From: Longimicrobiales bacterium
GTDB taxonomy: Bacteria; Gemmatimonadota; Gemmatimonadetes; Longimicrobiales; Gaopeijiaceae
Length of the DNA stretch: 64,000 bases
NCBI GenBank assembly: GCA_041690395.1
Contig: JAWLHJ010000004.1
Span: 465,365 to 529,364 of the forward strand
Direction: 5' to 3'
Shown here: in pieces, positions 1 to 64,000 of the stretch
How positions within the stretch are numbered: the stretch's first letter is position 1
Layout: each line of letters starts with the position of its first letter
Made by a program: the position numbers and the translations under genes
Notes under the pieces: generated by a model
What the model was told of the DNA's origin: nothing
Databases searched by the model: none
The model's input: only the letters and a program-made list of their open reading frames with translations

Positions 1-1
1 C

Positions 2-1615
2 GGTCTGGCGGCAAGCATCGGAAGAGGCGCCATGTCGAACCCGCTGGCGGACATGGAGCGTCCCGATGTGATCTTCTGCATCGGGACCAATATGACCGAG
101 GCGCACCCCGTGGCAGCCACCCGTCTCAAGAAGGCGATCGCCCGCGGGGCGAAGATGATCGTTGCGGACCCGCGCCGGATCGACCTCGCCGAGCGCGCGC
201 ACCTGTACCTGCCCATCCGGGTGGGGTCCGACACCGCGCTCCTGCTCGCGATGGCGCACGTCATCGCCCGCGAAGGGCTGGTGGACGAGGCGTTCCTGCG
301 CGACCGCACGGTCGAGGGGGAGGCGTTCCTCGAACACGTGAAGGAGTTCACGCCCGAGTGGGCGTCGGAGATCTGTGAGGTGCCGGCCGAGGACATCGAG
401 CAGGCGGCGCTCTGGTACGCGCGGGCCGAGCGTGGCGCGATCTACTACACGCTCGGGATCACGGAGCACGTCTGCGGCGTCGAGAACGTCCAGAGCCTCT
501 GCAACCTGGCGTTGATGACCGGCCACATAGGACGCGAGGGAACCGGCATCAACCCGATGCGCGGGCAGAACAACATCCAGGGCGCCGGCGACATGGGCGC
601 CATCCCGAACAACTACCCCGGCTTCCAGCCCGTCTCGGACCCGGCGAACCAGGCGAAGTTCGAGAAGGCGTGGGGGACGAAGGTCGATCTCGAGGTCGGG
701 ATCACGAAGATCACGATGCTCGACCAGGCCGGCGACCAGATCCGCGCGGTCCTCATCGACGGCGAGAACACCGTGGTCTCGGACGCCGACCGCAGGCACG
801 CGGAGAAGGCGCTCCGGAAGCTCGACTTCCTCGTGGTGTGCGACCTCTTCCTCACGGACACCGCCGAACTCGCCGACGTCGTCTTCCCGGCGGCCGGCTG
901 GGCCGAGGTCGACGGAACCCAGACGAACACCGAGCGCCGCGTGCAGCGCCTGCGGGCGGCCGTTCCGCCCCAGGGCGAGGCGAAGCCCGACTGGTGGATC
1001 GTGAGCCGGCTCGCCCGGCGCATGGGCTTCCAGGGCTTCGACTACGAGAGCGCGAAGGAGGTCTTCAACGAGATGTGCGCGCTGTCGGCCACGTACCGGG
1101 GGCTCGACTGGGACCGTGTCGAGGAGGGGCGCTATCAGTGGCCCGTCCCCGAGGAGGGACATCCCGGCACGCCTCGTCTGCACGAAGGCGTGTTCGAGAA
1201 CGGCCGCGGCATCTTCAAGCTGACGAGCTACCGCGATCCCTCGGAGGTCATCGACGACGACTATCCGGTCTGGCTCACGACCGGCCGCCGGCTGCAGTCG
1301 TACCACACGCACACGCAGACGGGGCGGACCGCGGGCATCGAGTATCTGCTCCCGGGCGAGTCTCTCGAGATCCATCCGGACGACGTGGAGAAGCTCGGGC
1401 TGACCGACGGCGGGCTCGCTCGCGTCACGAGCAGACGGGGAAGCGTCGACGTTCCCGTCCAGGCGAACCCCCGGTCACCGAAGGGGACGGTCTTCCTCTC
1501 GTTCTCGTTCGCGGACATTCCGGTGAACGTGCTCACCGGCGGCGGCTACGATCCGATCACGCAGACGCCCGAGGTGAAGGTGTGCCCCGTGCGCGTGGAA
1601 GCGGTCAGAGGATGA
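2..1615 (+). CDS. Formate dehydrogenase alpha subunit (FdhF-like molybdopterin oxidoreductase), 5'-truncated by the window edge
   Basis: Frame is open from nt 2 (GLAASIGRGAMSN, the segment just after the Cys/Sec-His active site). Motifs EAHPV, PMRGQNNIQG, GTQTNTERRVQ and C-terminal TTGR..YHT. Confidence 0.9.
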   Translation, partial: GLAASIGRGAMSNPLADMERPDVIFCIGTNMTEAHPVAATRLKKAIARGAKMIVADPRRIDLAERAHLYLPIRVGSDTALLLAMAHVIAREGLVDEAFLRDRTVEGEAFLEHVKEFTPEWASEICEVPAEDIEQAALWYARAERGAIYYTLGITEHVCGVENVQSLCNLALMTGHIGREGTGINPMRGQNNIQGAGDMGAIPNNYPGFQPVSDPANQAKFEKAWGTKVDLEVGITKITMLDQAGDQIRAVLIDGENTVVSDADRRHAEKALRKLDFLVVCDLFLTDTAELADVVFPAAGWAEVDGTQTNTERRVQRLRAAVPPQGEAKPDWWIVSRLARRMGFQGFDYESAKEVFNEMCALSATYRGLDWDRVEEGRYQWPVPEEGHPGTPRLHEGVFENGRGIFKLTSYRDPSEVIDDDYPVWLTTGRRLQSYHTHTQTGRTAGIEYLLPGESLEIHPDDVEKLGLTDGGLARVTSRRGSVDVPVQANPRSPKGTVFLSFSFADIPVNVLTGGGYDPITQTPEVKVCPVRVEAVRG

Positions 1616-1835
1616 TCGCGAGCGGCAGCAGGACGACGTAGGCGAGCACCAGCAGCAGCGGCGCGGCCGTGATCGAGCCCTGGGCGAGCAGCCAATAGCC
1701 GAGGGTGAGCGTCAGGAGCCCGGCGGCTCCGAGCATCGCGTTCACGCGCGTGAAGCGGAGCGCGGCCGGTTGGCTTCGCGCTGCTTCGGCGGCTCTGCGC
1801 CGCGAGGGCTTTTTCGTTCGGTTCTCTTTGGGCAT
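1605..1835 (-). CDS. Small two-TM membrane protein (DUF3098-like)
   Basis: 76 aa with a basic N-terminus, then LGYWLLAQGSITAAPLLLVLAY hydrophobic hairpin. Lies directly after the NtrC gene. Confidence 0.6.
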   Translation of the reverse strand: MPKENRTKKPSRRRAAEAARSQPAALRFTRVNAMLGAAGLLTLTLGYWLLAQGSITAAPLLLVLAYVVLLPLAIIL

Positions 1836-1846
1836 GGCGGCTGATT

Positions 1847-3214
1847 CTAGACTCGGGCTTCCGCTGGGTCAATCGGATCGGCCAGATGGCTCCTCAGCTC
1901 GTCGACTTCGATGCCGAGCGCCTCGGCCGCCTTCTCTTCGTCTCCGTCGCAGCTCTCGAGCACGACCGTGACGTGCCTCCGGATGGCAGCCGCGAGCGAC
2001 TGGTCACCGCCGCCTTCGGCCGAGCCGTCCTCGTCGCCGAGAATGAGGTGGTCGGCTCCGATGACGGTTCCCCGCGCCATGATCGCGGCGCGCATGAGCG
2101 CGTTCTCGAGCTCCCGCACGTTCCCCGGCCAATCGTGCGCGCGGAGCTTGAGCACGGCACCGTCGGAGATCCGTCGGACGTTGCGGTGCGTCTCCTCCCG
2201 AATACGGCCGAGCATGGCGTTCGCGATCAGCTCGATGTCGTCGGGACGGGCGCGGAGCGGCGGCACTTCGATCTCGACGACCTTCAGGCGGAAGTAAAGG
2301 TCCTCGCGGAACGTCCCCTCCTCGATGAGCTTCTCCACCGGCTGGTGCGTGGCCGCGATGACGCGCGCCTCGGTGCGTCGCACCTCCTCTCCACCCACCG
2401 GATAGAAGCGCCGCTCCTGGAGCACCCGCAGGAGCTTGGTCTGGAACTCCGGGCTCGTGTCTCCGATCTCGTCGAGGAAGATCGTGCCCTTCTTCGCGAG
2501 CTCGAAGTATCCCTTGCGGGCCCCGGACGCCCCCGTGAACGCGCCCTTCACGTGCCCGAAGAGCTCCGACTCCAGGAGCGTGTCGGTCAGCGCGGTGCAG
2601 TTGACCGCGATGAACGGCTCGTCGGCGTACTCGGAGTGCTGATGAATCGCGCGCGCGATGACCTCTTTGCCGGTTCCCGTCTCGCCCCGGACCAGCACCG
2701 TGGCCCGGTTGCGCGAGAGCACGCCGATCGTCTTGTAGATCTCGATCATGCGCGGGTTGCGCCCGACGAGCTTGCCGCGTGGCAACGCGCCGTCGTCCTC
2801 GGCCGTGTCGTCGTCCGCGACGTCGACGTTCAGCGCCCGCTCACGGAAGCACCGCTCGGCCAGTCCCTGCACCGCCTTCGGGTCGACCGGCTTCACCAGA
2901 AAGTCGAACGCGCCGGCCTTCATGGCGGTGACGGCGGTCTCCATGTCGTCGTGCGCGGTCATGACCACGACCTCGACACGCTCCATGGACGAGCGGATCC
3001 GCTCGAGGAGCTCGAGGCCGGTCATCCCCGACATACGGACATCGGTCACCACCAGACCGGGGTCGAACGAGCTGACCCTGGCCAGGGCCTTTTCGGCGCT
3101 CTCGGCCGTCTCGACCTCGTAACCGGCATGGGCGAGGCGGGTCCGGAGCACTTCGAGGCCGTCGACGTCGTCGTCGACGACGAGAATTCGCTGGGATACG
3201 GAGGGTTCGGTCAT
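1847..3214 (-). CDS. Sigma-54-dependent response regulator (NtrC family)
   Basis: Receiver domain (VVDDD, TDVRM, FLVKP), Walker A GETGTGKE, ESELFGH, GAFTGA, FLDEIGD, WPGNVRELEN. Start moved to the ATG at 3214. Confidence 0.93.
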   Translation of the reverse strand: MTEPSVSQRILVVDDDVDGLEVLRTRLAHAGYEVETAESAEKALARVSSFDPGLVVTDVRMSGMTGLELLERIRSSMERVEVVVMTAHDDMETAVTAMKAGAFDFLVKPVDPKAVQGLAERCFRERALNVDVADDDTAEDDGALPRGKLVGRNPRMIEIYKTIGVLSRNRATVLVRGETGTGKEVIARAIHQHSEYADEPFIAVNCTALTDTLLESELFGHVKGAFTGASGARKGYFELAKKGTIFLDEIGDTSPEFQTKLLRVLQERRFYPVGGEEVRRTEARVIAATHQPVEKLIEEGTFREDLYFRLKVVEIEVPPLRARPDDIELIANAMLGRIREETHRNVRRISDGAVLKLRAHDWPGNVRELENALMRAAIMARGTVIGADHLILGDEDGSAEGGGDQSLAAAIRRHVTVVLESCDGDEEKAAEALGIEVDELRSHLADPIDPAEARV

Positions 3215-3224
3215 GGCGAGAATG

Positions 3225-4337
3225 TTAACCCCCCACGCCGGAGTCAGGGTCCACGTCGGCCGGACCGCGTGGGTCGCGTGGGCCACCAGGGTCGTCAGGG
3301 GTACCCGGTGGCCCCTGCTCACGCCGGACGTCGATGGGCTCGAGGTTCCAGTAGGCGGGGAGGTCCGGAACCTCCTCGGCCCTGAGGCGCGCCAGCTGCT
3401 CGTCGTTCCGCACCTTCCGCACCCGGACCATGTAGATCAGCACCACCCCGAGGAGGAGCCAGAACACCGACGAGCGTGCGACGACGAAGAGCCAACCGTA
3501 CCGGGATTTCACGTGCGCCCGCCAATCCTCCTCCAGCTGGCCGCTCGTGACGCCGTACGTCTGCCGCAGGGCCACCTCGAACGATCGTTCCTCGCGCCAC
3601 CGCTCCAGGAAGATCGCCAGGCCGCGCTCGCCGCTCCCTTCCAGTAGATAGGTCACGGCGCTCGCCGACAGGAGGTACGCGGTGCGCGCCTGGTCCCGGC
3701 GGCCGGGCCATCCGAGGGTGATCGAGTCGAGGGCCGGCGTGCCTCCGAACGCCAGCCCGACCCTGAGCTGCCACACCTCCATCGCGTCGAACCCACCGGC
3801 CGCCCACTCGGCGTACCCTTCGTTGAACCAGCGGGGGATGCGGAGCCCGCCCAGGAACTGGTGCAGCCCGAGGTGGGCCCACTCGTGACGAAGCGTACGG
3901 AGCCCTTCCCCGGAGAGTACCCCGGTGCCTTCACCCGACGGGATCACGAGCAGGTGGCGGGAAGGAACGGCCACCCCTGCACGCCACTCCGGAACGGCGC
4001 CGCCGATCGCCTGGTCCAACGCGGCCGGCGAGTGCGCCAGCACCGCGTGCACACCTGACGGGATCGAGTCGGGGAGGGCCGGGAGCGGTGCCTGGGCGTC
4101 GAGAAGGTCGCGCATGCGCTCGGCCAGCGCGGCCTGGGCGGGAACGTGGTAGACGGTCGCGCGACGGCCGGGAAGCGCGACGTAGGGCAAGCCGTCGAGC
4201 GTGTCCGGCACCGGAGCAGCCTCGACCTGGAACGCTGCCAGCTCGCCCACGCCGCCCGGAACGAAGGCCAGCAGGATGGCGAGCGCGAGCCCGAGGACCA
4301 CACGGGCACGAGCGCTCGAGACCCCGGACTCCTTCAC
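3225..4337 (-). CDS. Membrane-anchored zinc metallopeptidase (peptidase MA-like)
   Basis: N-terminal signal/TM segment, HEWAH plus PRWFNEGYAE zincin motifs, C-terminal TM. Start overlaps the upstream stop. Confidence 0.8.
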   Translation of the reverse strand: MKESGVSSARARVVLGLALAILLAFVPGGVGELAAFQVEAAPVPDTLDGLPYVALPGRRATVYHVPAQAALAERMRDLLDAQAPLPALPDSIPSGVHAVLAHSPAALDQAIGGAVPEWRAGVAVPSRHLLVIPSGEGTGVLSGEGLRTLRHEWAHLGLHQFLGGLRIPRWFNEGYAEWAAGGFDAMEVWQLRVGLAFGGTPALDSITLGWPGRRDQARTAYLLSASAVTYLLEGSGERGLAIFLERWREERSFEVALRQTYGVTSGQLEEDWRAHVKSRYGWLFVVARSSVFWLLLGVVLIYMVRVRKVRNDEQLARLRAEEVPDLPAYWNLEPIDVRREQGPPGTPDDPGGPRDPRGPADVDPDSGVGG

Positions 4338-5959
4338 CCGGCTTGCAGCATCTCCAGGTTGGAGCGTACCGCCTCGTTGTGGGGGTTCAGATCGAGCGCC
4401 CGCCGCCAGAGGAGGAGCGCGACGTCCCGGTCGTTGTCCTTGTAGGCCATGGTGCCGAGCCGGAGATAGACGTCGTCTCCGAGCCGGGGCGAGAGCTTCA
4501 CGGCCTTCTCGTACTGCACCCGGGCGCTCTCCATGTCACCATGCGCGTACGCCTGGTCGCCGAGGTTCTTGTGGGCCTGGGGTGGCGGCGGCTGGACGGC
4601 CACCGCTCGCTTGTAGAGAGCCGCCGCCGCCTCGACTTCCCCGCGTCGCTCGAGGACGGCGCCCGTGTTCACCAGGATCGCACCGGACTTCGGATAGTGG
4701 CTCATGCCCTCCTGGCCGACCCCCACCGCGAAGTCGAGGTCGCCGGCGACGGCCGCGGCCAACACCGTGTAGGCGTAGTACTGCTCGGCCGGGACCTTGA
4801 GGCCGGGATAGGTCCGGTACCGGCGGAGCGCCTCGAGCGCCTTGTCGACCCGCTGCGCCTTGAAGTGCACGATCCCGCGGGCGAGGTACACCTCATGGTC
4901 CTTGGGACGGGCGACCGCGGCCGCGTCGAGCGCCTGGAGCGCATCGTCGTACCGCCCGAGGGCCTCGAGGGCGAGAGCCGTGTTCCGATGGACGGCGTAG
5001 CTCTCGGCGTACCCGGGGGGCATCGACCCGAAGTGCTGGAGCGACTCCTCGAGCCGGCCGCGTCGGAACGCGATCAGACCCATCATGAAGTTCGCGCGCG
5101 CCTGCCGGGGATCGGCCTCCAGGGCCTCCTCGAACTCGCGCTGCGCATCCTCCAGCATCCCCGACCGGTAGAACGCGATCCCGACGTTGAGGTGCTGCTG
5201 AAGGGCCTCGTCGCCGCCCGTCTCCTCCTCGGTGGTCCGCTCGCCGGTGCGGGATACGAAGCCGGCCTGGATGAGGCCGTAGAGGGCCTTCCCGGTATCG
5301 AACTCGACGAGCCCCGCTTCGTTCATGATCTCGTGCACGGTCCGCACGCCGTCCACGAAGGGCAGGATCTTCTTCTGGTGCGGGGTGAGCTCCACCTCGG
5401 CTTCGCTGACGGACGTCGTGGGGTCATGGTCGACCTGGAAGACGATGTCGAACGACGGGATCTTCTTCTCGACCAGGCTCCACTCGTCCACGCGCCGGGC
5501 ACCCTCCATGAGGAGCGCCTCGGGCGGGATGTCGACGAGCAGGAGGCCGTCCTCGTCGGGCATCTGGTCCGTGTCGAAGTGGAACGACCCCTGGGACCAG
5601 GTGAAGAGGTGGTAGACCGCCTCCTCGACCTGCATCTGGATGTAGCGTCGCAGGTCGTCGTGGGTGAGCGCGCCCATCTCCACGAGGATCTCGCCGAGGC
5701 GCTTGCTCTTGTCGCGCGACTGCGTCTCCATCGCGCTCGACAGGTCTTTCCGCGTGATCACGTGGTTCCGGACCAAGAGCTCGCCGAGGCGGTCCCTGCG
5801 GTTCAGAACGGAGGCGTAGATCACCCGCCCCTTCTGGAAGTAGACGTATCCGAAGTTCGACCGGTCCGTGATGCTCAGGCAGCCGGTCTTGCGGCCCATC
5901 CCGAGCAGCTGGCAGATGTCGGCCAGGCTGACGTCCTGGAGTGCGCCCTCGATGGCCAT
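4334..5959 (-). CDS. DUF4388 domain protein with MshEN-like motif, winged-helix-like segment and TPR repeats
   Basis: Starts MAIEGALQDVSLADICQLLGMGRKTG (DUF4388 pattern). Several TPR-like repeats (AQREFEEALEADP, ALDLNPHN). ATG overlaps the upstream TAA. Confidence 0.85.
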   Translation of the reverse strand: MAIEGALQDVSLADICQLLGMGRKTGCLSITDRSNFGYVYFQKGRVIYASVLNRRDRLGELLVRNHVITRKDLSSAMETQSRDKSKRLGEILVEMGALTHDDLRRYIQMQVEEAVYHLFTWSQGSFHFDTDQMPDEDGLLLVDIPPEALLMEGARRVDEWSLVEKKIPSFDIVFQVDHDPTTSVSEAEVELTPHQKKILPFVDGVRTVHEIMNEAGLVEFDTGKALYGLIQAGFVSRTGERTTEEETGGDEALQQHLNVGIAFYRSGMLEDAQREFEEALEADPRQARANFMMGLIAFRRGRLEESLQHFGSMPPGYAESYAVHRNTALALEALGRYDDALQALDAAAVARPKDHEVYLARGIVHFKAQRVDKALEALRRYRTYPGLKVPAEQYYAYTVLAAAVAGDLDFAVGVGQEGMSHYPKSGAILVNTGAVLERRGEVEAAAALYKRAVAVQPPPPQAHKNLGDQAYAHGDMESARVQYEKAVKLSPRLGDDVYLRLGTMAYKDNDRDVALLLWRRALDLNPHNEAVRSNLEMLQAG

Positions 5960-7926
5960 TAGTCGAGCTCCTCGATGAGGAGGTCGACCATGCGGGGCCA
6001 GTAGATCACGGCGTTCTCTCGGCTCGGAAACCAGGCGCCGCCCTTCCTGGGCGTCGCCGGGGGTGCCGGTTCGGGAATGACGGTCTTGGCCTTGGGCTCC
6101 CTGCGGGGCTGCGCCGGAGCGGTCGGGGTCTGCTTCGGCTGGGCGGAGGTCGCCACCGGAGCGCCCGCCGGCGCGACGTCCGGCTCCGGGGCCTCGGGGC
6201 CTTCGGGGGCGATCTCGGCGGCCGGTGCGCTCGTTTCGCTCGCCGGCCCGCCGATCATCTCGTCGAGCTGCAGGTCCGGCACGAACGACGAGCTGTCGAT
6301 GGAGATCCGCTGATCCTCCAGGATCAGGTCGCTCCCGGGCGTGCCGCTGTTCAGCTCCAGCACCAGGCCGCCCTCGAAGCGCGACCGCAACCGGTCGTCG
6401 ATCCCCCCGATCTGCGCCGGCACCCGGTCGGACAGCAGGAGCACACGCGCGCCGCGCCGCTTGAGGGCCTCGAAGAGGTGGAAGAACTCGTCCTGGGCCC
6501 GCTCGGTCTCCGAGAGGGCCTCGACTCCGTGCACGAGGAGCAGGTCCACCGTCCACCACCGCTCCCGCCACGCCCCGGCGACGCCCTCTCCGAGCGCGCG
6601 GATGAAGTCGTCGGCGAAGTCGCTCAGCGACGTGACCGCCATGCGTGCTTCGGGATGGGTGACCTGATAGGTCCGCCCCGCCGCGCCGAGAAGCGTCTTC
6701 CCGAGGTCCTCGTCCGGCGCGGCGACGAAGAGCGGGTTGTACTCCGGACGATCCCTTCCGACGAGCTGGGCCGCCGCCTTGAGCACGATACCCGGGAAGT
6801 CTGCGAGATCCGTCAGCAGCTGTCCCCGCGCCAACCGCGGGAACGGGCGCTGCCGCTCGCGGACCGACGCCAACAACGACTCGGCCTCCCCGATCCGGTC
6901 GGGGTCCTTGAGGACGCCGGCGGCCGCCTCGGGCCACGGGTTGCCGAGCTCGTCGAGCTCGTCCTCGATCTCGCGGAGTCGGTCGACGTCCCGGCGGAAG
7001 CCCTGGACGACCTCCTCCCACCCTTCCGGCTCGGACCCTTTCATGTATGGGTCGAGGCGGAGGCTCGAGAAGCCTTCGCGCTCGGCCGTGTCCACGGCCT
7101 CGCGGAACGCACGCCGCCAGGGCTCTTCCTTCTCTTCGACGACCTCGGCCAGCGAGGTGACGAGATCGTCCAGAAACGAGTCGAACTCGGCATCGTGGGC
7201 GCCTTCGCCCGACGTGACCGAGCCCATGAGCAAGGGCACCTCGTCCACGCGCACCCGCCGCTCCTCGAGCTCCTGGGTCGCGAGGACCTTGTTCAGCCCG
7301 CCGCCCAGCTCACGAACGTTCCGGAACGGATGCCGTGCGAGCGCCTCGGCCACACCGGGCTCCAGGGTCTGGCCGCGCCCCTCCGCCTTCTTGCGGATGA
7401 TGGCCACCCGCGTCTCGTACTCCGGGACACCGATGTCCACGATGAGTCCGCCGGAAAAACGAGACAGCAGCCTGGCATCGAGCCCGTTGATGTCCGCCGG
7501 CGGCCGGTCGCTGGCCAGCACCACCTGGCTCCCCGAAGCGGACAGCTCGTCCAGGGTGCGCAGCAGCATCTCCTGGGCTTCCGGCTGGCCCGTCACGAAC
7601 TGCACGTCGTCCAACAGCAGGATGTCCAGCTCCTTGAAGATCGCCATGCTGTCCTGGGAGCCGTCCTCGATGGCCGACTCCAGACGCTCCAGGTACTTCT
7701 CCAGCGCCATATACTCGAGCTTGCGCCCGGGTGACGTCTTGAGCGCCTGGTGCGCGATCGCCGTCAGGATGTGGGTCTTTCCGAGCCCCGACGCCGAATA
7801 CACGAACAGCGGGTTGTAGCTCGTGCCGGGGGAATCCGCGGCACGCCTGGCCGCCGCGGAGGCCAGACGGTTCGCGGGACCCACCACGAACGACTCGAAA
7901 GTCAGCTTGGGATCGAAATCCGACAT
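5959..7926 (-). CDS. DnaA/Hda-family protein with two tandem AAA+ domains
   Basis: TFESFVVGPANRLA, YNPLFVYSASGLGKTH, LLLDDVQF, RLLSRF, NVREL. Second copy YNPLFV..LGKTLL..RLRSRFEGGL. No DnaA domain I or IV. Confidence 0.85.
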   Translation of the reverse strand: MSDFDPKLTFESFVVGPANRLASAAARRAADSPGTSYNPLFVYSASGLGKTHILTAIAHQALKTSPGRKLEYMALEKYLERLESAIEDGSQDSMAIFKELDILLLDDVQFVTGQPEAQEMLLRTLDELSASGSQVVLASDRPPADINGLDARLLSRFSGGLIVDIGVPEYETRVAIIRKKAEGRGQTLEPGVAEALARHPFRNVRELGGGLNKVLATQELEERRVRVDEVPLLMGSVTSGEGAHDAEFDSFLDDLVTSLAEVVEEKEEPWRRAFREAVDTAEREGFSSLRLDPYMKGSEPEGWEEVVQGFRRDVDRLREIEDELDELGNPWPEAAAGVLKDPDRIGEAESLLASVRERQRPFPRLARGQLLTDLADFPGIVLKAAAQLVGRDRPEYNPLFVAAPDEDLGKTLLGAAGRTYQVTHPEARMAVTSLSDFADDFIRALGEGVAGAWRERWWTVDLLLVHGVEALSETERAQDEFFHLFEALKRRGARVLLLSDRVPAQIGGIDDRLRSRFEGGLVLELNSGTPGSDLILEDQRISIDSSSFVPDLQLDEMIGGPASETSAPAAEIAPEGPEAPEPDVAPAGAPVATSAQPKQTPTAPAQPRREPKAKTVIPEPAPPATPRKGGAWFPSRENAVIYWPRMVDLLIEELD

Positions 7927-8017
7927 CAGGACCGGGATGTGTTTCCCTGTGAGGACACGAGACGACGGCGTTGGCGAGGAACACGCGGAACACTAAGTAT
8001 CGGCCCGCGCCTACGGG

Positions 8018-8048
8018 AAAAAAAGGGTGATCCGGCCCGGAGCGGACC
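8018..8048 (-). terminator. Possible intrinsic terminator after rluD
   Basis: Weak stem GGUCCG/CGGAUC followed after 4 nt by U7 on the minus strand. Confidence 0.35.
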
Positions 8049-8049
8049 G

Positions 8050-9033
8050 CTACGAGCCGGCATCCGACGATCCGGCGCCCGTCCCGCGAGCCCAACGCGC
8101 GGCCGCCGCTAGGTCCTCGGGGAGCTCCGCGCGGAAGCGCATCCGCTCTCCCGTGACCGGGTGGTCGAAGCCGAGCGCGGCGGCGTGCAGAAACTGACGG
8201 CGCACGCGGCGGGCGAGCTGGTCGGCCCACCGCCGGCTCCCTCCACCCATCCCGCGCTCCCACCCGAGACCGTAGACCGAGTCCCCGACCACCGGGTGGC
8301 CGATGTGGCTCAGGTGCACGCGGATCTGGTGGGTGCGCCCCGTCTTCAACGCCACGTCCAACAGGTCCGCACGCTCCCACCGTTCGGCCACCCGGACCCG
8401 GGTGAGCGCATGGCGGCCGCCCTCGACGACGGCCATCTTCTTGCGGTTCCCCGGGTCCCGGTCGATGGGGGCATCGATCGTGAGCACGTCCTCCGCGAGG
8501 TGTCCCCAGGCGAGCGCGGTGTAGATCCGCTTGATGCGCCGCTGCTTGAGCGCGTCGCTGAGCGCGTGATGGGCCTGGTCCGTCTTGGCCACCACGAGCA
8601 GTCCCGACGTGTCCCGGTCGAGGCGGTGGACGATGCCCGGGCGCAGCCGACCACCCACGCCGGAGAGGTCGCGCACGTGGTGGAGCAGCGCGTTCACCAT
8701 GGTCCCGGTCCGGTGCCCGGGGGCCGGGTGCACGACCATTCCCGCCGGCTTGTTCACGACGGCGAGATGGGGGTCCTGATAGACGATCTCGAGGGGAAGG
8801 TCCTCGGCTTCCATGGTCACGGCGACCGGAGCCGGCACCTCGATGCGCACGCGCTGGCCGGCCTCGACGACCTCGGACTTCCGCGCCGGGCGGTCGTCGA
8901 TGGTGATGTGTCCGTCCTCGAGGAGCTTCTGCACGCGGGTGCGAGAGAGATCCATACGGGCGGCTATGAAGCGATCGAGGCGGACCTCGTCGCCCTCCTC
9001 GACCGTCAGCTCATGGATATTCCGGTCGCTCAA
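8050..9033 (-). CDS. rluD: RluA-family pseudouridine synthase (RluD-like)
   Basis: N-terminal S4 domain, VNKPAGMVVHP, HRLDRDTSG, GRTHQIRVH. Confidence 0.92.
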   Translation of the reverse strand: MSDRNIHELTVEEGDEVRLDRFIAARMDLSRTRVQKLLEDGHITIDDRPARKSEVVEAGQRVRIEVPAPVAVTMEAEDLPLEIVYQDPHLAVVNKPAGMVVHPAPGHRTGTMVNALLHHVRDLSGVGGRLRPGIVHRLDRDTSGLLVVAKTDQAHHALSDALKQRRIKRIYTALAWGHLAEDVLTIDAPIDRDPGNRKKMAVVEGGRHALTRVRVAERWERADLLDVALKTGRTHQIRVHLSHIGHPVVGDSVYGLGWERGMGGGSRRWADQLARRVRRQFLHAAALGFDHPVTGERMRFRAELPEDLAAAARWARGTGAGSSDAGS

Positions 9034-9037
9034 CGGC

Positions 9038-12000
9038 TCACCCGGCCGCGGGCCGGAGCGCGATCCAGGCCGGCGTTCCGTCTAGGTCGACATCCGAGGC
9101 GTGCGGGAAGCCGTTCCTGGCCGGCGAGGCATCCTCCAGCACCGCCACGTCGAGGGCCAGCGTCTCGCCCCCGATGAAGTCCCGGTGCCCCTCAGCCGCG
9201 GCACGCACGGCGTCCGGACCGGCGATCCCCAGCTCGATCCGGTCGGTGATTTCGAGCCCGGCGTCCTTGCGGAGGCGCTGAATCCTGTTGACCAGCTCCC
9301 GCGCGAGGCCCTCGGCCCTGAGCTCGTCGTCGAGCTCCGGATCGAGCGCCACGGTGTAGGCGCCCTCCCCTTTCACCACGAGATCCCCGGTCGCCTCCTG
9401 CAGCACGTCGAGCTCGTCGGTCTGGAGGACATGCCGCTCCCCATCGATCTCGATCTCGACCGATTCGCCGCGCTGGAAGGCCCGGACCCGCTCCTGATCG
9501 AGCGCGCGGATCGCGTTGGCGGCATCGTTCGTCCGCTTGCCGAAGCGGTTCCCGAGCGCGCGGTAGTTCGGCTTGGCGCTCAGCGTCACGATGTCCTCGG
9601 CGCTCGACAGGAACCGGACCTCCTTCACGTTCAGCTCGTCCCGGACCACGTCCAGCACCTCACCCGACAGGGAGCGCCCACCGGGAACCACCGCCTCCAT
9701 GACACGGAGCGGCTGGCGAACCCGGATCCGGACCTCCTCACGTGCCGCCCTACCCAACGACACCAGGGTGCGGGCCGCGTCCATGTCGGCTTCGAGCCCC
9801 TCGGAGCGCGCGCCCGACACCTTCGGGAAGCGCTCGAGGTGGACGGTCTTCCCGGTGAGCCCGCGGTGCAGCCAATCGGCCGTGAACGGCACGACGGGCG
9901 CGGCGAGGAGCGTCACCGTCCGTAGCGCATCCCAGAGGGTCCGGAAGGCCGCGCGCATGTCGTCCGCGTCCTCGTTCCCCCAGAAGCGGGCCCGGTTGCG
10001 CCGCACGTACCAGTTGGAGAGGTCCTCGACCACGAAGTCCCCGAGCGCGCGGTAGGCGCGGGTGAGCTGGTACGCCTCGAGCTCCCGGGTCACGTCGTCC
10101 ACGACCGTGTCCAGGCGGGAAACGAGCCACCGGTCCAGGAGCGGCCGGTCCGCAGGTGCCGGATCCGCGTCGGACGGCTCCCACGCTTCGACCTCCGCGT
10201 ACATGGTGAAGAAGCGGTAGCTGTTGAACAGCGTGTCCAGGAACTTCCGAGCCGCCTCGCCCACGCCGGCCGGGTCGTACCGCTTCGGGACCCACGGATT
10301 CGACGACACGATGAAGTACCACCTGAGCGCGTCCGAGCCGTGCTCGTCGATCGCGTCCCAGGGGTTCACGACGTTCCCCTTGGACTTGGACATCTTCTGT
10401 CCCTCGGCGTCCAGGATCAGGTCGTTCACCACGACGTTCTTGTAGGCCGGTCCGCGCCCCAGGAGCGTGGAGATCGCCATGAGCGAGTAGAACCACCCGC
10501 GCGTCTGGTCGAGTCCCTCGCAGATGAAGTCCGCCGGGAAGTGCCGCTCGAACTCCTCCTCGTTCTCGAACGGGTAGTGCCACTGCGCGTAGGGCATGGC
10601 GCCCGAGTCGAACCAGACGTCGACCACCTCGGGCGTACGGCGCATGGTGCCTTCGCACTCCGCGCACGACCAGGTGATCTCGTCGATGAACGGCCGGTGG
10701 GGGTCGAAGTCGTCGGGCAGGTCACCGACCCGGGCCCGCAGATCCGCCAGCGAACCGATCCAATGCACGTGATCTTCGTCCTGGTCGCAGACCCAGACCG
10801 GAATCGGCGTGCCCCAGTAGCGATCACGGGACAGCGCCCAGTCGATGTTCCCGCGGAGCCATTCCCCGAAGCGGTTCTCCCCGACCTCGGGGGGGTGCCA
10901 GGACACCTGGTCGTTGTTCTCGAGCAGCTTGTCGCGCAGCGTCGACGTCGCCGCGAACCACGAGTGGCGCGCCACGTACAGGAGCGGCGAATCGCAGCGC
11001 CAGCAGTGCGGGTAGCTGTGCATCATGCGGCCGATGTCGAAGAGCAGGCCTCGGGCCTTCAGCTCGTCGACCAGCACGGCGTCTGCGTCCTTGACCCACT
11101 GACCCGCCACGAGGCCGACGTCTTCGGTGAAGCGGCCGGCCCCGTCGATGGGGTTGAGCATGGGGAGCCCGTGCCGCTGCCCCGCCGCGTAGTCGTCCGA
11201 CCCGAACGCGGGGGCCATGTGGACGATACCCGTGCCGTCGTCGGCGCTCACGAAGTCCTCGAGCACCACCGTCCAGCCGTTGCCCACGTCTTCGGGCTCC
11301 GGCACGAGATCGAGGGGCCTCCGGTACCGGATACCGGCGAGCTCGGCTCCAGGATACGTGCGCGCGACCTCGGCATCCTCGCCGAAGAGTGCCTCGACCC
11401 GGTCGAGGGCCAGGATGTAGCGACGGCCGTCGCGCTCCACTTCGGCGTACGTCAGCTCCGGATGCACCGCGAGCCCCGTGTTCGACGGGACCGTCCACGG
11501 CGTGGTCGTCCACGCGAGGAAGGCCCGGCCGTCGAGCTCGCCGTTCTCGTCGACGGCCTCGGCCACGAAGGTGAGCGAGGGGTCCTCGACGTCCTTGTAC
11601 CCGAGCGACACCTCGTGCGAGGACAGCGTCGTCCCGCAACGCGGGCAGTACGGCACGCTCTTGTGGCCGCGGTAGAGCAGCCCGTCGTCGGCGAACTTCT
11701 TGAGGATCCACCAGACCGACTCGATGTAGTCGGTGTGGAAGGTCACGTACGGGCGCCAGTACTCGAGCCAATACGCGATCCGCTCGCTCAGCCGCTCCCA
11801 CTCTTCCTTGTACGTGAAGACGGAGTCGCGGCACACCTCGTTGAAGCGCTCGATCCCGAGTGCCTCGATCTCCGGCTTCCCACTGATGCCGAGCTTCTTC
11901 TCGGCCTCGATCTCCACCGGTAGCCCGTGGGTGTCCCAACCCGCGATCCTCGTGACGCTCCGGCCCTCCATGGCCCGGTAGCGGCACACCAGGTCCTTGA

Positions 12001-12187
12001 TGGTCCGGCTGATGATGTGGTGGATGCCCGGACGCCCGTTCGCCGTCGGAGGCCCCTCGTAGAACACGAAGGGCTCGCCATCGGCGTTCGCCTCGAGGGT
12101 GCGGCGGAAGAGGTCCTCGTCACGCCACAGTCGGAGGGTTTCCTCCTCGATCTCGAGGAGGCTGTCGGGAAGCTCTGGGTAGCGCAT
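9038..12187 (-). CDS. ileS: Isoleucine--tRNA ligase, type 2
   Basis: EGPPTANG, GWDTHGLP, WTTTPWT, KMSKS. The HIGH position reads GIHH. IleRS2-type C-terminus (EGLARELVNRIQ). Confidence 0.97.
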   Translation of the reverse strand: MRYPELPDSLLEIEEETLRLWRDEDLFRRTLEANADGEPFVFYEGPPTANGRPGIHHIISRTIKDLVCRYRAMEGRSVTRIAGWDTHGLPVEIEAEKKLGISGKPEIEALGIERFNEVCRDSVFTYKEEWERLSERIAYWLEYWRPYVTFHTDYIESVWWILKKFADDGLLYRGHKSVPYCPRCGTTLSSHEVSLGYKDVEDPSLTFVAEAVDENGELDGRAFLAWTTTPWTVPSNTGLAVHPELTYAEVERDGRRYILALDRVEALFGEDAEVARTYPGAELAGIRYRRPLDLVPEPEDVGNGWTVVLEDFVSADDGTGIVHMAPAFGSDDYAAGQRHGLPMLNPIDGAGRFTEDVGLVAGQWVKDADAVLVDELKARGLLFDIGRMMHSYPHCWRCDSPLLYVARHSWFAATSTLRDKLLENNDQVSWHPPEVGENRFGEWLRGNIDWALSRDRYWGTPIPVWVCDQDEDHVHWIGSLADLRARVGDLPDDFDPHRPFIDEITWSCAECEGTMRRTPEVVDVWFDSGAMPYAQWHYPFENEEEFERHFPADFICEGLDQTRGWFYSLMAISTLLGRGPAYKNVVVNDLILDAEGQKMSKSKGNVVNPWDAIDEHGSDALRWYFIVSSNPWVPKRYDPAGVGEAARKFLDTLFNSYRFFTMYAEVEAWEPSDADPAPADRPLLDRWLVSRLDTVVDDVTRELEAYQLTRAYRALGDFVVEDLSNWYVRRNRARFWGNEDADDMRAAFRTLWDALRTVTLLAAPVVPFTADWLHRGLTGKTVHLERFPKVSGARSEGLEADMDAARTLVSLGRAAREEVRIRVRQPLRVMEAVVPGGRSLSGEVLDVVRDELNVKEVRFLSSAEDIVTLSAKPNYRALGNRFGKRTNDAANAIRALDQERVRAFQRGESVEIEIDGERHVLQTDELDVLQEATGDLVVKGEGAYTVALDPELDDELRAEGLARELVNRIQRLRKDAGLEITDRIELGIAGPDAVRAAAEGHRDFIGGETLALDVAVLEDASPARNGFPHASDVDLDGTPAWIALRPAAG

Positions 12188-12211
12188 GGATGCGGAGGCG
12201 GGTGGTATGGT

Positions 12212-13024
12212 TCAGTCGCGCTCGTCGGGAGCGTCTTCTTCGTCGAGATACAGCAACAGGTTCTCCGCACGGCGCGGTGCGTCGAGGGGCTCCGGGAGCG
12301 GATCGTCCTCGTCCGGTCCGTCCTGCAGTGGCGCGTCTTCCTCCGACCCGGCGATCGCGCCTTCGCCGGACGCTACGCCTTCCCCAGGCGCTGCACCCGC
12401 TCCGGACGCCGTGTCCTCGGCAGGGTCGACCGCGGCGGCACCCTCGCCGTCGACGGCGTCGTCCCCTCGCTCACGGCCCACCTTGGCGCGGATCGCGCCG
12501 AGGTCCAACTCGAAGGAGCGGTCCTCGAGGGGCGTGCGCGCCTCCTCGACCTCGACGACGTCCATCTCGCGCTCGAGCAGCTGACGGAACGATCGGAGGA
12601 AGCGGAGCCGTCCCCGCTCGAGCTCGCCCAGGGAGCGAACGATCTCGTCGGCCTTGCGCTCGGAGTTCCTCATCCGGATGCGCACCTCGGCCTCGGCCTC
12701 GGCGATCATCCGGCGCGACTCCGTGCGGGCGTCCTCCACGATCTTCTCGGCCTCGACGCGGGCCTGCTCCCGGATCTCGGTCCGGAGCTCCTGTGCCGTG
12801 ACCAGGGCGTCGCGCACGGCGGACTCCCGCTCGGTCTGCGAGCGGACCTGCGACTCGAGCGAGTGCGTGCGCTCCTTGAGCTGCAGATTCTCCCGCACCA
12901 GCGCCTCCAGCCGCTCGGACACCATCTCCAGGAACGAATCCACGTCCTGGACCTCATAGCCCCTCATGCTCTTGCGGAAGTCGCCGCGCTTGTTCCGTAC
13001 GTCCAGCGGTGTCAGGTCGATCAT
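12212..13024 (-). CDS. DivIVA domain protein
   Basis: LTPLDVRNK..F..SMRGYEVQDVDSFL motif, coiled coil and acidic tail. ATGA overlap with yggS. Confidence 0.88.
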   Translation of the reverse strand: MIDLTPLDVRNKRGDFRKSMRGYEVQDVDSFLEMVSERLEALVRENLQLKERTHSLESQVRSQTERESAVRDALVTAQELRTEIREQARVEAEKIVEDARTESRRMIAEAEAEVRIRMRNSERKADEIVRSLGELERGRLRFLRSFRQLLEREMDVVEVEEARTPLEDRSFELDLGAIRAKVGRERGDDAVDGEGAAAVDPAEDTASGAGAAPGEGVASGEGAIAGSEEDAPLQDGPDEDDPLPEPLDAPRRAENLLLYLDEEDAPDERD

Positions 13025-13743
13025 GCCCCTTCCCTCTCCCCGAAGAGTGCGGTCCCGATCCGGACCATGGTGCTCCCTTCCCGAATCGCGATCTCGAGAT
13101 CGTTCGTCATTCCCATCGACAGCTCCGGGCCGACGCGGTCCGTGGCCGCGCGAACCCGCTCCGATACGCTCCTCAGCCCGGCGAACGCTTCGGCCAGCAC
13201 CCGCTCGTCGTCGACGAACGGGGCCATCGTCATCAGTCCGAGCACCCGCAGGCCCGGAAGCTCGGCGAGCTCCTGGATGCTCTCCAGCACCGCCGGCCCC
13301 TCGAGGCCTCCCTTGGCCTCCTCGCCGGACGTGTTGACCTGCGCGAGGACCGAGACGGGCGAGCCCCGCTCCTCCGCCGCCCGCGACACCTTCCGTGCGA
13401 GCTTCAGCGAGTCGATCGAGTGGATCACGTCGGCGACCTCGACCGCGCGGGGCGCCTTCCTGCTCTGGATGTGCCCGATGAAGTGCCACGTCACGCCCGA
13501 CAGCCCGGACAGCGCCGCACGCTTCGCTTCGGCCTCTCCGACCCGGTTCTCGCCCAGGTCCCTCAGACCGGCCTCCACCGCCGCCTCGATCGCCGCGACG
13601 GGGTGGCCCTTCGTGACGGCCACCAGACGGACGTCCCCCGGATCCCGCGCCGCCGCGCGGGCGGCCTCCTCGATACGGTGGCGCACGGCCGGCACGGTCT
13701 CGGCCAGCCTCGTGGCGTACTCCTCAGCGGTCGCAGACGTCAT
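13021..13743 (-). CDS. yggS: YggS family PLP homeostasis protein
   Basis: LVAVTK, GENRV, WHFIGHIQ, LSMGMTND, VRIGTALFG. Confidence 0.95.
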   Translation of the reverse strand: MTSATAEEYATRLAETVPAVRHRIEEAARAAARDPGDVRLVAVTKGHPVAAIEAAVEAGLRDLGENRVGEAEAKRAALSGLSGVTWHFIGHIQSRKAPRAVEVADVIHSIDSLKLARKVSRAAEERGSPVSVLAQVNTSGEEAKGGLEGPAVLESIQELAELPGLRVLGLMTMAPFVDDERVLAEAFAGLRSVSERVRAATDRVGPELSMGMTNDLEIAIREGSTMVRIGTALFGEREGA

Positions 13744-13764
13744 CCATCCATCCCGTTAGTCACA

Positions 13765-13806
13765 TATAAACGCAAAGGGACCCCGCCGGAGCACCGGCGG
13801 GGTCCC
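13765..13806 (-). terminator. Intrinsic terminator after tonB
   Basis: Perfect 13-bp inverted repeat GGGACCCCGCCGG-N4-CCGGCGGGGTCCC at 13777-13806, followed by UUUGCGUUUAUA. Confidence 0.8.
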
Positions 13807-13829
13807 AAAGGGTCCTCTCAGGCTCCGTG

Positions 13830-14510
13830 TCAGCGAACCTGGAAGGTAATCGGGAAGGACACCCAGACGGGAACCCTCTGGTCGCGGTTCAGCGCCGGCG
13901 AGAACTGGTAGACCTCGGCCACGTTCAGAGCGGCCTGGTCGAGTGCCTGGTGCCCGGAGCTCTGGTCGATCCGAGTATCCTGAACGCGTCCGCCCTCGTC
14001 GATGAAGAAGTACACGCGCACCGTTCCGCCGATACCGGCGTCACGGAGTAGCGGCGGGTACTCCCGCTCCATCGCCCGGATCACCGCGGTCCGGTTCTGG
14101 ATCTCCGGCGCGACCGTGAACGGCGTGAACGTCGGCTGGGCGGACAGGTCCGTGCCCGCCTCCTCTGGAGGCGGCGGCAGGTCCTCCACCGGGTTATCCT
14201 CGAACGTCGTCGGCGCGATCGTGATGTCCTCCTCGATGTTCGCTTCGGCGATCACCGGGGTGGCCGGCCGCGAGATGGCCTGCGGCGGCGGCGGAATCTC
14301 GATCTCCGGCGGGAGCTCGATGGCCGTCAGCTCCTCGGACGTCACGGAGAAGTCCTCGGCGGTCAGTTCGGGCCAGAAGGCGAACGCGCCGAAGTGAATC
14401 AGCGTGGCCGCGATCATGGAACCCCAGAACCACGAGGCGAACGAACCCTTCAGGCGATCGTTGGCCGTCACCGCGGCCTCGATCGACGGTACCGCTTCGG
14501 CTGCGCTCAT
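13830..14510 (-). CDS. tonB: Energy transducer TonB
   Basis: N-terminal TM with His, Pro-rich linker, YPPLLRDAGIGGTV..SSGH..LDQAA TonB_C domain. Confidence 0.9.
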   Translation of the reverse strand: MSAAEAVPSIEAAVTANDRLKGSFASWFWGSMIAATLIHFGAFAFWPELTAEDFSVTSEELTAIELPPEIEIPPPPQAISRPATPVIAEANIEEDITIAPTTFEDNPVEDLPPPPEEAGTDLSAQPTFTPFTVAPEIQNRTAVIRAMEREYPPLLRDAGIGGTVRVYFFIDEGGRVQDTRIDQSSGHQALDQAALNVAEVYQFSPALNRDQRVPVWVSFPITFQVR

Positions 14511-14956
14511 CGTCTTGCCCTCTGCATGCTCTGCTCCAACTGCGCGGCGAACACCACCCTCACGACGCCCGCCTCGACCAACTCCTTCTGGACCAGGTCC
14601 ATGAAGCGGTAAGGCACGTCGCGGTCCCCTCGGATGGAGATGACGAGCGCCCGATCGGAAGCGGCGTACAGCGGCGCCACGATCGTGGACACGTCCTCCA
14701 TCGGCGTCAGCTGGTCGTTGATGTAGACCGAGCCGTCACGCTCCATCCAGATGTTCAGGATGTTCTTCTGCTTCTCGTCGATCTTCTCCGCGGCTTCGGC
14801 TTCCGGCCACTGGATCGGACGATCACGGTCGTTCTGGAAGACCGTCGTGACCATGAAGAAGATGAGGAGCAGGAAAGCGATGTCCGCGAGCGACGAAGTC
14901 GGCACCTCGGACGAAGCCTTCGACTTGCGGCTGAAGCCGCCACCCTTGATGGACAT
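14507..14956 (-). CDS. exbD: Biopolymer transporter ExbD
   Basis: DIAFLLLIFFMVTT TM motif; IRGDRDVPY. Confidence 0.9.
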   Translation of the reverse strand: MSIKGGGFSRKSKASSEVPTSSLADIAFLLLIFFMVTTVFQNDRDRPIQWPEAEAAEKIDEKQKNILNIWMERDGSVYINDQLTPMEDVSTIVAPLYAASDRALVISIRGDRDVPYRFMDLVQKELVEAGVVRVVFAAQLEQSMQRARR

Positions 14957-15382
14957 CTAGTTCTCCAGGATCTGGAGGGAGATTCTCTCGGCGTTCGCGG
15001 CGTGCAGCGCATCGAGCACGTTGACCATGTACTCGTACGCCGCATCCGGGTGCGTCTTCACGGCGGCGATCAGGTTCTCGTTGGCGGCCACTTCCTGTCG
15101 CCAGAGACCCTCGATCTCCTGCGGACGCATCTGCTGCACCTGCTGGCTCTCGCCGCGCCGAACGTCGACGACGCCGGTCGGCTGGATGATCAGGTGCAGG
15201 ATGTTGCGCTGGCTGACCTGAGCTTCCTCACCCGGCTCGGGCAGGACGATCGCGAGCCCCTTGTCCTTCGGGAAGGTCGTGGTAACCAGGAAGAAGATCA
15301 GGAGCAGGAACGCGATATCCGCCGTCGACGAGGTCGGGACCTCATCGCTGACCTTCTGCTTCTTGTTGCCCAGAATTGACAT
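14957..15382 (-). CDS. exbD: Biopolymer transporter ExbD (second paralog)
   Basis: DIAFLLLIFFLVTT TM motif. Confidence 0.88.
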   Translation of the reverse strand: MSILGNKKQKVSDEVPTSSTADIAFLLLIFFLVTTTFPKDKGLAIVLPEPGEEAQVSQRNILHLIIQPTGVVDVRRGESQQVQQMRPQEIEGLWRQEVAANENLIAAVKTHPDAAYEYMVNVLDALHAANAERISLQILEN

Positions 15383-15437
15383 GTGTTTCGCCCTCGTGTG
15401 TGATCAGAGGTACCGATGCGGACTGTGCGAGGTTCCG

Positions 15438-16253
15438 TTACTCGGTTCCCGGGTCTTCCTTCTTACTGGGCTGCGGCGGAGCCGCAGGGCGGTCGGTGGT
15501 GCCGCGGCGATCCGCTGCCACGCCCTCCGGCGCCGAGACGTCCGGGCGCGTCGCAGGAGCGGCCGCGCCGACACCGGCCGGGGCCTTCGACTCGTGCTTC
15601 ACGATCCGGATCTTTCCGTCCTTCTCGAGATCCCAGGCCAGATTCAGGATCCGCTGCGCTCCCTGCTCCATGTCGACGATCAGCATGTCGATACGCGACA
15701 CGAAGAAGTTGTACCCGATGTTCACCGGGATGGCGATCGTGAGGCCGGCGGCGGTCGTCAGGAGCGCCACCTTGATGCCGCCCGCGACCAGGGACGGATC
15801 CACGTCGCCGGCGGCCTCGATGGCGCCGAACGCCAGGATCATGCCGGCGACCGTGCCCAGGAAGCCCATGAGGGGCGCGACGTTGGCGATGGTCGCCAGA
15901 ATCACGAGGCCTCGCTCGAGGAACGCCAGCTCGATCGTTCCCGTCGTCGCGACGGCAGACTCGAGCTCCCCGCTCGCCAGCGTCTTCGACTGGATGCGGC
16001 GGAGACCCGCGAGCAGGATGGCGGACGCCGGTCCGGGCGTCTCGCTGGCGATCTGGATGGCGCCGTCGATGTCACCGGCGCGCGTGGCTTCCTCCACGTC
16101 GTGGAGCACGCGCTCGGTACCCTTGTGGGAGACCCACAACGTCCAAGCCTTGGCGATGATCACGCCGACCGCGATGAGCGAGCAGAGGACGAGCGGATAC
16201 ATCATCCACCCGCCGTCGGCAAATAGGGTCAGCAGCCGATACTGGGAGCCCAC
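15438..16253 (-). CDS. exbB: MotA/TolQ/ExbB proton channel protein
   Basis: GGWMMYPL, APLMGFLGTVAGMI, VAGGIKVALLTTAAGL. GTG start at 16253 follows an AGGAG RBS. Confidence 0.9.
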   Translation of the reverse strand: MGSQYRLLTLFADGGWMMYPLVLCSLIAVGVIIAKAWTLWVSHKGTERVLHDVEEATRAGDIDGAIQIASETPGPASAILLAGLRRIQSKTLASGELESAVATTGTIELAFLERGLVILATIANVAPLMGFLGTVAGMILAFGAIEAAGDVDPSLVAGGIKVALLTTAAGLTIAIPVNIGYNFFVSRIDMLIVDMEQGAQRILNLAWDLEKDGKIRIVKHESKAPAGVGAAAPATRPDVSAPEGVAADRRGTTDRPAAPPQPSKKEDPGTE

Positions 16254-16325
16254 GAATACTTCGCTCCTGATGTAAGTTGGTCGCACCCGCGGACGCCAAC
16301 GGGCACTGGGACTTGGAACGTCGGC

Positions 16326-16355
16326 AATCTACGGGTGCCGTCGCCGGGGTGTCAA
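16326..16355 (-). promoter_or_regulatory. Sigma70-type promoter for exbBD-tonB
   Basis: TTGACA-N18-TAGATT on the minus strand in the cdaA-exbB gap. Confidence 0.65.
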
Positions 16356-16374
16356 CGCAACGGGTCGCGGGGCC

Positions 16375-17193
16375 TCAAGCCCCCGCGGGAACGCGGGCCG
16401 GTGCCGCCGGCCCGGCCCCCGCTTCGGGGCGGACGGGCTGGCCGGACACGATCTCACGCAGGCGGTCGGCCGTCACGCCCCGCTCGAGTCGGCCGCCTAT
16501 GGCCACCGAGACCTGGGCGGTCTCCTCGCTCACGACGACCACCACCGCGTCCGTCTCCTCGCTCAGGCCGAGCGCCGCGCGGTGCCTCGTTCCCAGGGAA
16601 CGGTCCCTCACGGTGGTCTGGGTGAGCGGCAGGATGGCACCCGCCGCGCGGATCTGGTCGCCGGCGATGAGCACCGCGCCGTCGTGCAGCGGCGAGTAGG
16701 GCGTGAAGATCGTGGCGAGCATCTCCGCCGACACGTGTGCCTGGACGCGGCTCCCCGTCTCGGCGTACTCGTCGAGCCCGACCTCTCGCTCGATCGCGAT
16801 GATGGCCCCGTGCTTGGCCCGCGAGAGGCGCTCCGTGGCCTCGACGATCTCGTCGATGACCTTGCTCCCCTCCATCTTGTCGAAGAAGCGGATCATGCGG
16901 CTCCGGCCGAGGCGGGCGAGCGCCGCCCGGAGTTCCGGCTGGAAGACCACGAGGGCCGCGATCGCACCGTACTGGAAGAAGGCCTCGAGGAGCGCCCGGA
17001 TCAGGATGAGGTCGAGGAGCCGCGCCGCGCCGTAGGTGCCGGCGAGCAGGGCGACGCCGAGCATGATCTGCATGGCCCGGGTGCGCTGCAGCACGAGCAG
17101 CACCCGGTAGAGCAGTACCGCGACGAGGATGATCTCGAAGAGATCGGTCCACCCGGGACGCAGGAGCCGAAGCTGCTCCCAGGCACTACCCAA
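16375..17193 (-). CDS. cdaA: Diadenylate cyclase CdaA
   Basis: Three N-terminal TMs, FQPELR, PLHDGA, GTRHRAA, VSEET. Confidence 0.93.
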   Translation of the reverse strand: MGSAWEQLRLLRPGWTDLFEIILVAVLLYRVLLVLQRTRAMQIMLGVALLAGTYGAARLLDLILIRALLEAFFQYGAIAALVVFQPELRAALARLGRSRMIRFFDKMEGSKVIDEIVEATERLSRAKHGAIIAIEREVGLDEYAETGSRVQAHVSAEMLATIFTPYSPLHDGAVLIAGDQIRAAGAILPLTQTTVRDRSLGTRHRAALGLSEETDAVVVVVSEETAQVSVAIGGRLERGVTADRLREIVSGQPVRPEAGAGPAAPARVPAGA

Positions 17194-17235
17194 TGGAGTT
17201 CGGCCCCCATAGCCGCGGCCCCACTCGATGCATGC

Positions 17236-19272
17236 CTACGGCACCTCGTCGGCCTCGGGCCCTTCCTCCTGGACACCCGGCGCCGGCCCCGGGAGCGGAC
17301 CCTCGCCGCCGGGCAGGCCGAACGGGCGCGGGGCCTTGTCCTTGGCGGGGCGCGCCACCTTGGCCTGCTTCGCCGGATTCTCGATTTCCGGCTCCGGCAT
17401 CGGCGGCAGCGTCTCGCCGCGGGCCAGCATCTGGATCTCGTCGCGGTCGAGAGTCTCGCGCTCGAGCAGCGCCTGGGCGATCGCCTCGAGCAGGTCGCGG
17501 TTCGCTTCGATCACCTCGCGGGCCTTGTCGTGCGCCTCGTCGATGATGCGCTTCACTTCCTGGTCGACGATCCTCGCCGTGTGCTCGGAGATCTGGCGGC
17601 GCTGTGAAAGGTCGCGGCCGAGGAACACCTCGTGCTCGCTCTCGTCGATCGCCACCAGCCCGATCACCTCGCTCATCCCGAAGCTCGTGACCATGCGGCG
17701 GGCCATGTTCGTCGCCCGTTCGATATCGTTCCCGGCTCCCGTGGTCACGTCGCGCTCGCCGAAGATGACCTCCTCGGCGACCCGGCCGCCGAACAGCATC
17801 GCGAGCTGACCTTCCATCCAGTCGCGGGTGTAGGAGTGGCGATCCTCTTCGGGCAGGCTGGCCGTGATCCCGAGCGCCCGCCCTCGGGGCACGATGGTCA
17901 CCTTGTGGACCGGATCGAGCCCGGGGACCTTGAGCCCGAGCACGGCATGTCCTGCCTCGTGATACGCCGTGAGCTTCCGCTCACGCTCGGTGAGCACGAG
18001 GCTCCGCCGCTCGGCGCCCAGCATGACCTTGTCCTTGGCCAGCTCGAAGTCGTCCATGACGACCTTGTCCGCGCCGCGGCGCGCGGCGAGCAGGGCGGCC
18101 TCGTTGCAGATGTTCGCCAGGTCGGCTCCGCTCATGCCGGGCGTTCCCCTGGCGATGAGGGAGAGCTCCACGTCGTCGGCCAGCGGAAGCTTCTTCGCAT
18201 GCACCCGGAGGATCCCCTCCCGGCCCTTCACGTCCGGCGAGTCCACGACGACCTGACGGTCGAAGCGGCCCGGGCGGAGGAGCGCCGGGTCGAGCACGTC
18301 CGGCCGGTTCGTCGCGGCCAGGAGGATGACGCCCTCGTTCGACTCGAAGCCATCCATCTCGACCAGGAGCGCGTTCAGCGTCTGCTCCCGCTCGTCGTGG
18401 CCGCCGCCGAGGCCGGCGCCGCGGTGTCGGCCGACCGCGTCGATCTCGTCGACGAAGATGATGCACGGAGCGTGCGCCTTCCCCTGCTCGAACAGGTCGC
18501 GGACGCGCGACGCGCCCACACCCACGAACATCTCGACGAAGTCGGAGCCCGACATCTGGAAGAACGGCCGTCCGGCCTCGCCGGCCACGGCACGCGCCAG
18601 CAGCGTCTTACCCGTTCCCGGCGGACCCACGAGGAGCACGCCCTTCGGCAAGCGGCCGCCGAGGCGGGAGAACTTCGCCGGATCCTTCAGGAACTCGATG
18701 ATCTCCTGGAGCTCCTCCTTGGCCTCGTCCGCGCCCGCGACGTCGGCGAAGGTCACCTTGGGCGTGTCCGGCGAGATCATCTTGGCCTTGGATCGGCCGA
18801 ACTGGAACGCACGGTTCCCCCCACCCTGCATGGTCCGGAAGATCCAGATCCAGAACGCGATGAAGAGGAGCCAGGGGAGCGCCGTCAGGAGGAGGGTGCC
18901 CCACCCGGTGTCGGTCGGCTCGGCCTCGACGATGACGTCGCGTTGCGCGAGCTCCTCGAGCAGACCGTCGGTGACCTCGCCCGGAAGGCGGGTCTCGAAC
19001 TGGGTGTACTCCTGGCCTTCACGGATGACGGGCTGCGTGAGCTCGCCCTCGAGCTGGCGATCCCGGAAGACGACGCTGTGGACGCGCCCCTCCGCGAGGT
19101 GCTCACGGAACTCCGTATAGGTGAAGTCGGCAATGACCTCTCCCTGCCCCCGCACCATCTGGATGGCGAGCAGAAGCATCAGCGCCATCATCATGAGGAA
19201 CGCTGCGTTCTTGGACAGGCGCCCGACGCGGTTGTCGGGATCGGGACGGTTCGGCTGGTTGTCAGGCATCAC
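17236..19272 (-). CDS. ftsH: ATP-dependent zinc metalloprotease FtsH
   Basis: Two TMs, [18 protein letters not shown] region, HEAGH. Confidence 0.98.
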
Positions 19273-19313
19273 ACTTCACTCGAAAGAGCCCGGCGGAGCG
19301 CTCGGACAGGCCC

Positions 19314-19829
19314 CTATAGGCTCGCGATATATGGCAAATGGCGAAAGTCTTCGGCGCGATCCAACCCATACCCCACGAGGAACGCATTGGGTGCATCGAA
19401 ACCGACGAAGCGCGGCTCGGCCTCGGGAGAGGCGAGCCGTTTGTGGAGAAGCGCGCATACTTCGACGGTCCGCGCACCCCGCTCCCGGAGCAACACCACG
19501 ACGTGATCGAGGGTGACCCCCGAGTCCACGATGTCCTCAACGAGGAGCACGTTGCGGCCCTCGATCGGGATGCGCGGCTCGGCCTCGACCAGGACGGTTC
19601 CGCTCGACTCGGTCCCGTCACCGTAGCTGGACACGGACATGAAGTCGATCTGGACGGGAAGCTCGAGCGCGCGCGCGAGGTCCGCCATGAAGACGAACGA
19701 CCCCTTGAGCACGCCGAGGAGGAGCAGCCGGTCCTCGGGTCCGTAGCACGCCTCGATCTCCCGCGCGAGGCCGGCGACGCGCTCCGCGATGGTCTCGGCG
19801 TCGTAGACGACGCGGTGTGGTCCGCTCAC
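19314..19829 (-). CDS. hpt: Hypoxanthine phosphoribosyltransferase
   Basis: LKGSFVFMADL, VLLVEDIVDSGVTL, FLVGYGLD. GTGA overlap with tilS. Confidence 0.95.
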   Translation of the reverse strand: MSGPHRVVYDAETIAERVAGLAREIEACYGPEDRLLLLGVLKGSFVFMADLARALELPVQIDFMSVSSYGDGTESSGTVLVEAEPRIPIEGRNVLLVEDIVDSGVTLDHVVVLLRERGARTVEVCALLHKRLASPEAEPRFVGFDAPNAFLVGYGLDRAEDFRHLPYIASL

Positions 19830-21250
19830 GCGACCCCGATAGGAAGCGGCTCCACGGTGGAGTCGCCCGAGGGGACGGTCGCGGCCGGCGATCGCGCCAC
19901 CCCGGGAATCCAGAGGACCTCGCCCTCGGCGTCGGCCAGGACCGGCACGGCACGGCGCTCGGGAGCGGGAATCCGCGCCTCGAGGAAGATCTGTTTGAGC
20001 TTGCGGCTGCCCGCATGCGTGCGCATGCGATCGCCGTGCTCCCAGGCGCGCATCCACAGAGGAAAGCGGAGCTCCTCACCTACGAAGCGTTCGACCGACG
20101 TCGACCGCCCCGGCGCCTCCGCACCCCACGCCACCCATACCACGCGGCCCCCGAGAACCGCCTCGCCGGCGCCGGAGGAAGGCCCCGGGATGACGAGCGG
20201 TCGGTCGCGGTCGGTGGGGGCTTCGTGGGCTCGGGCCAGCGTGAGGCGCTCCAGGTCCCGACGGAGCGTCACGCCGTCGCCCAGGTCGATACGGCGACCG
20301 CTCTCGGCGGACGCGGCGAACTCCACGGCGAGCCGGGTCCGGCGCGCGTCCGGCCGGAGCCCGAGCTCGAGCGCCAGCGCGCGGAGCACCCGGGCCCGGA
20401 CCGCCGGATGAAGCGCGGCCAGCGGGCCCCGGTCGAGCCGCACCCCGCGAGCATCCCATTCCGGTGCCAGCGAGGCAGTCAGGCTCGGGAGCAGGCTGTC
20501 CCACGCCTCCTCGTCGCGGGCGGCCCGTTCGGCGAGCCGTACAAGGGCCCGTTTCGCTCCCGGGGCCACGAGGCGCTCCGCCTCGGGGAGGATGCGGTGC
20601 CGGAGCGCGTTCCGCGCGTAGCCGAGGTCGGCGTTCGTCGGGTCGTCCCTCCAGCCCAGGCCGACAGCGGTCGCATAGCCCAGCAGCTCCTCCCTCCAGC
20701 AGGGGAGGAGCGGTCGCCAGAGCCCGTTCGCGTGGACGGCCCGGATGCCGCGGAGCCCACCGGTGCCGGTTCCCCGCAGCATGCGGAACAGCACGGTCTC
20801 CGCTTGATCGTCGGCGTGGTGGGCGGTGACGATCGTCGCCCCGTCGTAGCGCTCGGCCGCGTCGCGCAGGAAAGCGTAGCGAGCCGCGCGCGCCTCGGCT
20901 TCCGAGTGGAGCGGCGCGTCCGCGGCGCCCTCCACCAACTCGATGGCCCAGGCCGCGGTGAGCCCGCGGACCCAACGCGCGTCGATACGGCTCCCCGGCC
21001 GCATGCGATGGTCGAAGTGGGCCGCGACGAGCCGGGGAGCCGGGCATGACGCCGGCCAGGCGAACCGCATCAGGTGGAGGAGCGCGGTCGAGTCGAGCCC
21101 GCCCGACAGGGCCACCACCACCGTGGCTCCCGGTCCGGGAGCGCCGTCGTCGGCGCACGCTCGGTGGAATGCCCGCAGCACGGCCTCGCCCGGACGCTCC
21201 CCGACGGTTCGGGCGACGGCGTCGCGGGTGGTGGAGCCGTCGCGGGTCAT
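19826..21250 (-). CDS. tilS: tRNA(Ile)-lysidine synthetase
   Basis: SGGLDS PP-loop, ARAARY, TAHHADDQAET, RNALRH. ATGA overlap with the upstream gene. Confidence 0.94.
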   Translation of the reverse strand: MTRDGSTTRDAVARTVGERPGEAVLRAFHRACADDGAPGPGATVVVALSGGLDSTALLHLMRFAWPASCPAPRLVAAHFDHRMRPGSRIDARWVRGLTAAWAIELVEGAADAPLHSEAEARAARYAFLRDAAERYDGATIVTAHHADDQAETVLFRMLRGTGTGGLRGIRAVHANGLWRPLLPCWREELLGYATAVGLGWRDDPTNADLGYARNALRHRILPEAERLVAPGAKRALVRLAERAARDEEAWDSLLPSLTASLAPEWDARGVRLDRGPLAALHPAVRARVLRALALELGLRPDARRTRLAVEFAASAESGRRIDLGDGVTLRRDLERLTLARAHEAPTDRDRPLVIPGPSSGAGEAVLGGRVVWVAWGAEAPGRSTSVERFVGEELRFPLWMRAWEHGDRMRTHAGSRKLKQIFLEARIPAPERRAVPVLADAEGEVLWIPGVARSPAATVPSGDSTVEPLPIGVA

Positions 21251-22083
21251 CGGCGCAACCCCGGTGGCGCGGGCCGCCCGAAGCGCTCGTGCAGCACGGC
21301 CGCGAGCAGGTCGGGCCGATCGGTCTGGATGCCGTCCACGCCCCACTCGAGGAGCCGGACCATGTCGGCCGGATCGTCCACGGTCCAGACCTGGACCGGC
21401 AGATTCTTGCTGTGTGCCTGCTCGATGAAGCGCGGGGTCACGATGGGCCTTCCCTTCCACCTCTCGGGCACCTGCAGCACGTCCGCCCGCGGCGTGTACC
21501 CGGCCGCCCGGGGGAGGCCGCACAGTACCCTGAAGAGGAGCACGTGGTGCCGACTCGCGCCCCAGGGCCCCCGATACCCCCGCGCCCCGCGGCGCCACCG
21601 CTCGTACTCGGCCGCCACCAGGACGCGGTGCTCGGCTCGGTGGCGGCGCACCGTCTCCAGGATCGCGGCCGCGGCGTCGCCGGCCTTCGACTCGATGTTG
21701 ATCCAGACGTGCGGGAACGCGTCGAGCACCTCGTCCAGGGTCGGCACCCGGATTCCCCGCCCCGCGAACGACGGCTGGCCCTCCGCGTCCCGGAAGCCCG
21801 CCCCGGCGTCGAGCGCCTTCAGCTGCGTGACGGTGTGCCGTCGTACCGGCCCGGTGCCGTCGGTGGTCCGGTCGACGGTCGGATCGTGGATGACCACGGG
21901 GACACCGTCGCGCGTGAGCTGCACGTCGAGCTCGAGCATGTCGGCGTCCCACACGTCGACCGCCTCACGGAAGCCGGTCAGGGTGTTCTCCGGGACGATC
22001 TTCGATCCGCCCCGGTGCGCCACGAGCATCGGGGGGCCGGCCAGGTACGCACGCCCCGGCCGCGGACCGGATCCGAACCCCAT
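21247..22083 (-). CDS. Glycerophosphodiester phosphodiesterase
   Basis: AHRGG, PENT, ELDV, HD..VDRTT, VWTVD, GIQTDRP. Confidence 0.93.
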   Translation of the reverse strand: MGFGSGPRPGRAYLAGPPMLVAHRGGSKIVPENTLTGFREAVDVWDADMLELDVQLTRDGVPVVIHDPTVDRTTDGTGPVRRHTVTQLKALDAGAGFRDAEGQPSFAGRGIRVPTLDEVLDAFPHVWINIESKAGDAAAAILETVRRHRAEHRVLVAAEYERWRRGARGYRGPWGASRHHVLLFRVLCGLPRAAGYTPRADVLQVPERWKGRPIVTPRFIEQAHSKNLPVQVWTVDDPADMVRLLEWGVDGIQTDRPDLLAAVLHERFGRPAPPGLRR

Positions 22084-22158
22084 GGGCGCGCGCTCCTACC
22101 CGGCCCGGATGGGCGTCCGGACTGCTTCGGCGCGGAACTGTGGGGGCACGGCCACGGC

Positions 22159-22677
22159 TCAGGCCGACGCGTGCCTGTCGGCTTCGACCCGCTCGATCTC
22201 GGCGGGCGTCAGCTCGTGGAAGACGTACAGGACGAGGTCGAGCAGGTGACTGGTCGCGTCACGATCGCCCTCGACCCGCCCCTCTGCGTCGTCACCCGGG
22301 GCATCGATCTCCTCCTGGAGGTCGACCACGCGCGACGCCAGAAACGACAGGATGTCCTCGACGACCTGGGGGCGCGGGTTGGCGGGAGCTTTCGCATCCG
22401 GCATCACCTCGCTCAGGAGCAGCCCTCGGACGTAGGCGAGGAAGCCCGGAAAGATCAGCTCGGTCAGCGGGCCCTCGTCGAGGGCCTCCTCGTCCGTGAT
22501 GCGCTCCCACTCGAGCTCGTTCCAGTAGAGATCCTTCGCCTCGTCGAGCAGATAGGCCCTGTTCGTCCGGGGGAGTGAATCCGCGGAGTCGGCGCTGGGC
22601 CTCCCCAGCTTGCGGCCGAGAAGGCGCTCGATCCGCTCGCGGCGGCCTCCGAGGAGCGTGCTGGCGCGATCGTTCAT
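22159..22677 (-). CDS. Hypothetical acidic cytoplasmic protein
   Basis: Coding-like composition (LYWNELEWE..TDEE, FPGFLAYVRGLLL). Start assumed at MNDRAST. Confidence 0.65.
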   Translation of the reverse strand: MNDRASTLLGGRRERIERLLGRKLGRPSADSADSLPRTNRAYLLDEAKDLYWNELEWERITDEEALDEGPLTELIFPGFLAYVRGLLLSEVMPDAKAPANPRPQVVEDILSFLASRVVDLQEEIDAPGDDAEGRVEGDRDATSHLLDLVLYVFHELTPAEIERVEADRHASA

Positions 22678-22824
22678 CGTCTCTATGATCTCGTCTGAGA
22701 TGGAATGACGTTTGGCGGGCGTCGTGATCGACGCGACGTGAGTATACGACCGGACCGCGTCAGGTGAAATGCGGGACGGTCGAAGCGTACGAGACATCGG
22801 CATCCGACACTAAAGGATCACGGC

Positions 22825-23376
22825 GTGAACAAGAACTGGCTGCGCATTCCGGTCCTCCTGGTGCTCGGGTGGATGCTCCACCGGTACCTCACCGATCCGA
22901 CCTACACGTCCATCTTCGCGGGCATCAACCTCGCCTTCCACGAGATGGGGCACGCGGCCTTCATGTGGTTCGGCAGCCGGATCGTGACGACGGCCGGAGG
23001 AACGGTCTTCGAGATCGGGATACCCGCGGCGGCCGGCGCCTACCTCCTCATCAAGCAGCGCGATCCGTTCGGCGCGGCCGTGTGCGTCTTCTGGATGGGC
23101 ACGGCGCTGGTCGGCGCCGGCGTCTACGCGGCGGACGCGAGGGCGCAGGCGCTCCCGTTGGTCTCACCCTTCGGCCCGGTCGACGTGGACAGCCACGACT
23201 GGACGGTCATGCTGCTACGCATCGGGCGAATCTCCCAGGATCAGCAGATCGGCGCCGCGCTCCGAGGACTGGGGCTGCTGGCGATGACCGCAGGGCTCGG
23301 AGCGGGCGCGTGGATCTCGTGGACGGGACGTGGCGGCGACGAGCATTCCGAGATGCCGGAATCGACGTTCGTCTAG
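22825..23376 (+). CDS. Small membrane protein with HEXXH motif (M50B-like peptidase candidate)
   Basis: Several TMs, FHEMGH and a downstream SHDW. AAGGA RBS upstream. Confidence 0.65.
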   Translation: MNKNWLRIPVLLVLGWMLHRYLTDPTYTSIFAGINLAFHEMGHAAFMWFGSRIVTTAGGTVFEIGIPAAAGAYLLIKQRDPFGAAVCVFWMGTALVGAGVYAADARAQALPLVSPFGPVDVDSHDWTVMLLRIGRISQDQQIGAALRGLGLLAMTAGLGAGAWISWTGRGGDEHSEMPESTFV

Positions 23377-23798
23377 CCCCCCACCTGGAACGCGGCCGTG
23401 GCGAGCACCGAGCCGTCGGCGTCGACCACCCTGGCCTCCCATTCGCCGGTCCAATCGGCCGGCACGGTCTTGCTGCTCCACGTGCGCCAGCGCGGTCCGC
23501 GTACCGTGAGGGCGACCCGCCCGACCTCCTCCCCGTTCCGCATCCAGACGTGCTCGACCTGCCGCTCGCCGAAGTCGCCCTCGAAGACGGTGTAGAAGTA
23601 GACCGTGCCGACCGACGCGGGGAACGAGGTCCCGGTCCCGACCGGCTGGCGGTCCTCGACCCCGGTGCCGACGACGGCGGTCGTCACGTCGACGGCGGCC
23701 GACGGGTCCTGGGCATCGAGGGCCGCGGGAGCCGCGCTCCAGGCCACGGCTACGGCAAGCGTCGCCACGAGGGCTGAGATGCGTCGTTGCGTAGTCAT
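23373..23798 (-). CDS. Secreted DUF2914-like Ig-fold protein
   Basis: Signal peptide; VYFYT, HVW, RWRTWSSK, GEWEARVVD pattern. Confidence 0.75.
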   Translation of the reverse strand: MTTQRRISALVATLAVAVAWSAAPAALDAQDPSAAVDVTTAVVGTGVEDRQPVGTGTSFPASVGTVYFYTVFEGDFGERQVEHVWMRNGEEVGRVALTVRGPRWRTWSSKTVPADWTGEWEARVVDADGSVLATAAFQVGG

Positions 23799-23853
23799 CT
23801 CGGATCGTCCTCCTGTCCGAAGGGCGGATTCCACGACGGGAATCCATGTCTGA

Positions 23854-25929
23854 TCAGTCGGAGGCGGCGGGCGGGGCGTCAAGGGGCTCGCGCGGCGCCT
23901 CGGGCGGGACCTCGTCCGCTACGGCCAGCGGAGGCATCGGCACGTCGAGCGCCTCCGCGACGGCCCGGAGCAGCTCGAGCTCCTCGACGGTCACGGCACG
24001 GTCGGCGCGCACGGTCCGCTCGAGCGCCCCGAGGAGGACGCGCCGATCCTTCGGCGGCAGCGTCTCCAGCCTGGTCAGGGCCTCGTCCACGCGCTCGAGA
24101 TCGAGCCCGGCCATCGGTTGCAGCGCCAGCGCGCCCGCCGCGCCCGAGCCGAAGCTCGCCGCCCCGGCCCGGAACGCGGCCTCGGCGCCCTCCTGCTCAC
24201 GGGCGCCCGCCCACGCGAGCGCCGACAGGAGGGTTTCCGCCTCCCCTCTCCGGCGTCCCAACCCCGGTCCCACCCTCGAGCTGCTGGCCGGGTCGGGGCC
24301 TCCCGGAAGCGCTCGCCGGAGCAGATGGAAGAGCGCGAAATCGAAGACGTGGACCTCGCCGTCCGCCCGGCTCAGCGGGCCGACGGCGGCGCGGAGGGCG
24401 TCGGCGCGCCCCTCGTCCAGCGACCGGAGCGCAGGTAGGCACAGCTCCAGGAGCGGAAGACGCGCCGCCGGTCCCGCCCCCGCGAGCGGCGCCCGGAGCT
24501 CCGCAGCGCGGCTCAACGTCTCCGCTCCGAGCAGCCGCTCGACGATCTCGTCCTGACGGGCCCGAAGAGGTCCGCCCTCGGCGAGGAGGAGCGCCGCCAC
24601 CACGGCGACGGCCCCTTCCGGCTCGCGCGTGGCCGCTCGGACGCCGTCCGGTATCGATTCGAGGATGGACCGGGCGTGGGCGAGGTGGCCGGCCTCGAGG
24701 GTCCCGGCGGCCAGGACCGCGCCCGCGAGCATCTCGCTGCCTCCTCGCGATCCCCCCGGGAACCCGGGAACCGGAAACGGCAGCGGAAAGGGCATCCCCT
24801 CCCCTTTCGACCCCTTCGGTACACCCGGGCCACCGCCCGCTCCGCGCGCTTTGGCCGCGTCGCGCTCCTCGCTCCGAAGTCGCGCCATGTTCACCGGCTC
24901 CGGCTCGATGAACGTGCCGTCCCAGCTGGGGTCCACCCGTTTGATCCGCACGTCGAGCGGCGGGTGCGTCGCCATGGTGCGCGAGAAGGCGCTCCGGACC
25001 CCTTCCGAGAAGAAGAGGTGGCCGGCTTCCTGCGCGTGATGGTTCTCCAGCTTCGATCCGGCGGCCCCACCGCCGATCTTGCGGAGCGCGCCCGAGATGC
25101 CGAGTGGATTGCGCGTGAACTGCACCGCCGCGGCGTCCGCCAGGAACTCACGCTGGCGGGACACGGCCGCCTGGATCAGCCGGCCGAAGAAGACGCCCAG
25201 ATATCCGAGGATGATGAGGGCGATGCCGACCAGCACGATCTGACCGCCGCCCCCGTCCTTGCCGCCCCGGCTCCGCCGTCCCGCGCCGGAGTAGTACCCG
25301 CCCCGCAGGATCCCCCGACCGATCACGGTCAGCAGCAGGATCCCGAACAGCACGCCCATCAGGCGCACATTGAGGCGCATGTCGCCGTTCAGGATGTGGC
25401 TGAACTCGTGCGCCATCACCCCCTGCAGCTCGTCCCGCGACAGCGTCTCCAACCCGCCGCGGGTGATCGCGACCGCCGCGTCGTGGATCGTGTGGCCCGC
25501 GGCGAACGCGTTGATACCCTGCTCGCCGTCGAGCACGTACACGGCCGGCACCGGGATGCCCGAAGCGATCGCCATCTCCTCGACGACGTTCAACAGGCGG
25601 CGCTCCAGCGGGTCCGTCGAGCCAGGATCGACCCGGCGGCCACCGAGGAGCTCGGCCACGGCCGGGCCGCCCCTGCGGAGCTGCGCCGTCCTGAACGCCG
25701 AGCCCCCGCCGATGACGAGGAGCATGCCGACCGCGACGATGGCGAACAACGTCGGGTCGAACAGGCTGATCGGGCCGGGCTCGACGCCCTGTTCGGGCGT
25801 GGAGAGCTGCAGTGCGACGGCCAGCGTCAGGTACACGCCCACGATGATGAGCGTCACGGCCAACCCGTAGAGCAGGACGAGTCGCCGCGAGAGGCTCCTC
25901 GCCCTGCCCTGGGCTTCGAAGAAATCCAT
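23854..25929 (-). CDS. M48 family (HtpX-like) metallopeptidase with C-terminal extension
   Basis: NVVEEMAIASG, INAFAAG, HEFSH, SRQREFLADA, THPP. Downstream of lemA. Confidence 0.9.
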   Translation of the reverse strand: MDFFEAQGRARSLSRRLVLLYGLAVTLIIVGVYLTLAVALQLSTPEQGVEPGPISLFDPTLFAIVAVGMLLVIGGGSAFRTAQLRRGGPAVAELLGGRRVDPGSTDPLERRLLNVVEEMAIASGIPVPAVYVLDGEQGINAFAAGHTIHDAAVAITRGGLETLSRDELQGVMAHEFSHILNGDMRLNVRLMGVLFGILLLTVIGRGILRGGYYSGAGRRSRGGKDGGGGQIVLVGIALIILGYLGVFFGRLIQAAVSRQREFLADAAAVQFTRNPLGISGALRKIGGGAAGSKLENHHAQEAGHLFFSEGVRSAFSRTMATHPPLDVRIKRVDPSWDGTFIEPEPVNMARLRSEERDAAKARGAGGGPGVPKGSKGEGMPFPLPFPVPGFPGGSRGGSEMLAGAVLAAGTLEAGHLAHARSILESIPDGVRAATREPEGAVAVVAALLLAEGGPLRARQDEIVERLLGAETLSRAAELRAPLAGAGPAARLPLLELCLPALRSLDEGRADALRAAVGPLSRADGEVHVFDFALFHLLRRALPGGPDPASSSRVGPGLGRRRGEAETLLSALAWAGAREQEGAEAAFRAGAASFGSGAAGALALQPMAGLDLERVDEALTRLETLPPKDRRVLLGALERTVRADRAVTVEELELLRAVAEALDVPMPPLAVADEVPPEAPREPLDAPPAASD

Positions 25930-25967
25930 CGCTCAACCCGGCCCGGTCGGACGTTCCGTGGGCCGGC

Positions 25968-26555
25968 TCAGCCGAAGGAGACCCGGGGCGTCTCGCGCTC
26001 CTCGTCCCGGTCGATCTCGAAGAACTCCGCTTCCTCGAAGCGGAACGAGTTCGCGATGATGTTGGTCGGGACGGTCTGACGCGCGGTGTTGTAGGTCATG
26101 ACCGCATCGTTGAACGACTGCCGTGCGAACGCGATGCGGTTCTCCGTCGACGCCAACTCCTCCTGGAGCTGCATCATGTTCTGGTTGGCCTTCAGGTCCG
26201 GGTACGCCTCGGACAGCGCGAAGAGTCGCGAGAGGGCACCACCCAGCTGCTGCTCCGCGCCCGCCAGCTTCTGCATAGCCTCCGGGTCGCCGGGGTTGCG
26301 AGACGCGACCTGCTCCACCTTCTGCGCCTCGTTCCGGGCGCGGATCACGGCCTCGAGCGTCTCCTTCTCGTGGCTCATGTACCCCTTCGCCGTCTCGACC
26401 AGGTTGGGGATGAGGTCGTAGCGGCGCTTCAGCTGCACGTCGATCTGCGCGAACGCGTTCTTGAAGCGTTCCCGCAACGCGACCAGCCGGTTGTAGGCCA
26501 TGATGCCGTAGCCGACGACGGCCACGATGATGATCAGGGGAATCCAGAGTCCCAC
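25968..26555 (-). CDS. lemA: LemA family protein
   Basis: YNRLV, QIDVQLKRRYDLIPNLV, EAYPDLKAN. GTG start follows GGAGG. Confidence 0.95.
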   Translation of the reverse strand: MGLWIPLIIIVAVVGYGIMAYNRLVALRERFKNAFAQIDVQLKRRYDLIPNLVETAKGYMSHEKETLEAVIRARNEAQKVEQVASRNPGDPEAMQKLAGAEQQLGGALSRLFALSEAYPDLKANQNMMQLQEELASTENRIAFARQSFNDAVMTYNTARQTVPTNIIANSFRFEEAEFFEIDRDEERETPRVSFG

Positions 26556-26835
26556 GGGTCCCTCCCTGCCGGTGGTATGCGATGCGAGCGTGCTTCCGGA
26601 CCGGCGCGTCCCTTCGGGTGGCCGATCGTTGCTCCATACGAGATGCACGTCGTGAATCTTCACGTGCGGCCCTGTGGGCACCAGGGTGGCCCCATGTCCC
26701 GAGGCACCTGTTCCGTGTCCCGGTCCGGCTGTCCCTGTCCGCACGGCGGGCGGCCGGTACATTGCGTTGGCCGCTGAGCCGGCACCGGCCGGCGGTGCAC
26801 GGCCGGCTATCCTCCTCGGAGATCTGACAGCGCCC

Positions 26836-28431
26836 ATGCACGACACCCCGTCGGCCGCCACATCACCGGGCAGGCCCGAGATCCCGGCACGGATGCTCAT
26901 CGCGGTCTGGCTCGTCGCAGCCGTCCTCCGGCTCCTGCACAACCAGGCCATGCTGGCCGACCCGCTCTACTTCAACCCCCTGGGCGGCAACCTGCCGTAC
27001 CTGCTCGCCGCCGAGGCGATCTCGGGCGGGGACCTGGTTCCGTTCGCCGGACCGATCTCGCTGAACAGCCCGCTCTACCCGTATCTGCTGGCCGGGCTCT
27101 ACGAGCTGCTGGGAACCAACGCCTTCTACGGCGTCCGGGTCGCGACCGGACTGCTCGACGCGGGAACGTGCGCGCTGGTCGCGGTCCTGGCCTGGCGCCA
27201 CTTCGGTGCCGTCGCGGGCTGGGCGGGGGGGATGGCGCTGGCGCTCTACGGCCCGCTGATCTTCTTCGCCGCGGACCTCAACCCGGTGCCGTTCACCCTC
27301 TTCTTCCTCACGTCGGCCGTGCTCGTCCTCGACCGTGCGGACCGTCCGCGAGGATACCTCGCGGCGGGCCTCCTCTTCGGGCTGACCGCGGCCACCCGGC
27401 CCAACGTACTGCTGGCGGGGCTCGCGGCTCTCCTGGTTCCCTGGGTGCGCCGGCAGCCGAAGCCCGCCGCCGCGACGATCGCGCTCGCGGTCGGGCTCGG
27501 ACTCGGCGTGGCGCCGGTCACGACCCTGAACGTCGTGGCCTCCGGCGAGCCCGTGCTGCTCACGACCGGCGCGGGCCACAACTTCTACATCGGCCACAAC
27601 CCGGAGGCCGAGGCCCAGTATGCACTCCCGGCGAGCCTCGACGGGGACATCTTCGAGAGCATGAAGGCGCTCGCGGAAGACGTGGAAGGCCGAGCCTTCG
27701 ACGACACCGAGGTCTCGGGATGGTACCTTCGGCGCGCCCTCCGGCACATGGCGGCGAATCCCGGTCGCGAGCTCGAGCTCCTCGGACGCCGTGCGCTCCT
27801 CCTGGCGAACGACTTCGAAGCCACGACGTATGCGAGCTTCGAGTACCAGCGCGCCTACTCCGGCATCCTGAGGTGGTCGCCGACCTTCCTTCTGCTGTTC
27901 GCCCTCGCCGCGCCGGGCATGCTGCGATGCCTCACCCGGGAACGGCTCCACCTGTGGATCCCCTTCCTGACCGCGGCGGCCACGGTGCTGCTGTTCTTCT
28001 ACATCGCCCGGCTGCGGGTCGTCATGGTGCCGTCCCTCGGGGTGTTCGCGGGGGCCGGTGTCGCGACGATCCTGGAACGCGTCCGGACACGCGGCTGGCG
28101 CCGGCTCGCACCCTCCCTGGCCGCGGCGGTCGTGGCTGCCGGCCTGGCCGCGCTTCCGCTGCTGCGATCGGACACCTCGAACGAGTGGAACAAGGCGGGA
28201 GGCGTCCTGCGGATGGCCGGCGAGATGGACCGGGCCGAAGCCGCGTTCGAGCGGGCCGGGCAGGAAAACCCGTCGAACCCGAACGTGTGGCTGAATCTGG
28301 CGTCCCTGTACGAGGCGACCGGTCGGGCGCAGGCAGCCGACACCGCCCGCACCCGTGCCGAGGCGCTGCTCGACCGCGGGGGAGCGGACACGGACGACTA
28401 CCGGAGGGCACTGGAGGCGGGCCCGCCCTGA
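26836..28431 (+). CDS. GT-C fold (ArnT/PMT-like) glycosyltransferase with C-terminal TPR
   Basis: Multi-TM; PLYPYLLA, RPN, NFYIGHNP, C-terminal TPR (NPNVWLNLA). Start uncertain. Confidence 0.72.
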   Translation: MHDTPSAATSPGRPEIPARMLIAVWLVAAVLRLLHNQAMLADPLYFNPLGGNLPYLLAAEAISGGDLVPFAGPISLNSPLYPYLLAGLYELLGTNAFYGVRVATGLLDAGTCALVAVLAWRHFGAVAGWAGGMALALYGPLIFFAADLNPVPFTLFFLTSAVLVLDRADRPRGYLAAGLLFGLTAATRPNVLLAGLAALLVPWVRRQPKPAAATIALAVGLGLGVAPVTTLNVVASGEPVLLTTGAGHNFYIGHNPEAEAQYALPASLDGDIFESMKALAEDVEGRAFDDTEVSGWYLRRALRHMAANPGRELELLGRRALLLANDFEATTYASFEYQRAYSGILRWSPTFLLLFALAAPGMLRCLTRERLHLWIPFLTAAATVLLFFYIARLRVVMVPSLGVFAGAGVATILERVRTRGWRRLAPSLAAAVVAAGLAALPLLRSDTSNEWNKAGGVLRMAGEMDRAEAAFERAGQENPSNPNVWLNLASLYEATGRAQAADTARTRAEALLDRGGADTDDYRRALEAGPP

Positions 28432-28593
28432 CCGTGGCGCGCAAGCCCGGTCTCGGGCACGTGCCTGCGGCCAGCGGCGGTTCCAGGAGGGGCCGAGCGT
28501 GCATCCGGGGATCAGGAGGGGTGTCCGATGGGGGACCGGAGCGCCAGATTCGTGCCAGTGGAGCCCAGGACCCAACATTGCCGAGGGATGGAC

Positions 28594-29124
28594 ATGCTGC
28601 GTATGCCCACCAGCCTGACGCTGGTATTGATCGCCGTTCTGACTGCCTGTGGGCAGGAGACCGATGCTCCTTCCGACGCCGTCGCGGAGCTCGGCGTACA
28701 GAACGTCGCCGCCCCTCTGCCGAACCTCATCACGACCGCCCAGCCGTCTCGTGATCAGGTGGACGGCATGATGGCCATGGGATACCGCAACTTCGTCAGC
28801 CTTCAGCTCGAGGAGGAACCGGGCGCCGGTTGGGAGGAGGAGGGCGTGCCCGGTGCCGGCGGCCGTTTCTCGCGCATTCCCATCGGCGGGCCGGACGATC
28901 TGACGCGCGAGAACGTGGAGAGACTGGCCGCGATTCTGGAAGAGACCGGGACGGACCAGACCGTCCTCTACTGCGCGAGCAGCAACCGGGTCGGCGCGCT
29001 CCTGGCTCTCAAGGCGTTCTGGATGGACGGAGCCGACGCCGAAGAAGCGCTCGCGCTGGGGCGGGCAGCAGGCATGAGGGCGCTGGAGCCGAACGTGCGG
29101 AGCTTGCTGGAAGCGGGTCGGTAG
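28594..29124 (+). CDS. DUF442/BLH-like phosphatase-fold (sulfurtransferase-like) lipoprotein
   Basis: Lipobox LTAC; AQPS; active-site loop YCASSNR (CX4R). Start uncertain (28588-28603). Confidence 0.7.
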   Translation: MLRMPTSLTLVLIAVLTACGQETDAPSDAVAELGVQNVAAPLPNLITTAQPSRDQVDGMMAMGYRNFVSLQLEEEPGAGWEEEGVPGAGGRFSRIPIGGPDDLTRENVERLAAILEETGTDQTVLYCASSNRVGALLALKAFWMDGADAEEALALGRAAGMRALEPNVRSLLEAGR

Positions 29125-29133
29125 GACGGCCCA

Positions 29134-30840
29134 TCACGCACTTCCGGCCGCGTCCGGACGCCGGGCCATCTCCGCCGCCCCACGCCCGGCGGTCGCGCCC
29201 ACGGCCTCCAGGGCGCTCTCGAGCGCCATGTGCGACACGCGCTCTCCGAAACGCTCGGGCCAGCCGGCCCGGGCGGTGATGTCACGCACCGGCCCCTTCA
29301 TGGCGGCGATGTGCACCGTCACGCCCTGCGCCCCCATCTCGCCCATGAGCATCTCGAGGGTCTCGACGGCGACCGCGTCCATGTCGTTCACCCCCGAGAA
29401 GTCGAGAATGATGTCGCGGTACTCCGTTTCCTCGACGAGCGCGGTCCGCAAGCTGTTCTCGAGGAAGCCCATGTTCGCGAAGTAGAGCGAGGCGTCGATC
29501 CTCAGGATCAGCGTCCCGGGGTAGGTCTCGACCTCGGGGTAGCGATCGATGTTCCGGAAGACGCGCTCCTTCGGCAGATATCCCAGGCGCGCCGAGTGCG
29601 GATAGGCGCTCCGCCAGATGAAGACCAGGAGCGAAAAGGCGACCCCCACGAGGATCCCGGTCTCGATGCCCAGCACGAGGGTCGCGGCGAAGGTGACGAC
29701 GAGGGTCCAACCGTCGATCGTCTTCAGCCTGAACAGGTGCCGGGCCTCCCGCACTTCGATGAGTCCGTAGACCGCGACGATCACGACGGCGGCGAGCACG
29801 GCTCTCGGCAGGAACTGGAACAAGGACGTGAACGCCAGCACCGTCAGCAGGATGAGACCGGCGGTGATGATGCTCGCCAGCCCCGTCCGCGCTCCGGCCT
29901 GGTAGTTCACCGCGGATCGCGAGAAGCCACCCGTGACGGGATATCCCGAGAAGACGCCCGCAGCCAGGTTGGCCAGGCCGAGCCCCCTGAGCTCCTGGTT
30001 CGCGTCGATCCTGTACTTCTCCCTCGTGGCGATGGACTTCGCCACCGCGAAGGATTCCATGAATCCCACGAAGGAGACGGCCAGAGCCGTGGTCAGGAGC
30101 GCCGAAAGGACGCCGATGTCCATGCTGGGCAGGGACGGCGCCGGGAGCCCGCCGGGCACGGCGCCCACGATGGCGACGCCTCGCTCGTGGAGCCCGAGGC
30201 CCCACGTCGCCACGGTGGCCAGAGCCACGACGCCCAGGGCCCCAGGCAGCCGCGGCGCCCACATCTTCGCCGCCACCAGCACAGCGATGCTCGCCACGCC
30301 GATGAGCAGGGTGTACGCATTCACCTCATCCAGCCGGGTCAGGGCCTCCCAGACCAGTCCGAAAACCGAGTGTCCGGACCGGAGATCCACACCGAGCAGC
30401 GTCTCGAGCTGGCTCAACCCGATGATGATGGCCGCCGCCGACGTGAACCCGCTGATCACGGCGTGGGACAGGAAGTTGACCACGAACCCCGCTTTCACGA
30501 GCCCGAGGAGGAGCTGGATCACCCCGGACATGAGCGCCAACACCGCCGCGAGGGCGATGAACCGTGCGGACCCCGGCTCCGCGAGCGCCGACACGCCGCT
30601 CAGGGTGAGCAGCGACACGATGGCCACGGGCCCCACCGCGAGCTGCCTGGAGGACCCGAACAGCGCATAGACGATGAGCGGCACCGTCGACGCGTACAGC
30701 CCGACCACGGGGGGCAGGCCCGCCAGCATCGCGTACGCCATCCCCTGAGGGATCAGCATGACCGCGACCGTCAGGCCGGCGGCCAGATCACCGGACAGAT
30801 CCTGCCGTCGGTAGCCCTTCAGCCCGTTCAGGTTGCTCAT
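29134..30840 (-). CDS. SulP/SLC26 anion permease with STAS domain
   Basis: DLAAGLTV..PQGMAYA, GSSRQLAVGP, GGFSRSAVN, C-terminal STAS (LYFAN). Confidence 0.95.
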   Translation of the reverse strand: MSNLNGLKGYRRQDLSGDLAAGLTVAVMLIPQGMAYAMLAGLPPVVGLYASTVPLIVYALFGSSRQLAVGPVAIVSLLTLSGVSALAEPGSARFIALAAVLALMSGVIQLLLGLVKAGFVVNFLSHAVISGFTSAAAIIIGLSQLETLLGVDLRSGHSVFGLVWEALTRLDEVNAYTLLIGVASIAVLVAAKMWAPRLPGALGVVALATVATWGLGLHERGVAIVGAVPGGLPAPSLPSMDIGVLSALLTTALAVSFVGFMESFAVAKSIATREKYRIDANQELRGLGLANLAAGVFSGYPVTGGFSRSAVNYQAGARTGLASIITAGLILLTVLAFTSLFQFLPRAVLAAVVIVAVYGLIEVREARHLFRLKTIDGWTLVVTFAATLVLGIETGILVGVAFSLLVFIWRSAYPHSARLGYLPKERVFRNIDRYPEVETYPGTLILRIDASLYFANMGFLENSLRTALVEETEYRDIILDFSGVNDMDAVAVETLEMLMGEMGAQGVTVHIAAMKGPVRDITARAGWPERFGERVSHMALESALEAVGATAGRGAAEMARRPDAAGSA

Positions 30841-31000
30841 GCGATGCCCGTATTCCCGATGATGGTTGGCTGACTATCCCGTCATGGAGTGGCCGGGTCA
30901 ATGTCGGTGGCCGACCGGGAGCGCCGTCTCGCGTCGCGGGTATCAGATTCGAGGCGCATCGGCCTGCATCGTTCCACTCCGCCTTCCGACAACGACCATC

Positions 31001-31666
31001 ATGCGTCATGAGATCATGATCCTCCGCCCGCTGCCGCTCCTGGCCGCCCTCGCCCTGGCTGCCTGCGGAGACGCGTCCTCGGACGCCGACGCTGGTGCGG
31101 CCGATGCTGCCGCGACCGAAGCCTCGGCGGTGGCATGGACGCCCAGTCCGGCGGAGATCCAGCGGGCGACCGAGATCGGACAGGAAGCTGCCGGCCGGCT
31201 CGCCTCCACGCTGATGCAGCAGCTCTCGGCGCAGATGGCCGAGGCCGGCCCCGAAGCCGCCATCGAGTTCTGCTCCGACGAGGCGATGGCCCTGACCCAC
31301 GGCGTCAGCACCGCCCTCGGGGATCTCGACGTGAAGCGAACCTCGACGCGGGTGCGCAACCCGGAGAACGCGCCCGACTCACTGGAGCGGGTGGCACTCG
31401 CCCGCTTCGAGGCGGCAAGCGAGGCTGGGGCCCTGCCCGCCAGCTGGGTCCAGACGGTGGGCGACGACGAGCTCCGATACTATCAGCCCCTCGTCGTGAA
31501 CGAGATGTGCACCCAATGCCACGGTCCGGTGGACACCCTCCAGCCCGCGGTGCGCGCGCGACTCGAGGCTCTGTATCCGCGGGACCAGGCCGTCGGATAC
31601 GCGCCGGGTGATTTCCGGGGGCTCATCCGGGTGGCCATCCCGCGAGAGGCTCTGGACGAGGGGTGA
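31001..31666 (+). CDS. DUF3365-type c-type heme lipoprotein
   Basis: Lipobox LAAC; AIEFC, RNPENAPD, CTQCH heme motif, YP.DQAVGY..GDFRG. Confidence 0.82.
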   Translation: MRHEIMILRPLPLLAALALAACGDASSDADAGAADAAATEASAVAWTPSPAEIQRATEIGQEAAGRLASTLMQQLSAQMAEAGPEAAIEFCSDEAMALTHGVSTALGDLDVKRTSTRVRNPENAPDSLERVALARFEAASEAGALPASWVQTVGDDELRYYQPLVVNEMCTQCHGPVDTLQPAVRARLEALYPRDQAVGYAPGDFRGLIRVAIPREALDEG

Positions 31667-31695
31667 GCGGACGCCGGGGATCACCCCCGGGCACG

Positions 31696-31730
31696 AAAAA
31701 GCCCCTCCCGGACGTACATCCGGGAGGGGC
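31696..31730 (-). terminator. Intrinsic terminator downstream of tRNA-Met
   Basis: 12-bp perfect stem GCCCCTCCCGGA/TCCGGGAGGGGC followed by U5 on the minus strand. Confidence 0.85.
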
Positions 31731-31752
31731 GCACCCCTCGAGCGGCAAGGAG

Positions 31753-31826
31753 TGCCGGAGGAGGGACTCGAACCCCCGACACGCGGATTATGATTCCGCT
31801 GCTCTAACCGACTGAGCTACTCCGGC
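31753..31826 (-). tRNA. tRNA-Met (CAT), probably elongator; CCA not encoded
   Basis: GCCGGAG/CTCCGGC acceptor stem, TAGCTCAG D-arm, GCGGA-ATCATAA-TCCGC anticodon arm, GTTCGA T-loop. Paired 1:72 and no GGG/CCC anticodon stem, so not an initiator. Confidence 0.95.
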
Positions 31827-31945
31827 GAAGACGGAAAAGCTCATCCCGAGGGGCAGCGGTGTCAACCGGAATTGAAGGCCCCGGGCGCGGCTCCCGTATG
31901 TTTCCTGGATCGGTCCTCCCTTCCCTACCTCAACGGAGCGTCCCG

Positions 31946-32872
31946 ATGGACTTCGGCACCGTCACCATCCCCATCGTCGCCGCCGGCGCCATCGCGCTGG
32001 TCACGAGCCTCCGCATCCTCATGGAGTACGAGCGGGGCGTGATCTTCCGGCTCGGCAAGCTGACCCGCGCCAAGGGGCCGGGGCTGATCTTCCTGGTCCC
32101 GTTCGGTGTCGAGCGGATGAAGAAGATGGACCTCCGGATCGTGGCCCTCGACATCGCGCCGCAGGACACGATCACCAAGGACAACGTAAGTGTGCGGGTG
32201 AACGCGGTGGTCTACTTCAAGGTGGCCGACCCGGAGAAGGCGGTCATCGAGATCGAGGACTACTACTTCGCCACCAGCCAGCTCGCACAGACGACGCTCC
32301 GCTCCGTGATCGGACAGTCCGAGCTCGACCAGCTCCTGGCCGAGCGCGAGCGCATCAACGAGATCGTCCGGGTCATCATCGACGAGGGCACCGACCCGTG
32401 GGGCATCGACGTGACCGGCGTCGAGATCAAGGACATCGATCTGCCGCAGGAGATGAAGCGGGCGATGGCGAGGCAGGCGGAGGCCGAGCGGGAGCGGCGG
32501 GCGAAGGTGATCAGCGCCGAAGGTGAGTACCAGGCCTCGGCGAAGCTCGCGTCCGCGGCCGAGATCATCCAGCAGTTCCCGGTCGCCATGCAGCTCCGCT
32601 TCCTGCAGACCGTGGTCGAGATCGCGGCGGAGAACAACTCCACGACGCTCTTCCCGATTCCCATCGAGCTCTTCAGGCCCTTCACCGATCCCGGGAAGCC
32701 GGCGTCCGAGGAAGCGCGTGCGCGAGCGCTCAAGGCCGCCGCCGAGACGATGATCGAGGCGCTCCCGGAGTCGAAGGACCCCGAGGTCCTGAAGGGCGCG
32801 GCGAAGCGGATCCTGAAGGAGGCCGCGGCGGCGCGGGAGGACGCGGAGGGGCGTGACAAGTCGGAGGGTTGA
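31946..32872 (+). CDS. SPFH/slipin (stomatin-like) protein
   Basis: [39 protein letters not shown]. Confidence 0.93.
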
Positions 32873-32914
32873 GGAGAGCGGACCCCGAGGGCCGCAACCC
32901 ACCCGAATCCCGCC

Positions 32915-33235
32915 CTACTCCGGGTTCGGCCCCGTCTCGAGCGTGGGCCCCTCGCCGGCTGGGTGCGCGAAGCGGTAGAGCGTCTCCCCCTCGCGGATCA
33001 TACCGAAGCGCTCCCGCGCGATACGCTCGAGCGCGGCCGGGTCGTTCTCCAGCGAGTCCGCCCGTGCGCTGAGGGAGTCGATGCGCTCCTCGAGCTCCGC
33101 CAGCTCCGCCCGCGCCGCCTCGACCTCCGCCCGGGCACGGCGCACCTCGAAGACCGAGTACTCGCCGCCGAAAACCGCGTAGTACATGGCGAGCAGGAGC
33201 AGCGCGGGGAGCAGGATCCGCTTCAGGAAGCGCAC
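32915..33235 (-). CDS. ftsB: Septum formation initiator FtsB/DivIC
   Basis: TM, coiled coil, LERIARERFGMIREGE. Follows eno. Confidence 0.85.
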   Translation of the reverse strand: MRFLKRILLPALLLLAMYYAVFGGEYSVFEVRRARAEVEAARAELAELEERIDSLSARADSLENDPAALERIARERFGMIREGETLYRFAHPAGEGPTLETGPNPE

Positions 33236-33278
33236 GCGTGCGCCTCCATCGTGGGATAGCCGGGCTCCCCGCGCATGC

Positions 33279-34592
<1,314 letters not shown>

Positions 34593-35309
34593 TTAAGCCG
34601 GACGGGCGAGCAGGCCGGCCACGGCCCCGTGCGCCCGTCGGGTGAGCTCGTCCCTGTCCTGCATCTCCAGCCCGTCCACGGGAATCGGATCGCCGAAGCG
34701 AATCGTGACGGTCCCGGGACCGATCAGGAGGCTCCCTTTGTGCATCACCTCGCGCGATCCCATGATCGCGGCCGGCACGATCTCGACGCCGGTCTGGATG
34801 CCCAGCACGAACGCGCCCTTCTTGAACCGTTGCAGCTCGCCGGTCGCGGAGCGCGTTCCCTCCGGGAACATGATGATGGTAGGACGCTCCTTCTCCAAGA
34901 TCTCCTTGGCGCGAGCGAGCGACTCGAGGGCCTTGGCGCGGTCCTCGCGGTCGATGAAGATGTGCCCGCAACGACGGATCGAGGGCCCGAACAGCGGCGC
35001 CTTCTCGATCTCCTTCTTCGCGACGAACCGATAGCCTCCGGGGAGGTGCCCGGCGAGCGCGAGCACGTCGAACCAGGACTGGTGGTTGACCACCAGGATC
35101 TGGGCGCGCTCCGGATCGATGACGTCTTCGTTCTCGAGCACGACCCGCGTGCCTGTCACGCGGAGCAGGAAGCGTGACCAGGACCGCGGCACGTCCTCGC
35201 AGACGCACGGGAGCCGCGGCGACTTCCACGCCATGGCCCAGAGGATGCGCACCGCGTGGTAGACGGTGAGCGGCGCGATGACGAGCAGGACGGCGAGCAG
35301 GCGGATCAC
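34593..35309 (-). CDS. plsC: 1-acyl-sn-glycerol-3-phosphate acyltransferase
   Basis: NHQSWFD, FIDR, FPEGTRS. Confidence 0.92.
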   Translation of the reverse strand: MIRLLAVLLVIAPLTVYHAVRILWAMAWKSPRLPCVCEDVPRSWSRFLLRVTGTRVVLENEDVIDPERAQILVVNHQSWFDVLALAGHLPGGYRFVAKKEIEKAPLFGPSIRRCGHIFIDREDRAKALESLARAKEILEKERPTIIMFPEGTRSATGELQRFKKGAFVLGIQTGVEIVPAAIMGSREVMHKGSLLIGPGTVTIRFGDPIPVDGLEMQDRDELTRRAHGAVAGLLARPA

Positions 35310-35370
35310 GGGCGGGGCGTCACGGACGGAGTCTTCATGGGCGGACGTTCACGGACGGAGCACGCATCCG

Positions 35371-36396
35371 TCAATCGCTCCAGTGGTCGAAGCCGCCGCG
35401 GCCGACCGGACGGAGATCGCCGGTAGGGCTCTCGAGGAGCACCATGGGCGGCGCGTCCTCGTCGTAGCTTCCGGACGCGCTCTTCCGGGCCTCCACGACG
35501 CGTCCGACACGGGTCAAGGGGACGTCGACGGCCCCCTCCTCCAACATCACCTGGACGGCTCCGGGACGCGCAGCGAAGAGGAGCTCGAAGTCCTCCCCCC
35601 CGTGCAACGCCGCCTCCAGGGCGCCTTCGTCACCCAGGACCGCGCGAACCTCCGGGTCGACGGGCACCTCGGCCGCTTCGATCACCACGCCCACGCCCGA
35701 CGCGGCCGCCAGATGGCCGGCGTCTCCGGCGAGGCCGTCCGACAGGTCGAGCATGGCCGCCGCGACGCCGGCCCGGCCGAGCGTGAGGCCGAGACGGGTC
35801 CGGGGCTCCGGCTTCGCGAACCGCCGGCGGAGCGGCTCGGGCGGCACGCGGTCGTCGGCCCAGAGGTGGAGGGCGGCCCCACCGGTCCCGAGCGTGCCGC
35901 TCACCCAGAGCTCGTCACCCGGCCGGGCGCCGGCCCGCGACACGGGGTGATCGGCACGCCCGAGCACGACGACATCGATGAACAGCGGCCCCGGTGAGCG
36001 CGACAGGTCGCCGCCGATGACCCGGGCCCCCACGGCCTCGGCGGCGGCGCGCACGCCCGCCTGGGCGGACGCCACGTCGACCCGGGCCCCACGCGCCGCG
36101 GCCATGGACACCAGCACGCCGACGGGGCGCGCCGCCATGGCCGCCAGGTCCGAGAGCGCCGCCGACGCCGCCCGGTAGCCGATCTCCTCGTCGGTGAGCC
36201 ATCCCCGGCGGAAGTGGACGTCTTCGACGGCGAGGTCGGTACTGATGACCCATCCTCCCTCCAGCACCGCGGCGTCGTCTCCCGGCCCGAGCTCGACGCC
36301 GTCCGGCAGGGGCGCGTCCGCTCCGAGGAACGCCCGGATCATGTCGAACTCGCGTCCGGCGCCCAGACGCACGCGGGTGGGGCGTCGGGACGTCAT
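35371..36396 (-). CDS. thiL: Thiamine-monophosphate kinase
   Basis: GPGDDAA, LSDLAAM, GGDL, DLSDGL, GGEDFEL. Confidence 0.94.
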   Translation of the reverse strand: MTSRRPTRVRLGAGREFDMIRAFLGADAPLPDGVELGPGDDAAVLEGGWVISTDLAVEDVHFRRGWLTDEEIGYRAASAALSDLAAMAARPVGVLVSMAAARGARVDVASAQAGVRAAAEAVGARVIGGDLSRSPGPLFIDVVVLGRADHPVSRAGARPGDELWVSGTLGTGGAALHLWADDRVPPEPLRRRFAKPEPRTRLGLTLGRAGVAAAMLDLSDGLAGDAGHLAAASGVGVVIEAAEVPVDPEVRAVLGDEGALEAALHGGEDFELLFAARPGAVQVMLEEGAVDVPLTRVGRVVEARKSASGSYDEDAPPMVLLESPTGDLRPVGRGGFDHWSD

Positions 36397-36435
36397 GGGG
36401 CGGGCGCGGCTTCGACGGGAATCCACATGGTCGGC

Positions 36436-38073
36436 TCAGTCGGCCGGATCGGCGTCGAAGATCACGAACGGGAGGCCGAGGGGCCCCGCGTCGGTTTGGG
36501 CCGACGCCGTCGGGTCGACGGCCTCGGCAAGGACGTCGGGTAGGCGCTCGGCGACATCCGAAGGTGTCAACGACACGCCTTTCCCGGCGAGACGGGCGGC
36601 CCGGCCGGTCAGGTAGAGTCCGACCGCGCCGGCGTCCGCCGGGCTCAGCCCCTGGGCCAGGAGCGCGCCGCACACGCCGGAGAGCGTGTCGCCCATACCC
36701 GCCGCGGCGAGATCCGACGAGCCCTGGGTGTCGACCCGGAGCGGCCCGTCCTCCGCGGCGACGAGCGAGGGCGCGCCTTTCAGGACGACCGCCGCGTGGA
36801 AGCGCTCGGCGGCGGCACGGGCCCGCGCGGCCGGGCCTCGCGAGCCCGTGTTCTCGGCGCCCGGGACCGCCCCGTCGCCCAGAAGCCGCCCTATCTCTCC
36901 GGGATGCGGCGTCAGCAGCGTGGGCCGGCGGGCGCCGACCTCCGGGAGATCCACCACGCCCGACGCCGCCAGGTTCAGGGCGTCCGCGTCGAGGAGGATC
37001 GGTCGGTCGGTCTCGCCGACCCCTTCGACGCCCTCGGTGCCGTCGAGCACCCACGCCAGCACCCGGCGGGCGTCGTCGTCCTGACCGAGCCCGGGCCCGA
37101 CCACCACGGCGTCACTCCCCTCCACGGCCGCCCGGACGGCGGAGCCGTCGGTGGCGTCGACCCAGAGTGCCTCCGGGAGCGCGCTCTGCACGATCTCACG
37201 GTTCCCGGGAACCGTGGCGACCCGGACGATCCCGACGCCGGCCCTGAGCGCTCCACGCCCCGCGAGCACGGCGGCGCCCGCCAGGCCCATTCCGCCCCCG
37301 ACCACCAGGAGCCGGCCGACCGCATTCTTGTGCGTGTCCGTCGCGCGGCGCGGCAGGCGCGCTCGCGCCCAGCCGGGTGTGGCCAGGAACGCACGGGCCT
37401 CGCCTTCCTCCAACGGCGGGAAGCCGATCTCGACGGCCACCAGTCGCCCGACAAGGGCGCGGGCCGGATGCAGCAGCGAGCCGAGCTTGGGCGCGCCGAA
37501 GGCGACGGTCACATCGGCTCTCACGGCTTCGCCAGGCACGGCACCGGTCTCCGGGTCGATGCCCGAGGGCACGTCCACGGCCAGCACGGCCCGAGCCGAC
37601 GCGTTCACGGCCCGTATGGCGGCGGCCTGCCGCTCCCGTGGGGCGCCCCGGACGCCGGTTCCCAGAATGCCGTCGACCACGACCGCGGCACCCTCCAACA
37701 GCGCACGCCAGCCGGGTGCGTCGAGCTCCGCGTCGGTGGACGTCGGCACGTCCCAGCCATGGGCGAGCGGATGGGGGACCTCCCGATCGGCGACGAGAAC
37801 CGCCCGCACGTCACGCCCCCACGCGGCGAGGGTGCGCAGCGCGACCAGGGCGTCGCCTCCGTTATTGCCCGCGCCGACCACGCCGACCACCGGGCCGTCG
37901 GGGTGGAGACGGTGAAGCACGAGCGCGGCGGCCCGGCCCGCGTTCTCCATGAGCACCCGCTCGGGCACCCCGATGCGGTCGATCGCCCGGCGATCCCACG
38001 CCGCCGCCTCCGCGCCGGTCAACGCCGGCACCACGCCCCGAGCCCAGGGCCGGAGGGAGCGGACGTCGCTCAC
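36436..38073 (-). CDS. nnr: Bifunctional NAD(P)H-hydrate epimerase/dehydratase
   Basis: LMENAG, GNNGGD, DVPSG; THK, GPGLG, DADAL, TPHPGE, AGMGDTL. Confidence 0.94.
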   Translation of the reverse strand: MSDVRSLRPWARGVVPALTGAEAAAWDRRAIDRIGVPERVLMENAGRAAALVLHRLHPDGPVVGVVGAGNNGGDALVALRTLAAWGRDVRAVLVADREVPHPLAHGWDVPTSTDAELDAPGWRALLEGAAVVVDGILGTGVRGAPRERQAAAIRAVNASARAVLAVDVPSGIDPETGAVPGEAVRADVTVAFGAPKLGSLLHPARALVGRLVAVEIGFPPLEEGEARAFLATPGWARARLPRRATDTHKNAVGRLLVVGGGMGLAGAAVLAGRGALRAGVGIVRVATVPGNREIVQSALPEALWVDATDGSAVRAAVEGSDAVVVGPGLGQDDDARRVLAWVLDGTEGVEGVGETDRPILLDADALNLAASGVVDLPEVGARRPTLLTPHPGEIGRLLGDGAVPGAENTGSRGPAARARAAAERFHAAVVLKGAPSLVAAEDGPLRVDTQGSSDLAAAGMGDTLSGVCGALLAQGLSPADAGAVGLYLTGRAARLAGKGVSLTPSDVAERLPDVLAEAVDPTASAQTDAGPLGLPFVIFDADPAD

Positions 38074-38131
38074 GGTCCGCGATCCCGGCCGGGCCGGGCC
38101 ATCGGTCCGGTCGGCGCCCCGGCGCGAGCCC

Positions 38132-38329
38132 CTACTTGTAGCTCTGGCCGATCGCCCGGCCGAGCGTGATCTCGCCGTTGTCGATCCGGATGTTGAACCC
38201 GCACTCCGGATTCGAGCATACCCAGGCCTTGTAGCGGATCGGTGCTCCGTCCCTGCCGTAGTCCGAGAGCGGCAAGAGGATCCCGGTCTCGCACTTCAGG
38301 CAGCTTGGAAATCCACCGTCTCCCACCAT
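38132..38329 (-). CDS. Small zinc-ribbon protein
   Basis: 65 aa, CLKC...CSNPEC. Strong GGAGGAG RBS. Confidence 0.75.
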   Translation of the reverse strand: MVGDGGFPSCLKCETGILLPLSDYGRDGAPIRYKAWVCSNPECGFNIRIDNGEITLGRAIGQSYK

Positions 38330-38435
38330 CTGAAACTCCTCCCATGGGCGTATTGACGAGTCAGTTCGTCGAGGAGCCCGGCGCGGCCGGGCGTATGATC
38401 TTCAGGGAACGCGTCGGATCGCGTCCCCGCTTTCA

Positions 38436-38816
38436 TCAGAGATGCGCGTTCCAGGGATAGTTGAGCTCGAACGCCTCTTCGAAATCGAAGAGATCGGCGA
38501 AGTCCTCCGGCCCGTCCCCTTCCTGCTTCACGAGGATCCCGTGCTCGACCATCGCGAATACCACGCGTCCCATGTCTTCGGTCGCATGGATACCCCAGTG
38601 TTCGAGAACGATCCGTGCCATGGGACCGAACTGCTCGAGTGCCAGACCCCGCACGCCCTCCGCCAGCTCGCGCCCCGAGATGTGCCTCGGCTGCTCGAGC
38701 GAGCCGATCACCGAATGCAACGCCTGCAGCACGAAGACGTACGCGCGCGGATGAAAGCGCGGGTGCTTCTCCCGGAGCTCGTCCAGGACTTCGTCGGCGA
38801 ATTGCAAATCGATCAT
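38436..38816 (-). CDS. Minf_1886-like conserved hypothetical protein
   Basis: AYVFV..AL, HISGREL, FGPMA..VLEHWG..T.D.G pattern. Confidence 0.75.
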   Translation of the reverse strand: MIDLQFADEVLDELREKHPRFHPRAYVFVLQALHSVIGSLEQPRHISGRELAEGVRGLALEQFGPMARIVLEHWGIHATEDMGRVVFAMVEHGILVKQEGDGPEDFADLFDFEEAFELNYPWNAHL

Positions 38817-38856
38817 GACGGAAAATGTGCGCCGGACGTCGAGGCGAGCACAAGGC

Positions 38857-40118
38857 TCACCGGCCGTCGCTTCCGAACTCCGGGTAGAGGGGGAAGTCCG
38901 AGCACAGCTCGCGAACCTCTTCACGGACCTTCTCGATCCGGCCCTCGTCCTCCGGGGATTCCAGGATATGCGCAATCCAGGCCCCGATGCGCTCCATCTC
39001 CCGCTCGCGCATCCCACGAGTGGTGAGCGCGGGGGTGCCGATCCGCAGCCCGGACGTGACGAAGGGTGAGCGCGTCTCTCCGGGCACGGTGTTCTTGTTC
39101 ACCGTGATGCCGGCGGCCTCGAGGGCTTCCTCGGCGACCTTGCCCGTCAGCTCGTCGTGGCTCGCGCTCAGGTCGACCAGCAGCAGATGATTGTCGGTAC
39201 CGCCGCTCACCAGCTTGAAGCCCCGGCTCGCCATGGCGGCGCCCAGCGCCCGCGCGTTCGCGATCACCTGGGCCGAATACGCGTGGAACTCCGGCTGCAG
39301 GGCCTCACGGAACGCGACCGCCTTGGCGGCGATGACGTGCATGAGCGGCCCGCCCTGCATGAACGGGAAGACCGACTTGTCGATCCCCTTGGCATGCTCC
39401 TCGCGGGTCAGGATGAGGCCACCACGAGGCCCGCGGAGGGTCTTGTGGGTGGTGGTCGTCACCACGTCCGCGTGCGGCACCGGCGAGGGGTGGTGCCCCG
39501 TCGCCACGAGCCCGGCGATGTGCGCCATGTCCACCAGGAGCTTCGCCCCCACTTCCTTCGCGATCGACCCGAACGCCTCGAAGTCGATGACGCGCGGATA
39601 GGCGCTCGCGCCGGCGACGATCATCTTCGGCTTCACGGAGCGCGCCTGATCGCGCAGCGCGTCGTAGTCGATGAGCCCGTCGTCCTCGCGCACGCCGTAG
39701 CTGCTCACCTCGAACAGCCGTCCGCTGAAGTTCACCGGCGATCCGTGCGTGAGATGCCCGCCGTTGCTCAGGTCCATGCCCAGGATGGGATCCCCGGGCT
39801 CCAGAAAGGTGAAGTACGCGGCCATGTTGGCCTGCGCGCCCGAGTGGGGCTGCACGTTGGCGTGCTCGGCCCCGAACAGGTCGAGCGCCCGCTTGCGCGC
39901 GAGGTCCTCAGCGATGTCCACGAACTCGCAGCCGCCGTAGTAGCGCCGGCCCGGAAGCCCTTCGGCGTACTTGTTGGTCATGACCGTGCCCATCGCCTCG
40001 AGCACGGCATGCGACACGAAGTTCTCCGACGCGATCAGCTCCAGCCCCTCGGCCTGCCTGCGGGCCTCGCGCACGATCGAGTCGTAGATCTCCGGATCGG
40101 AGGACTTCAGATGATCCA

Positions 40119-40122
<4 letters not shown>
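38857..40122 (-). CDS. glyA: Serine hydroxymethyltransferase
   Basis: [32 protein letters not shown]. Confidence 0.98.
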
Positions 40123-41186
<1,064 letters not shown>

Positions 41187-41233
41187 GTCCCCACCCCGTT
41201 GGTCGTCGATCCGCTTCCTGGTGAAGAGCCGGC

Positions 41234-42397
41234 TCAGTCGCCGGCCTCGCGCAGCACCTCGCGCGCGATCACCTGTCTGAGGATCTCGTTCGTTCCCTCG
41301 AAGATCTCGTATCCCTTCGCGTCCCGGAGGAGCTTCTCCACCGGGTAGTGCCTCATGTATCCGTAGCCGCCGTAGATCTGGACGGCCTCGTCCGCGGACC
41401 AGGTCGCCGCCTCGGACGCCACGAGCTTCGCGATCGCCGCCCTCGAGGTGACTCCGTCCACGCCGGTGCGTACCGCTCCACCGTCGCCTCGGAAGGCCTC
41501 CATGATCTCGGCTGCCTCGTGGGCCAACGCCCGTCCCGCGGAGACCCTGGCGGCCATCTCGGCGAGCTTCGCCTGGATGGCGCCGAAGCGCGCGATCTCC
41601 CGTCCGAACTGCTCACGCTCGAGCGAGTAGCGCGCGGCGTGCTCCATGGCCGCGCGTCCCACCCCGCTCGCCTGCACCGCCACCCCGATCCGGCCGAGGT
41701 CCAACGCCTCGAGCGCCTGGCGGAGACCCGCGCCCGGCTCGCCGAGCAGCCCGTCGCCGCCCACCCTGGCGCCGTTCAGCTCGATCTTCACCGTATCCGA
41801 GGCCCGGAAGCCCATGGTGGTCTCGCGGGAGCCCACGCTGAGGCCCTTCGCGTCGCCTGGCAGCAGGAACGTGGAGAGCTCCTCGTTCCCGGTCCGGGCG
41901 AAGGTCACCAGGAGCCCGGCCCGGCGCCCGTTCGTGACCCACTTCTTCTGACCGTCGATGCGCCACTCCTCGCCGTCCCACCCCGCGCTGGTACGCATGG
42001 CGGCGGGGTTGCTTCCCGCACCCTCCTCGGAGAGCGCAAAGGCGCCGAGCACCCCGCCCGAGGCGAGCGCCGGCAGCCAACGGCTCTTCTGCTCGTCGGT
42101 GCCGTGCCACTGGATCAGTCCCGCCACCGGGCCGCTGTGGATGGACACGGCGAGCGCCACGGCCGCATCGCCCCACGCGAGCTCTTCGAGAACGAGAAGG
42201 TACGTCGTGAGATCGAAGTCGAGCCCCCCGTGCTCCTCGCCGATGAGCATCCCCAGGAAGCCGAGCTCCGCGAGCTTGCCGAAAACGTCGTCGCCGAGGC
42301 TTCGGCTCTCGTCCCATTCCTGGGTGTGCGGGCGGAGCTCGCCGGCGGCGAACTCGTGGGCGAGGGCCTTGATCTCGAGCTGTTCAGGCGTAGGCAT
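41234..42397 (-). CDS. Acyl-CoA dehydrogenase
   Basis: FALSEEGAGS, GQKKWVTNG, REQFG, GGYGY, IFEGTNEI. Confidence 0.93.
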   Translation of the reverse strand: MPTPEQLEIKALAHEFAAGELRPHTQEWDESRSLGDDVFGKLAELGFLGMLIGEEHGGLDFDLTTYLLVLEELAWGDAAVALAVSIHSGPVAGLIQWHGTDEQKSRWLPALASGGVLGAFALSEEGAGSNPAAMRTSAGWDGEEWRIDGQKKWVTNGRRAGLLVTFARTGNEELSTFLLPGDAKGLSVGSRETTMGFRASDTVKIELNGARVGGDGLLGEPGAGLRQALEALDLGRIGVAVQASGVGRAAMEHAARYSLEREQFGREIARFGAIQAKLAEMAARVSAGRALAHEAAEIMEAFRGDGGAVRTGVDGVTSRAAIAKLVASEAATWSADEAVQIYGGYGYMRHYPVEKLLRDAKGYEIFEGTNEILRQVIAREVLREAGD

Positions 42398-42416
42398 GTG
42401 CGGCGTGCTCTCCGTC

Positions 42417-43274
42417 TTATCGGTCGTAGGAATAGAAGCCGCGCCCCGACTTCCGGCCCAGCCATCCGGCGGCGACGTACTTCCGCAGGAGCGGCGAGGG
42501 GCGGTAGCGGTCGTCACCGAGCTCCCGGTGCAGGACTTCGAGGATGTTCAGGCAGGTGTCGAGCCCGATCAGGTCCGCGAGCTTGAGCGGGCCCATCGGG
42601 TGGTTCATGCCCAGCTTCATGACCGTATCGATGGCCTCGACCTCGGCCACGCCCTCCATGAGCGCGGTGACCGCCTCGTTGATCATCGGCATGAGGACGC
42701 GGTTGGATACGAAGCCCGGGAAGTCGTTCACCTCGACCGGCGTCTTGCCGAGCTCGCGGGACAGGTCGACCGTGACCTTCGTGGTCTCGTCGCTCGTGGC
42801 GAGGCCGCGGATGACCTCCACGAGCTCCATGACCGGCACGGGGTTCATGAAGTGCATGCCGATCACCTTCTCGGGGCGCTTCGTGCGCGCCGCGATCTCG
42901 GTGATCGAGATGGACGACGTGTTGCTGGCGAGGATCGTGTCCGGGCCGGCCGCGTCGTCGAGCGTCTGAAAGATGGAGTACTTGAGCTCGGGCTTCTCCG
43001 GGACGGCTTCGACGACGAGGTCGACACCGCGGGCGCCGGCCGCGAGGTCCTGCTCGGTCTCGATGCGCCCGAGCGTCGCGTCCTTCTCGGCCGCCTCGAG
43101 GATCCCCTTCTTGACCTGACGCTCGAGGTTCTTCGAGATCGTCTCGAGCGCCTGCTCCAATACCTCGACCTGAACGTCGATGAGGCGAACCTGCTTTCCG
43201 TGCTGCGCGGCGACGTGCGCGATGCCGTTACCCATCGTGCCGCCCCCGACGACCGCGATCCGGTCGATGCTCAT
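42417..43274 (-). CDS. hbd: 3-hydroxybutyryl-CoA dehydrogenase
   Basis: GGGTMG, EAVPE, SNTSS, HFMNP, PMGP. Confidence 0.94.
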
Positions 43275-43275
43275 A

Positions 43276-44187
43276 TCAGCTGTGCTCCTTCACTTGTCGT
43301 TCTCCAGGTCCGATGGCCGCCAGCGGTCTCGCCGCGACCACGGTCTCACTCGCCTTCAGGCGATCCGTCTTCCAGCACCACCATGCGCCACCTCCGAGGG
43401 CGAGCGTGGCGAGCACGCTCCCCTCCGGTCCGAACGACCCGCCACCGAGCCAGGCCGGGCCGGACACGGACGCTTCGTAGAGCGGCGCGTCGAACAGCTC
43501 GAGCCCACTCACCGGCAGGTCGGCGAGGTACGCGCTTCCCCAGTTCCAGCCGAGGTGCGCGCCGGTCGCCCACCAGAGGCTCCCCGTGCGCACCCACACC
43601 ACGCCGAGCCACAGCCCGGCCATTCCAATGTTCACGACCGCGAGGGCCGTGACCCCGGGATTCCCGAGATGGGCCAGCGCGAACGCCACCGAGGTGACCA
43701 ACAACGCGCGCCCCACCCCCCAGGACTCGGCCAGCGCCTGCAGCGGATAACCCCGTAGCAGGGCCTCCTCGGCCGCGGCCGGAATGGTCAGGAAGAGCAG
43801 CGCGCTCCCCGCCGCCCCGAGCCAACCCAACGCGGTGCCCGACTCGGGCGTCCATGTGACGCCCCCGACGAGCGCAAGCCCCGCGACGGCCCCGAGCACC
43901 GTCAGCGTGCCGAGCCCGATCCCGATTCCGAGCTCCCTCGGCGTCGTCCGTCCAAGGTGGAAACCCAGGGCGGCCGGAGCCCGTCCGTCCGACGCGAGGA
44001 GCATCCAACCCGCCACGCAGCTTCCCACGAGGAGCGCGAACGAGCCGGACAGCACGGAAGCAGGGAGTACCAGCCCGACCGCCACGGTCACGCACAGGGC
44101 GACCAGGACGAAGGCGAGCAGGCGCCACCCGAGACGGAGTCTACCCGCCTCCGTGCGGAGCACGTGGCCGGAGACACCGTCCCGCAC
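43276..44187 (-). CDS. CPBP (Abi/CAAX) intramembrane protease
   Basis: EEALLRG, FALAH, HLGWN. Confidence 0.88.
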
Positions 44188-44213
44188 GGGCCGCGAGGCC
44201 GGCCGTCAGCGGC

Positions 44214-44807
44214 TCAGAGCCGCCCGAAGCTCGTGCCGCGGAGCGACTTCGCCGCGAAGAACGCGACGAGGATCTTCGTCACGTCGCCGGCGAGGAACGG
44301 CACCACGCCGAGCGTGACCGCGGTCTGGACGCTTCCGCCGGAGATCAAGGCCAGCCAGGAGACGCCACCCGCGTAGATCGTCGCGATCCCGAGGGTGAGC
44401 CCGAGCAGCGTGCGCGCGGCCCCGCCGGAGCGTCCGGCCACCAGGCCGACGACCATCGCCGCGGCCGGCATCGCCAGCAGGTAGCCGCCGGTCGGGCCGA
44501 GCAGCCACGGCAGACCCGCCGCGCCGTTCGAGAAGACGGGCGCGCCGGCGGCGCCGATCATGACGTAGGTCGCGATGGCCATCGCGCCGAGCCGGGGTCC
44601 GAGCGCAGCGCCCGCGAGGATCACGAAGAGCGGCTGGAGCGTCATCGGCACGGCCGTCCACGGAAAGCGGACGGCGACCTGCGCGCCGAAGGCGGTCGCG
44701 AGGACGAAGGCGACCAGCGCGACCGCGCGGCGAGCGCGCGGGTCCGAGACGACGTCCTGGACGGCCCAGGTCCTGAGGGTCTGCGTAACGGTGTTCATGA
44801 TGTTCAC
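44214..44807 (-). CDS. bioY: Biotin transporter BioY
   Basis: VPMTLQ, GAPVF, GPTGGYL, PFLAGD..K. Confidence 0.92.
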   Translation of the reverse strand: MNIMNTVTQTLRTWAVQDVVSDPRARRAVALVAFVLATAFGAQVAVRFPWTAVPMTLQPLFVILAGAALGPRLGAMAIATYVMIGAAGAPVFSNGAAGLPWLLGPTGGYLLAMPAAAMVVGLVAGRSGGAARTLLGLTLGIATIYAGGVSWLALISGGSVQTAVTLGVVPFLAGDVTKILVAFFAAKSLRGTSFGRL

Positions 44808-44860
44808 TCCGCTCCTGTGCTCGGAAAGTGCTTGCGTCCGGTAGTGGTCACGTCGGCCAC

Positions 44861-46075
44861 TCAGGCCTTCTCGACCGAGAGGGCGACGGCGTTCCCGCCA
44901 CCGAGGCAGAGCGTCGCGAGCCCCGACTCGGCGTTCTTCTGCTCCATCGCGTTCAGCAATGTGATGAGGATCCGCGTTCCGGACGCCCCGATGGGGTGGC
45001 CGAGGGCGACCGCGCCGCCGTTCACGTTCACCCGCTCCTCGTCCATGCCGAGCGCGCGCATGTCGGCGATCGCCTGAACGGCGAACGCCTCGTTGACCTC
45101 GAACAGACCGTAGTCGCCGATCTTCTTGCCTTCCTTGGCCATGAGCCTGTTCACGGCGTCGACGGGCGCGAAGAAGAGATCCTGCGGCTCGGTGGCGCCG
45201 GAGGCGTAGGCCGAGATCACCGCTTCGTACTCGAGGCCGTGCGCCTGGGCGTACTCCAGCGAGGCGACCACGACCGACGCCGCGCCGTCGTTGAGGCCCG
45301 GCGCGTTGCCCGCCGTGACAACATGCTCCTCGATGTCGTCGGGGGCGTCGCGCACGAAGGCGGGACGCAGCTTGCCGAGCGCCTCGAGTGAGGTATCGGC
45401 GCGTGGACCCTCGTCGGTGTCGACCACGGTGACGCCCCGACGGCCCTTCACCTCGACCGGCACGATCTCGTTCCGGAAGCGGCCACCCTCGATCGCGTCG
45501 ACGGCCTTCTGGTGCGACCGCAGGCTGAACTCGTCGGCATCCTGCCGGGAGACCTCACCCTTCTTGGCCGTGTACTCCGCGTGTCCGCCCATGTGGCAGT
45601 CACCGAACGAGCACCACAGGCCGTCGTGGATGAGGCCGTCCTGAAGCTTCTGGTCGCCGAACTTCACGCCGTTGCGGAGACCCCGGACGTAGAACGGGAC
45701 GTTCGACATGGACTCCATGCCCCCGGCCACGACCAGCTTCGCGTCACCGGCGCGGACGGCCTGGGCCGCCAGCATCACGGCCTTGAGCCCGGATCCGCAG
45801 ACCTTGTTGATCGTCAGGGCCGGGACCGTTGCGGGGATGCCGCCGTGCACCGCGGCCTGTCTGGCCGGTGCCTGACCACCTCCGGCGGTCACGACGTTCC
45901 CCATGATGACCTCGTCGACGTCACCGACGTCGATGCCGGCACGCTCGGCGGCCGCACGGATGGCGATGGCGCCGAGCTCCGTGGCCGCGAGCGGGCTGAG
46001 CCCCCCGAGGAAGCGTCCGATGGGCGTCCGTACGCCCCCCTTCAAGATGACGGCGGTCTTCGATGCGTCGGCCAT
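44861..46075 (-). CDS. Acetyl-CoA C-acetyltransferase (thiolase)
   Basis: RTPIG, NKVCGSG, NEAF, GHPIGASG, CLGGG. Confidence 0.95.
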   Translation of the reverse strand: MADASKTAVILKGGVRTPIGRFLGGLSPLAATELGAIAIRAAAERAGIDVGDVDEVIMGNVVTAGGGQAPARQAAVHGGIPATVPALTINKVCGSGLKAVMLAAQAVRAGDAKLVVAGGMESMSNVPFYVRGLRNGVKFGDQKLQDGLIHDGLWCSFGDCHMGGHAEYTAKKGEVSRQDADEFSLRSHQKAVDAIEGGRFRNEIVPVEVKGRRGVTVVDTDEGPRADTSLEALGKLRPAFVRDAPDDIEEHVVTAGNAPGLNDGAASVVVASLEYAQAHGLEYEAVISAYASGATEPQDLFFAPVDAVNRLMAKEGKKIGDYGLFEVNEAFAVQAIADMRALGMDEERVNVNGGAVALGHPIGASGTRILITLLNAMEQKNAESGLATLCLGGGNAVALSVEKA

Positions 46076-46161
46076 ATCCGTGCAGAAACCCCTGATATCC
46101 GGTTCAACCTGTGCTTTCGAGCCCCGGACGCGGATGGCGCGCATCGCCCCGGAGAGCCACC

Positions 46162-46190
46162 AAGATACCCAAAAAACCGGCTTCGGTCAT
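46162..46190 (-). promoter_or_regulatory. Candidate sigma70 promoter for the thiolase cluster
   Basis: ATGACC-N17-TATCTT, overlapping a weak CCGGC/GCCGG-U6 hairpin. Confidence 0.4.
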
Positions 46191-46211
46191 GACGGCCGGG
46201 CGGCGGGTCGT

Positions 46212-47093
46212 TCAGCCGGTTTCGAGCTTCGGGCGATCGGCGGTCGGATCGAGACGGCCCCACGCGACCTCGGGATCGTGCTCGAAGATGAGGAGCCACT
46301 CCTCCTCGAGCGCACGCGTCCACAGCCCGCGCTTCGACTCCAGCGTGACGAGCGGCTCGAGATCGTATCCCATGATCCACGGAAGCGGTACGTGCGCCGA
46401 GGTGGGACAGACATCCGCCAGGAAGCACGCGGTCGCGCCGTCGCTCTCGATGAGGACGGACTGGTGGTGCGGCGTGTGGCCGGGCGTGGGCAGGACACGG
46501 ACGCCTTCGGTGACCGTCGCCTCTCCCCGCACGAGGTCCCACAGGCCGGCTTCGGAGATCGGAGCGTGGTTCGCCTCCAGGTAGCTGGCGCGGATCCGCT
46601 CGTTCGTGCTCTTCGCGAACGCCAGCTCCTCCTCCTGCACGACGTAACGGGCGCCGGGGAAGGCCGGGACCACCTGTCCCGCCTCGTCGCGCACCGTGTT
46701 GCCCCCGGCATGGTCGAAGTGGAGATGCGTGTCCAGGACGATGTCGATGTCCGACGGATCGAATCCCGCGTGACGGATCGCGTCCTCGAGGCGCGTGGGG
46801 TCGCCCTCGTTCCGCACGCCGTAGATCTCGTGGAACTTCTCGTCCTCCTTGTTTCCGATCCCGGTGTCGACGAGCACCAGCGCGTTGGGCGCCTCCACCA
46901 GCAGGCAGCGGAGCGCGAGCGGAATACGGTTGCGGGCGTCGGCGGGAATGCGCTTCTCCCACAGCGGCTTCGGCACCACGCCGAACATGGCGCCGCCGTC
47001 GAGCCATTGGAGCCCGGCTTCGAGGGCGTGGATCTTGATGGAGCCGACAGTCGTCGTGCGGCTGAGCGGAAGGTCCTGGATCTCTCGGGGCAT
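46212..47093 (-). CDS. MBL-fold metallohydrolase (YtnP-like)
   Basis: LDGGAMFGVVPK, THLHFDHAGG, GHTPHH. Confidence 0.9.
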   Translation of the reverse strand: MPREIQDLPLSRTTTVGSIKIHALEAGLQWLDGGAMFGVVPKPLWEKRIPADARNRIPLALRCLLVEAPNALVLVDTGIGNKEDEKFHEIYGVRNEGDPTRLEDAIRHAGFDPSDIDIVLDTHLHFDHAGGNTVRDEAGQVVPAFPGARYVVQEEELAFAKSTNERIRASYLEANHAPISEAGLWDLVRGEATVTEGVRVLPTPGHTPHHQSVLIESDGATACFLADVCPTSAHVPLPWIMGYDLEPLVTLESKRGLWTRALEEEWLLIFEHDPEVAWGRLDPTADRPKLETG

Positions 47094-47134
47094 GGCGTTT
47101 CGGGTGTGGTGGAGCGGGCGGTGCGGGCGGCGGG

Positions 47135-47986
47135 TCAGAGGCCCAGCTGGAACTGGTTCGGGTCGAGACGGCGCTTCCTTCTGCGAACGTACCCCTCGAG
47201 CGTCTCGAGGTCCTCGATGCCGAGTCCTGCCGCCTCGTCCAGCAGCCGGAGCAGGACGCGGGCGGTGGCCAGCGCGTCGCCGTGGGCGCGGTGACGGGCG
47301 TGGATCGGGACGCCGAAGTGGCGGCACACGACGTCCAGGTTCCGGCGCCGCAGCTCCGGCACCAGCCGCCGCGCGAGCCGGACCGTGCAGAGCCGGGGCA
47401 CGTCCGGCGCGTCGCCGAGCGCGTCGGTCAGCTCGCGGGAGACGAAGCCCCAGTCGAACATCGCGTTGTGGGCCACGAACACCCGACCCCGGAGCCGCTC
47501 CTCGACGGCCTCGGCCACGTGCTCGAAATAGGGCGCGTCGGACACCATGTCGGTCGTGATGCCGGTCAACGCGGTGATCCCCGGCGGCACGCCGCGGCCG
47601 GGGTTCACCAGGGACTCGTACTCCGCGGTGATGCGCCCGCCGGCCACCTCGACGATGCCGATGTCGATGATGCGGTGGCCGCGCCAGGACGCGCCTCCCG
47701 TCGTCTCGACGTCGACGACCGCGAAGCTCAGCTCCGAGAGCGGGCGGCCGAGCGGCACCGCGTCGGGATCGAGCCGCCAGACCCCGTCCTTGTCGACGAG
47801 GAAGCGCCGGTCCGCAGACAGGAGCTGGAACACGGCCGATGCGGCCGCCCCGGGGTTGCCCGTGAGCCCGAGCACGTCACTCGCGAGATCGAGCGTGTGG
47901 GCCGGCCCTCCGGACAGCCGGCGCACCGCGGCCCGCACCAGGGATCCATCCCCGTCGGGTCGGACGGCGCCGGCCGCGGGCGTCAC
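47135..47986 (-). CDS. DEDDh 3'-5' exonuclease (DnaQ-like) with N-terminal extension
   Basis: DVETTG, HNAMFD, HRAHGDA. GTGA overlap with rex. Confidence 0.88.
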   Translation of the reverse strand: MTPAAGAVRPDGDGSLVRAAVRRLSGGPAHTLDLASDVLGLTGNPGAAASAVFQLLSADRRFLVDKDGVWRLDPDAVPLGRPLSELSFAVVDVETTGGASWRGHRIIDIGIVEVAGGRITAEYESLVNPGRGVPPGITALTGITTDMVSDAPYFEHVAEAVEERLRGRVFVAHNAMFDWGFVSRELTDALGDAPDVPRLCTVRLARRLVPELRRRNLDVVCRHFGVPIHARHRAHGDALATARVLLRLLDEAAGLGIEDLETLEGYVRRRKRRLDPNQFQLGL

Positions 47987-48621
47987 TCGTCCACCGCTCC
48001 GGCCTGCGTGATCGCGAAGGAGAGCGCCTCGAGCTCCATGACCAGGCTCACGTCCTCGACCGGTACGTCCTTCGGCACCCGCAGACGGATGGGCGCGAAG
48101 TTCAGGATGCCCTTGACCCCCGCCGAGACCACGCGCTGCGCGAGCTCCTGGGCGACGGGAGCGGGGACCGCGAGGATGGCGAGCTCCGCGCCGGTATCGC
48201 GCACCACCCGCTCCAGCTCGTCCGAGCTCCGGATGGTCACCTCGCCCCACGTCCGGCCGATCTTCTCCGGATCGTTGTCGAAGACGGCGACGACGTCGTA
48301 GCCGCGGACATTGAAGTCCGGGTAGGCGAAGAGGGCCGATCCGATCCGGCCGGCACCCACGAGCGCCACGCGCCACGTCCGGTCGATGCCGAGGATGTGC
48401 CGCAGCCTACTCCGGAGCTCCTCCACCCGGTATCCGAGCCCCCGCTTGCCGAACGACCCGAAATGGGACAGGTCCTTGCGAACCTGGGCCGCGGTGGTCT
48501 GCCCGCGCTCGGCCAATTCCTCGCTGGAGACCGTCTGTCCGCCTTCCCCGCCCAGATCCTCGAGTGAGCGCAGATAATGTGACAGGCGACGAACGGTGCT
48601 TTCGGGGATGCGTCTGGACAC
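47983..48621 (-). CDS. rex: Redox-sensing transcriptional repressor Rex
   Basis: TVRRLSHY, QVRKDLSHFGSFGKRGLGY, GAGRIG, ILNFAP. Confidence 0.96.
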   Translation of the reverse strand: MSRRIPESTVRRLSHYLRSLEDLGGEGGQTVSSEELAERGQTTAAQVRKDLSHFGSFGKRGLGYRVEELRSRLRHILGIDRTWRVALVGAGRIGSALFAYPDFNVRGYDVVAVFDNDPEKIGRTWGEVTIRSSDELERVVRDTGAELAILAVPAPVAQELAQRVVSAGVKGILNFAPIRLRVPKDVPVEDVSLVMELEALSFAITQAGAVDE

Positions 48622-48661
48622 GGGGGCCGGCGACCACAGGGGGGAGCTGCTGGGGAGTTGC

Positions 48662-48707
48662 TTGTGAAAAGATTCACAAAAGTAGGCGGCAGCCGGGAAG
48701 TGAGCAA
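48662..48707 (-). promoter_or_regulatory. Rex operator overlapping the rex promoter
   Basis: TTGTGAA-AAGA-TTCACAA at 48662-48679 matches the Rex consensus. Promoter TTGCTC-N17-TACTTT at 48707-48679. Confidence 0.9.
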
Positions 48708-48764
48708 CGCGGGGCGGCCCGCCCCCCGCGGCCGCACAGCGCAGCGAGCCGTCCTCGTCGGCGC

Positions 48765-49574
48765 TCAGTCCCCCGCGAGCACCGCCGCGAGCCTCACGAA
48801 CGCCTCGGGCGAGACACGCTCGGGGCGGTCCGTGAGCACCACCCCCGCCGCCGCGACGGCCTCGGCGGCCACGTCGTCCGGGACCGAGAGGTCCGGGTGG
48901 TCCCTCAGGATCTTCCCGAGCTGTTTCCGGCGCCACTGGAACGTCGCACGCACGACCGTCCGGAGCCGCTCCTCTTCCACCAGGCTCGTGCGCTCCGGTC
49001 GGAACGGGTCGATGCGGATGATGGCCGAATCGACGCGCGGCACGGGCCGGAACGCCTGGCGCCCCACGCCGAAGAGACGCTCCACCGAGGCCACGCTCCG
49101 GACCCCGACGGACAGCGCGCCGTAGGCCCTGGACCCGACGGGAGCCGTGATCCGGTCGGCCACGTCGTCCTGGACCATGAGCACGATACGCGCGGGCCTC
49201 GGCCGCTCGAGGAGCCGGAAGAGGATCGGGGTGGTGATGTTGTAGGGGATGTTCCCGATCACGAGCAGCGCGTCCGGATCCCGCGACCGGGCGGCGATGT
49301 CCACCTCGAGCACGTCGCCGTGCACGACCTCCACGTCGGCCCGTCCGGCGAACCGTCTCGTGAGCCCGTCGGCCAGGGCGTCGTCGAGCTCGACCAGCAC
49401 GAGCCGTCCTACCCGGCCCTCCAGATGGTCGGTCAGGGCACCCTGACCCGGCCCGATCTCCAGAACCTCGTCGTCCGGACCGGCCTCGAGCGCGGCCACG
49501 ATCTTACGCTGCAGGTTCGGGTCGACGAGGAAGTTCTGACCCAGCGACTTCTTGGCCCGGTGCCGCTCGGTCAT
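48765..49574 (-). CDS. rsmA: 16S rRNA dimethyladenosine transferase RsmA/KsgA
   Basis: KKSLGQNFL, EIGPGQGALT, NIPYNI. Confidence 0.96.
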   Translation of the reverse strand: MTERHRAKKSLGQNFLVDPNLQRKIVAALEAGPDDEVLEIGPGQGALTDHLEGRVGRLVLVELDDALADGLTRRFAGRADVEVVHGDVLEVDIAARSRDPDALLVIGNIPYNITTPILFRLLERPRPARIVLMVQDDVADRITAPVGSRAYGALSVGVRSVASVERLFGVGRQAFRPVPRVDSAIIRIDPFRPERTSLVEEERLRTVVRATFQWRRKQLGKILRDHPDLSVPDDVAAEAVAAAGVVLTDRPERVSPEAFVRLAAVLAGD

Positions 49575-49599
49575 GCGGGCCTCTCCACCCGCGGGGCCA

Positions 49600-51189
49600 T
49601 CAGACGCGTACGACCAGCGCCGTCCGGTCGTCTCCGCGGTTGGGCCCCTGATCGCCCCCCGTGATCCCGAACAGCGCATCGATGACCTCTGTCGCCGAGG
49701 AGAACCGGCTCTGGACGACGGTGTCTAGCACCGTCTGCTCGCCGTTCCCCCGTGTCGTCTCGGACAGCGCGTCCGAAAGCCCGTCCGTGAACAGAAGCAG
49801 GAGGTCCTCGCCGGGCCGCCAGGGCCGCCACTCCTCGTGGTACGCGTCCGGCCCCGCGAATCCGACCGGCGGATCGGTCGCCTCCAGGCGCGCCGTCGAG
49901 CCGTCGGCGCCCACCGAAAAGGCATGGGGATGGCCCGCGTTCGCGTAGACCAGCGTGCCCGTGGCCGGGTCGAGGACGCCGTAGAAGACGGTCAGGAACA
50001 TCTCCGTGGTCTCGAGCTCGTCGCGAAGCGCGTCGTCGAGTCCGCGCAGCACCCGCGCGGGGGAGTCGTGCTCCCTGGCGTAGATCCCTGCGGCGCTCAT
50101 GGCCAGCGTCATGATCAAGGCGGAGGGAAAGCCGTGCAGTGACACGTCGCCGAGCATCACGCCCACGCGCCCCCCCGACAGGTCGAAGAGCTGGTAGAAG
50201 TCGCCGCCGACCTGCTCGGTCGGCACCACTCGGCCGGCGGCTTCGGCCGCCCCGAAGGTGGACGGGTCGGGCAGGAGCTTCATCTGCAGGTCGTGCGCGA
50301 GCTCCATCTCCCGGGCCATCCGCTCGCGAGACAGCGTCTTCCGGACGAGGCGGCTGTTCTCGACAGCCGCGCCGACCTGAGACGCGATCGCGGAGAGCAA
50401 CCTCTGGTTCGCGCCGGTGAAACGGCTGCCGTCCCTGCGCCCGATCATGTTGATGACCCCCACCGTGCGCGATCCGCCGCGTCCGGGGGAATAGCGGATC
50501 GGGACGGACAGGAAGGAGTCGCCGGTCACCCCCGCATCCCGTTCGGAAGGCGTCGCGACCCGGGTCGCGATGATCGAGCGCCCCTCGCGGAACACCATCG
50601 ACGTGATCGTGTCGGGCTCGTCGGGCGATAGGGCGTCGCTACGCCCGTCGTCTCCGACCTCGGCCGCGAGGTGGAGCGTGTCCGTCCCGTAGCGGTAGAC
50701 CCAGATCGATCCGCGCTTGGCGCCCATCACGTCCCGGACCTCGGCGAGCATCTGGTGGGCGGCATCCACGAGGTCGAGGGTCGTGCCGAGCGTCTCGCTG
50801 ATCGAGTACAGGAGGTTGATCTCTTCGAAGCGCTCGGTGAGCTCGTACGTGAACTGGTCCAGCTCGCGGCCGGTTCGGGCCACGTACGTCAGCATGGGCG
50901 CGAGGACCTCCAACAGCTCGTCGGCCGGCGCGGACCCGTCCGTGGCGACCCCGATCTCCCAGGTCTCGCCCTGCTCGCCCGATCCGACGTGCACCTCGCG
51001 GCGGGCGGCCCCGGCGGGCATGCCACCGTCGAGGCCGGGCGAAGCGTGGAGGATCATGAGGGGCTGGTCGAGCTCCGAGCCCCTGCGGGTCACGCGCACG
51101 AGCGCGCCGAACGTGCTCTCGAAGGCCCGGATCGACTCTCGGATGGTGTCCGGAAGGGTCCCTCGGACCCACCGGTCCGTCGAGGTCAC
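49600..51189 (-). CDS. GAF + PP2C (SpoIIE/RsbU-like) phosphatase
   Basis: GAF segment; VGGDFY, GDVSLHG, NAGH, FTDGL, DDRT. Confidence 0.9.
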   Translation of the reverse strand: MTSTDRWVRGTLPDTIRESIRAFESTFGALVRVTRRGSELDQPLMILHASPGLDGGMPAGAARREVHVGSGEQGETWEIGVATDGSAPADELLEVLAPMLTYVARTGRELDQFTYELTERFEEINLLYSISETLGTTLDLVDAAHQMLAEVRDVMGAKRGSIWVYRYGTDTLHLAAEVGDDGRSDALSPDEPDTITSMVFREGRSIIATRVATPSERDAGVTGDSFLSVPIRYSPGRGGSRTVGVINMIGRRDGSRFTGANQRLLSAIASQVGAAVENSRLVRKTLSRERMAREMELAHDLQMKLLPDPSTFGAAEAAGRVVPTEQVGGDFYQLFDLSGGRVGVMLGDVSLHGFPSALIMTLAMSAAGIYAREHDSPARVLRGLDDALRDELETTEMFLTVFYGVLDPATGTLVYANAGHPHAFSVGADGSTARLEATDPPVGFAGPDAYHEEWRPWRPGEDLLLLFTDGLSDALSETTRGNGEQTVLDTVVQSRFSSATEVIDALFGITGGDQGPNRGDDRTALVVRV

Positions 51190-51638
51190 GCCCGAACGCC
51201 ACCCTCGAGGGCGTCGCCCGAGTCGAGCCGCAGGACGAGGGTCACCTGGTTGCCGCGGTCGTTGAACCAGACCTCGTCCAACAGCTTCCGCATGAGGAAG
51301 AGGCCGCGACCGCAGGGCTTCGCGACGTTGTCCGGGGCCGTCGGGTCGGGCACGCGGGCCGGATCGAAGCCGTTGCCCTGATCGGTCACGCGCGCTTCGA
51401 GGCGACCCCGACCGAGGGTGATCTCGACCTTCACGCGCTTGGTCGGGTCATGGCCGTTCCCGTACATCATCGCGTTCGCGAGCGCCTCGGTGAGGCCCAC
51501 GCGGAAGTTGAAGTCCAGGCGACGGGCCTGGGCGCGGCAATCCCGGCACTGGATCATGACGTAGTCCACGGCCCGCTCGATGGTCCGGATATCGGACGGG
51601 AGCTCGAGGACGATGTCGCGATCCATGGGTGTCGGCAT
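51186..51638 (-). CDS. Anti-sigma factor kinase (RsbW-like)
   Basis: EALANAM..GN, DQGNGFD, GRGLFLM. Confidence 0.9.
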   Translation of the reverse strand: MPTPMDRDIVLELPSDIRTIERAVDYVMIQCRDCRAQARRLDFNFRVGLTEALANAMMYGNGHDPTKRVKVEITLGRGRLEARVTDQGNGFDPARVPDPTAPDNVAKPCGRGLFLMRKLLDEVWFNDRGNQVTLVLRLDSGDALEGGVRA

Positions 51639-51652
51639 GGGTGTGTGCTCGA

Positions 51653-51985
51653 TCAGAATCCTTCCAACGCCTCTTCTTTCGTGTCCGTGATGCGGAACAG
51701 GGTGTCGAGCTTGGTGAGCTCGAAGAGCGTCCTCAGGTCCTCGTTGAGGCTCGAGAGGCGGAGCTCGCCGCCTTGCTCACGGATCTTCTTGGACAGGCTG
51801 ACCAACACGCCGAGGCCCGACGAGTCGATGTAGCCGGTGCCCGCGAAATCGATCACGAACTTGCGGTCTCCGGCCTCCAGCTGCTCGAGCACCTGCTGCT
51901 TGAGCTCCTGGCGATTGCCGACGATGAGCTGGCCCTCGACCTCGACGAGCGTGATCTCACCGTTCTGCGACACCTGAAAGCCCAT
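51653..51985 (-). CDS. STAS anti-anti-sigma factor (RsbV-like)
   Basis: YIDSSGLGVL with the conserved Ser; LFELTKL. Confidence 0.92.
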   Translation of the reverse strand: MGFQVSQNGEITLVEVEGQLIVGNRQELKQQVLEQLEAGDRKFVIDFAGTGYIDSSGLGVLVSLSKKIREQGGELRLSSLNEDLRTLFELTKLDTLFRITDTKEEALEGF

Positions 51986-52059
51986 GGACCGGTGCTCCCT
52001 GAAAGATGGGGGATCGCGGGCGGGCCCGCGGTGGACGGAGTAATGCTCGGATGGGCTTA

Positions 52060-52089
52060 AGTGTAAAAACGAAACGGATGGCGGGGCAA
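52060..52089 (-). promoter_or_regulatory. Candidate sigma70 promoter for rsbV/W/U-rsmA
   Basis: TTGCCC-N18-TACACT in an AT-enriched gap. Confidence 0.55.
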
Positions 52090-52229
52090 GGAAGACGGCA
52101 TCGTCCCGCGTTTCGCGCCACCTGAAACCCGGCAATAAACTAGCTCGTATGGATTATCGTCGGCCGGGTGTCTCGAGGGCGCTCGCGAGGACGATCGGGA
52201 TTCCATGGGACGGGGACGAGGAGGGGTCG

Positions 52230-52571
52230 ATGCCACCGGGTACGCCGAGCGATTTCGAGCAGCAGGTCCTCCTGGCCGTGTGGCGGCTGGGGGACGGCGC
52301 CTACGGCGTCAGCGTGCGGGACGAGCTCGAGGCCCGCGCCGGACGAGACGTCGCCCACGGAGCGGTCTACGTGACGCTGGTCCGACTGGAGCGGAAGGGA
52401 TTCCTCCGCTCATCCCTCTCCGACCCCACCCCCGTCCGGGGCGGAAAAGCCAAGCGCTGCTTCGCCATCACGCCCGCCGGCATCGAGGGGCTCCGCGAAG
52501 CCCGGCGGACGCTGGACAGCCTGTGGGACGGGCTGCCACGGACCGCCGAGGAGGGGCCGGCCTCCTCGTGA
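52230..52571 (+). CDS. PadR-family transcriptional regulator
   Basis: FEQQVLLAV, AYGVSV, GAVYVTLVRLERKG, RGGKAKR. GAGGAGG RBS. Confidence 0.9.
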   Translation: MPPGTPSDFEQQVLLAVWRLGDGAYGVSVRDELEARAGRDVAHGAVYVTLVRLERKGFLRSSLSDPTPVRGGKAKRCFAITPAGIEGLREARRTLDSLWDGLPRTAEEGPASS

Positions 52572-55300
52572 GCCCCCTGCGCTCCGGCGGGTCCTCCGGT
52601 GACCCCCGCCCGCCCCGCATCGCGGAGCTGCTGCTACGGCTCCTGGTGCCCGGACCGGTCGGCGACGCGTTCGCCGGCGATCTGGAGGAGCGCTTCCGGC
52701 GCCGCCACGCCTCCGCCCCGATCCGCGCGCGGATCGAGTACTGGTCCGACGTCCTGTCGCCGTCCGTCCTGAGACTCCGCGCCGAGGCGCGCGGACTCGC
52801 CCACCCGCCGGGGACGCCTCCGGCCCGCCTGCCAGGAGATGGTCCGATGCACGCCCTCCGCTCCGATGTCCGCTTCGCCTTCCGGTCCCTCCTCAAGTCG
52901 CCGGCGTTCACCGCCGTGGCCGTTCTGTCCCTGGCGCTCGGGATCGGTCCGAACACGGCCATCTTCTCCCTCGTCGACTCTCTCCTGTTCCAGGACTGGG
53001 GCGTGGACGACCCGGAGCGCATCGTCGACGTGTACACGCTCACCTCCGAAGGCCAGTACTTCTTCAATCGGTACGGGAACTACGAGCTGATCGCCGAGGG
53101 CGGCACCGACGTGTTCGAAGCCGTCACGGCCCACAGCATCTTCCCCGGGCGGTTCGAGGGCGAGGCCGGGGTCTCGGAGACCGTGCTGGGGGAGATGGTC
53201 ACCGGCGACTACTTCGAAGTCATGGGCGTCGAGGCCGCGCGCGGCCGCACGTTCCTCCCGGAGGAGGACGCCACCCCCGGCACCCACCCCGTGCTCGTCG
53301 TCTCCGACGGGATGTGGCGGACCCGCTACGGAGCCGACCCCGGGCTGGTCGGGAGCGAAGTGCGCCTGAACGGTCGTCCGTACACGGTCGTGGGCGTCGC
53401 GCCGGAGCAGTTCCGGGGCCGGATCGCGCCCGGCATCGGCACCGAGTTCTGGGTGCCCATGAGCATGTATCCGCACCTCGCGCCCGGAAAGATGGGCCAG
53501 GGCGACCTGACGATCAGCGCCCGGCTTCGCCCGGGCCGCACCGCCGGCGAAGGGCTCGCGGCCATCGAGACGATCGAGGCGCGCATCAACGCCGAGCGGC
53601 AGGCGGCCGATCCGGACCGGCGCAGCTCGCTCGACCTGATCGGCGTGTCGCTGGCGGACGTACGGCTGCACCCGGGCGTCGACGGCGTTGCGCTCGCCAT
53701 CGCCACCCTGCTCTTCGGGGCGGTCGGGCTGGTGCTGCTCGTGGCGTGCGTGAACCTGGCCGGCTTCCTGCTCAGTCGGGCCGTCGATCGCCGCAAGGAG
53801 ATGGCGATTCGCGTCGCGATGGGCGCGGGCAGAGGCGCCATCGTACGACAGCTCCTGGTCGAGTCCCTCATGCTCGCCATCGCGGGAGCCGCCCTGGGCT
53901 TGGCGCTCGGACAGGTCGCGGCGCGGGGGCTGGCCGGTGTGGAGCTGCCGCTGCCCCTACCCGTCGACCTCAGCGTCGATCTGAACGGGTCGGTCTTGCT
54001 CTTCACCGCCGCCGTGGCAGTGGTGGCCGCCCTCCTCTTCGGGCTCACCCCGGCGCTCGAAGCGACCCGGGCTCCGGTGGCCTCCACGCTTCGCGGGGAC
54101 GCCGGGGCCGGCGCCGACCGACGCAAGGTCGGCGGGCGCGCCGTGCTCGTCGCCGCGCAGATGGCCCTCTCGACCGTCCTCCTCTTCGGAGCCGCGCTGT
54201 TCGTGCGCTCGCTCGACTCCGCCACCCGGGTCGACGTCGGCTTCACCGCGCGTGACGGAGGGGTCGCACACATCGAGACCGACCCGAACGAGTACGACGA
54301 CGGGCGACGGGCGGCCCTCGCACGCGACCTGATCGCCCGCCTGGAGGCACGGCCCGGCATTTCCTCCGTGGCCGTCACGGGACGGATGCCGCTGGCGCTC
54401 GGGACCATCAACCTGAACTTCTCGATTCCGGGCATCGACCCGCCTCCGGACCAGCGGCTGCACGTGCTCGAGTACGCGCCGGTGTCGGCCGGGTACTTCG
54501 ACGTCCTGGGAATCACCATGGAGGAGGGGCGTGGCTTCCAGCCGGGTGAGGCCGAGGACGGATCCGGCGTCGTGGTCCTGAGCCGTGCCGCCGCCCACCG
54601 CTTCTGGCCCGGCGAGTCTGCGATCGGGCGTGTGCTCTACCTGGGCGGGGACACGGACCGTCCGCTGTCGGTGGTCGGGGTCGCGGACGACGTGAAGATC
54701 TGGAGCCTGGGCGAGCCCCCGCGGCCCTACGCGTATCTGCCCTACAGCGGCGGGGGCACGGACGCGTTCTACGTGGTGGCCCGTGGCGCCTCGAGCGGCA
54801 TCGACCTGACGGCGGCGGTCCGGGACGAGGTCCGGGCGCTCGACGCCGGGGTGTTCCTCTCGGAGGTCGGGACGCTGCAGGACCACCTGTCGTACGTCTA
54901 CTTCCTTCCGCGGATGGCCGCGGGGCTCCTGTCGCTCGTCGGCGCGCTGGCGCTCGTGCTCGCCTGCATGGGGCTCTACGGCATGGTGAGCTACGGGGTC
55001 GCGCGTCGCACCCGCGAGATGGGCATCCGGCTGGCGCTGGGGGCCGAGCGGCGCGGGGTGGTCGCGCTCGTGCTGCGCGGAGGCCTCTCCCTCGTGGCGG
55101 TGGGCGGCGTCATCGGCGTCGCGGCGGCCGTCGGGCTGGGCGGGCTCGTCGAAGGGTTCCTGTTCGGCGTCGACGGAGTCGACCCGCTGGCGCTGGTCGC
55201 TGCGCCGATGCTGCTCGCCGTCGTGGCCGGGATGGCGGCCTACCTGCCGGCGCGCAGGGCGAGTCGGGTCGATCCGGTGCGCGCGCTCCGGGCCGAGTAG
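52568..55300 (+). CDS. Duplicated orphan ABC permease (ADOP; MacB_PCD/FtsX x2)
   Basis: SLALGIGPNTAIFS, LVACVNLA, RRKEMAIR, RRTREMGIRLALGA, PARRASRVDP. GTGA overlap with padR. Confidence 0.92.
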   Translation: MSPLRSGGSSGDPRPPRIAELLLRLLVPGPVGDAFAGDLEERFRRRHASAPIRARIEYWSDVLSPSVLRLRAEARGLAHPPGTPPARLPGDGPMHALRSDVRFAFRSLLKSPAFTAVAVLSLALGIGPNTAIFSLVDSLLFQDWGVDDPERIVDVYTLTSEGQYFFNRYGNYELIAEGGTDVFEAVTAHSIFPGRFEGEAGVSETVLGEMVTGDYFEVMGVEAARGRTFLPEEDATPGTHPVLVVSDGMWRTRYGADPGLVGSEVRLNGRPYTVVGVAPEQFRGRIAPGIGTEFWVPMSMYPHLAPGKMGQGDLTISARLRPGRTAGEGLAAIETIEARINAERQAADPDRRSSLDLIGVSLADVRLHPGVDGVALAIATLLFGAVGLVLLVACVNLAGFLLSRAVDRRKEMAIRVAMGAGRGAIVRQLLVESLMLAIAGAALGLALGQVAARGLAGVELPLPLPVDLSVDLNGSVLLFTAAVAVVAALLFGLTPALEATRAPVASTLRGDAGAGADRRKVGGRAVLVAAQMALSTVLLFGAALFVRSLDSATRVDVGFTARDGGVAHIETDPNEYDDGRRAALARDLIARLEARPGISSVAVTGRMPLALGTINLNFSIPGIDPPPDQRLHVLEYAPVSAGYFDVLGITMEEGRGFQPGEAEDGSGVVVLSRAAAHRFWPGESAIGRVLYLGGDTDRPLSVVGVADDVKIWSLGEPPRPYAYLPYSGGGTDAFYVVARGASSGIDLTAAVRDEVRALDAGVFLSEVGTLQDHLSYVYFLPRMAAGLLSLVGALALVLACMGLYGMVSYGVARRTREMGIRLALGAERRGVVALVLRGGLSLVAVGGVIGVAAAVGLGGLVEGFLFGVDGVDPLALVAAPMLLAVVAGMAAYLPARRASRVDPVRALRAE

Positions 55301-55330
55301 TGGTCGGCGTGGGGGTGCCGCGGCCGGGCG

Positions 55331-56332
55331 TCAGGCCCCCGCCATGAGCGACGTGACGCACGCCACGGCCACGATGTCGTCGGGCGTGGCGCCTCGGGAG
55401 AGGTCGTTGCACGGGCGGGCGAGCCCCTGGAGGATCGGGCCGACCGCCTGGGCGCCGCCGAGGTACTGGACGAGCTTGTAGGCGATGTTGGCCGCGTCGA
55501 GGTCGGGAAAGACCAGGACGTTCGCGCGCCCCGCGACCGGCGAGCCCGGAGCCTTTCGGCCGCCGACCTCCACCGACAGGGCCGCGTCGCCCTGGAGCTC
55601 GCCGTCGGCCTCCACGTCGGGCATGAGCACGCGGAACCGGTCGACCGCTTCCTGCACGAGCTCGACCATGGGACCGGTCGCCGACCCCTTCGTCGAGTAG
55701 GAGAGGAACGCGACGCGGGGCTCGTCACCGACGACACGCCGCCGCGCCTCGGCCGCCGCGGCCGCGATCTCCGCCAGCTGGACGGACGTGGGAGACGGAA
55801 CCACCGCGGCGTCGGTGAAGGTCAGCACGCACGGTCCCATGGCGTGGTCGTCCTCGAACGCCATGTAGAACGACGAGCTCACCGTTTCGATACCGGGCGC
55901 GGTGCCGACGCCGCGAAGCGCGGCCACGACCACGTCGCCGGTGGTCCTCGAGCAGCCGGCGACCGACGCGGCCGCCTCGCCGGCCCGGACCATCAGGGCG
56001 CCCTGCAGCAAAGGGTCGCAGACCAGGTCCTCGGCCTTCCGCGCGGATTTCCCGGCCGCCTCCCGCGCGGCCACGAAGTCGGCACGGTACCGCTCGAGCA
56101 AGCCCGGGTCCCCGGCGTCGCGGATCTCGACGGCGCCCGGATCCAGCCCCGCCTCCTCGAGCCCGGAAGCGATCCCGTCCGGCGCACCGATCAGCACCGC
56201 GTCGAAGAGCCCCGCCGGCACGGCGGCGGCCACGGCCGCCTGGATCCGGGCCTCATCCCCCTCCGGGAACACGAGCTTGCGACGCTTCTTTCGCGCCCGC
56301 TCACGGACCTCGGCGACGAAGTCGAACGTCAT
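55331..56332 (-). CDS. pta: Phosphate acetyltransferase
   Basis: VFPEG, FLSYSTKGS, DGELQGDAA, NIAYK, NDLSRG. Confidence 0.92.
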   Translation of the reverse strand: MTFDFVAEVRERARKKRRKLVFPEGDEARIQAAVAAAVPAGLFDAVLIGAPDGIASGLEEAGLDPGAVEIRDAGDPGLLERYRADFVAAREAAGKSARKAEDLVCDPLLQGALMVRAGEAAASVAGCSRTTGDVVVAALRGVGTAPGIETVSSSFYMAFEDDHAMGPCVLTFTDAAVVPSPTSVQLAEIAAAAAEARRRVVGDEPRVAFLSYSTKGSATGPMVELVQEAVDRFRVLMPDVEADGELQGDAALSVEVGGRKAPGSPVAGRANVLVFPDLDAANIAYKLVQYLGGAQAVGPILQGLARPCNDLSRGATPDDIVAVACVTSLMAGA

Positions 56333-56850
56333 CGCCCGAGCTTCCCGTCGAGCCGGTCGAGGACGTGCGGCGACACGAAGCTGGACACGTCCCCGCCCAG
56401 CGAGGCGACTTCGCGCACCAGCGACGAGGAGATGAAGCTGTAGCGGGCCTCCGGCACCAGGAAGAGCGTTTCGATCTCGGGCCAGAGCTCCTGGTTCATC
56501 TGGGCCATCTGGAGCTCGTACTCGAAGTCCGAGATGGCGCGCAGTCCGCGCACGATGAAGTGAGCACCGCGGTCACGGGCGAAGTCCACGAGCAGCCCCT
56601 GGAACGGGTGGACCTCCACACGGTCGTCGTCGGAGAAGGCTTCGCGGATGAGCTCCACGCGCTCCTCCACCCCGAAGAGCCCCTTCTTGGTGTGGGTCGA
56701 CGTGTACGCGACACCGATCACAAGGCGGTCCACCAGGCGCAGCGTACGTCGGGCGATGTCCTCGTGCCCGCGCGTGATCGGATCGAAGGAGCCGGGATAC
56801 AGGCCCACGATCGGGTCAGGGCGATGGGTCGTCCGTGGCGATGGCGTCAT
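56329..56850 (-). CDS. coaD: Pantetheine-phosphate adenylyltransferase
   Basis: YPGSFDPITRGH, VRGLR..SDFEYE, ISSSLVRE. Confidence 0.96.
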   Translation of the reverse strand: MTPSPRTTHRPDPIVGLYPGSFDPITRGHEDIARRTLRLVDRLVIGVAYTSTHTKKGLFGVEERVELIREAFSDDDRVEVHPFQGLLVDFARDRGAHFIVRGLRAISDFEYELQMAQMNQELWPEIETLFLVPEARYSFISSSLVREVASLGGDVSSFVSPHVLDRLDGKLGR

Positions 56851-57367
56851 GGTCGGTGAGTGTGGTGAGTGCCGTGTCCCCGTACCGTCGGGTACGGGCG
56901 TGGGCGGGGAGCGGGATCTCGTCCCGCCACGCGTGCTCGAGCCAAAGCGTACATGCGAACGGGCGTTCCAGAAAGCGCTCGACGAGTGCGGCCGCGTCGC
57001 CCGTGCCGTACGGGGGGTCCGCGAACGCGACATCGAAGTGCTCCGGGTCACGGGCGAGGTAACGGAAGACGTCGTCCGTCACGATCGTCGCTTCCGCCTC
57101 CGCCTCGAGCGCACGGACGTTGTCGCGGAGCGCACGGAGCGCGTCCCGCCCCCGCTCCACGAAGACGGCCTCCGCCGCGCCCCGGCTGAGGGCCTCGAGC
57201 CCGAGCGCGCCCGATCCGGCGAAGAGGTCGAGCACGCGGGCCCCGGGGAGATCCGGTCCGGCTGCCGACATCCAGGCCTCGCGAACACGGTCCGTGGTGG
57301 GCCGCACGGAGCGGCCGCGAGGGGCCTTGATCTGGCGTCCACCCCAGCGCCCGGCGACGATCCTCAC
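56816..57367 (-). CDS. rsmD: 16S rRNA m2G966 methyltransferase RsmD
   Basis: MRIVAG, RPTTDRVRE, DLFAGSGALGLEALSRG, DPPY. Confidence 0.94.
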   Translation of the reverse strand: MRIVAGRWGGRQIKAPRGRSVRPTTDRVREAWMSAAGPDLPGARVLDLFAGSGALGLEALSRGAAEAVFVERGRDALRALRDNVRALEAEAEATIVTDDVFRYLARDPEHFDVAFADPPYGTGDAAALVERFLERPFACTLWLEHAWRDEIPLPAHARTRRYGDTALTTLTDHDAIATDDPSP

Positions 57368-59169
57368 GCCGGGGAGCCTGGCTCGCCGACACGGGGGGCG
57401 CCGACACCAGGCTCGCCGGCACGGGGCTGGCCGACCCGGGGCGGGCCGGCGGACAGTCGCAGGTCCACGAGCTTCGCCTGGGGGCTCACACGGCCCCGCC
57501 ACTCGTTCCGCTCCAGCTTGTACAGCACGTCGTGCGGCGCGGCGCCGAGCTCGTCGGGCGCATGACGCTCCGCGACGCCGAAGCCGATGGCCTCGAGGCT
57601 CGCGCGGCCGTTCCGGAGCCGGGCCTTCAGGTGCCCCTGCCCCACCTCGCGGGCCCCGTCGATCGTGAGTGCGTCGCTGCGGAACACCGGCCCCGGATTC
57701 CCGATCCCGTGGGGGCCGAGGTACGCGAGCCAGCGCACGAGGTCGAGATCCACCTCGGCCGGGTCCAGGACCAGGTCGGTCCTCAGCTCGGGCCGGAGGT
57801 CTTCGGGCAGGAGACGCGCGCGGGCCTCGGCGTTGAAGGCCTCACGCAGGGCAGGAACGCGCTCGCGCGACACATCCATCCCGGCGGCCTGACGGTGGCC
57901 GCCGAACCGTTCGAGGTGGCTCGAGCACGCCGCCAACGCGTCGTAGAGATGGAAGCCCGGCACGGAGCGGGCGCTCCCGCGTCCCCGGTCTCCGTCGAGG
58001 GCGACCATGACCACCGGGCGGTGGATCCGCTCGACCACCCGGGAGGCCACGATGCCGATGACGCCGGGATGCCATCCCTCGGACGCCAGCACGACCCCGA
58101 AGTCCCGGTCCGGCTCGAAGTCCCGCTCGAGCTGCCGGAACGCCTCGTCCTGCGTTCGCCGGTCCTCGGCCCGCCGGTCGCGGTTCAGCTCCTCAAGCTG
58201 GTGCGCCAGGCGCAGCGCCTCGTCGCGGTCGTCCGTCAGAAGTAGACGCAGGGCATCGGCGGACTCACCGATCCGTCCGGCCGCGTTGATGCGGGGCGCG
58301 AGACCGAACGCCAGGTTCCCCGCCGTAACGGTCGCCGGGTCGGTCCCTGAAGCCTCCATGAGGGCCGCCAGGCCCGCCACACCTGTCGCGGCGAGCCGGC
58401 GGAGGCCGAAGGCTACCAGCACGCGGTTCTCGCCACGCAGGGGCACGAGGTCGGCGACGGTCGCCAACGCCACGAGGTCCAGGTAACGGGCGAGAGGCTC
58501 CGGATCCTGTCCGAGCGCCTGCGCGACGAGGGCCGAGAGACGGAATGCGAGGCCGGTGCCGCACAACTCCTTCTCTGGATAGGCGCAGTCGGCGCGCTTC
58601 GGGTTCACGAGGGCGTACGCGGGGGGCCGCGTGTCGCCCGGCGTGTGGTGATCGGTGACGATGACGTCCCGACCCTCCGCCGCCGCCTCGGCGATGGGCG
58701 CGTGCGCCACGGTGCCGCAGTCCGCTGTGACGATCAGAGTGGCGCCCGCCGCACGGGCCGTGTCGAGCCCCGACCGGGAGAAGTCGTACCCGTCGCGCAG
58801 TCGGTGCGGCACGAAGGGAACCACCGTCCCGCCCAGCGACCGCAACCAGCGGGTCAGGAGCGCCGTCGCGCAGATGCCGTCGACGTCGTAGTCGCCGTGG
58901 ACGAAGATCGTCTCACCGCTCCGCACGGCGTCGGCGATACGCGCGGCCGCTCTCGGGCCATCGGCCAGGAGGGCGGGGTCCGCGAGGTGCTCGAGGCGGG
59001 GTCGCAGGAAGCGCTTGGCGTCCCCGGGCTCGAGGAAGCCGCGCCCCGCCAGGATCCGGCAGATCGGCTCGGGGAGCCGGAGCGCGCGGACGAGTCCCTC
59101 GACGCCGGCGTCGTCGACCTCGGGCGGAGGCCGCCAGACGGGCTCCGGCGAGGGCAGCACGCGGGACAC
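57364..59169 (-). CDS. recJ: ssDNA exonuclease RecJ
   Basis: GDYDVDG, TADCG, TDHH, PRINAAGR, GSARS, GGHRQAAG. Confidence 0.96.
   Translation of the reverse strand: MSRVLPSPEPVWRPPPEVDDAGVEGLVRALRLPEPICRILAGRGFLEPGDAKRFLRPRLEHLADPALLADGPRAAARIADAVRSGETIFVHGDYDVDGICATALLTRWLRSLGGTVVPFVPHRLRDGYDFSRSGLDTARAAGATLIVTADCGTVAHAPIAEAAAEGRDVIVTDHHTPGDTRPPAYALVNPKRADCAYPEKELCGTGLAFRLSALVAQALGQDPEPLARYLDLVALATVADLVPLRGENRVLVAFGLRRLAATGVAGLAALMEASGTDPATVTAGNLAFGLAPRINAAGRIGESADALRLLLTDDRDEALRLAHQLEELNRDRRAEDRRTQDEAFRQLERDFEPDRDFGVVLASEGWHPGVIGIVASRVVERIHRPVVMVALDGDRGRGSARSVPGFHLYDALAACSSHLERFGGHRQAAGMDVSRERVPALREAFNAEARARLLPEDLRPELRTDLVLDPAEVDLDLVRWLAYLGPHGIGNPGPVFRSDALTIDGAREVGQGHLKARLRNGRASLEAIGFGVAERHAPDELGAAPHDVLYKLERNEWRGRVSPQAKLVDLRLSAGPPRVGQPRAGEPGVGAPRVGEPGSPA
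57380..57439. repeat. 4 x 15-bp degenerate tandem repeat in the recJ 3' end
   Basis: GGCTCGCCGACACGG / GGGGCGCCGACACCA / GGCTCGCCGGCACGG / GGCTGGCCGACCCGG. Confidence 0.75.
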
Positions 59170-59193
59170 GTCAGCTACTGAGCGCCGCGCCCC

Positions 59194-60018
59194 TCACTCT
59201 TCGACCAGCGCCTCGTCGGGCGTGTCGGACGACGTCTCGTCGCCGCTCTCCGAACCCTCGGCCGCAGCTTCGACCGCGGCCGCCTTCGCCTCCTCCTCGG
59301 GGGCCTCCGGCTCGGGCGCCGTCAGGATCACGCCGCAGGCTTCACACCGGATGAGGCGCGCGCCGTGGCGGATCTCGTTCTGGACCTGGAGCGGGACCAT
59401 GCCGTAGCAGTTCCCGCAGGCCCCGTCCTCGGTCAGCGCCGCGACAGCCTTCCGGCCGGTGCGGCCACGGATCGCGTCGTAGATCCGGAGCTCCTCGTCG
59501 TCGATGTCGTTGGTGAAGCTCTCCCGCTTCGTCCGCAGGGACTCGAGCTCCTCCTGGACCCGCTTCCGCTCGGCGAGCAGCTCTTCCTTCTTCGGCTCGA
59601 CCATGGAACGAGCCTCCTCGAAGGCGGACGCCAGCTCCTCGATCCGCTCGTCCGACTTCCGGATCTGGTCGAGCAGCGTGAACGCCTCCTGCTCGTCGTT
59701 CTGCAGGGCCCGCTTGATCATCTCCAGCTCGGCGCTGACCGCGGCCTCCTCGCGCAGGTTACGGACCGACCCGAGACGCTCCTCGAGCTTCTTCAGACGG
59801 TCCTTCTTCTCGTCGATCGAGAGCTCGAGCCGGCGCTCCTCGAGCTTCATCTCCTGCGATCGCTTGCGGAGGGTCCCCAGCTCACTCTCGAGGACGAGAA
59901 CCGGCTCCTCCACTTCCTCGAACAAGGGGTCGAAGGACTGGATCCGCTCCTTGGTCTCGAGAATGCGGGTGTCCAGCTTCTGGAGTTCTTTGAGGGCGGT
60001 GCGCTGCTGCTCCGTCAT
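59194..60018 (-). CDS. Coiled-coil C4 zinc-ribbon protein (DUF164/CT398-like)
   Basis: LQKLD, long coiled coil, CGNC...CEACG. Confidence 0.88.
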   Translation of the reverse strand: MTEQQRTALKELQKLDTRILETKERIQSFDPLFEEVEEPVLVLESELGTLRKRSQEMKLEERRLELSIDEKKDRLKKLEERLGSVRNLREEAAVSAELEMIKRALQNDEQEAFTLLDQIRKSDERIEELASAFEEARSMVEPKKEELLAERKRVQEELESLRTKRESFTNDIDDEELRIYDAIRGRTGRKAVAALTEDGACGNCYGMVPLQVQNEIRHGARLIRCEACGVILTAPEPEAPEEEAKAAAVEAAAEGSESGDETSSDTPDEALVEE

Positions 60019-61868
60019 CGGCTCGGTTCGTTCTGTGAGTGATCTCTTCGAGGTCCGCGCGTTGCGGATCCCCAGTAATTCGGGTCGAGCTGCCTCAGCT
60101 CGCGGGCCAGCGCCGCCTTGGCGTTGGCCAGCTCCAGCTTCTCGTCGTCCCCAGGGGCGGACTCGATGCGCCGCTGGAGCTCCTGGATTCGCCGATCCAG
60201 GGCCAGAACCCGAAGGCGGTTCACCGACTTGGTGAACAAGTCGATCCCGTGCGAGAGCTCTTCCTGGTCGGAGAGGATCTCCTCGAACCGCTTCGCGCTG
60301 ACGGGATCCATGGACGACGTTGGAGCCCGAAGGTCGGGATCGTCAAGAAGCATCTCAAAGATGGCGCGGTGGTGCGGATCGTCAAAGTCTTCGGCCGAGA
60401 CCAGCTCCGCGGCGCGCTCCACCCACTCCACGCCGCGGACCATCACCTGGAGGAGCTTCCGCTCGGCTCCGAGCCTCGGAAGTCGGGGGGCCGGCCCGCC
60501 ACGCGGCGGCCCCGGAGACCGACGCTCGGACGGGCGCGGACCACCCTGGGGGCCCGACGGGGCCGCCGACCGACGAGGTCCCTCCCGGCTCAGCTCGCCT
60601 TCCAGATTCTCCCGGCTCACGCCCGTCTTCTCCGACACCTTCTTCATGTAGATGTCGCGGAGCGCGGGATCGGCGGCGGCGCGCAGGGTCGGCAGGAGCC
60701 GGTCCACCGCCGACCGCGTCCGCTCGATCGACGAGAAGTAGTCGCGCTCGTCGAGGATCTGCACCTTCCGGTCGAGCACGTCCACGGCGTGGTCGATGTA
60801 CGCGCGCAACCGGTCCGGGCCCTCCCCCCGCACCACCGTGTCGGGGTCCTCGCCTTCCGGCAGCGTGACGACCACCGGCCGGAGTCCCGCCTCGAGCAGG
60901 ACGTCGCCCGCCCGGAACGTCGCTTTCAGGCCCGCCGAGTCCGAGTCGAACAGGAGCACGACCCGCTTCGAGTACCGTCCCAGCAGACTGGCCTGCTCGG
61001 GCGTCAGGGCCGTGCCCAGCGGCGCGACCACGTTCTCGAAGCCGTGCGCGGCGAGCGAGACGACGTCCATGTATCCCTCCACCACCAACACGCACTCTTC
61101 CCTGCGGATGGCGTGGCGGGCCCACGAGAGGCCGTAGAGGTTCAGCCCCTTGTGGTAGATCGGTGACTCGGGGGAGTTGACGTACTTGGGGGCGTCGGGT
61201 CGGTCGCCGTCCAGGACCCGGCCACCGAACGCGATGACCTTGCCCGACAGCGACTCGATGGGGAAGACGATGCGTCGCCGGAACCGGTCGTACGCTTCGG
61301 GCGACTTCTCGCTCCGACCGAGCAGCCCCAGCTCCAGCATGAGGTCCTCGTCGAGCCCGTGCTTGGCCGCGGCCTCCCGGAAGGCGCGCCATTCGTCGGG
61401 CGCGTACCCCAGGCCGAAGCGTTCCGCCGTCTCCCCGTCGATGCCCCGGGCGTAGAGATAGTCGCGCGCGATCTTCCCGCCCTCGGGGTCCACCAGCCGC
61501 TCGCGGAAGAAGTCCCGGGCGAAGCCGTTGATCTCGTAGAACGGGCGGTTCGGGTCCTCTTCATCCCGGTCCTGGTGCACCTCGCGGATCTCCACCCCGG
61601 CCCGGGCGGCCGTGTGCTTCACCGCCTCGACGAAGTCCATCCCCTGCTTCTCCATCAAAAAGGAGAAGACGTCGCCGGACTTGCCGCAGCCGAAGCACTT
61701 GTAGAAGCCCTTGTCGGGCACGACGTAGAAGCTCGGGGTGCGCTCGTCGTGGAAGGGACAGTTGGCCTTGAACTCCCGACCGGACTTCTTGAGCGAGACG
61801 AACTCGCCGATGACGTCCACGATGTCGGCACGTGCCCGTACCTCGTCGACCTGATCGTCCGGGATCAT
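60015..61868 (-). CDS. dnaG: DNA primase
   Basis: CPFHDERTPSF zinc finger, FGGR, KYVNSPE, EGYMD, DSDSAG, DPD. Confidence 0.97.
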   Translation of the reverse strand: MIPDDQVDEVRARADIVDVIGEFVSLKKSGREFKANCPFHDERTPSFYVVPDKGFYKCFGCGKSGDVFSFLMEKQGMDFVEAVKHTAARAGVEIREVHQDRDEEDPNRPFYEINGFARDFFRERLVDPEGGKIARDYLYARGIDGETAERFGLGYAPDEWRAFREAAAKHGLDEDLMLELGLLGRSEKSPEAYDRFRRRIVFPIESLSGKVIAFGGRVLDGDRPDAPKYVNSPESPIYHKGLNLYGLSWARHAIRREECVLVVEGYMDVVSLAAHGFENVVAPLGTALTPEQASLLGRYSKRVVLLFDSDSAGLKATFRAGDVLLEAGLRPVVVTLPEGEDPDTVVRGEGPDRLRAYIDHAVDVLDRKVQILDERDYFSSIERTRSAVDRLLPTLRAAADPALRDIYMKKVSEKTGVSRENLEGELSREGPRRSAAPSGPQGGPRPSERRSPGPPRGGPAPRLPRLGAERKLLQVMVRGVEWVERAAELVSAEDFDDPHHRAIFEMLLDDPDLRAPTSSMDPVSAKRFEEILSDQEELSHGIDLFTKSVNRLRVLALDRRIQELQRRIESAPGDDEKLELANAKAALARELRQLDPNYWGSATRGPRRDHSQNEPSR

Positions 61869-64000
61869 GGGCCGCTCGGCTCCTTGAATCCGGCCACCGT
61901 GACGCCGGCCCCGCCCTCGGTCGGGCCGCCCATGCGGACGGTCCGCACCCGGCGGTCGGTGTCGAGCATCTCGCCCACCCGCTTCCGCAGGGCCCCGGTC
62001 CCCTTACCGTGGATGATCCGGAGCTCGGGGAGATCCTCGAGGATCGCCTCATCCAGAGCCCGGGCGAGCTCGATCTCGAGCTCGTGCACGCGCAGCCCGC
62101 GCAGATCCACCTCGAGCCGGGCGGCGCCCCGGTCGGGGCCGGACCAGCCCCCACCCCGGGCCGAGCCGGAGCCTGCCCCCGCCCCGTCGCTCGGTCGGCC
62201 GCGGCCCGACGAGGTCGAGCCTCCGCTTCGGCGGCCACCCGCTCCGGGTCCTCCGTCGCCCCCCTCGACCGGCTCCAGGTCCTCGAGCGACACCTCCAGC
62301 TTGACCGCGCCGGCCTCGACCACCGCCCGGTCGGCGCGAACCTCGGTCACGCGTCCTTTCGCGCCGGTCGCGCGCAGCCGCACCCGGTCGCCCCGCTCGA
62401 ACTCGATCGGCGAGCGGGGCGTGCGGCGCCCGCCGGCCTCCTCGGCATGCTCCTCCGCGCCCCTGCGAGCCCGTTCCGCCGCGTGCTCCACGCGGCTCCG
62501 CGCCCTGTGCACCGCATCGTCGAAGCCCTCGCCGCTCCCTGCCGCCCGCCTGAGCTCACGCACGGCTTCCTCCACCTCGGTCCGCGCGTCGAGGAGCAGC
62601 TTGCGCGCGTCCTCGCGTGCCTGGGCCGCGTGCGCGGCCTCGGACTCCGACAGGGCCTGCTCGCGTCCCTCGAGCTCCTCGGAGAGCCGTGCGGTGCGCG
62701 CCCGCTCCTCGTCCAACTCGCGCACGAGCCGCTCGGCCTCCGTCTCGCGGGCCTCGAGCCGCTCCAGCACCTCTTCCATGCGGGCCTCGTCGTCGTCCAC
62801 GTACGACTCCGCCCGGTCGAGCACCCCGGCCGGGAAGCCGAGCCCACGGGCGATCGCGAGCCCGTAGCTACGCCCGGGTCGGCCCTTCACAAGCCGGTAC
62901 GTCGGCTCCATCCGCTCCGCGTCGAACTGGAGCGATGCGTTCACCACCCCGCTCCCCTCCCCGTCGAGGCGCTTCAGCGCCCCCAGGTGCGACGACGCGA
63001 GCGTGAGCGCGCCTCGGGCGACGAGCTCCTCCAACATCGCCCGGGCCAGGGCCGCGCCCTCGGCCGGGTCGGTGCCGGTGCCCATTTCGTCGACGAGCAC
63101 CAGGGATCCGCCGTCCGCGCTGTCGACGATCTCGGAGAGATTCGACAGATGGGCCGAGAAGGTGGAGAGGCTCTGGGAGATCGACTGCTCGTCGCCGATG
63201 TCGGCGTAGAACGAGCCGAAGACGGGGAGTCGCGTGCCGGCGCCCACCGGCGGGATCACGCCGCTCTGGGTGAGCGCGGCCGCCAGGCCGGTCGCCTTGA
63301 GGAAGACGCTCTTCCCGCCCGTGTTCGGCCCGGACACCACGACGGCGCGCTCCTCCGGACCGAGCTCGAGGTCGTACGGCACGACCTCGCTCAACCCGTG
63401 CGTCTCGATGAGGAGCGGATGACGCGCGCCCACCAGCCGAAGCCCTTCGGACGGATCGTCGCCCAGCTCGGGCACGTCCGCGCGCCAGTCGGCGGCGGCG
63501 CGGGCCCGCGCGTGGAGCCCGTCGAAATCGGCCAGCGCCGCGAGCGCACCCCGGAGCTCGTCACGCACCGGCGCGAGCCTCGCCGTCAGCGCCGCCAGCA
63601 CCCGCCGAACCTCGCGAACCTCCTCGCGCTCCAGGTCGCGCAGCTCGTTCATGGCTTCGATCGCTTCGGGCGGTTCCACGTAGAGCGTCTGTCCCGTCTG
63701 CGACTCGTCGTGGACGATCCCGCCGACCTCACGTCGGGCCTCGCGCCGCACCGGAATCACGTACCGCCCCTCCCGGAGCGTCACGGATGCGTCGGGAACG
63801 ACGTACCGTTCGTTCAGTCCTCCGAGATACGACTCGAGCCGCTTCACCACGCGCCCGTGCGCCCCGCGCAGACGGTCGCGGATGCGACGGAGCTCCTTGG
63901 ACGCCGAGTCGAGGACGGAGCCCTCCGCGTCGACGGTGCGGTCGATCTCCCGCTCGAGCTCCTCCATGTCCACGAGCGCGTCACGCAACGGTCCGAGAGG
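61865..64000 (-). CDS. mutS2: Endonuclease MutS2 (5'-truncated by the window edge)
   Basis: SGPNTGGKS, DIGDEQSI, DEMGTGTDP, C-terminal Smr domain IIHGKGTG. Confidence 0.95.
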   Translation of the reverse strand, partial: PLGPLRDALVDMEELEREIDRTVDAEGSVLDSASKELRRIRDRLRGAHGRVVKRLESYLGGLNERYVVPDASVTLREGRYVIPVRREARREVGGIVHDESQTGQTLYVEPPEAIEAMNELRDLEREEVREVRRVLAALTARLAPVRDELRGALAALADFDGLHARARAAADWRADVPELGDDPSEGLRLVGARHPLLIETHGLSEVVPYDLELGPEERAVVVSGPNTGGKSVFLKATGLAAALTQSGVIPPVGAGTRLPVFGSFYADIGDEQSISQSLSTFSAHLSNLSEIVDSADGGSLVLVDEMGTGTDPAEGAALARAMLEELVARGALTLASSHLGALKRLDGEGSGVVNASLQFDAERMEPTYRLVKGRPGRSYGLAIARGLGFPAGVLDRAESYVDDDEARMEEVLERLEARETEAERLVRELDEERARTARLSEELEGREQALSESEAAHAAQAREDARKLLLDARTEVEEAVRELRRAAGSGEGFDDAVHRARSRVEHAAERARRGAEEHAEEAGGRRTPRSPIEFERGDRVRLRATGAKGRVTEVRADRAVVEAGAVKLEVSLEDLEPVEGGDGGPGAGGRRSGGSTSSGRGRPSDGAGAGSGSARGGGWSGPDRGAARLEVDLRGLRVHELEIELARALDEAILEDLPELRIIHGKGTGALRKRVGEMLDTDRRVRTVRMGGPTEGGAGVTVAGFKEPSGP

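Follow-up and report, generated by a model that had tools for sequence, protein, structure and literature searches.

Five co-oriented genes in a 64,000-nucleotide stretch of a Longimicrobiales genome (family Gaopeijiaceae), here called the window, encode an unusual set of products that includes a DnaA-like ATPase, a putative c-di-GMP-binding scaffold and a sigma-54 activator (Table 1). This raised the question of whether the five genes form one signalling module, or whether only some of them belong together, and what these might do.

Layout of the locus

The original prediction described a single module read from one transcript. Inspection of the gene boundaries confirmed that all five genes lie on the minus strand, that the first three are joined by start/stop overlaps (TAATG at 5957-5961 and GTGA at 4334-4337), and that the remaining two intergenic gaps of 10 and 11 bp agree with the expected spacing of about 10 bp; all domain calls held as well. 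The five-gene order is identical in 12 of the 19 loci of the window's family, or in 13 when one locus with an insert is included, and is hence not a product of chance. A single transcript was not confirmed, as gene 5 is preceded by its own sigma-70-type motif. This motif (TTGACC-17-TAGAAT) occurs before gene 5 orthologues at 23 of 39 loci and at none of 229 other gene starts, and judging from the sequence the gene 5 transcript is likely leaderless. TAACAT before gene 4 was discarded as a promoter, since it is not conserved in orthologues. In one soil metatranscriptome, 6% of the words of the region were present. Its contigs are short pieces from relatives (134 of 304 are less than 90% alike) and none spans the region, so that co-transcription is neither supported nor opposed by these data.

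Table 1. Features of the locus; amino acid positions refer to the respective gene product.
Feature	Position	Strand	Remarks
Gene 1, DnaA-like protein, 655 aa	5959..7926	-	ORF and Pfam search
Gene 2, PATAN (DUF4388) with MshEN insert, winged-helix-like subdomain and TPR superhelix, 541 aa	4334..5959	-	
Gene 3, membrane-anchored Peptidase_MA_2 metallopeptidase, 370 aa	3225..4337	-	
Gene 4, NtrC-type sigma-54 activator, 455 aa	1847..3214	-	
Gene 5, membrane protein without family, conserved across the class, 76 aa	1605..1835	-	
Terminator-like hairpin and T run between rluA and gene 1	8021..8048	-	weak: 3 found against 2.3 expected in shuffles
D1, AAA+ module, aa 2-226	7249..7923	-	Walker A Lys, Walker B Asp-Asp, sensor I Asp, both box VII Arg, sensor II Arg
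Acidic amphipathic helix, aa 247-263, EFxxFLxD...V...V	7138..7188	-	retained in ATPase-less mini-proteins
D2, aa 377-534	6325..6798	-	acidic P-loop; Walker B without Asp-Asp; lid and sensor II absent
C-terminal docking tail, aa 631-655 (E637, W643, E652)	5959..6036	-	predicted to sit in the gene 2 TPR groove
Tandem MshEN motifs, aa 57-80 and 87-110	5630..5791	-	
TPR groove, aa 287-497 (N326, N431, Q461, K464, N465)	4469..5101	-	predicted tail holder
Sigma-70-type promoter motif for gene 5	1844..1872	-	8 nt before gene 5

A fixed pair and its variable neighbours

We scanned 91 loci, 68 of which hold the PATAN-TPR gene (19 in the window's family and 49 outside). In all 68, a 25-residue tail motif is encoded directly before this gene. 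Across Gemmatimonadota, the only constant association is that of genes 1 and 2; the neighbourhood survey thus bore out this pair, but not the five genes as a unit. The upstream gene varies considerably, carrying no AAA+ module in eight loci, one in ten and two in 50 (two of the latter being split by a frameshift). In the eight genomes in which both ATPase domains are deleted, a mini-protein of 60-86 residues remains that consists of the acidic helix and the tail. In a marker tree built from 32 genomes, they do not group together but branch at two positions, corresponding to two independent events. Seven of the eight ATPase-less partners also lack the MshEN insert. We rejected a coupling of both losses because the seven represent only one event: six form one clade, and G087, which is not on the tree, is congeneric with two of them, while G146, an independent ATPase-less case, keeps the insert.

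Three genomes of two other classes encode a single-AAA protein with a degenerate tail and an overlapping TPR-only gene, whose product is colinear with residues 255-540 of gene 2 (probability 99.9, 282 columns). In total, the tail was found in 293 of 401 genomes of the phylum. A search for the tail on other architectures returned 311 representatives at E ≤0.001, of which the best 150 were classified: 77 have a DnaA-like body, 26 are at most 60 residues long, one consists of helix and tail, and 46 fall elsewhere. We do not claim a novel architecture, as these 46 are mostly linker fragments or apparent chimeric calls.

Genes 3 to 5 behave differently. The gene 3 product matches Peptidase_MA_2 (E 5e-16), contains hydrophobic stretches at about 8-35 and 282-305, and its HExxH motif with a downstream Glu is found in 62 of 65 called ORFs, the three misses being truncated ORF calls. 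Gene 4 encodes a receiver and a Sigma54_activat domain (E 9e-67) with intact GAFTGA, and sigma-54 is present in the genome; HTH_8 was not matched at E 0.1, and the recognition helix is acidic in the window's genus and basic in more distant orthologues. The gene 5 product has a hydrophobic C-terminal half and matches no family over the cut-off. According to the original prediction, the peptidase would signal across the membrane, the ATPase and scaffold would relay, and the activator would provide the transcriptional output. Besides the overlaps of genes 1-3, the position of the peptidase gene directly after gene 2 in 19/19 family loci speaks for such a pathway, as does the occurrence of the activator orthologue in 13 of 17 pair-positive versus one of 16 pair-negative genomes of the family. 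The peptidase was moreover not found in any of the eight ATPase-less genomes (two events), which hints that it is more than a passenger. However, the peptidase is found in 12 of 16 family genomes lacking the pair, the rluA-peptidase(-small gene) order remains in the pair-negative loci L098-L113, and in G017 genes 1 and 2 have given way to a deletion scar while peptidase, activator and small gene are intact (a scar is also present in G145). Two genomes (G025 and G103) in turn retain the ATPase without a peptidase match. The peptidase and small genes hence belong to the surrounding gene order, which persists without genes 1 and 2. The activator is present at 13 of 19 family loci, and thus missing from six, versus none of the 49 others, and in the sister family it has unrelated neighbours; gene 4 is a family-specific insert and likely a passenger. 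Together with the separate promoter motif of gene 5, these observations make a five-gene pathway rather improbable.

Domain content and predicted docking of the pair

The gene 2 product matches DUF4388 (PF14332; E 2e-40, 138 bits against a cut-off of 25) and NF053729, the NCBIfam model of the MshE-related c-di-GMP motif (53.5 bits, cut-off 38), and its C-terminal part consists of TPRs according to Pfam; a whole-protein fold search returned TPR proteins only. As in the MshEN receptors MshE and PilB/PilF (5htl, 6olj, 6f8l; phmmer E 6e-9 to 2e-4), two 24-residue motifs stand in tandem. Compared with the consensus given in a passage of PMC5013675 (two tandem RLGxx(L/V/I)(L/V/I)xxG..LxxxLxxQ motifs), the R, L, G, first L and Q positions are kept in 30-38 of 38 rows, and gene 2 deviates at H66, M77 and A97 and by its 6-residue linker. 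In contrast to these receptors, gene 2 has a His in place of the Gly of the first motif, and its motifs sit inside PATAN without fusion to a pilus ATPase. The PATAN domain is shared with PatA-type response regulators of cyanobacteria such as PixE, but gene 2 has the MshEN insert and the TPR superhelix instead of a receiver domain. For Synechocystis, binding of PATAN to PilB1/PilC is described in 10.1101/2021.06.11.447907. Among 80 genomes, gene 2 is present in 47, all of which carry at least two GGDEF matches, and absent from all 14 without GGDEF, although these genomes are kin and the counts reflect few events.

In the monomer model, gene 1 ends with a disordered linker followed by a short helix. 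W643 and E652 of the tail are invariant in 38/38 rows; a search for a solved structure resembling it gave no hit (best E 0.81). In the predicted complex, the tail occupies the groove formed by the TPRs of gene 2, with a score of 0.88 compared with 0.01 for the best of three controls. The docking mark was reached by 116 of 157 solved pairs versus two of 215 mismatched ones, counts that serve here as a rough guide since our own alignments were used. At least 71% of the contacts are shared between runs and the partner pLDDT is at least 70. Within the TPR region, conservation is higher at the contact residues than elsewhere (0.65 vs 0.52), a difference to be read with the fact that structure alone favours inward-facing residues. 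Genes 1 and 2 are thus predicted to bind each other, with the C-terminal tail of gene 1 docking in the gene 2 groove. Solved TPR-peptide complexes of the same fold exist (Pins:Insc, LGN-Frmpd4), and the model may therefore draw on a binding mode that it has learned.

From N- to C-terminus, gene 1 encodes the AAA+ module D1, an acidic helix, a helical middle domain, the degenerate AAA+ module D2, the linker and the tail. F251 of the acidic helix is found in 38/38 rows, the helix itself being of low confidence in the monomer model. Pfam detects two Bac_DnaA stretches (E 9e-76), and neither DnaA_N nor Bac_DnaA_C was matched at E 0.1, i.e. domains I and IV are absent. D1 has the fold of DnaA domain III (PF00308; 8bv3, 8btg, 2z4r, 2hcb), superposing on 8bv3 with an rmsd of 1.7 Å over 231 columns, and all ATPase motifs: K178, D235, D236, D269, R281, R285 and R334 (E. 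coli numbering) are kept in 9/9 family rows. Its ssDNA-contact positions V211/R245 are replaced. D2 retains R281/R285, R245 and an Ile at the V211 position in 9/9 family rows; the ssDNA-contact positions among these are not needed by the adaptor reading developed below and speak against it. The protein differs from DnaA by its two modules, the extra helical domain, the tail and its location, as the full dnaA adjoins dnaN on contig C1, apart from gene 1, in keeping with the original view that gene 1 does not initiate replication. That gene 1 passes the TIGR00362 cut-off of 343.9, with a score of 346.7, is an artefact caused by adding up both modules. With Hda (TIGR03420), gene 1 shares an initiator-clade AAA+ domain without a DNA-binding domain and an arginine finger, but it scores only 108.9 against a cut-off of 194.8, and a clamp-binding motif was found within the first 40 residues in 0 of 108 rows, with E. 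coli Hda as positive control. By sequence and tree, gene 1 is nearer to DnaA than to Hda. In a quick domain tree, from which three near-duplicate loci were omitted and which three other-class proteins did not enter, D1 and D2 form separate branches of their own apart from the DnaAs of the phylum (support 100 and 99).

These features might suggest that gene 1 regulates the true DnaA, its AAA+ modules co-assembling with the initiator or inactivating it by an Hda-like arginine finger or by capping, while the tail would tether this activity to a polar c-di-GMP-sensing scaffold and couple initiation to polarity or the cell cycle. The domain III fold and the retention of the four D2 positions despite loss of Walker B and lid would fit such a role, as would the flanks of the ancestral cluster, divIVA-ileS-rluA and, in other families, mraZ-rsmH-ftsL-ftsI. 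However, the absence of clamp-binding motif and domains I and IV, the separate branching of D1 and D2, the twofold loss of both ATPase modules with the rest retained, and the absence of the tail from 108/401 genomes argue against it, and we regard it as unlikely. The same grade applies to its co-assembly form. Here the tail would fasten a duplicated ATPase core of DnaA to a polar scaffold that binds c-di-GMP, and co-assembly with the true initiator would hard-wire replication initiation to the MglA polarity switch; if true, the whole phylum would have a cell-cycle coupler different in kind from Hda, DiaA, YabA and SirA.

Ancestral polarity-gene context and proposed function

Outside the window's family, a second MglA GTPase gene lies directly upstream of the pair in 41 of 49 loci, within a chemosensory cluster; CheB follows downstream in 41 and CheR in 37 of these loci, and CheA, CheW, CheY-like and CheC genes lie upstream. 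Linked MglA and CheB occur in 0/19 family loci. The MglA-roadblock-Che cluster is ancestral and was deleted in the window's family, so that the pair now has rluA on one side and the peptidase gene on the other. The suspected link to polarity is borne out by these relatives, which carry the pair behind mglA and among che genes, and in which mglA has a roadblock mglB partner. This larger cluster, like the docking tail, had been overlooked in the original prediction. The genome of the window (98% complete) holds one mglA, after recR; a second MglA was not found, nor a roadblock/MglB (Robl_LC7) match, the control being positive in 3 of 14. Hence, the polarity link rests here on ancestry. Co-loss of the pair with type IV pili was uninformative, as PilM is present in 77/80 genomes irrespective of the pair.

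The ancestral cluster shares MglA, roadblock, chemosensory genes and TPR scaffolds with the MglA/MglB-SgmX and Frz systems of Myxococcus xanthus, where, according to PMC9811614, MglA and FrzS recruit SgmX, a scaffold with 14 TPRs. Unlike in Myxococcus, the ancestral genes lie together in a single cluster, with a scaffold that combines PATAN and MshEN and is predicted to have a C-terminal peptide as its ligand. In the window's family, the MglA, roadblock and Che genes once linked to the pair are gone. PMC4316618 describes some Group 1 mglA genes as located near PATAN genes; DnaA has 0 occurrences in its main text, and its supplementary gene-neighbourhood table S2 may list the locus. Two possible parallels, SopA as a DUF4388 protein and binding of FrzS to SgmX by a C-terminal peptide, were dropped because they are contradicted by the literature.

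The pair might alternatively be an accessory of the CheA-CheW-CheY-CheC-CheD-CheB-CheR system, serving array remodelling or adaptation, and here be left over or re-wired to the flagellar Che proteins. The che genes of the relatives' clusters would agree with this, as would the one MCP and the flagellar cluster on C5 of the window's genome. Yet all 19 family loci, as well as G198 and G231, retain the pair although their operons contain no Che genes, and the genome's own Che genes are distant homologues (32-45% identity) in the flagellar block, so that we deem this quite improbable.

We consider the pair likely to be the core left over from a system that governs cell polarity and pili, and neither a five-part module nor a replication factor. 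Our preferred reading, to which we give a probability of roughly one half, is an adaptor that is clustered by ATP, responds to c-di-GMP and serves cell polarity or the control of type IV pili, in line with the earlier view of a protein-interaction or c-di-GMP element. D1 would bind ATP and self-assemble like DnaA domain III, D2 would donate an arginine finger or an assembly surface, and this assembly would cluster the tail-tethered scaffold. The MshEN insert would be the binding site for c-di-GMP, PATAN may serve as output to the pilus motor by analogy to cyanobacteria, and the acidic helix may have another binding partner. The MglA-roadblock-Che cluster would feed the pair in most of the class, and the window's family would have gained the sigma-54 activator as a likely passenger.

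As originally supposed, a literature search found no description of a system of this make-up, nor of an initiator-clade ATPase that is re-used outside replication and attached to a PATAN/MshEN/TPR scaffold through a short linear motif; the docking of the tail and the mini-proteins were likewise not found in print. The deletion series separates core from optional parts and narrows a cluster of 15 genes down to an interaction of two parts that can be tested, a 25-residue peptide and a TPR groove, in a large, little-studied phylum. It thereby becomes possible to test directly how c-di-GMP and an MglA switch are connected in bacteria other than Myxococcus, and whether replication is linked to polarity through a DnaA copy.

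Lastly, the pair could be a decaying remnant without current function in the window's family, where its upstream and downstream partners are lost, D2 is dead, the pair was not found in 47 of 72 genomes and deletion scars occur in two. We judge this very improbable, as the D1 catalytic residues are complete in 9/9 rows, the MshEN, tail and groove residues are conserved, and the translational coupling of the pair is maintained across more than a dozen genera.

Gene content and conservation of the locus

The five minus-strand genes of the locus are present as originally described, with overlaps at TAATG and GTGA and gaps of 10 and 11 bp, and Pfam and NCBIfam bear out their domain assignments (gene 1, DnaA-like ATPase; gene 2, PATAN/MshEN/TPR scaffold; gene 3, Peptidase_MA_2 peptidase; gene 4, sigma-54 activator; gene 5, small membrane protein). 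Homologue labels assign the genome to the order Longimicrobiales of Gemmatimonadota. DUF4388, the family matched in gene 2, is equated with PATAN in PMC12448109; PMC11255338 contributed nothing further. The locus is real, conserved and undescribed, but it has a two-gene core, genes 1 and 2 (the pair), and the proposal of one five-gene module did not hold; that of one transcript was not confirmed, a conserved promoter motif preceding gene 5. The neighbourhood survey covered 91 loci, a non-random set: each matched gene 1, gene 2, the tail or the peptidase, and the choice favoured long contigs and a wide range of taxa. The predicted co-occurrence was confirmed for the gene 1 tail, which always stood beside gene 2, and failed for the activator, which stood beside the peptidase only in the window's family (f1). 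By scripted count, gene 2 is present in 68 of the loci, 49 outside f1 and 19 in f1.

Of 80 genomes, 60 have the peptidase; among them are 12 of the 16 f1 genomes without the pair, at whose loci rluA directly adjoins it. It had no match in the eight genomes with an ATPase-less gene 1, which is a point against a pure passenger role. The activator directly follows the peptidase in 12 of 19 f1 loci, plus one behind an insert, and in 0 of 49 loci outside f1; in the sister family its orthologues lie among unrelated genes, and in genome G017, where genes 1-2 have left a scar, genes 3-5 still follow it. A single pathway of all five genes, for which their close packing and the peptidase's distribution could speak, is unlikely given these neighbourhoods. 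Judged by its recognition helix, the HTH of gene 4 may have lost DNA binding. A -35/-10 motif ends 3-10 nt ahead of the gene 5 ATG in 23/39 loci versus 0/229 other starts; because of this conserved motif, gene 5 likely has its own leaderless transcript, and read-through from upstream may also occur. The small membrane gene may head the division cluster's transcript.

Coordinates of the locus and of side observations
Location	Strand	Feature
Window 1605-7926	minus	Genes 1-5
Window 32-1615		Fragment gene of a molybdopterin oxidoreductase (formate dehydrogenase alpha-like); it is convergent with gene 5, and the two 3' ends overlap by 11 bp
Window 1605-1872	minus	Small gene with promoter motif; in other families it precedes a TPR gene and mraZ-rsmH-ftsL-ftsI
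Window 1850-1960	minus	Activator C-terminus; Fis-type HTH recognition helix acidic in own genus, basic in more distant orthologues
L071:9705-10776 (own genome G000, contig C4, about 141.7-142.8 kb)		Order dnaX-ybaB-recR-(105 aa)-mglA, mglB absent
L072 (G000, contig C5, 92-112 kb)		Block of flagellar chemotaxis genes that includes a globin-coupled-type receptor; no bearing on the present finding
L037:13954-14445; L150:11820 (f1 loci)		Lone roadblock gene ahead of gene 1, trace of a lost mgl block
L145:187-3883 (genome G046, another class)		Receiver-GGDEF gene, CheR-TPR and two CheW, 3 kb downstream of a DnaA-like/TPR pair
L097:1-534 (genome G017)		Scar of a deletion; rluA is followed at once by a disrupted remainder of the final TPRs of gene 2

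The DnaA-derived ATPase

Pfam identified two domain III modules (D1 and D2) in gene 1 and no match to domain I or IV, and a complete dnaA adjoins dnaN on contig C1 of the own genome, in agreement with the prediction that gene 1 is not a replication initiator. A quick 93-row tree puts all of D1 (34 rows, support 100) on one side of a branch and all of D2 (31 rows, support 99) on one side of another, both separate from 26 DnaAs of the phylum. In the AlphaFold model (pLDDT 84.8, pTM 0.51; 108 rows), both AAA+ folds and the helical domain between them have pLDDT >90, helix 246-266 and tail 640-655 being less certain; its closest fold is B. subtilis DnaA domain III.

Residues K178, D235, D236, D269, R281, R285, R334, V211 and R245 were mapped on E. 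coli DnaA, with the numbering checked against its sequence. D1 keeps the first seven in 9/9 f1 rows and has lost V211 and R245. D2 of f1 has an acidic P-loop and lacks the Walker B Asp-Asp and the lid; it retains R281, R285, R245 and a hydrophobic residue at 211 in 9/9 rows, and the window protein keeps the P-loop Lys, displaced by one residue. In family f4, D2 is complete as a module. In family f2 (L046, L048-L050) gene 1 lacks D2, and sensor II is gone from D1, in many cases together with the arginine finger, with helix and tail retained. Gene 1 belongs with neither DnaA nor Hda. That it regulates DnaA would suit its DnaA domain III fold and the arginines preserved in D2; with the clamp motif in 0/108 N-termini, we regard this as doubtful.

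Tail, TPR groove and c-di-GMP-type motifs

A 25-residue tail motif with invariant W643 and E652 (38 rows) lies within 200 bp of the gene 2 start in 68/68 gene 2 loci. Among genomes at least 90% complete, the tail profile matches 293/401 of the phylum, nearly always in single copy, a tally that includes the unpublished G188 and a few matches close to the E 0.01 limit (f4 159/166, f5 91/95, f1 25/72 excluding the own genome, f7 0/30).

Eight genomes from four f5 genera have lost D1, D2 and the middle domain between them, leaving 60-86 residues of acidic helix and tail, still coupled to gene 2. A FastTree of RsmH, TPR and FtsI from 32 genomes, without G087, whose locus holds no markers, places seven of them in two positions: G146 beside an intact genome and the other six as one clade (support 1.0 each). 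In their gene 2 partners the TPRs extend at least as far as residue 486-494, and N431 is kept in 8/8 extra aligned rows. In three genomes of two other classes, a single-AAA gene with a degenerate tail, spotted by eye below the profile threshold, overlaps a gene that has only TPRs and is colinear with residues 255-540 of gene 2. Tail and TPR are lost together in G036, G119 and G125, and in the G017 scar. Since mini-proteins keep the tail, their partners the TPRs and the other classes both, tail and TPR survive every reduction, and loss of one is loss of both. That the pair is a mere remnant in f1 appears very unlikely in view of the conserved D1, MshEN and tail residues. In G145 (L101), a 52-codon start is all that remains of gene 1; P0249 and P0265 fuse an N-terminal TPR stretch resembling the TPR-roadblock gene to acidic helix and tail, either as natural deletion fusions or as chimeric calls.

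Modelling whole gene 2 with gene 1 residues 620-655 gave a complex score of 0.88 (runs 0.88, 0.89, 0.84) against 0.01 for the best control, with at least 71% of contacts in common and partner pLDDT of at least 70. In the benchmark, 116/157 solved and 2/215 mismatched pairs pass this mark, counts that are only rough guides with our own alignments. The model supports predicted binding of tail 631-655 in the TPR groove (residues 287-497), best defined at N431, V430, Q461, N465, K464 and N326. No solved chain resembling the tail was found; the predicted mode may be learned, because TPR-peptide complexes of the same fold have been solved, and the match between model and deletion series is the independent part of the support.

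The predicted c-di-GMP-type motif stands: gene 2 carries two tandem MshEN motifs close to the published consensus (PMC5013675) and is the sole ORF with both half-motifs by our own pattern in the crude proteome. One clade does without the MshEN insert. Gene 2 was matched in 47 of 80 genomes, every one of which has two or more GGDEF matches, whereas it is missing from the 14 that have none; since 19 further genomes with GGDEFs likewise have no gene 2 match at that threshold and the zero genomes represent few related lineages, this is compatibility only.

Our best reading, at a probability of about 0.5, is that the pair forms an ATP-clustered, c-di-GMP-modulated adaptor/scaffold with PATAN output. 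Gene 1 would be an adaptor carrying two short motifs, its tail anchoring it in the TPR groove and its ATPase modules clustering the scaffold through ATP-dependent self-assembly. C-di-GMP would modulate the PATAN/MshEN half, with PATAN as output by analogy with PixE, which binds PilB1 and PilC according to 10.1101/2021.06.11.447907.

Setting in relatives and known systems

In 40 regions fetched from f1 and five further families, a conserved cluster outside f1 consists of CheW, CheY-like, CheA, CheC, a long TPR protein and a second PATAN protein, then TPR-roadblock, two roadblock proteins and MglA before gene 1, and CheR, CheD, CheB, two CheW, TPR, peptidase and the small gene after gene 2. MglA lies at most 3.5 kb upstream in 41/49 gene 2 loci outside f1, with CheR (37/49) and CheB (41/49) downstream; each count is 0/19 in f1. 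A chemotaxis accessory would match the former loci and not the latter, and we consider that role for the pair quite unlikely. A second MglA was not found in 27/27 f1 genomes searched, and a recR-linked MglA is present in 11/11 that carry the pair.

Gene 2 does not fit PatA, and the own genome does not fit the MglA/MglB system. The adaptor/scaffold would work like the MglA-SgmX-type polarity scaffolds of PMC9811614 and PMC11580455. PMC4316618 reports Group 1 MglA in Gemmatimonadetes with occasional PATAN neighbours and does not mention DnaA in its main text. In agreement with the original prediction, no description of such a system was found in the literature covered, mainly the main texts of open-access papers. 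The wiring is of a known polarity/chemosensory sort, but with an unusual DnaA-derived part. The own genome has a single, recR-linked mglA, an orphan because no roadblock match was found there, one MCP inside a flagellar block, PilB/PilT-type ATPases, sigma-54 and nine GGDEF-family matches.

Follow-up and report, generated by a model that had tools for sequence, protein, structure and literature searches.

We found that one gene in the window (the whole 64,000-nucleotide stretch of Longimicrobiales DNA that was analyzed) encodes a protein with two copies of the AAA+ domain (domain III) of DnaA, here termed D1 and D2. D2 retains DnaA's arginine-finger face, and D1 retains its ATP face. We put the probability at about 0.5 that D2 completes the single ATP site of D1, making a switch that docks on the TPR protein encoded by the adjoining gene. 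Table 1 lists the features.

Table 1. Features of the tandem gene and its surroundings (positions in the window; res, residues of the tandem protein)
Feature	Positions	Strand	Remarks
Peptidase_MA_2 gene, conserved neighbor	3225..4301	minus	
Partner gene	4334..5959	minus	DUF4388/PATAN, inserted MshE-type c-di-GMP motif, TPR repeats; 541 aa
Tandem DnaA-domain-III gene	5959..7926	minus	ORF 655 aa, stop TAA; Pfam
Conserved C-terminal tail	5962..6042	minus	res 629-655, WFPSRENAVIYWP...IEELD; candidate docking peptide
Pro/Ala-rich disordered spacer replacing D2 lid	6043..6306	minus	res 541-628
D2, lidless pseudo-ATPase AAA+ core	6352..6840	minus	res 363-525
D2 box VII	6379..6393	minus	R512 to R516; putative arginine finger kept in 21/21 f1 proteins
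D2 initiator-specific motif, dead Walker B and next helix	6451..6639	minus	res 430-492; H466/G467 in Walker B
D2 dead P-loop	6694..6720	minus	res 403-411; G409 at Walker A Lys position
Acidic all-helical linker domain, family-specific	6841..7191	minus	res 246-362
D1, DnaA-type AAA+ core and lid	7228..7917	minus	res 4-233
D1 Walker A	7774..7797	minus	SASGLGKT, res 44-51
Terminator-like hairpin between rluA and tandem gene	8029..8048	minus	consensus match; equal number expected by chance

Pfam detected two Bac_DnaA stretches in the tandem protein (E values of 1e-48 and 3e-26, each alone above the cut-off) and neither DnaA_N nor DnaA_C, in agreement with the original prediction, made from the single sequence, of two Bac_DnaA matches, no Bac_DnaA_C, and no domain I or IV. 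D1 and D2 are 33% identical (E 7e-18). The motifs that had been quoted are all present: besides Walker A, D1 has LLLDD at residue 103, SDR at 139, RLLSRF at 152, and NVRE at 203, and D2 has YNPLFV at 396, APDEDLGKT at 403, LLVHG at 463, LSDR at 497, and RLRSRFEGGL at 512. The D1 residues are K50 (Walker A), D106/D107 (Walker B), D140 (sensor I), R156 (candidate arginine finger), and R205 (sensor II), and D1 superimposes on 8bv3 with a Foldseek TM(target) of 0.93 and an rmsd of 1.7. Its Walker A motif starts with Ser, at a position where canonical DnaA has Gly in 83/85 cases.

In an AlphaFold model of the tandem protein (mean pLDDT 84, pTM 0.49), D2 has the five-strand core of D1 with pLDDT >93 and no lid, which bears out its assignment as a second AAA+ domain, and residues 541-630 are disordered; at a pTM of 0.49, the D1-D2 arrangement is not fixed by the model. 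The letters GKT noted in the Walker A motif of D2 are indeed there, but they are off register by one residue, the helix begins three residues early in the model, and none of 21 family-f1 proteins has Lys at the Walker A Lys position. The most conserved segment of D2 (residues 430-492, 88% mean identity among 24 f1-type proteins) contains the equivalents of B. subtilis I190, R202, E228, and H231. The region between the two cores, described earlier as an acidic helical linker, is acidic and helical, and it is a folded domain; Foldseek gave no match at E<=0.001 (the top VIA score, Z 5.9, was for generic helical bundles), which is not proof of a new fold, and an Atlas search gave no match. All segments of the tandem protein have a net acidic charge.

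The tandem protein is not the replication initiator itself. As had been anticipated, the source genome carries a full dnaA gene with dnaN beside it, on contig C1, and the tandem gene lies on another contig. Canonical dnaA is the only other Bac_DnaA match in the genome, and the genome's only match to the HTH domain IV (PF08299) is on C1, with none in the tandem protein, whose C terminus is a disordered spacer plus tail where DnaA has domain IV. Domain I (PF11638) is also absent, domain III beginning at residue 4. D1 has both Walker motifs (A and B), sensors I and II, and arginine finger of domain III; at the positions of the ssDNA residues I190 and K222, it has E83 and Q114, and D2 keeps the Ile and not the Lys. 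We found no DnaA boxes near the tandem gene versus three near dnaA. The protein scores 108.9 bits against the Hda model TIGR03420 (cut-off 194.8), and two strict clamp-binding patterns matched 0/301 sequences; a loose pattern matched one of the 301, not at the N terminus. A literature search found no paper describing the family.

We compared the two cores at the interface residues of B. subtilis DnaA, taken from Richardson 2019 and placed via 8btg; their assignment to faces follows the order in a figure legend there and general AAA+ structure. In family f1, D2 keeps R202, H231, R264, and L269 (each 21/21) and has lost E183 (4/21), F218, R321, and K157 (each 0/21), and R206 is replaced by Trp in all 21. 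D1 keeps E183, F218, G317, R321, and K157, both Walker B Asp residues, sensor I, and sensor II (each 21/21), and lacks H231 (0/21). R156 and R516, the candidate trans-acting arginine fingers as judged from sequence, are each present in 21/21 f1 proteins, counts that favor the proposed fusion of an active ATPase with a pseudo-ATPase that keeps its finger. R264 and L269 are also retained in D1 (21/21 each), as is R202 in 16/21, and D1-D1 oligomers may thus form as well.

The state of D1 follows the presence of D2 in part of the class. In f2/f3 proteins with any D2, sensors I and II of D1 are kept in 16/16, and in those without D2, sensor II is kept in 1/8 and sensor I in 2/8. The D2-less f3 proteins represent only two or so independent events. 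In family f6, D2 is absent and D1 is fully intact (11/11), and D2 is thus not always needed. H231 is present in the D1 of 10/11 of these f6 proteins versus 0/80 D1s that are accompanied by D2. The residue counts for the Walker A, arginine-finger, and initiator-motif positions left out 11 split or partial ORFs; eight mis-sorted rows were reassigned to canonical DnaA, and one locus (L071) is a canonical dnaA.

The ATG of the partner gene shares one nucleotide with the stop codon of the tandem gene (TAATG), an overlap found in 35/61 pairs. The partner, which matches NF053729 with 53.5 bits (cut-off 38), adjoins the tandem gene downstream in 23/23 f1 loci, and DUF4388 was found in 25/25 f1 genomes with the tandem gene versus 0/22 without it; the partner does occur without the tandem gene in some genomes (loci of G034 and G112). 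In one soil metatranscriptome, contigs of relatives include the tandem gene and span the junction of the two genes, which is not proof of transcription. We rejected the Peptidase_MA_2 gene as a member of the module, as it was found in 18/22 f1 genomes without the tandem gene. Rfam gave no match in window positions 1-20000, and a plasmid search gave none.

In relatives, the tandem gene usually follows mglA within a che/mglBA cluster. The gene immediately upstream is mglA in 37/39 loci of one set and in 16/19 f2/f3 loci of another, and in a further set the tandem gene lies between mglA and a PATAN-TPR gene in 11/11. In f1, mglA is upstream in 0/23 loci and the PATAN-TPR side alone is kept, the cluster being reduced to the tandem gene and the overlapping DUF4388(PATAN)-TPR gene. 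The source genome has neither the mglA nor the che genes of the cluster, so there the signaling link is inherited context. D2 death and mglA loss are not strictly coupled, since in f2 the P-loop is damaged at two loci that have mglA alongside (L039 and L184). The supplement of Wuichet and Sogaard-Andersen 2015 gives the G. aurantiaca neighborhood as 'PATAN>MglA>-PATAN>', and a DnaA-type ATPase is mentioned 0 times in their main text. The pilus motors of Synechocystis are a target of PATAN proteins. We discarded a specific type IV pilus link for the tandem gene, because pilM was above the cut-off in 71/80 genomes, with or without the gene.

Under the reading that we favor, D1 would bind and hydrolyze ATP, and its site would be completed by the catalytically dead D2, which would bring in the arginine finger and the oligomer face. 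D2 may stack head to tail on D1, as at a single step of a DnaA filament, either in cis or as part of a closed dimer, and this packing would leave one site per chain and block polymer growth. The C-terminal tail would bind the partner's TPR half, and contacts of the helical linker with the PATAN half are possible. The output would be chemosensory or polarity-type signaling, and c-di-GMP may gate it via the MshE-type motif in the partner; as f1 lacks the che and second mglA genes, the two-gene unit would operate without them. The face split and the gene context support the earlier suggestion of a repurposed switch. A wider scenario is more tentative, and we lean somewhat against it: an initiator ATPase would have been domesticated into 'DnaA plus built-in Hda' on one chain, a switch whose dead core fires the single ATP site of the live core. 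In most of the class, it would be wired to an MglA/chemosensory pathway via a PATAN-TPR scaffold that binds c-di-GMP, and the f1 lineage would be an end point where only the D2 finger face and the two-gene unit are left.

The tail had been overlooked in the original prediction. Two ideas about it were unsupported: folding back onto the linker (pLDDT 53-56 when the linker and tail of a D2-less relative were modeled together) and an Hsp90-like terminal EEVD clamp (many tails finish in Arg or run longer).

D1 is 39% identical to DnaA domain III (TIGR00362, PF00308; 8bv3/8btg, 2z4r, 2hcb, 3r8f) and superimposable on it. The two have Walker A/B, sensors, box VII, and the initiator motif in common, and D2 derives from the same core. 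The tandem protein differs from DnaA in having no domain I, II, or IV, in its two cores and family-specific helical domain, in the loss of the ssDNA residues from D1, and in not being at oriC. Like Hda (TIGR03420; 5x06, 3bos), it is a DnaA-III paralog without a DNA-binding domain that, in the proposed mechanism, would donate an arginine finger to an ATP-bound DnaA-type core; unlike Hda, it has two domains, another gene context, and its own D1 as the proposed target. Catalytic and non-catalytic AAA+ domains are also paired in p97/NSF-type D1-D2 proteins and with finger-donating ORC subunits. Among the Foldseek rows, p97 and Rix7 are weak tandem-AAA matches (12-16% identity) from another AAA+ clade, whereas the tandem protein is of bacterial initiator-clade origin and shows no sign of hexamers. 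The relatives that lie between mglA and a PATAN-TPR gene resemble MglA/MglB modules that include TPR effectors (SgmX) as well as PATAN proteins, although f1 lacks the cluster's mglA. The DnaA-type AAA+ proteins DnaA, Hda, DnaC/DnaI, and IstB are all known to act on DNA; if our reading is true, this family is a DnaA engine used in signaling. Its natural deletion series (D2 intact, lidless, dead, or absent) splits the filament-interface faces into two domains, and a two-protomer, one-site, non-polymerizing DnaA unit would offer a clean model for the biochemistry of the arginine-finger step.

The original prediction had offered the capping or inactivation of DnaA filaments. In such a role in replication control, the D2 finger would enter ATP-DnaA, and D2, without ATP site and lid, would cap or inactivate the filament; the protein would then stand in for Hda, with the PATAN-TPR partner in control in place of the clamp. 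The finger-face and initiator-motif residues of DnaA are better kept in D2 than in D1, Hda works on ATP-DnaA in trans, and no separate Hda was found in the genome, which has no further Bac_DnaA match. We nevertheless consider this role unlikely, as the clamp motif is absent, DnaA boxes are lacking near the gene, and the context is che, mgl, and PATAN-TPR genes, with no mapped locus beside replication genes. The tandem gene was also not found in f7 (0/64) or f9 (0/18) genomes or in 52/76 f1 genomes, three or more lineages have deleted D2, and the decay of D1 after D2 loss indicates a relation between D1 and D2.

It is rather improbable that the ATPase chemistry is secondary, with the linker and tail organizing the PATAN-TPR complex and D2 a dispensable surface that has a new partner in f1. 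The sole constant parts are D1, the tail, and the partner, forms without D2 and with decayed D1 sensors survive in f3 and the sister class, and the stem leading to the f1 D2 is long (1.06-1.15 changes per site), with strong conservation after it; against this, the D1 catalytic residues are invariant in 80/80 D2-bearing proteins examined, and the residues conserved in D2 belong to the AAA+ interface. We regard as very unlikely that the D2 initiator motif binds ssDNA or a guanine nucleotide such as c-di-GMP and gates D1. D2 keeps I190 (I/V, 21/21), R202, and E228, with which DnaA contacts guanine, and the E. coli R245 position (21/21); I190 is lost in D1, and the partner carries a c-di-GMP-type motif. 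However, K222 is gone from D2 (0/21), as are E183/N187, which make up the base pocket's other half, R202 doubles as an interface residue, and the net acidic charge extends to every segment.

D2 varies across Gemmatimonadota from intact to lidless, dead, or deleted, and the loss of its Walker A, Walker B, and lid is lineage-specific. The Walker A Lys is present in 43/43 Gemmatimonadales-type D2 domains, and D2 is intact in most of the class, which is not visible from the single sequence. The dead D2 is under purifying selection (dN/dS 0.12-0.20 in four pairwise comparisons). On the tree of the partner, the D2-less f2/f3 proteins fall into two or more separate groups. In the domain trees, both quick searches without bootstrap or outgroup, the tandem-protein domains group apart from canonical DnaA. 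In the sister class, a version with one core has a similar tail, and just the TPR half comes after it; the likeness of the tails is statistically weak (hhalign probability 2%, E 0.023). In a genome-wide pattern scan, the tandem matches, among those listed, are all labeled Gemmatimonadota.

The tandem protein passes the cut-off of the DnaA equivalog model TIGR00362 (346.7 versus 343.9) only because the scores of its two domains add up, and this would account for the frequent annotation of family members as DnaA initiators, which could distort counts of dnaA in Gemmatimonadota.

The gene studied here, a minus-strand ORF at 5959-7926 of the window, encodes 655 aa. The motifs quoted in the original prediction are all present in its product, and Pfam, as anticipated there, finds two Bac_DnaA stretches and no match to domain I or domain IV. 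An AlphaFold model built from a 56-row alignment (pTM 0.49) comprises a first core with its lid (D1, residues 4-233), a helical domain (the linker, residues 246-362), and a five-stranded, lidless second core (D2, residues 363-525), followed by a disordered spacer and a C-terminal tail of moderate confidence; its top Foldseek match is B. subtilis DnaA domain III. The letters GKT, previously taken for the D2 Walker A, are present but out of register, and D2 therefore lacks the Walker A lysine.

A canonical dnaA-dnaN was expected elsewhere in the genome, and a full dnaA followed by dnaN indeed lies on another contig. The 98%-complete source genome contains exactly three Bac_DnaA matches, two in the tandem gene and one in this dnaA, and the sole Bac_DnaA_C match is on the dnaA contig; no separate Hda was found in the genome. 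On the features tested, the tandem protein belongs to neither DnaA nor Hda, and it may work like an Hda directed at its own chain.

Features in the window, the source genome (G000, contigs C1 and C5), and sister-class loci
Feature	Location	Strand	Remarks
Small membrane protein	window 1608-1835	-	no Pfam match
NtrC-type sigma-54 response regulator	window 1847-3214	-	after peptidase gene
Canonical dnaA-dnaN	G000:C1 about 247800-249200 (L005:6352-9177)		three DnaA-box-like sites nearby
Separate chemotaxis cluster	G000:C5 about 100000-110400 (L077)		cheW, receptor-like gene, cheR, cheD, cheY, cheB, cheA
Sister-class single-core DnaA paralog, acidic spacer, tail	L240:7409-9354, L241:5915-7875, L243:5945-7991		then TPR-only gene

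Named homologs are from Gemmatimonadota, the nearest from Longimicrobiales, and the Atlas matches are Gemmatimonadota clusters labelled 'DnaA/Hda family'. A query with the linker recovered the gene from 135/201 genomes of the order (24/76 in f1, the source family; 56/64 in f2; 54/60 in f3) and from 104/251 genomes of the class (f4 47/49, f5 19/27, f6 11/12, f7 0/64, f9 0/18). One unpublished genome, G155, contributes to a single set of tallies, and no claim is based on it individually. Four states of D2 occur: an intact form (usually with its lid), a lidless form, a P-loop-dead form, and outright deletion. The Walker A lysine is present in 43/43 Gemmatimonadales-type D2s, where the domain is intact, and in 0/21 from f1 and 6/16 from f2/f3, where P-loop-dead forms occur; deleted forms, proteins of about 390-400 aa, occur in f3 and f6. 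Quick trees gave three groups (D1, D2, and canonical DnaA), each following host taxonomy, with single-core forms in the D1 group and a long stem leading to the f1 D2. At the D2-less f6 loci (L230-L239, L057) the D1 initiator motif is shortened, yet D1 keeps its sensors intact and has a DnaA-like helix, FHLLDH. Copies at L062, L067, L165, L167, L175, and L239 are split or frameshifted (assembly error or pseudogene), and one genome has a second linker-containing ORF, L245 (G048:C50, about 17860-18200), absent from gene-caller output.

The tandem-core protein is real and conserved, a variant of initiator-clade AAA+ proteins, and its family is apparently undescribed: full-text searches with thin coverage of subscription papers returned no description, and dnaA does not occur in the accessible part of a Gemmatimonadota survey. 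In the G. aurantiaca mglA neighbourhood recorded by Wuichet and Sogaard-Andersen (2015), MglA and PATAN flank an unnamed gene, which we infer to be the DnaA paralog.

We transferred B. subtilis DnaA residues to the family via 8btg, with face and residue roles from Richardson (2019), Pelliciari (2021, 2023), and Katayama (2017). The f1 D2 retains four of the five finger-face residues and has lost the ATP-face residues and the ATP site; the f1 D1 retains four of the five ATP-face residues and the entire ATP site and has lost H231 and E228. Conservation along the protein peaks within the dead D2 (88% versus 79% for the D1 core, among 24 proteins that were mostly top-scoring matches), and D2 has a dN/dS of 0.12-0.20. 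On the simplest reading (probability roughly 0.55), D1 and D2 would form a single composite site, with D2 donating the finger that completes the predicted ATP site of D1. D1 sensor II is retained in 16/16 f2/f3 proteins with D2 and 1/8 without, the latter spanning at least two separate losses, and H231 is found in D1 of 10/11 D2-less f6 proteins versus 0/80 D1s accompanied by a D2. Against D1 needing D2, D1 is intact in 11/11 D2-less f6 proteins; against a D2-only finger, D1 keeps its own arginine finger throughout f1.

The protein probably works with the product of the adjacent downstream gene, a DUF4388(PATAN)-TPR partner, and not in replication; that this holds together with the composite site has about an even chance. 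The usual gene order is cheY-cheA-cheC-TPR-DUF4388-TPR/roadblock-roadblock-mglB-mglA-[gene]-DUF4388/TPR-cheR-cheD-cheB-cheW, as called with a home-made ORF scorer that missed some genes, and mglA is directly upstream in 37/39 loci, both exceptions being from f1. At 23 f1 loci the cluster has shrunk to ileS/rluA-[gene]-DUF4388/TPR; mglA is upstream in none of them, one (L174) has a tentative MglB-like label, and three have a split or truncated gene. Each of the 25 f1 genomes carrying the gene has a single MglA match. The source genome's is a separate mglA adjoining recR, and similar scores suggest the same gene in the others.

Among f1 genomes, DUF4388 occurs in 25/25 that carry the gene and in 0/22 that lack it, which is not an independent test because the genomes are related. 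Two genomes, G034 and G112 (L247, L248), have cleanly lost the gene and retain mglA adjoining the DUF4388 gene, so the dependence is one-way; the peptidase neighbour was likewise not found in them. The partner has an MshE-type c-di-GMP motif scoring above cut-off, with its first RLG retained (R in 61/61).

Sister-class families f11 and f12 have a more diverged single core without the helical linker and a similar tail, the similarity being weak when the tail is taken alone, and the gene downstream is the TPR half of the partner only (hhalign probability 99.9%). This version is likely an ancestral or reduced form. Because the tail co-occurs with TPR and the linker with PATAN, the comparison suggests two contacts with the partner, tail-TPR and linker-PATAN. 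Upstream of the sister-class paralog are genes labelled, by eye, as dapF-like and glycosyltransferase-like.

At many f1 loci the peptidase gene is followed by the NtrC-type regulator, which takes the place of the lost che genes. In several families the small membrane protein is conserved on the downstream side of the cluster. The chemotaxis cluster on C5 adjoins flagellar-type genes (labels partly by eye), and its genes are only 33-42% identical to those of the lost cluster.
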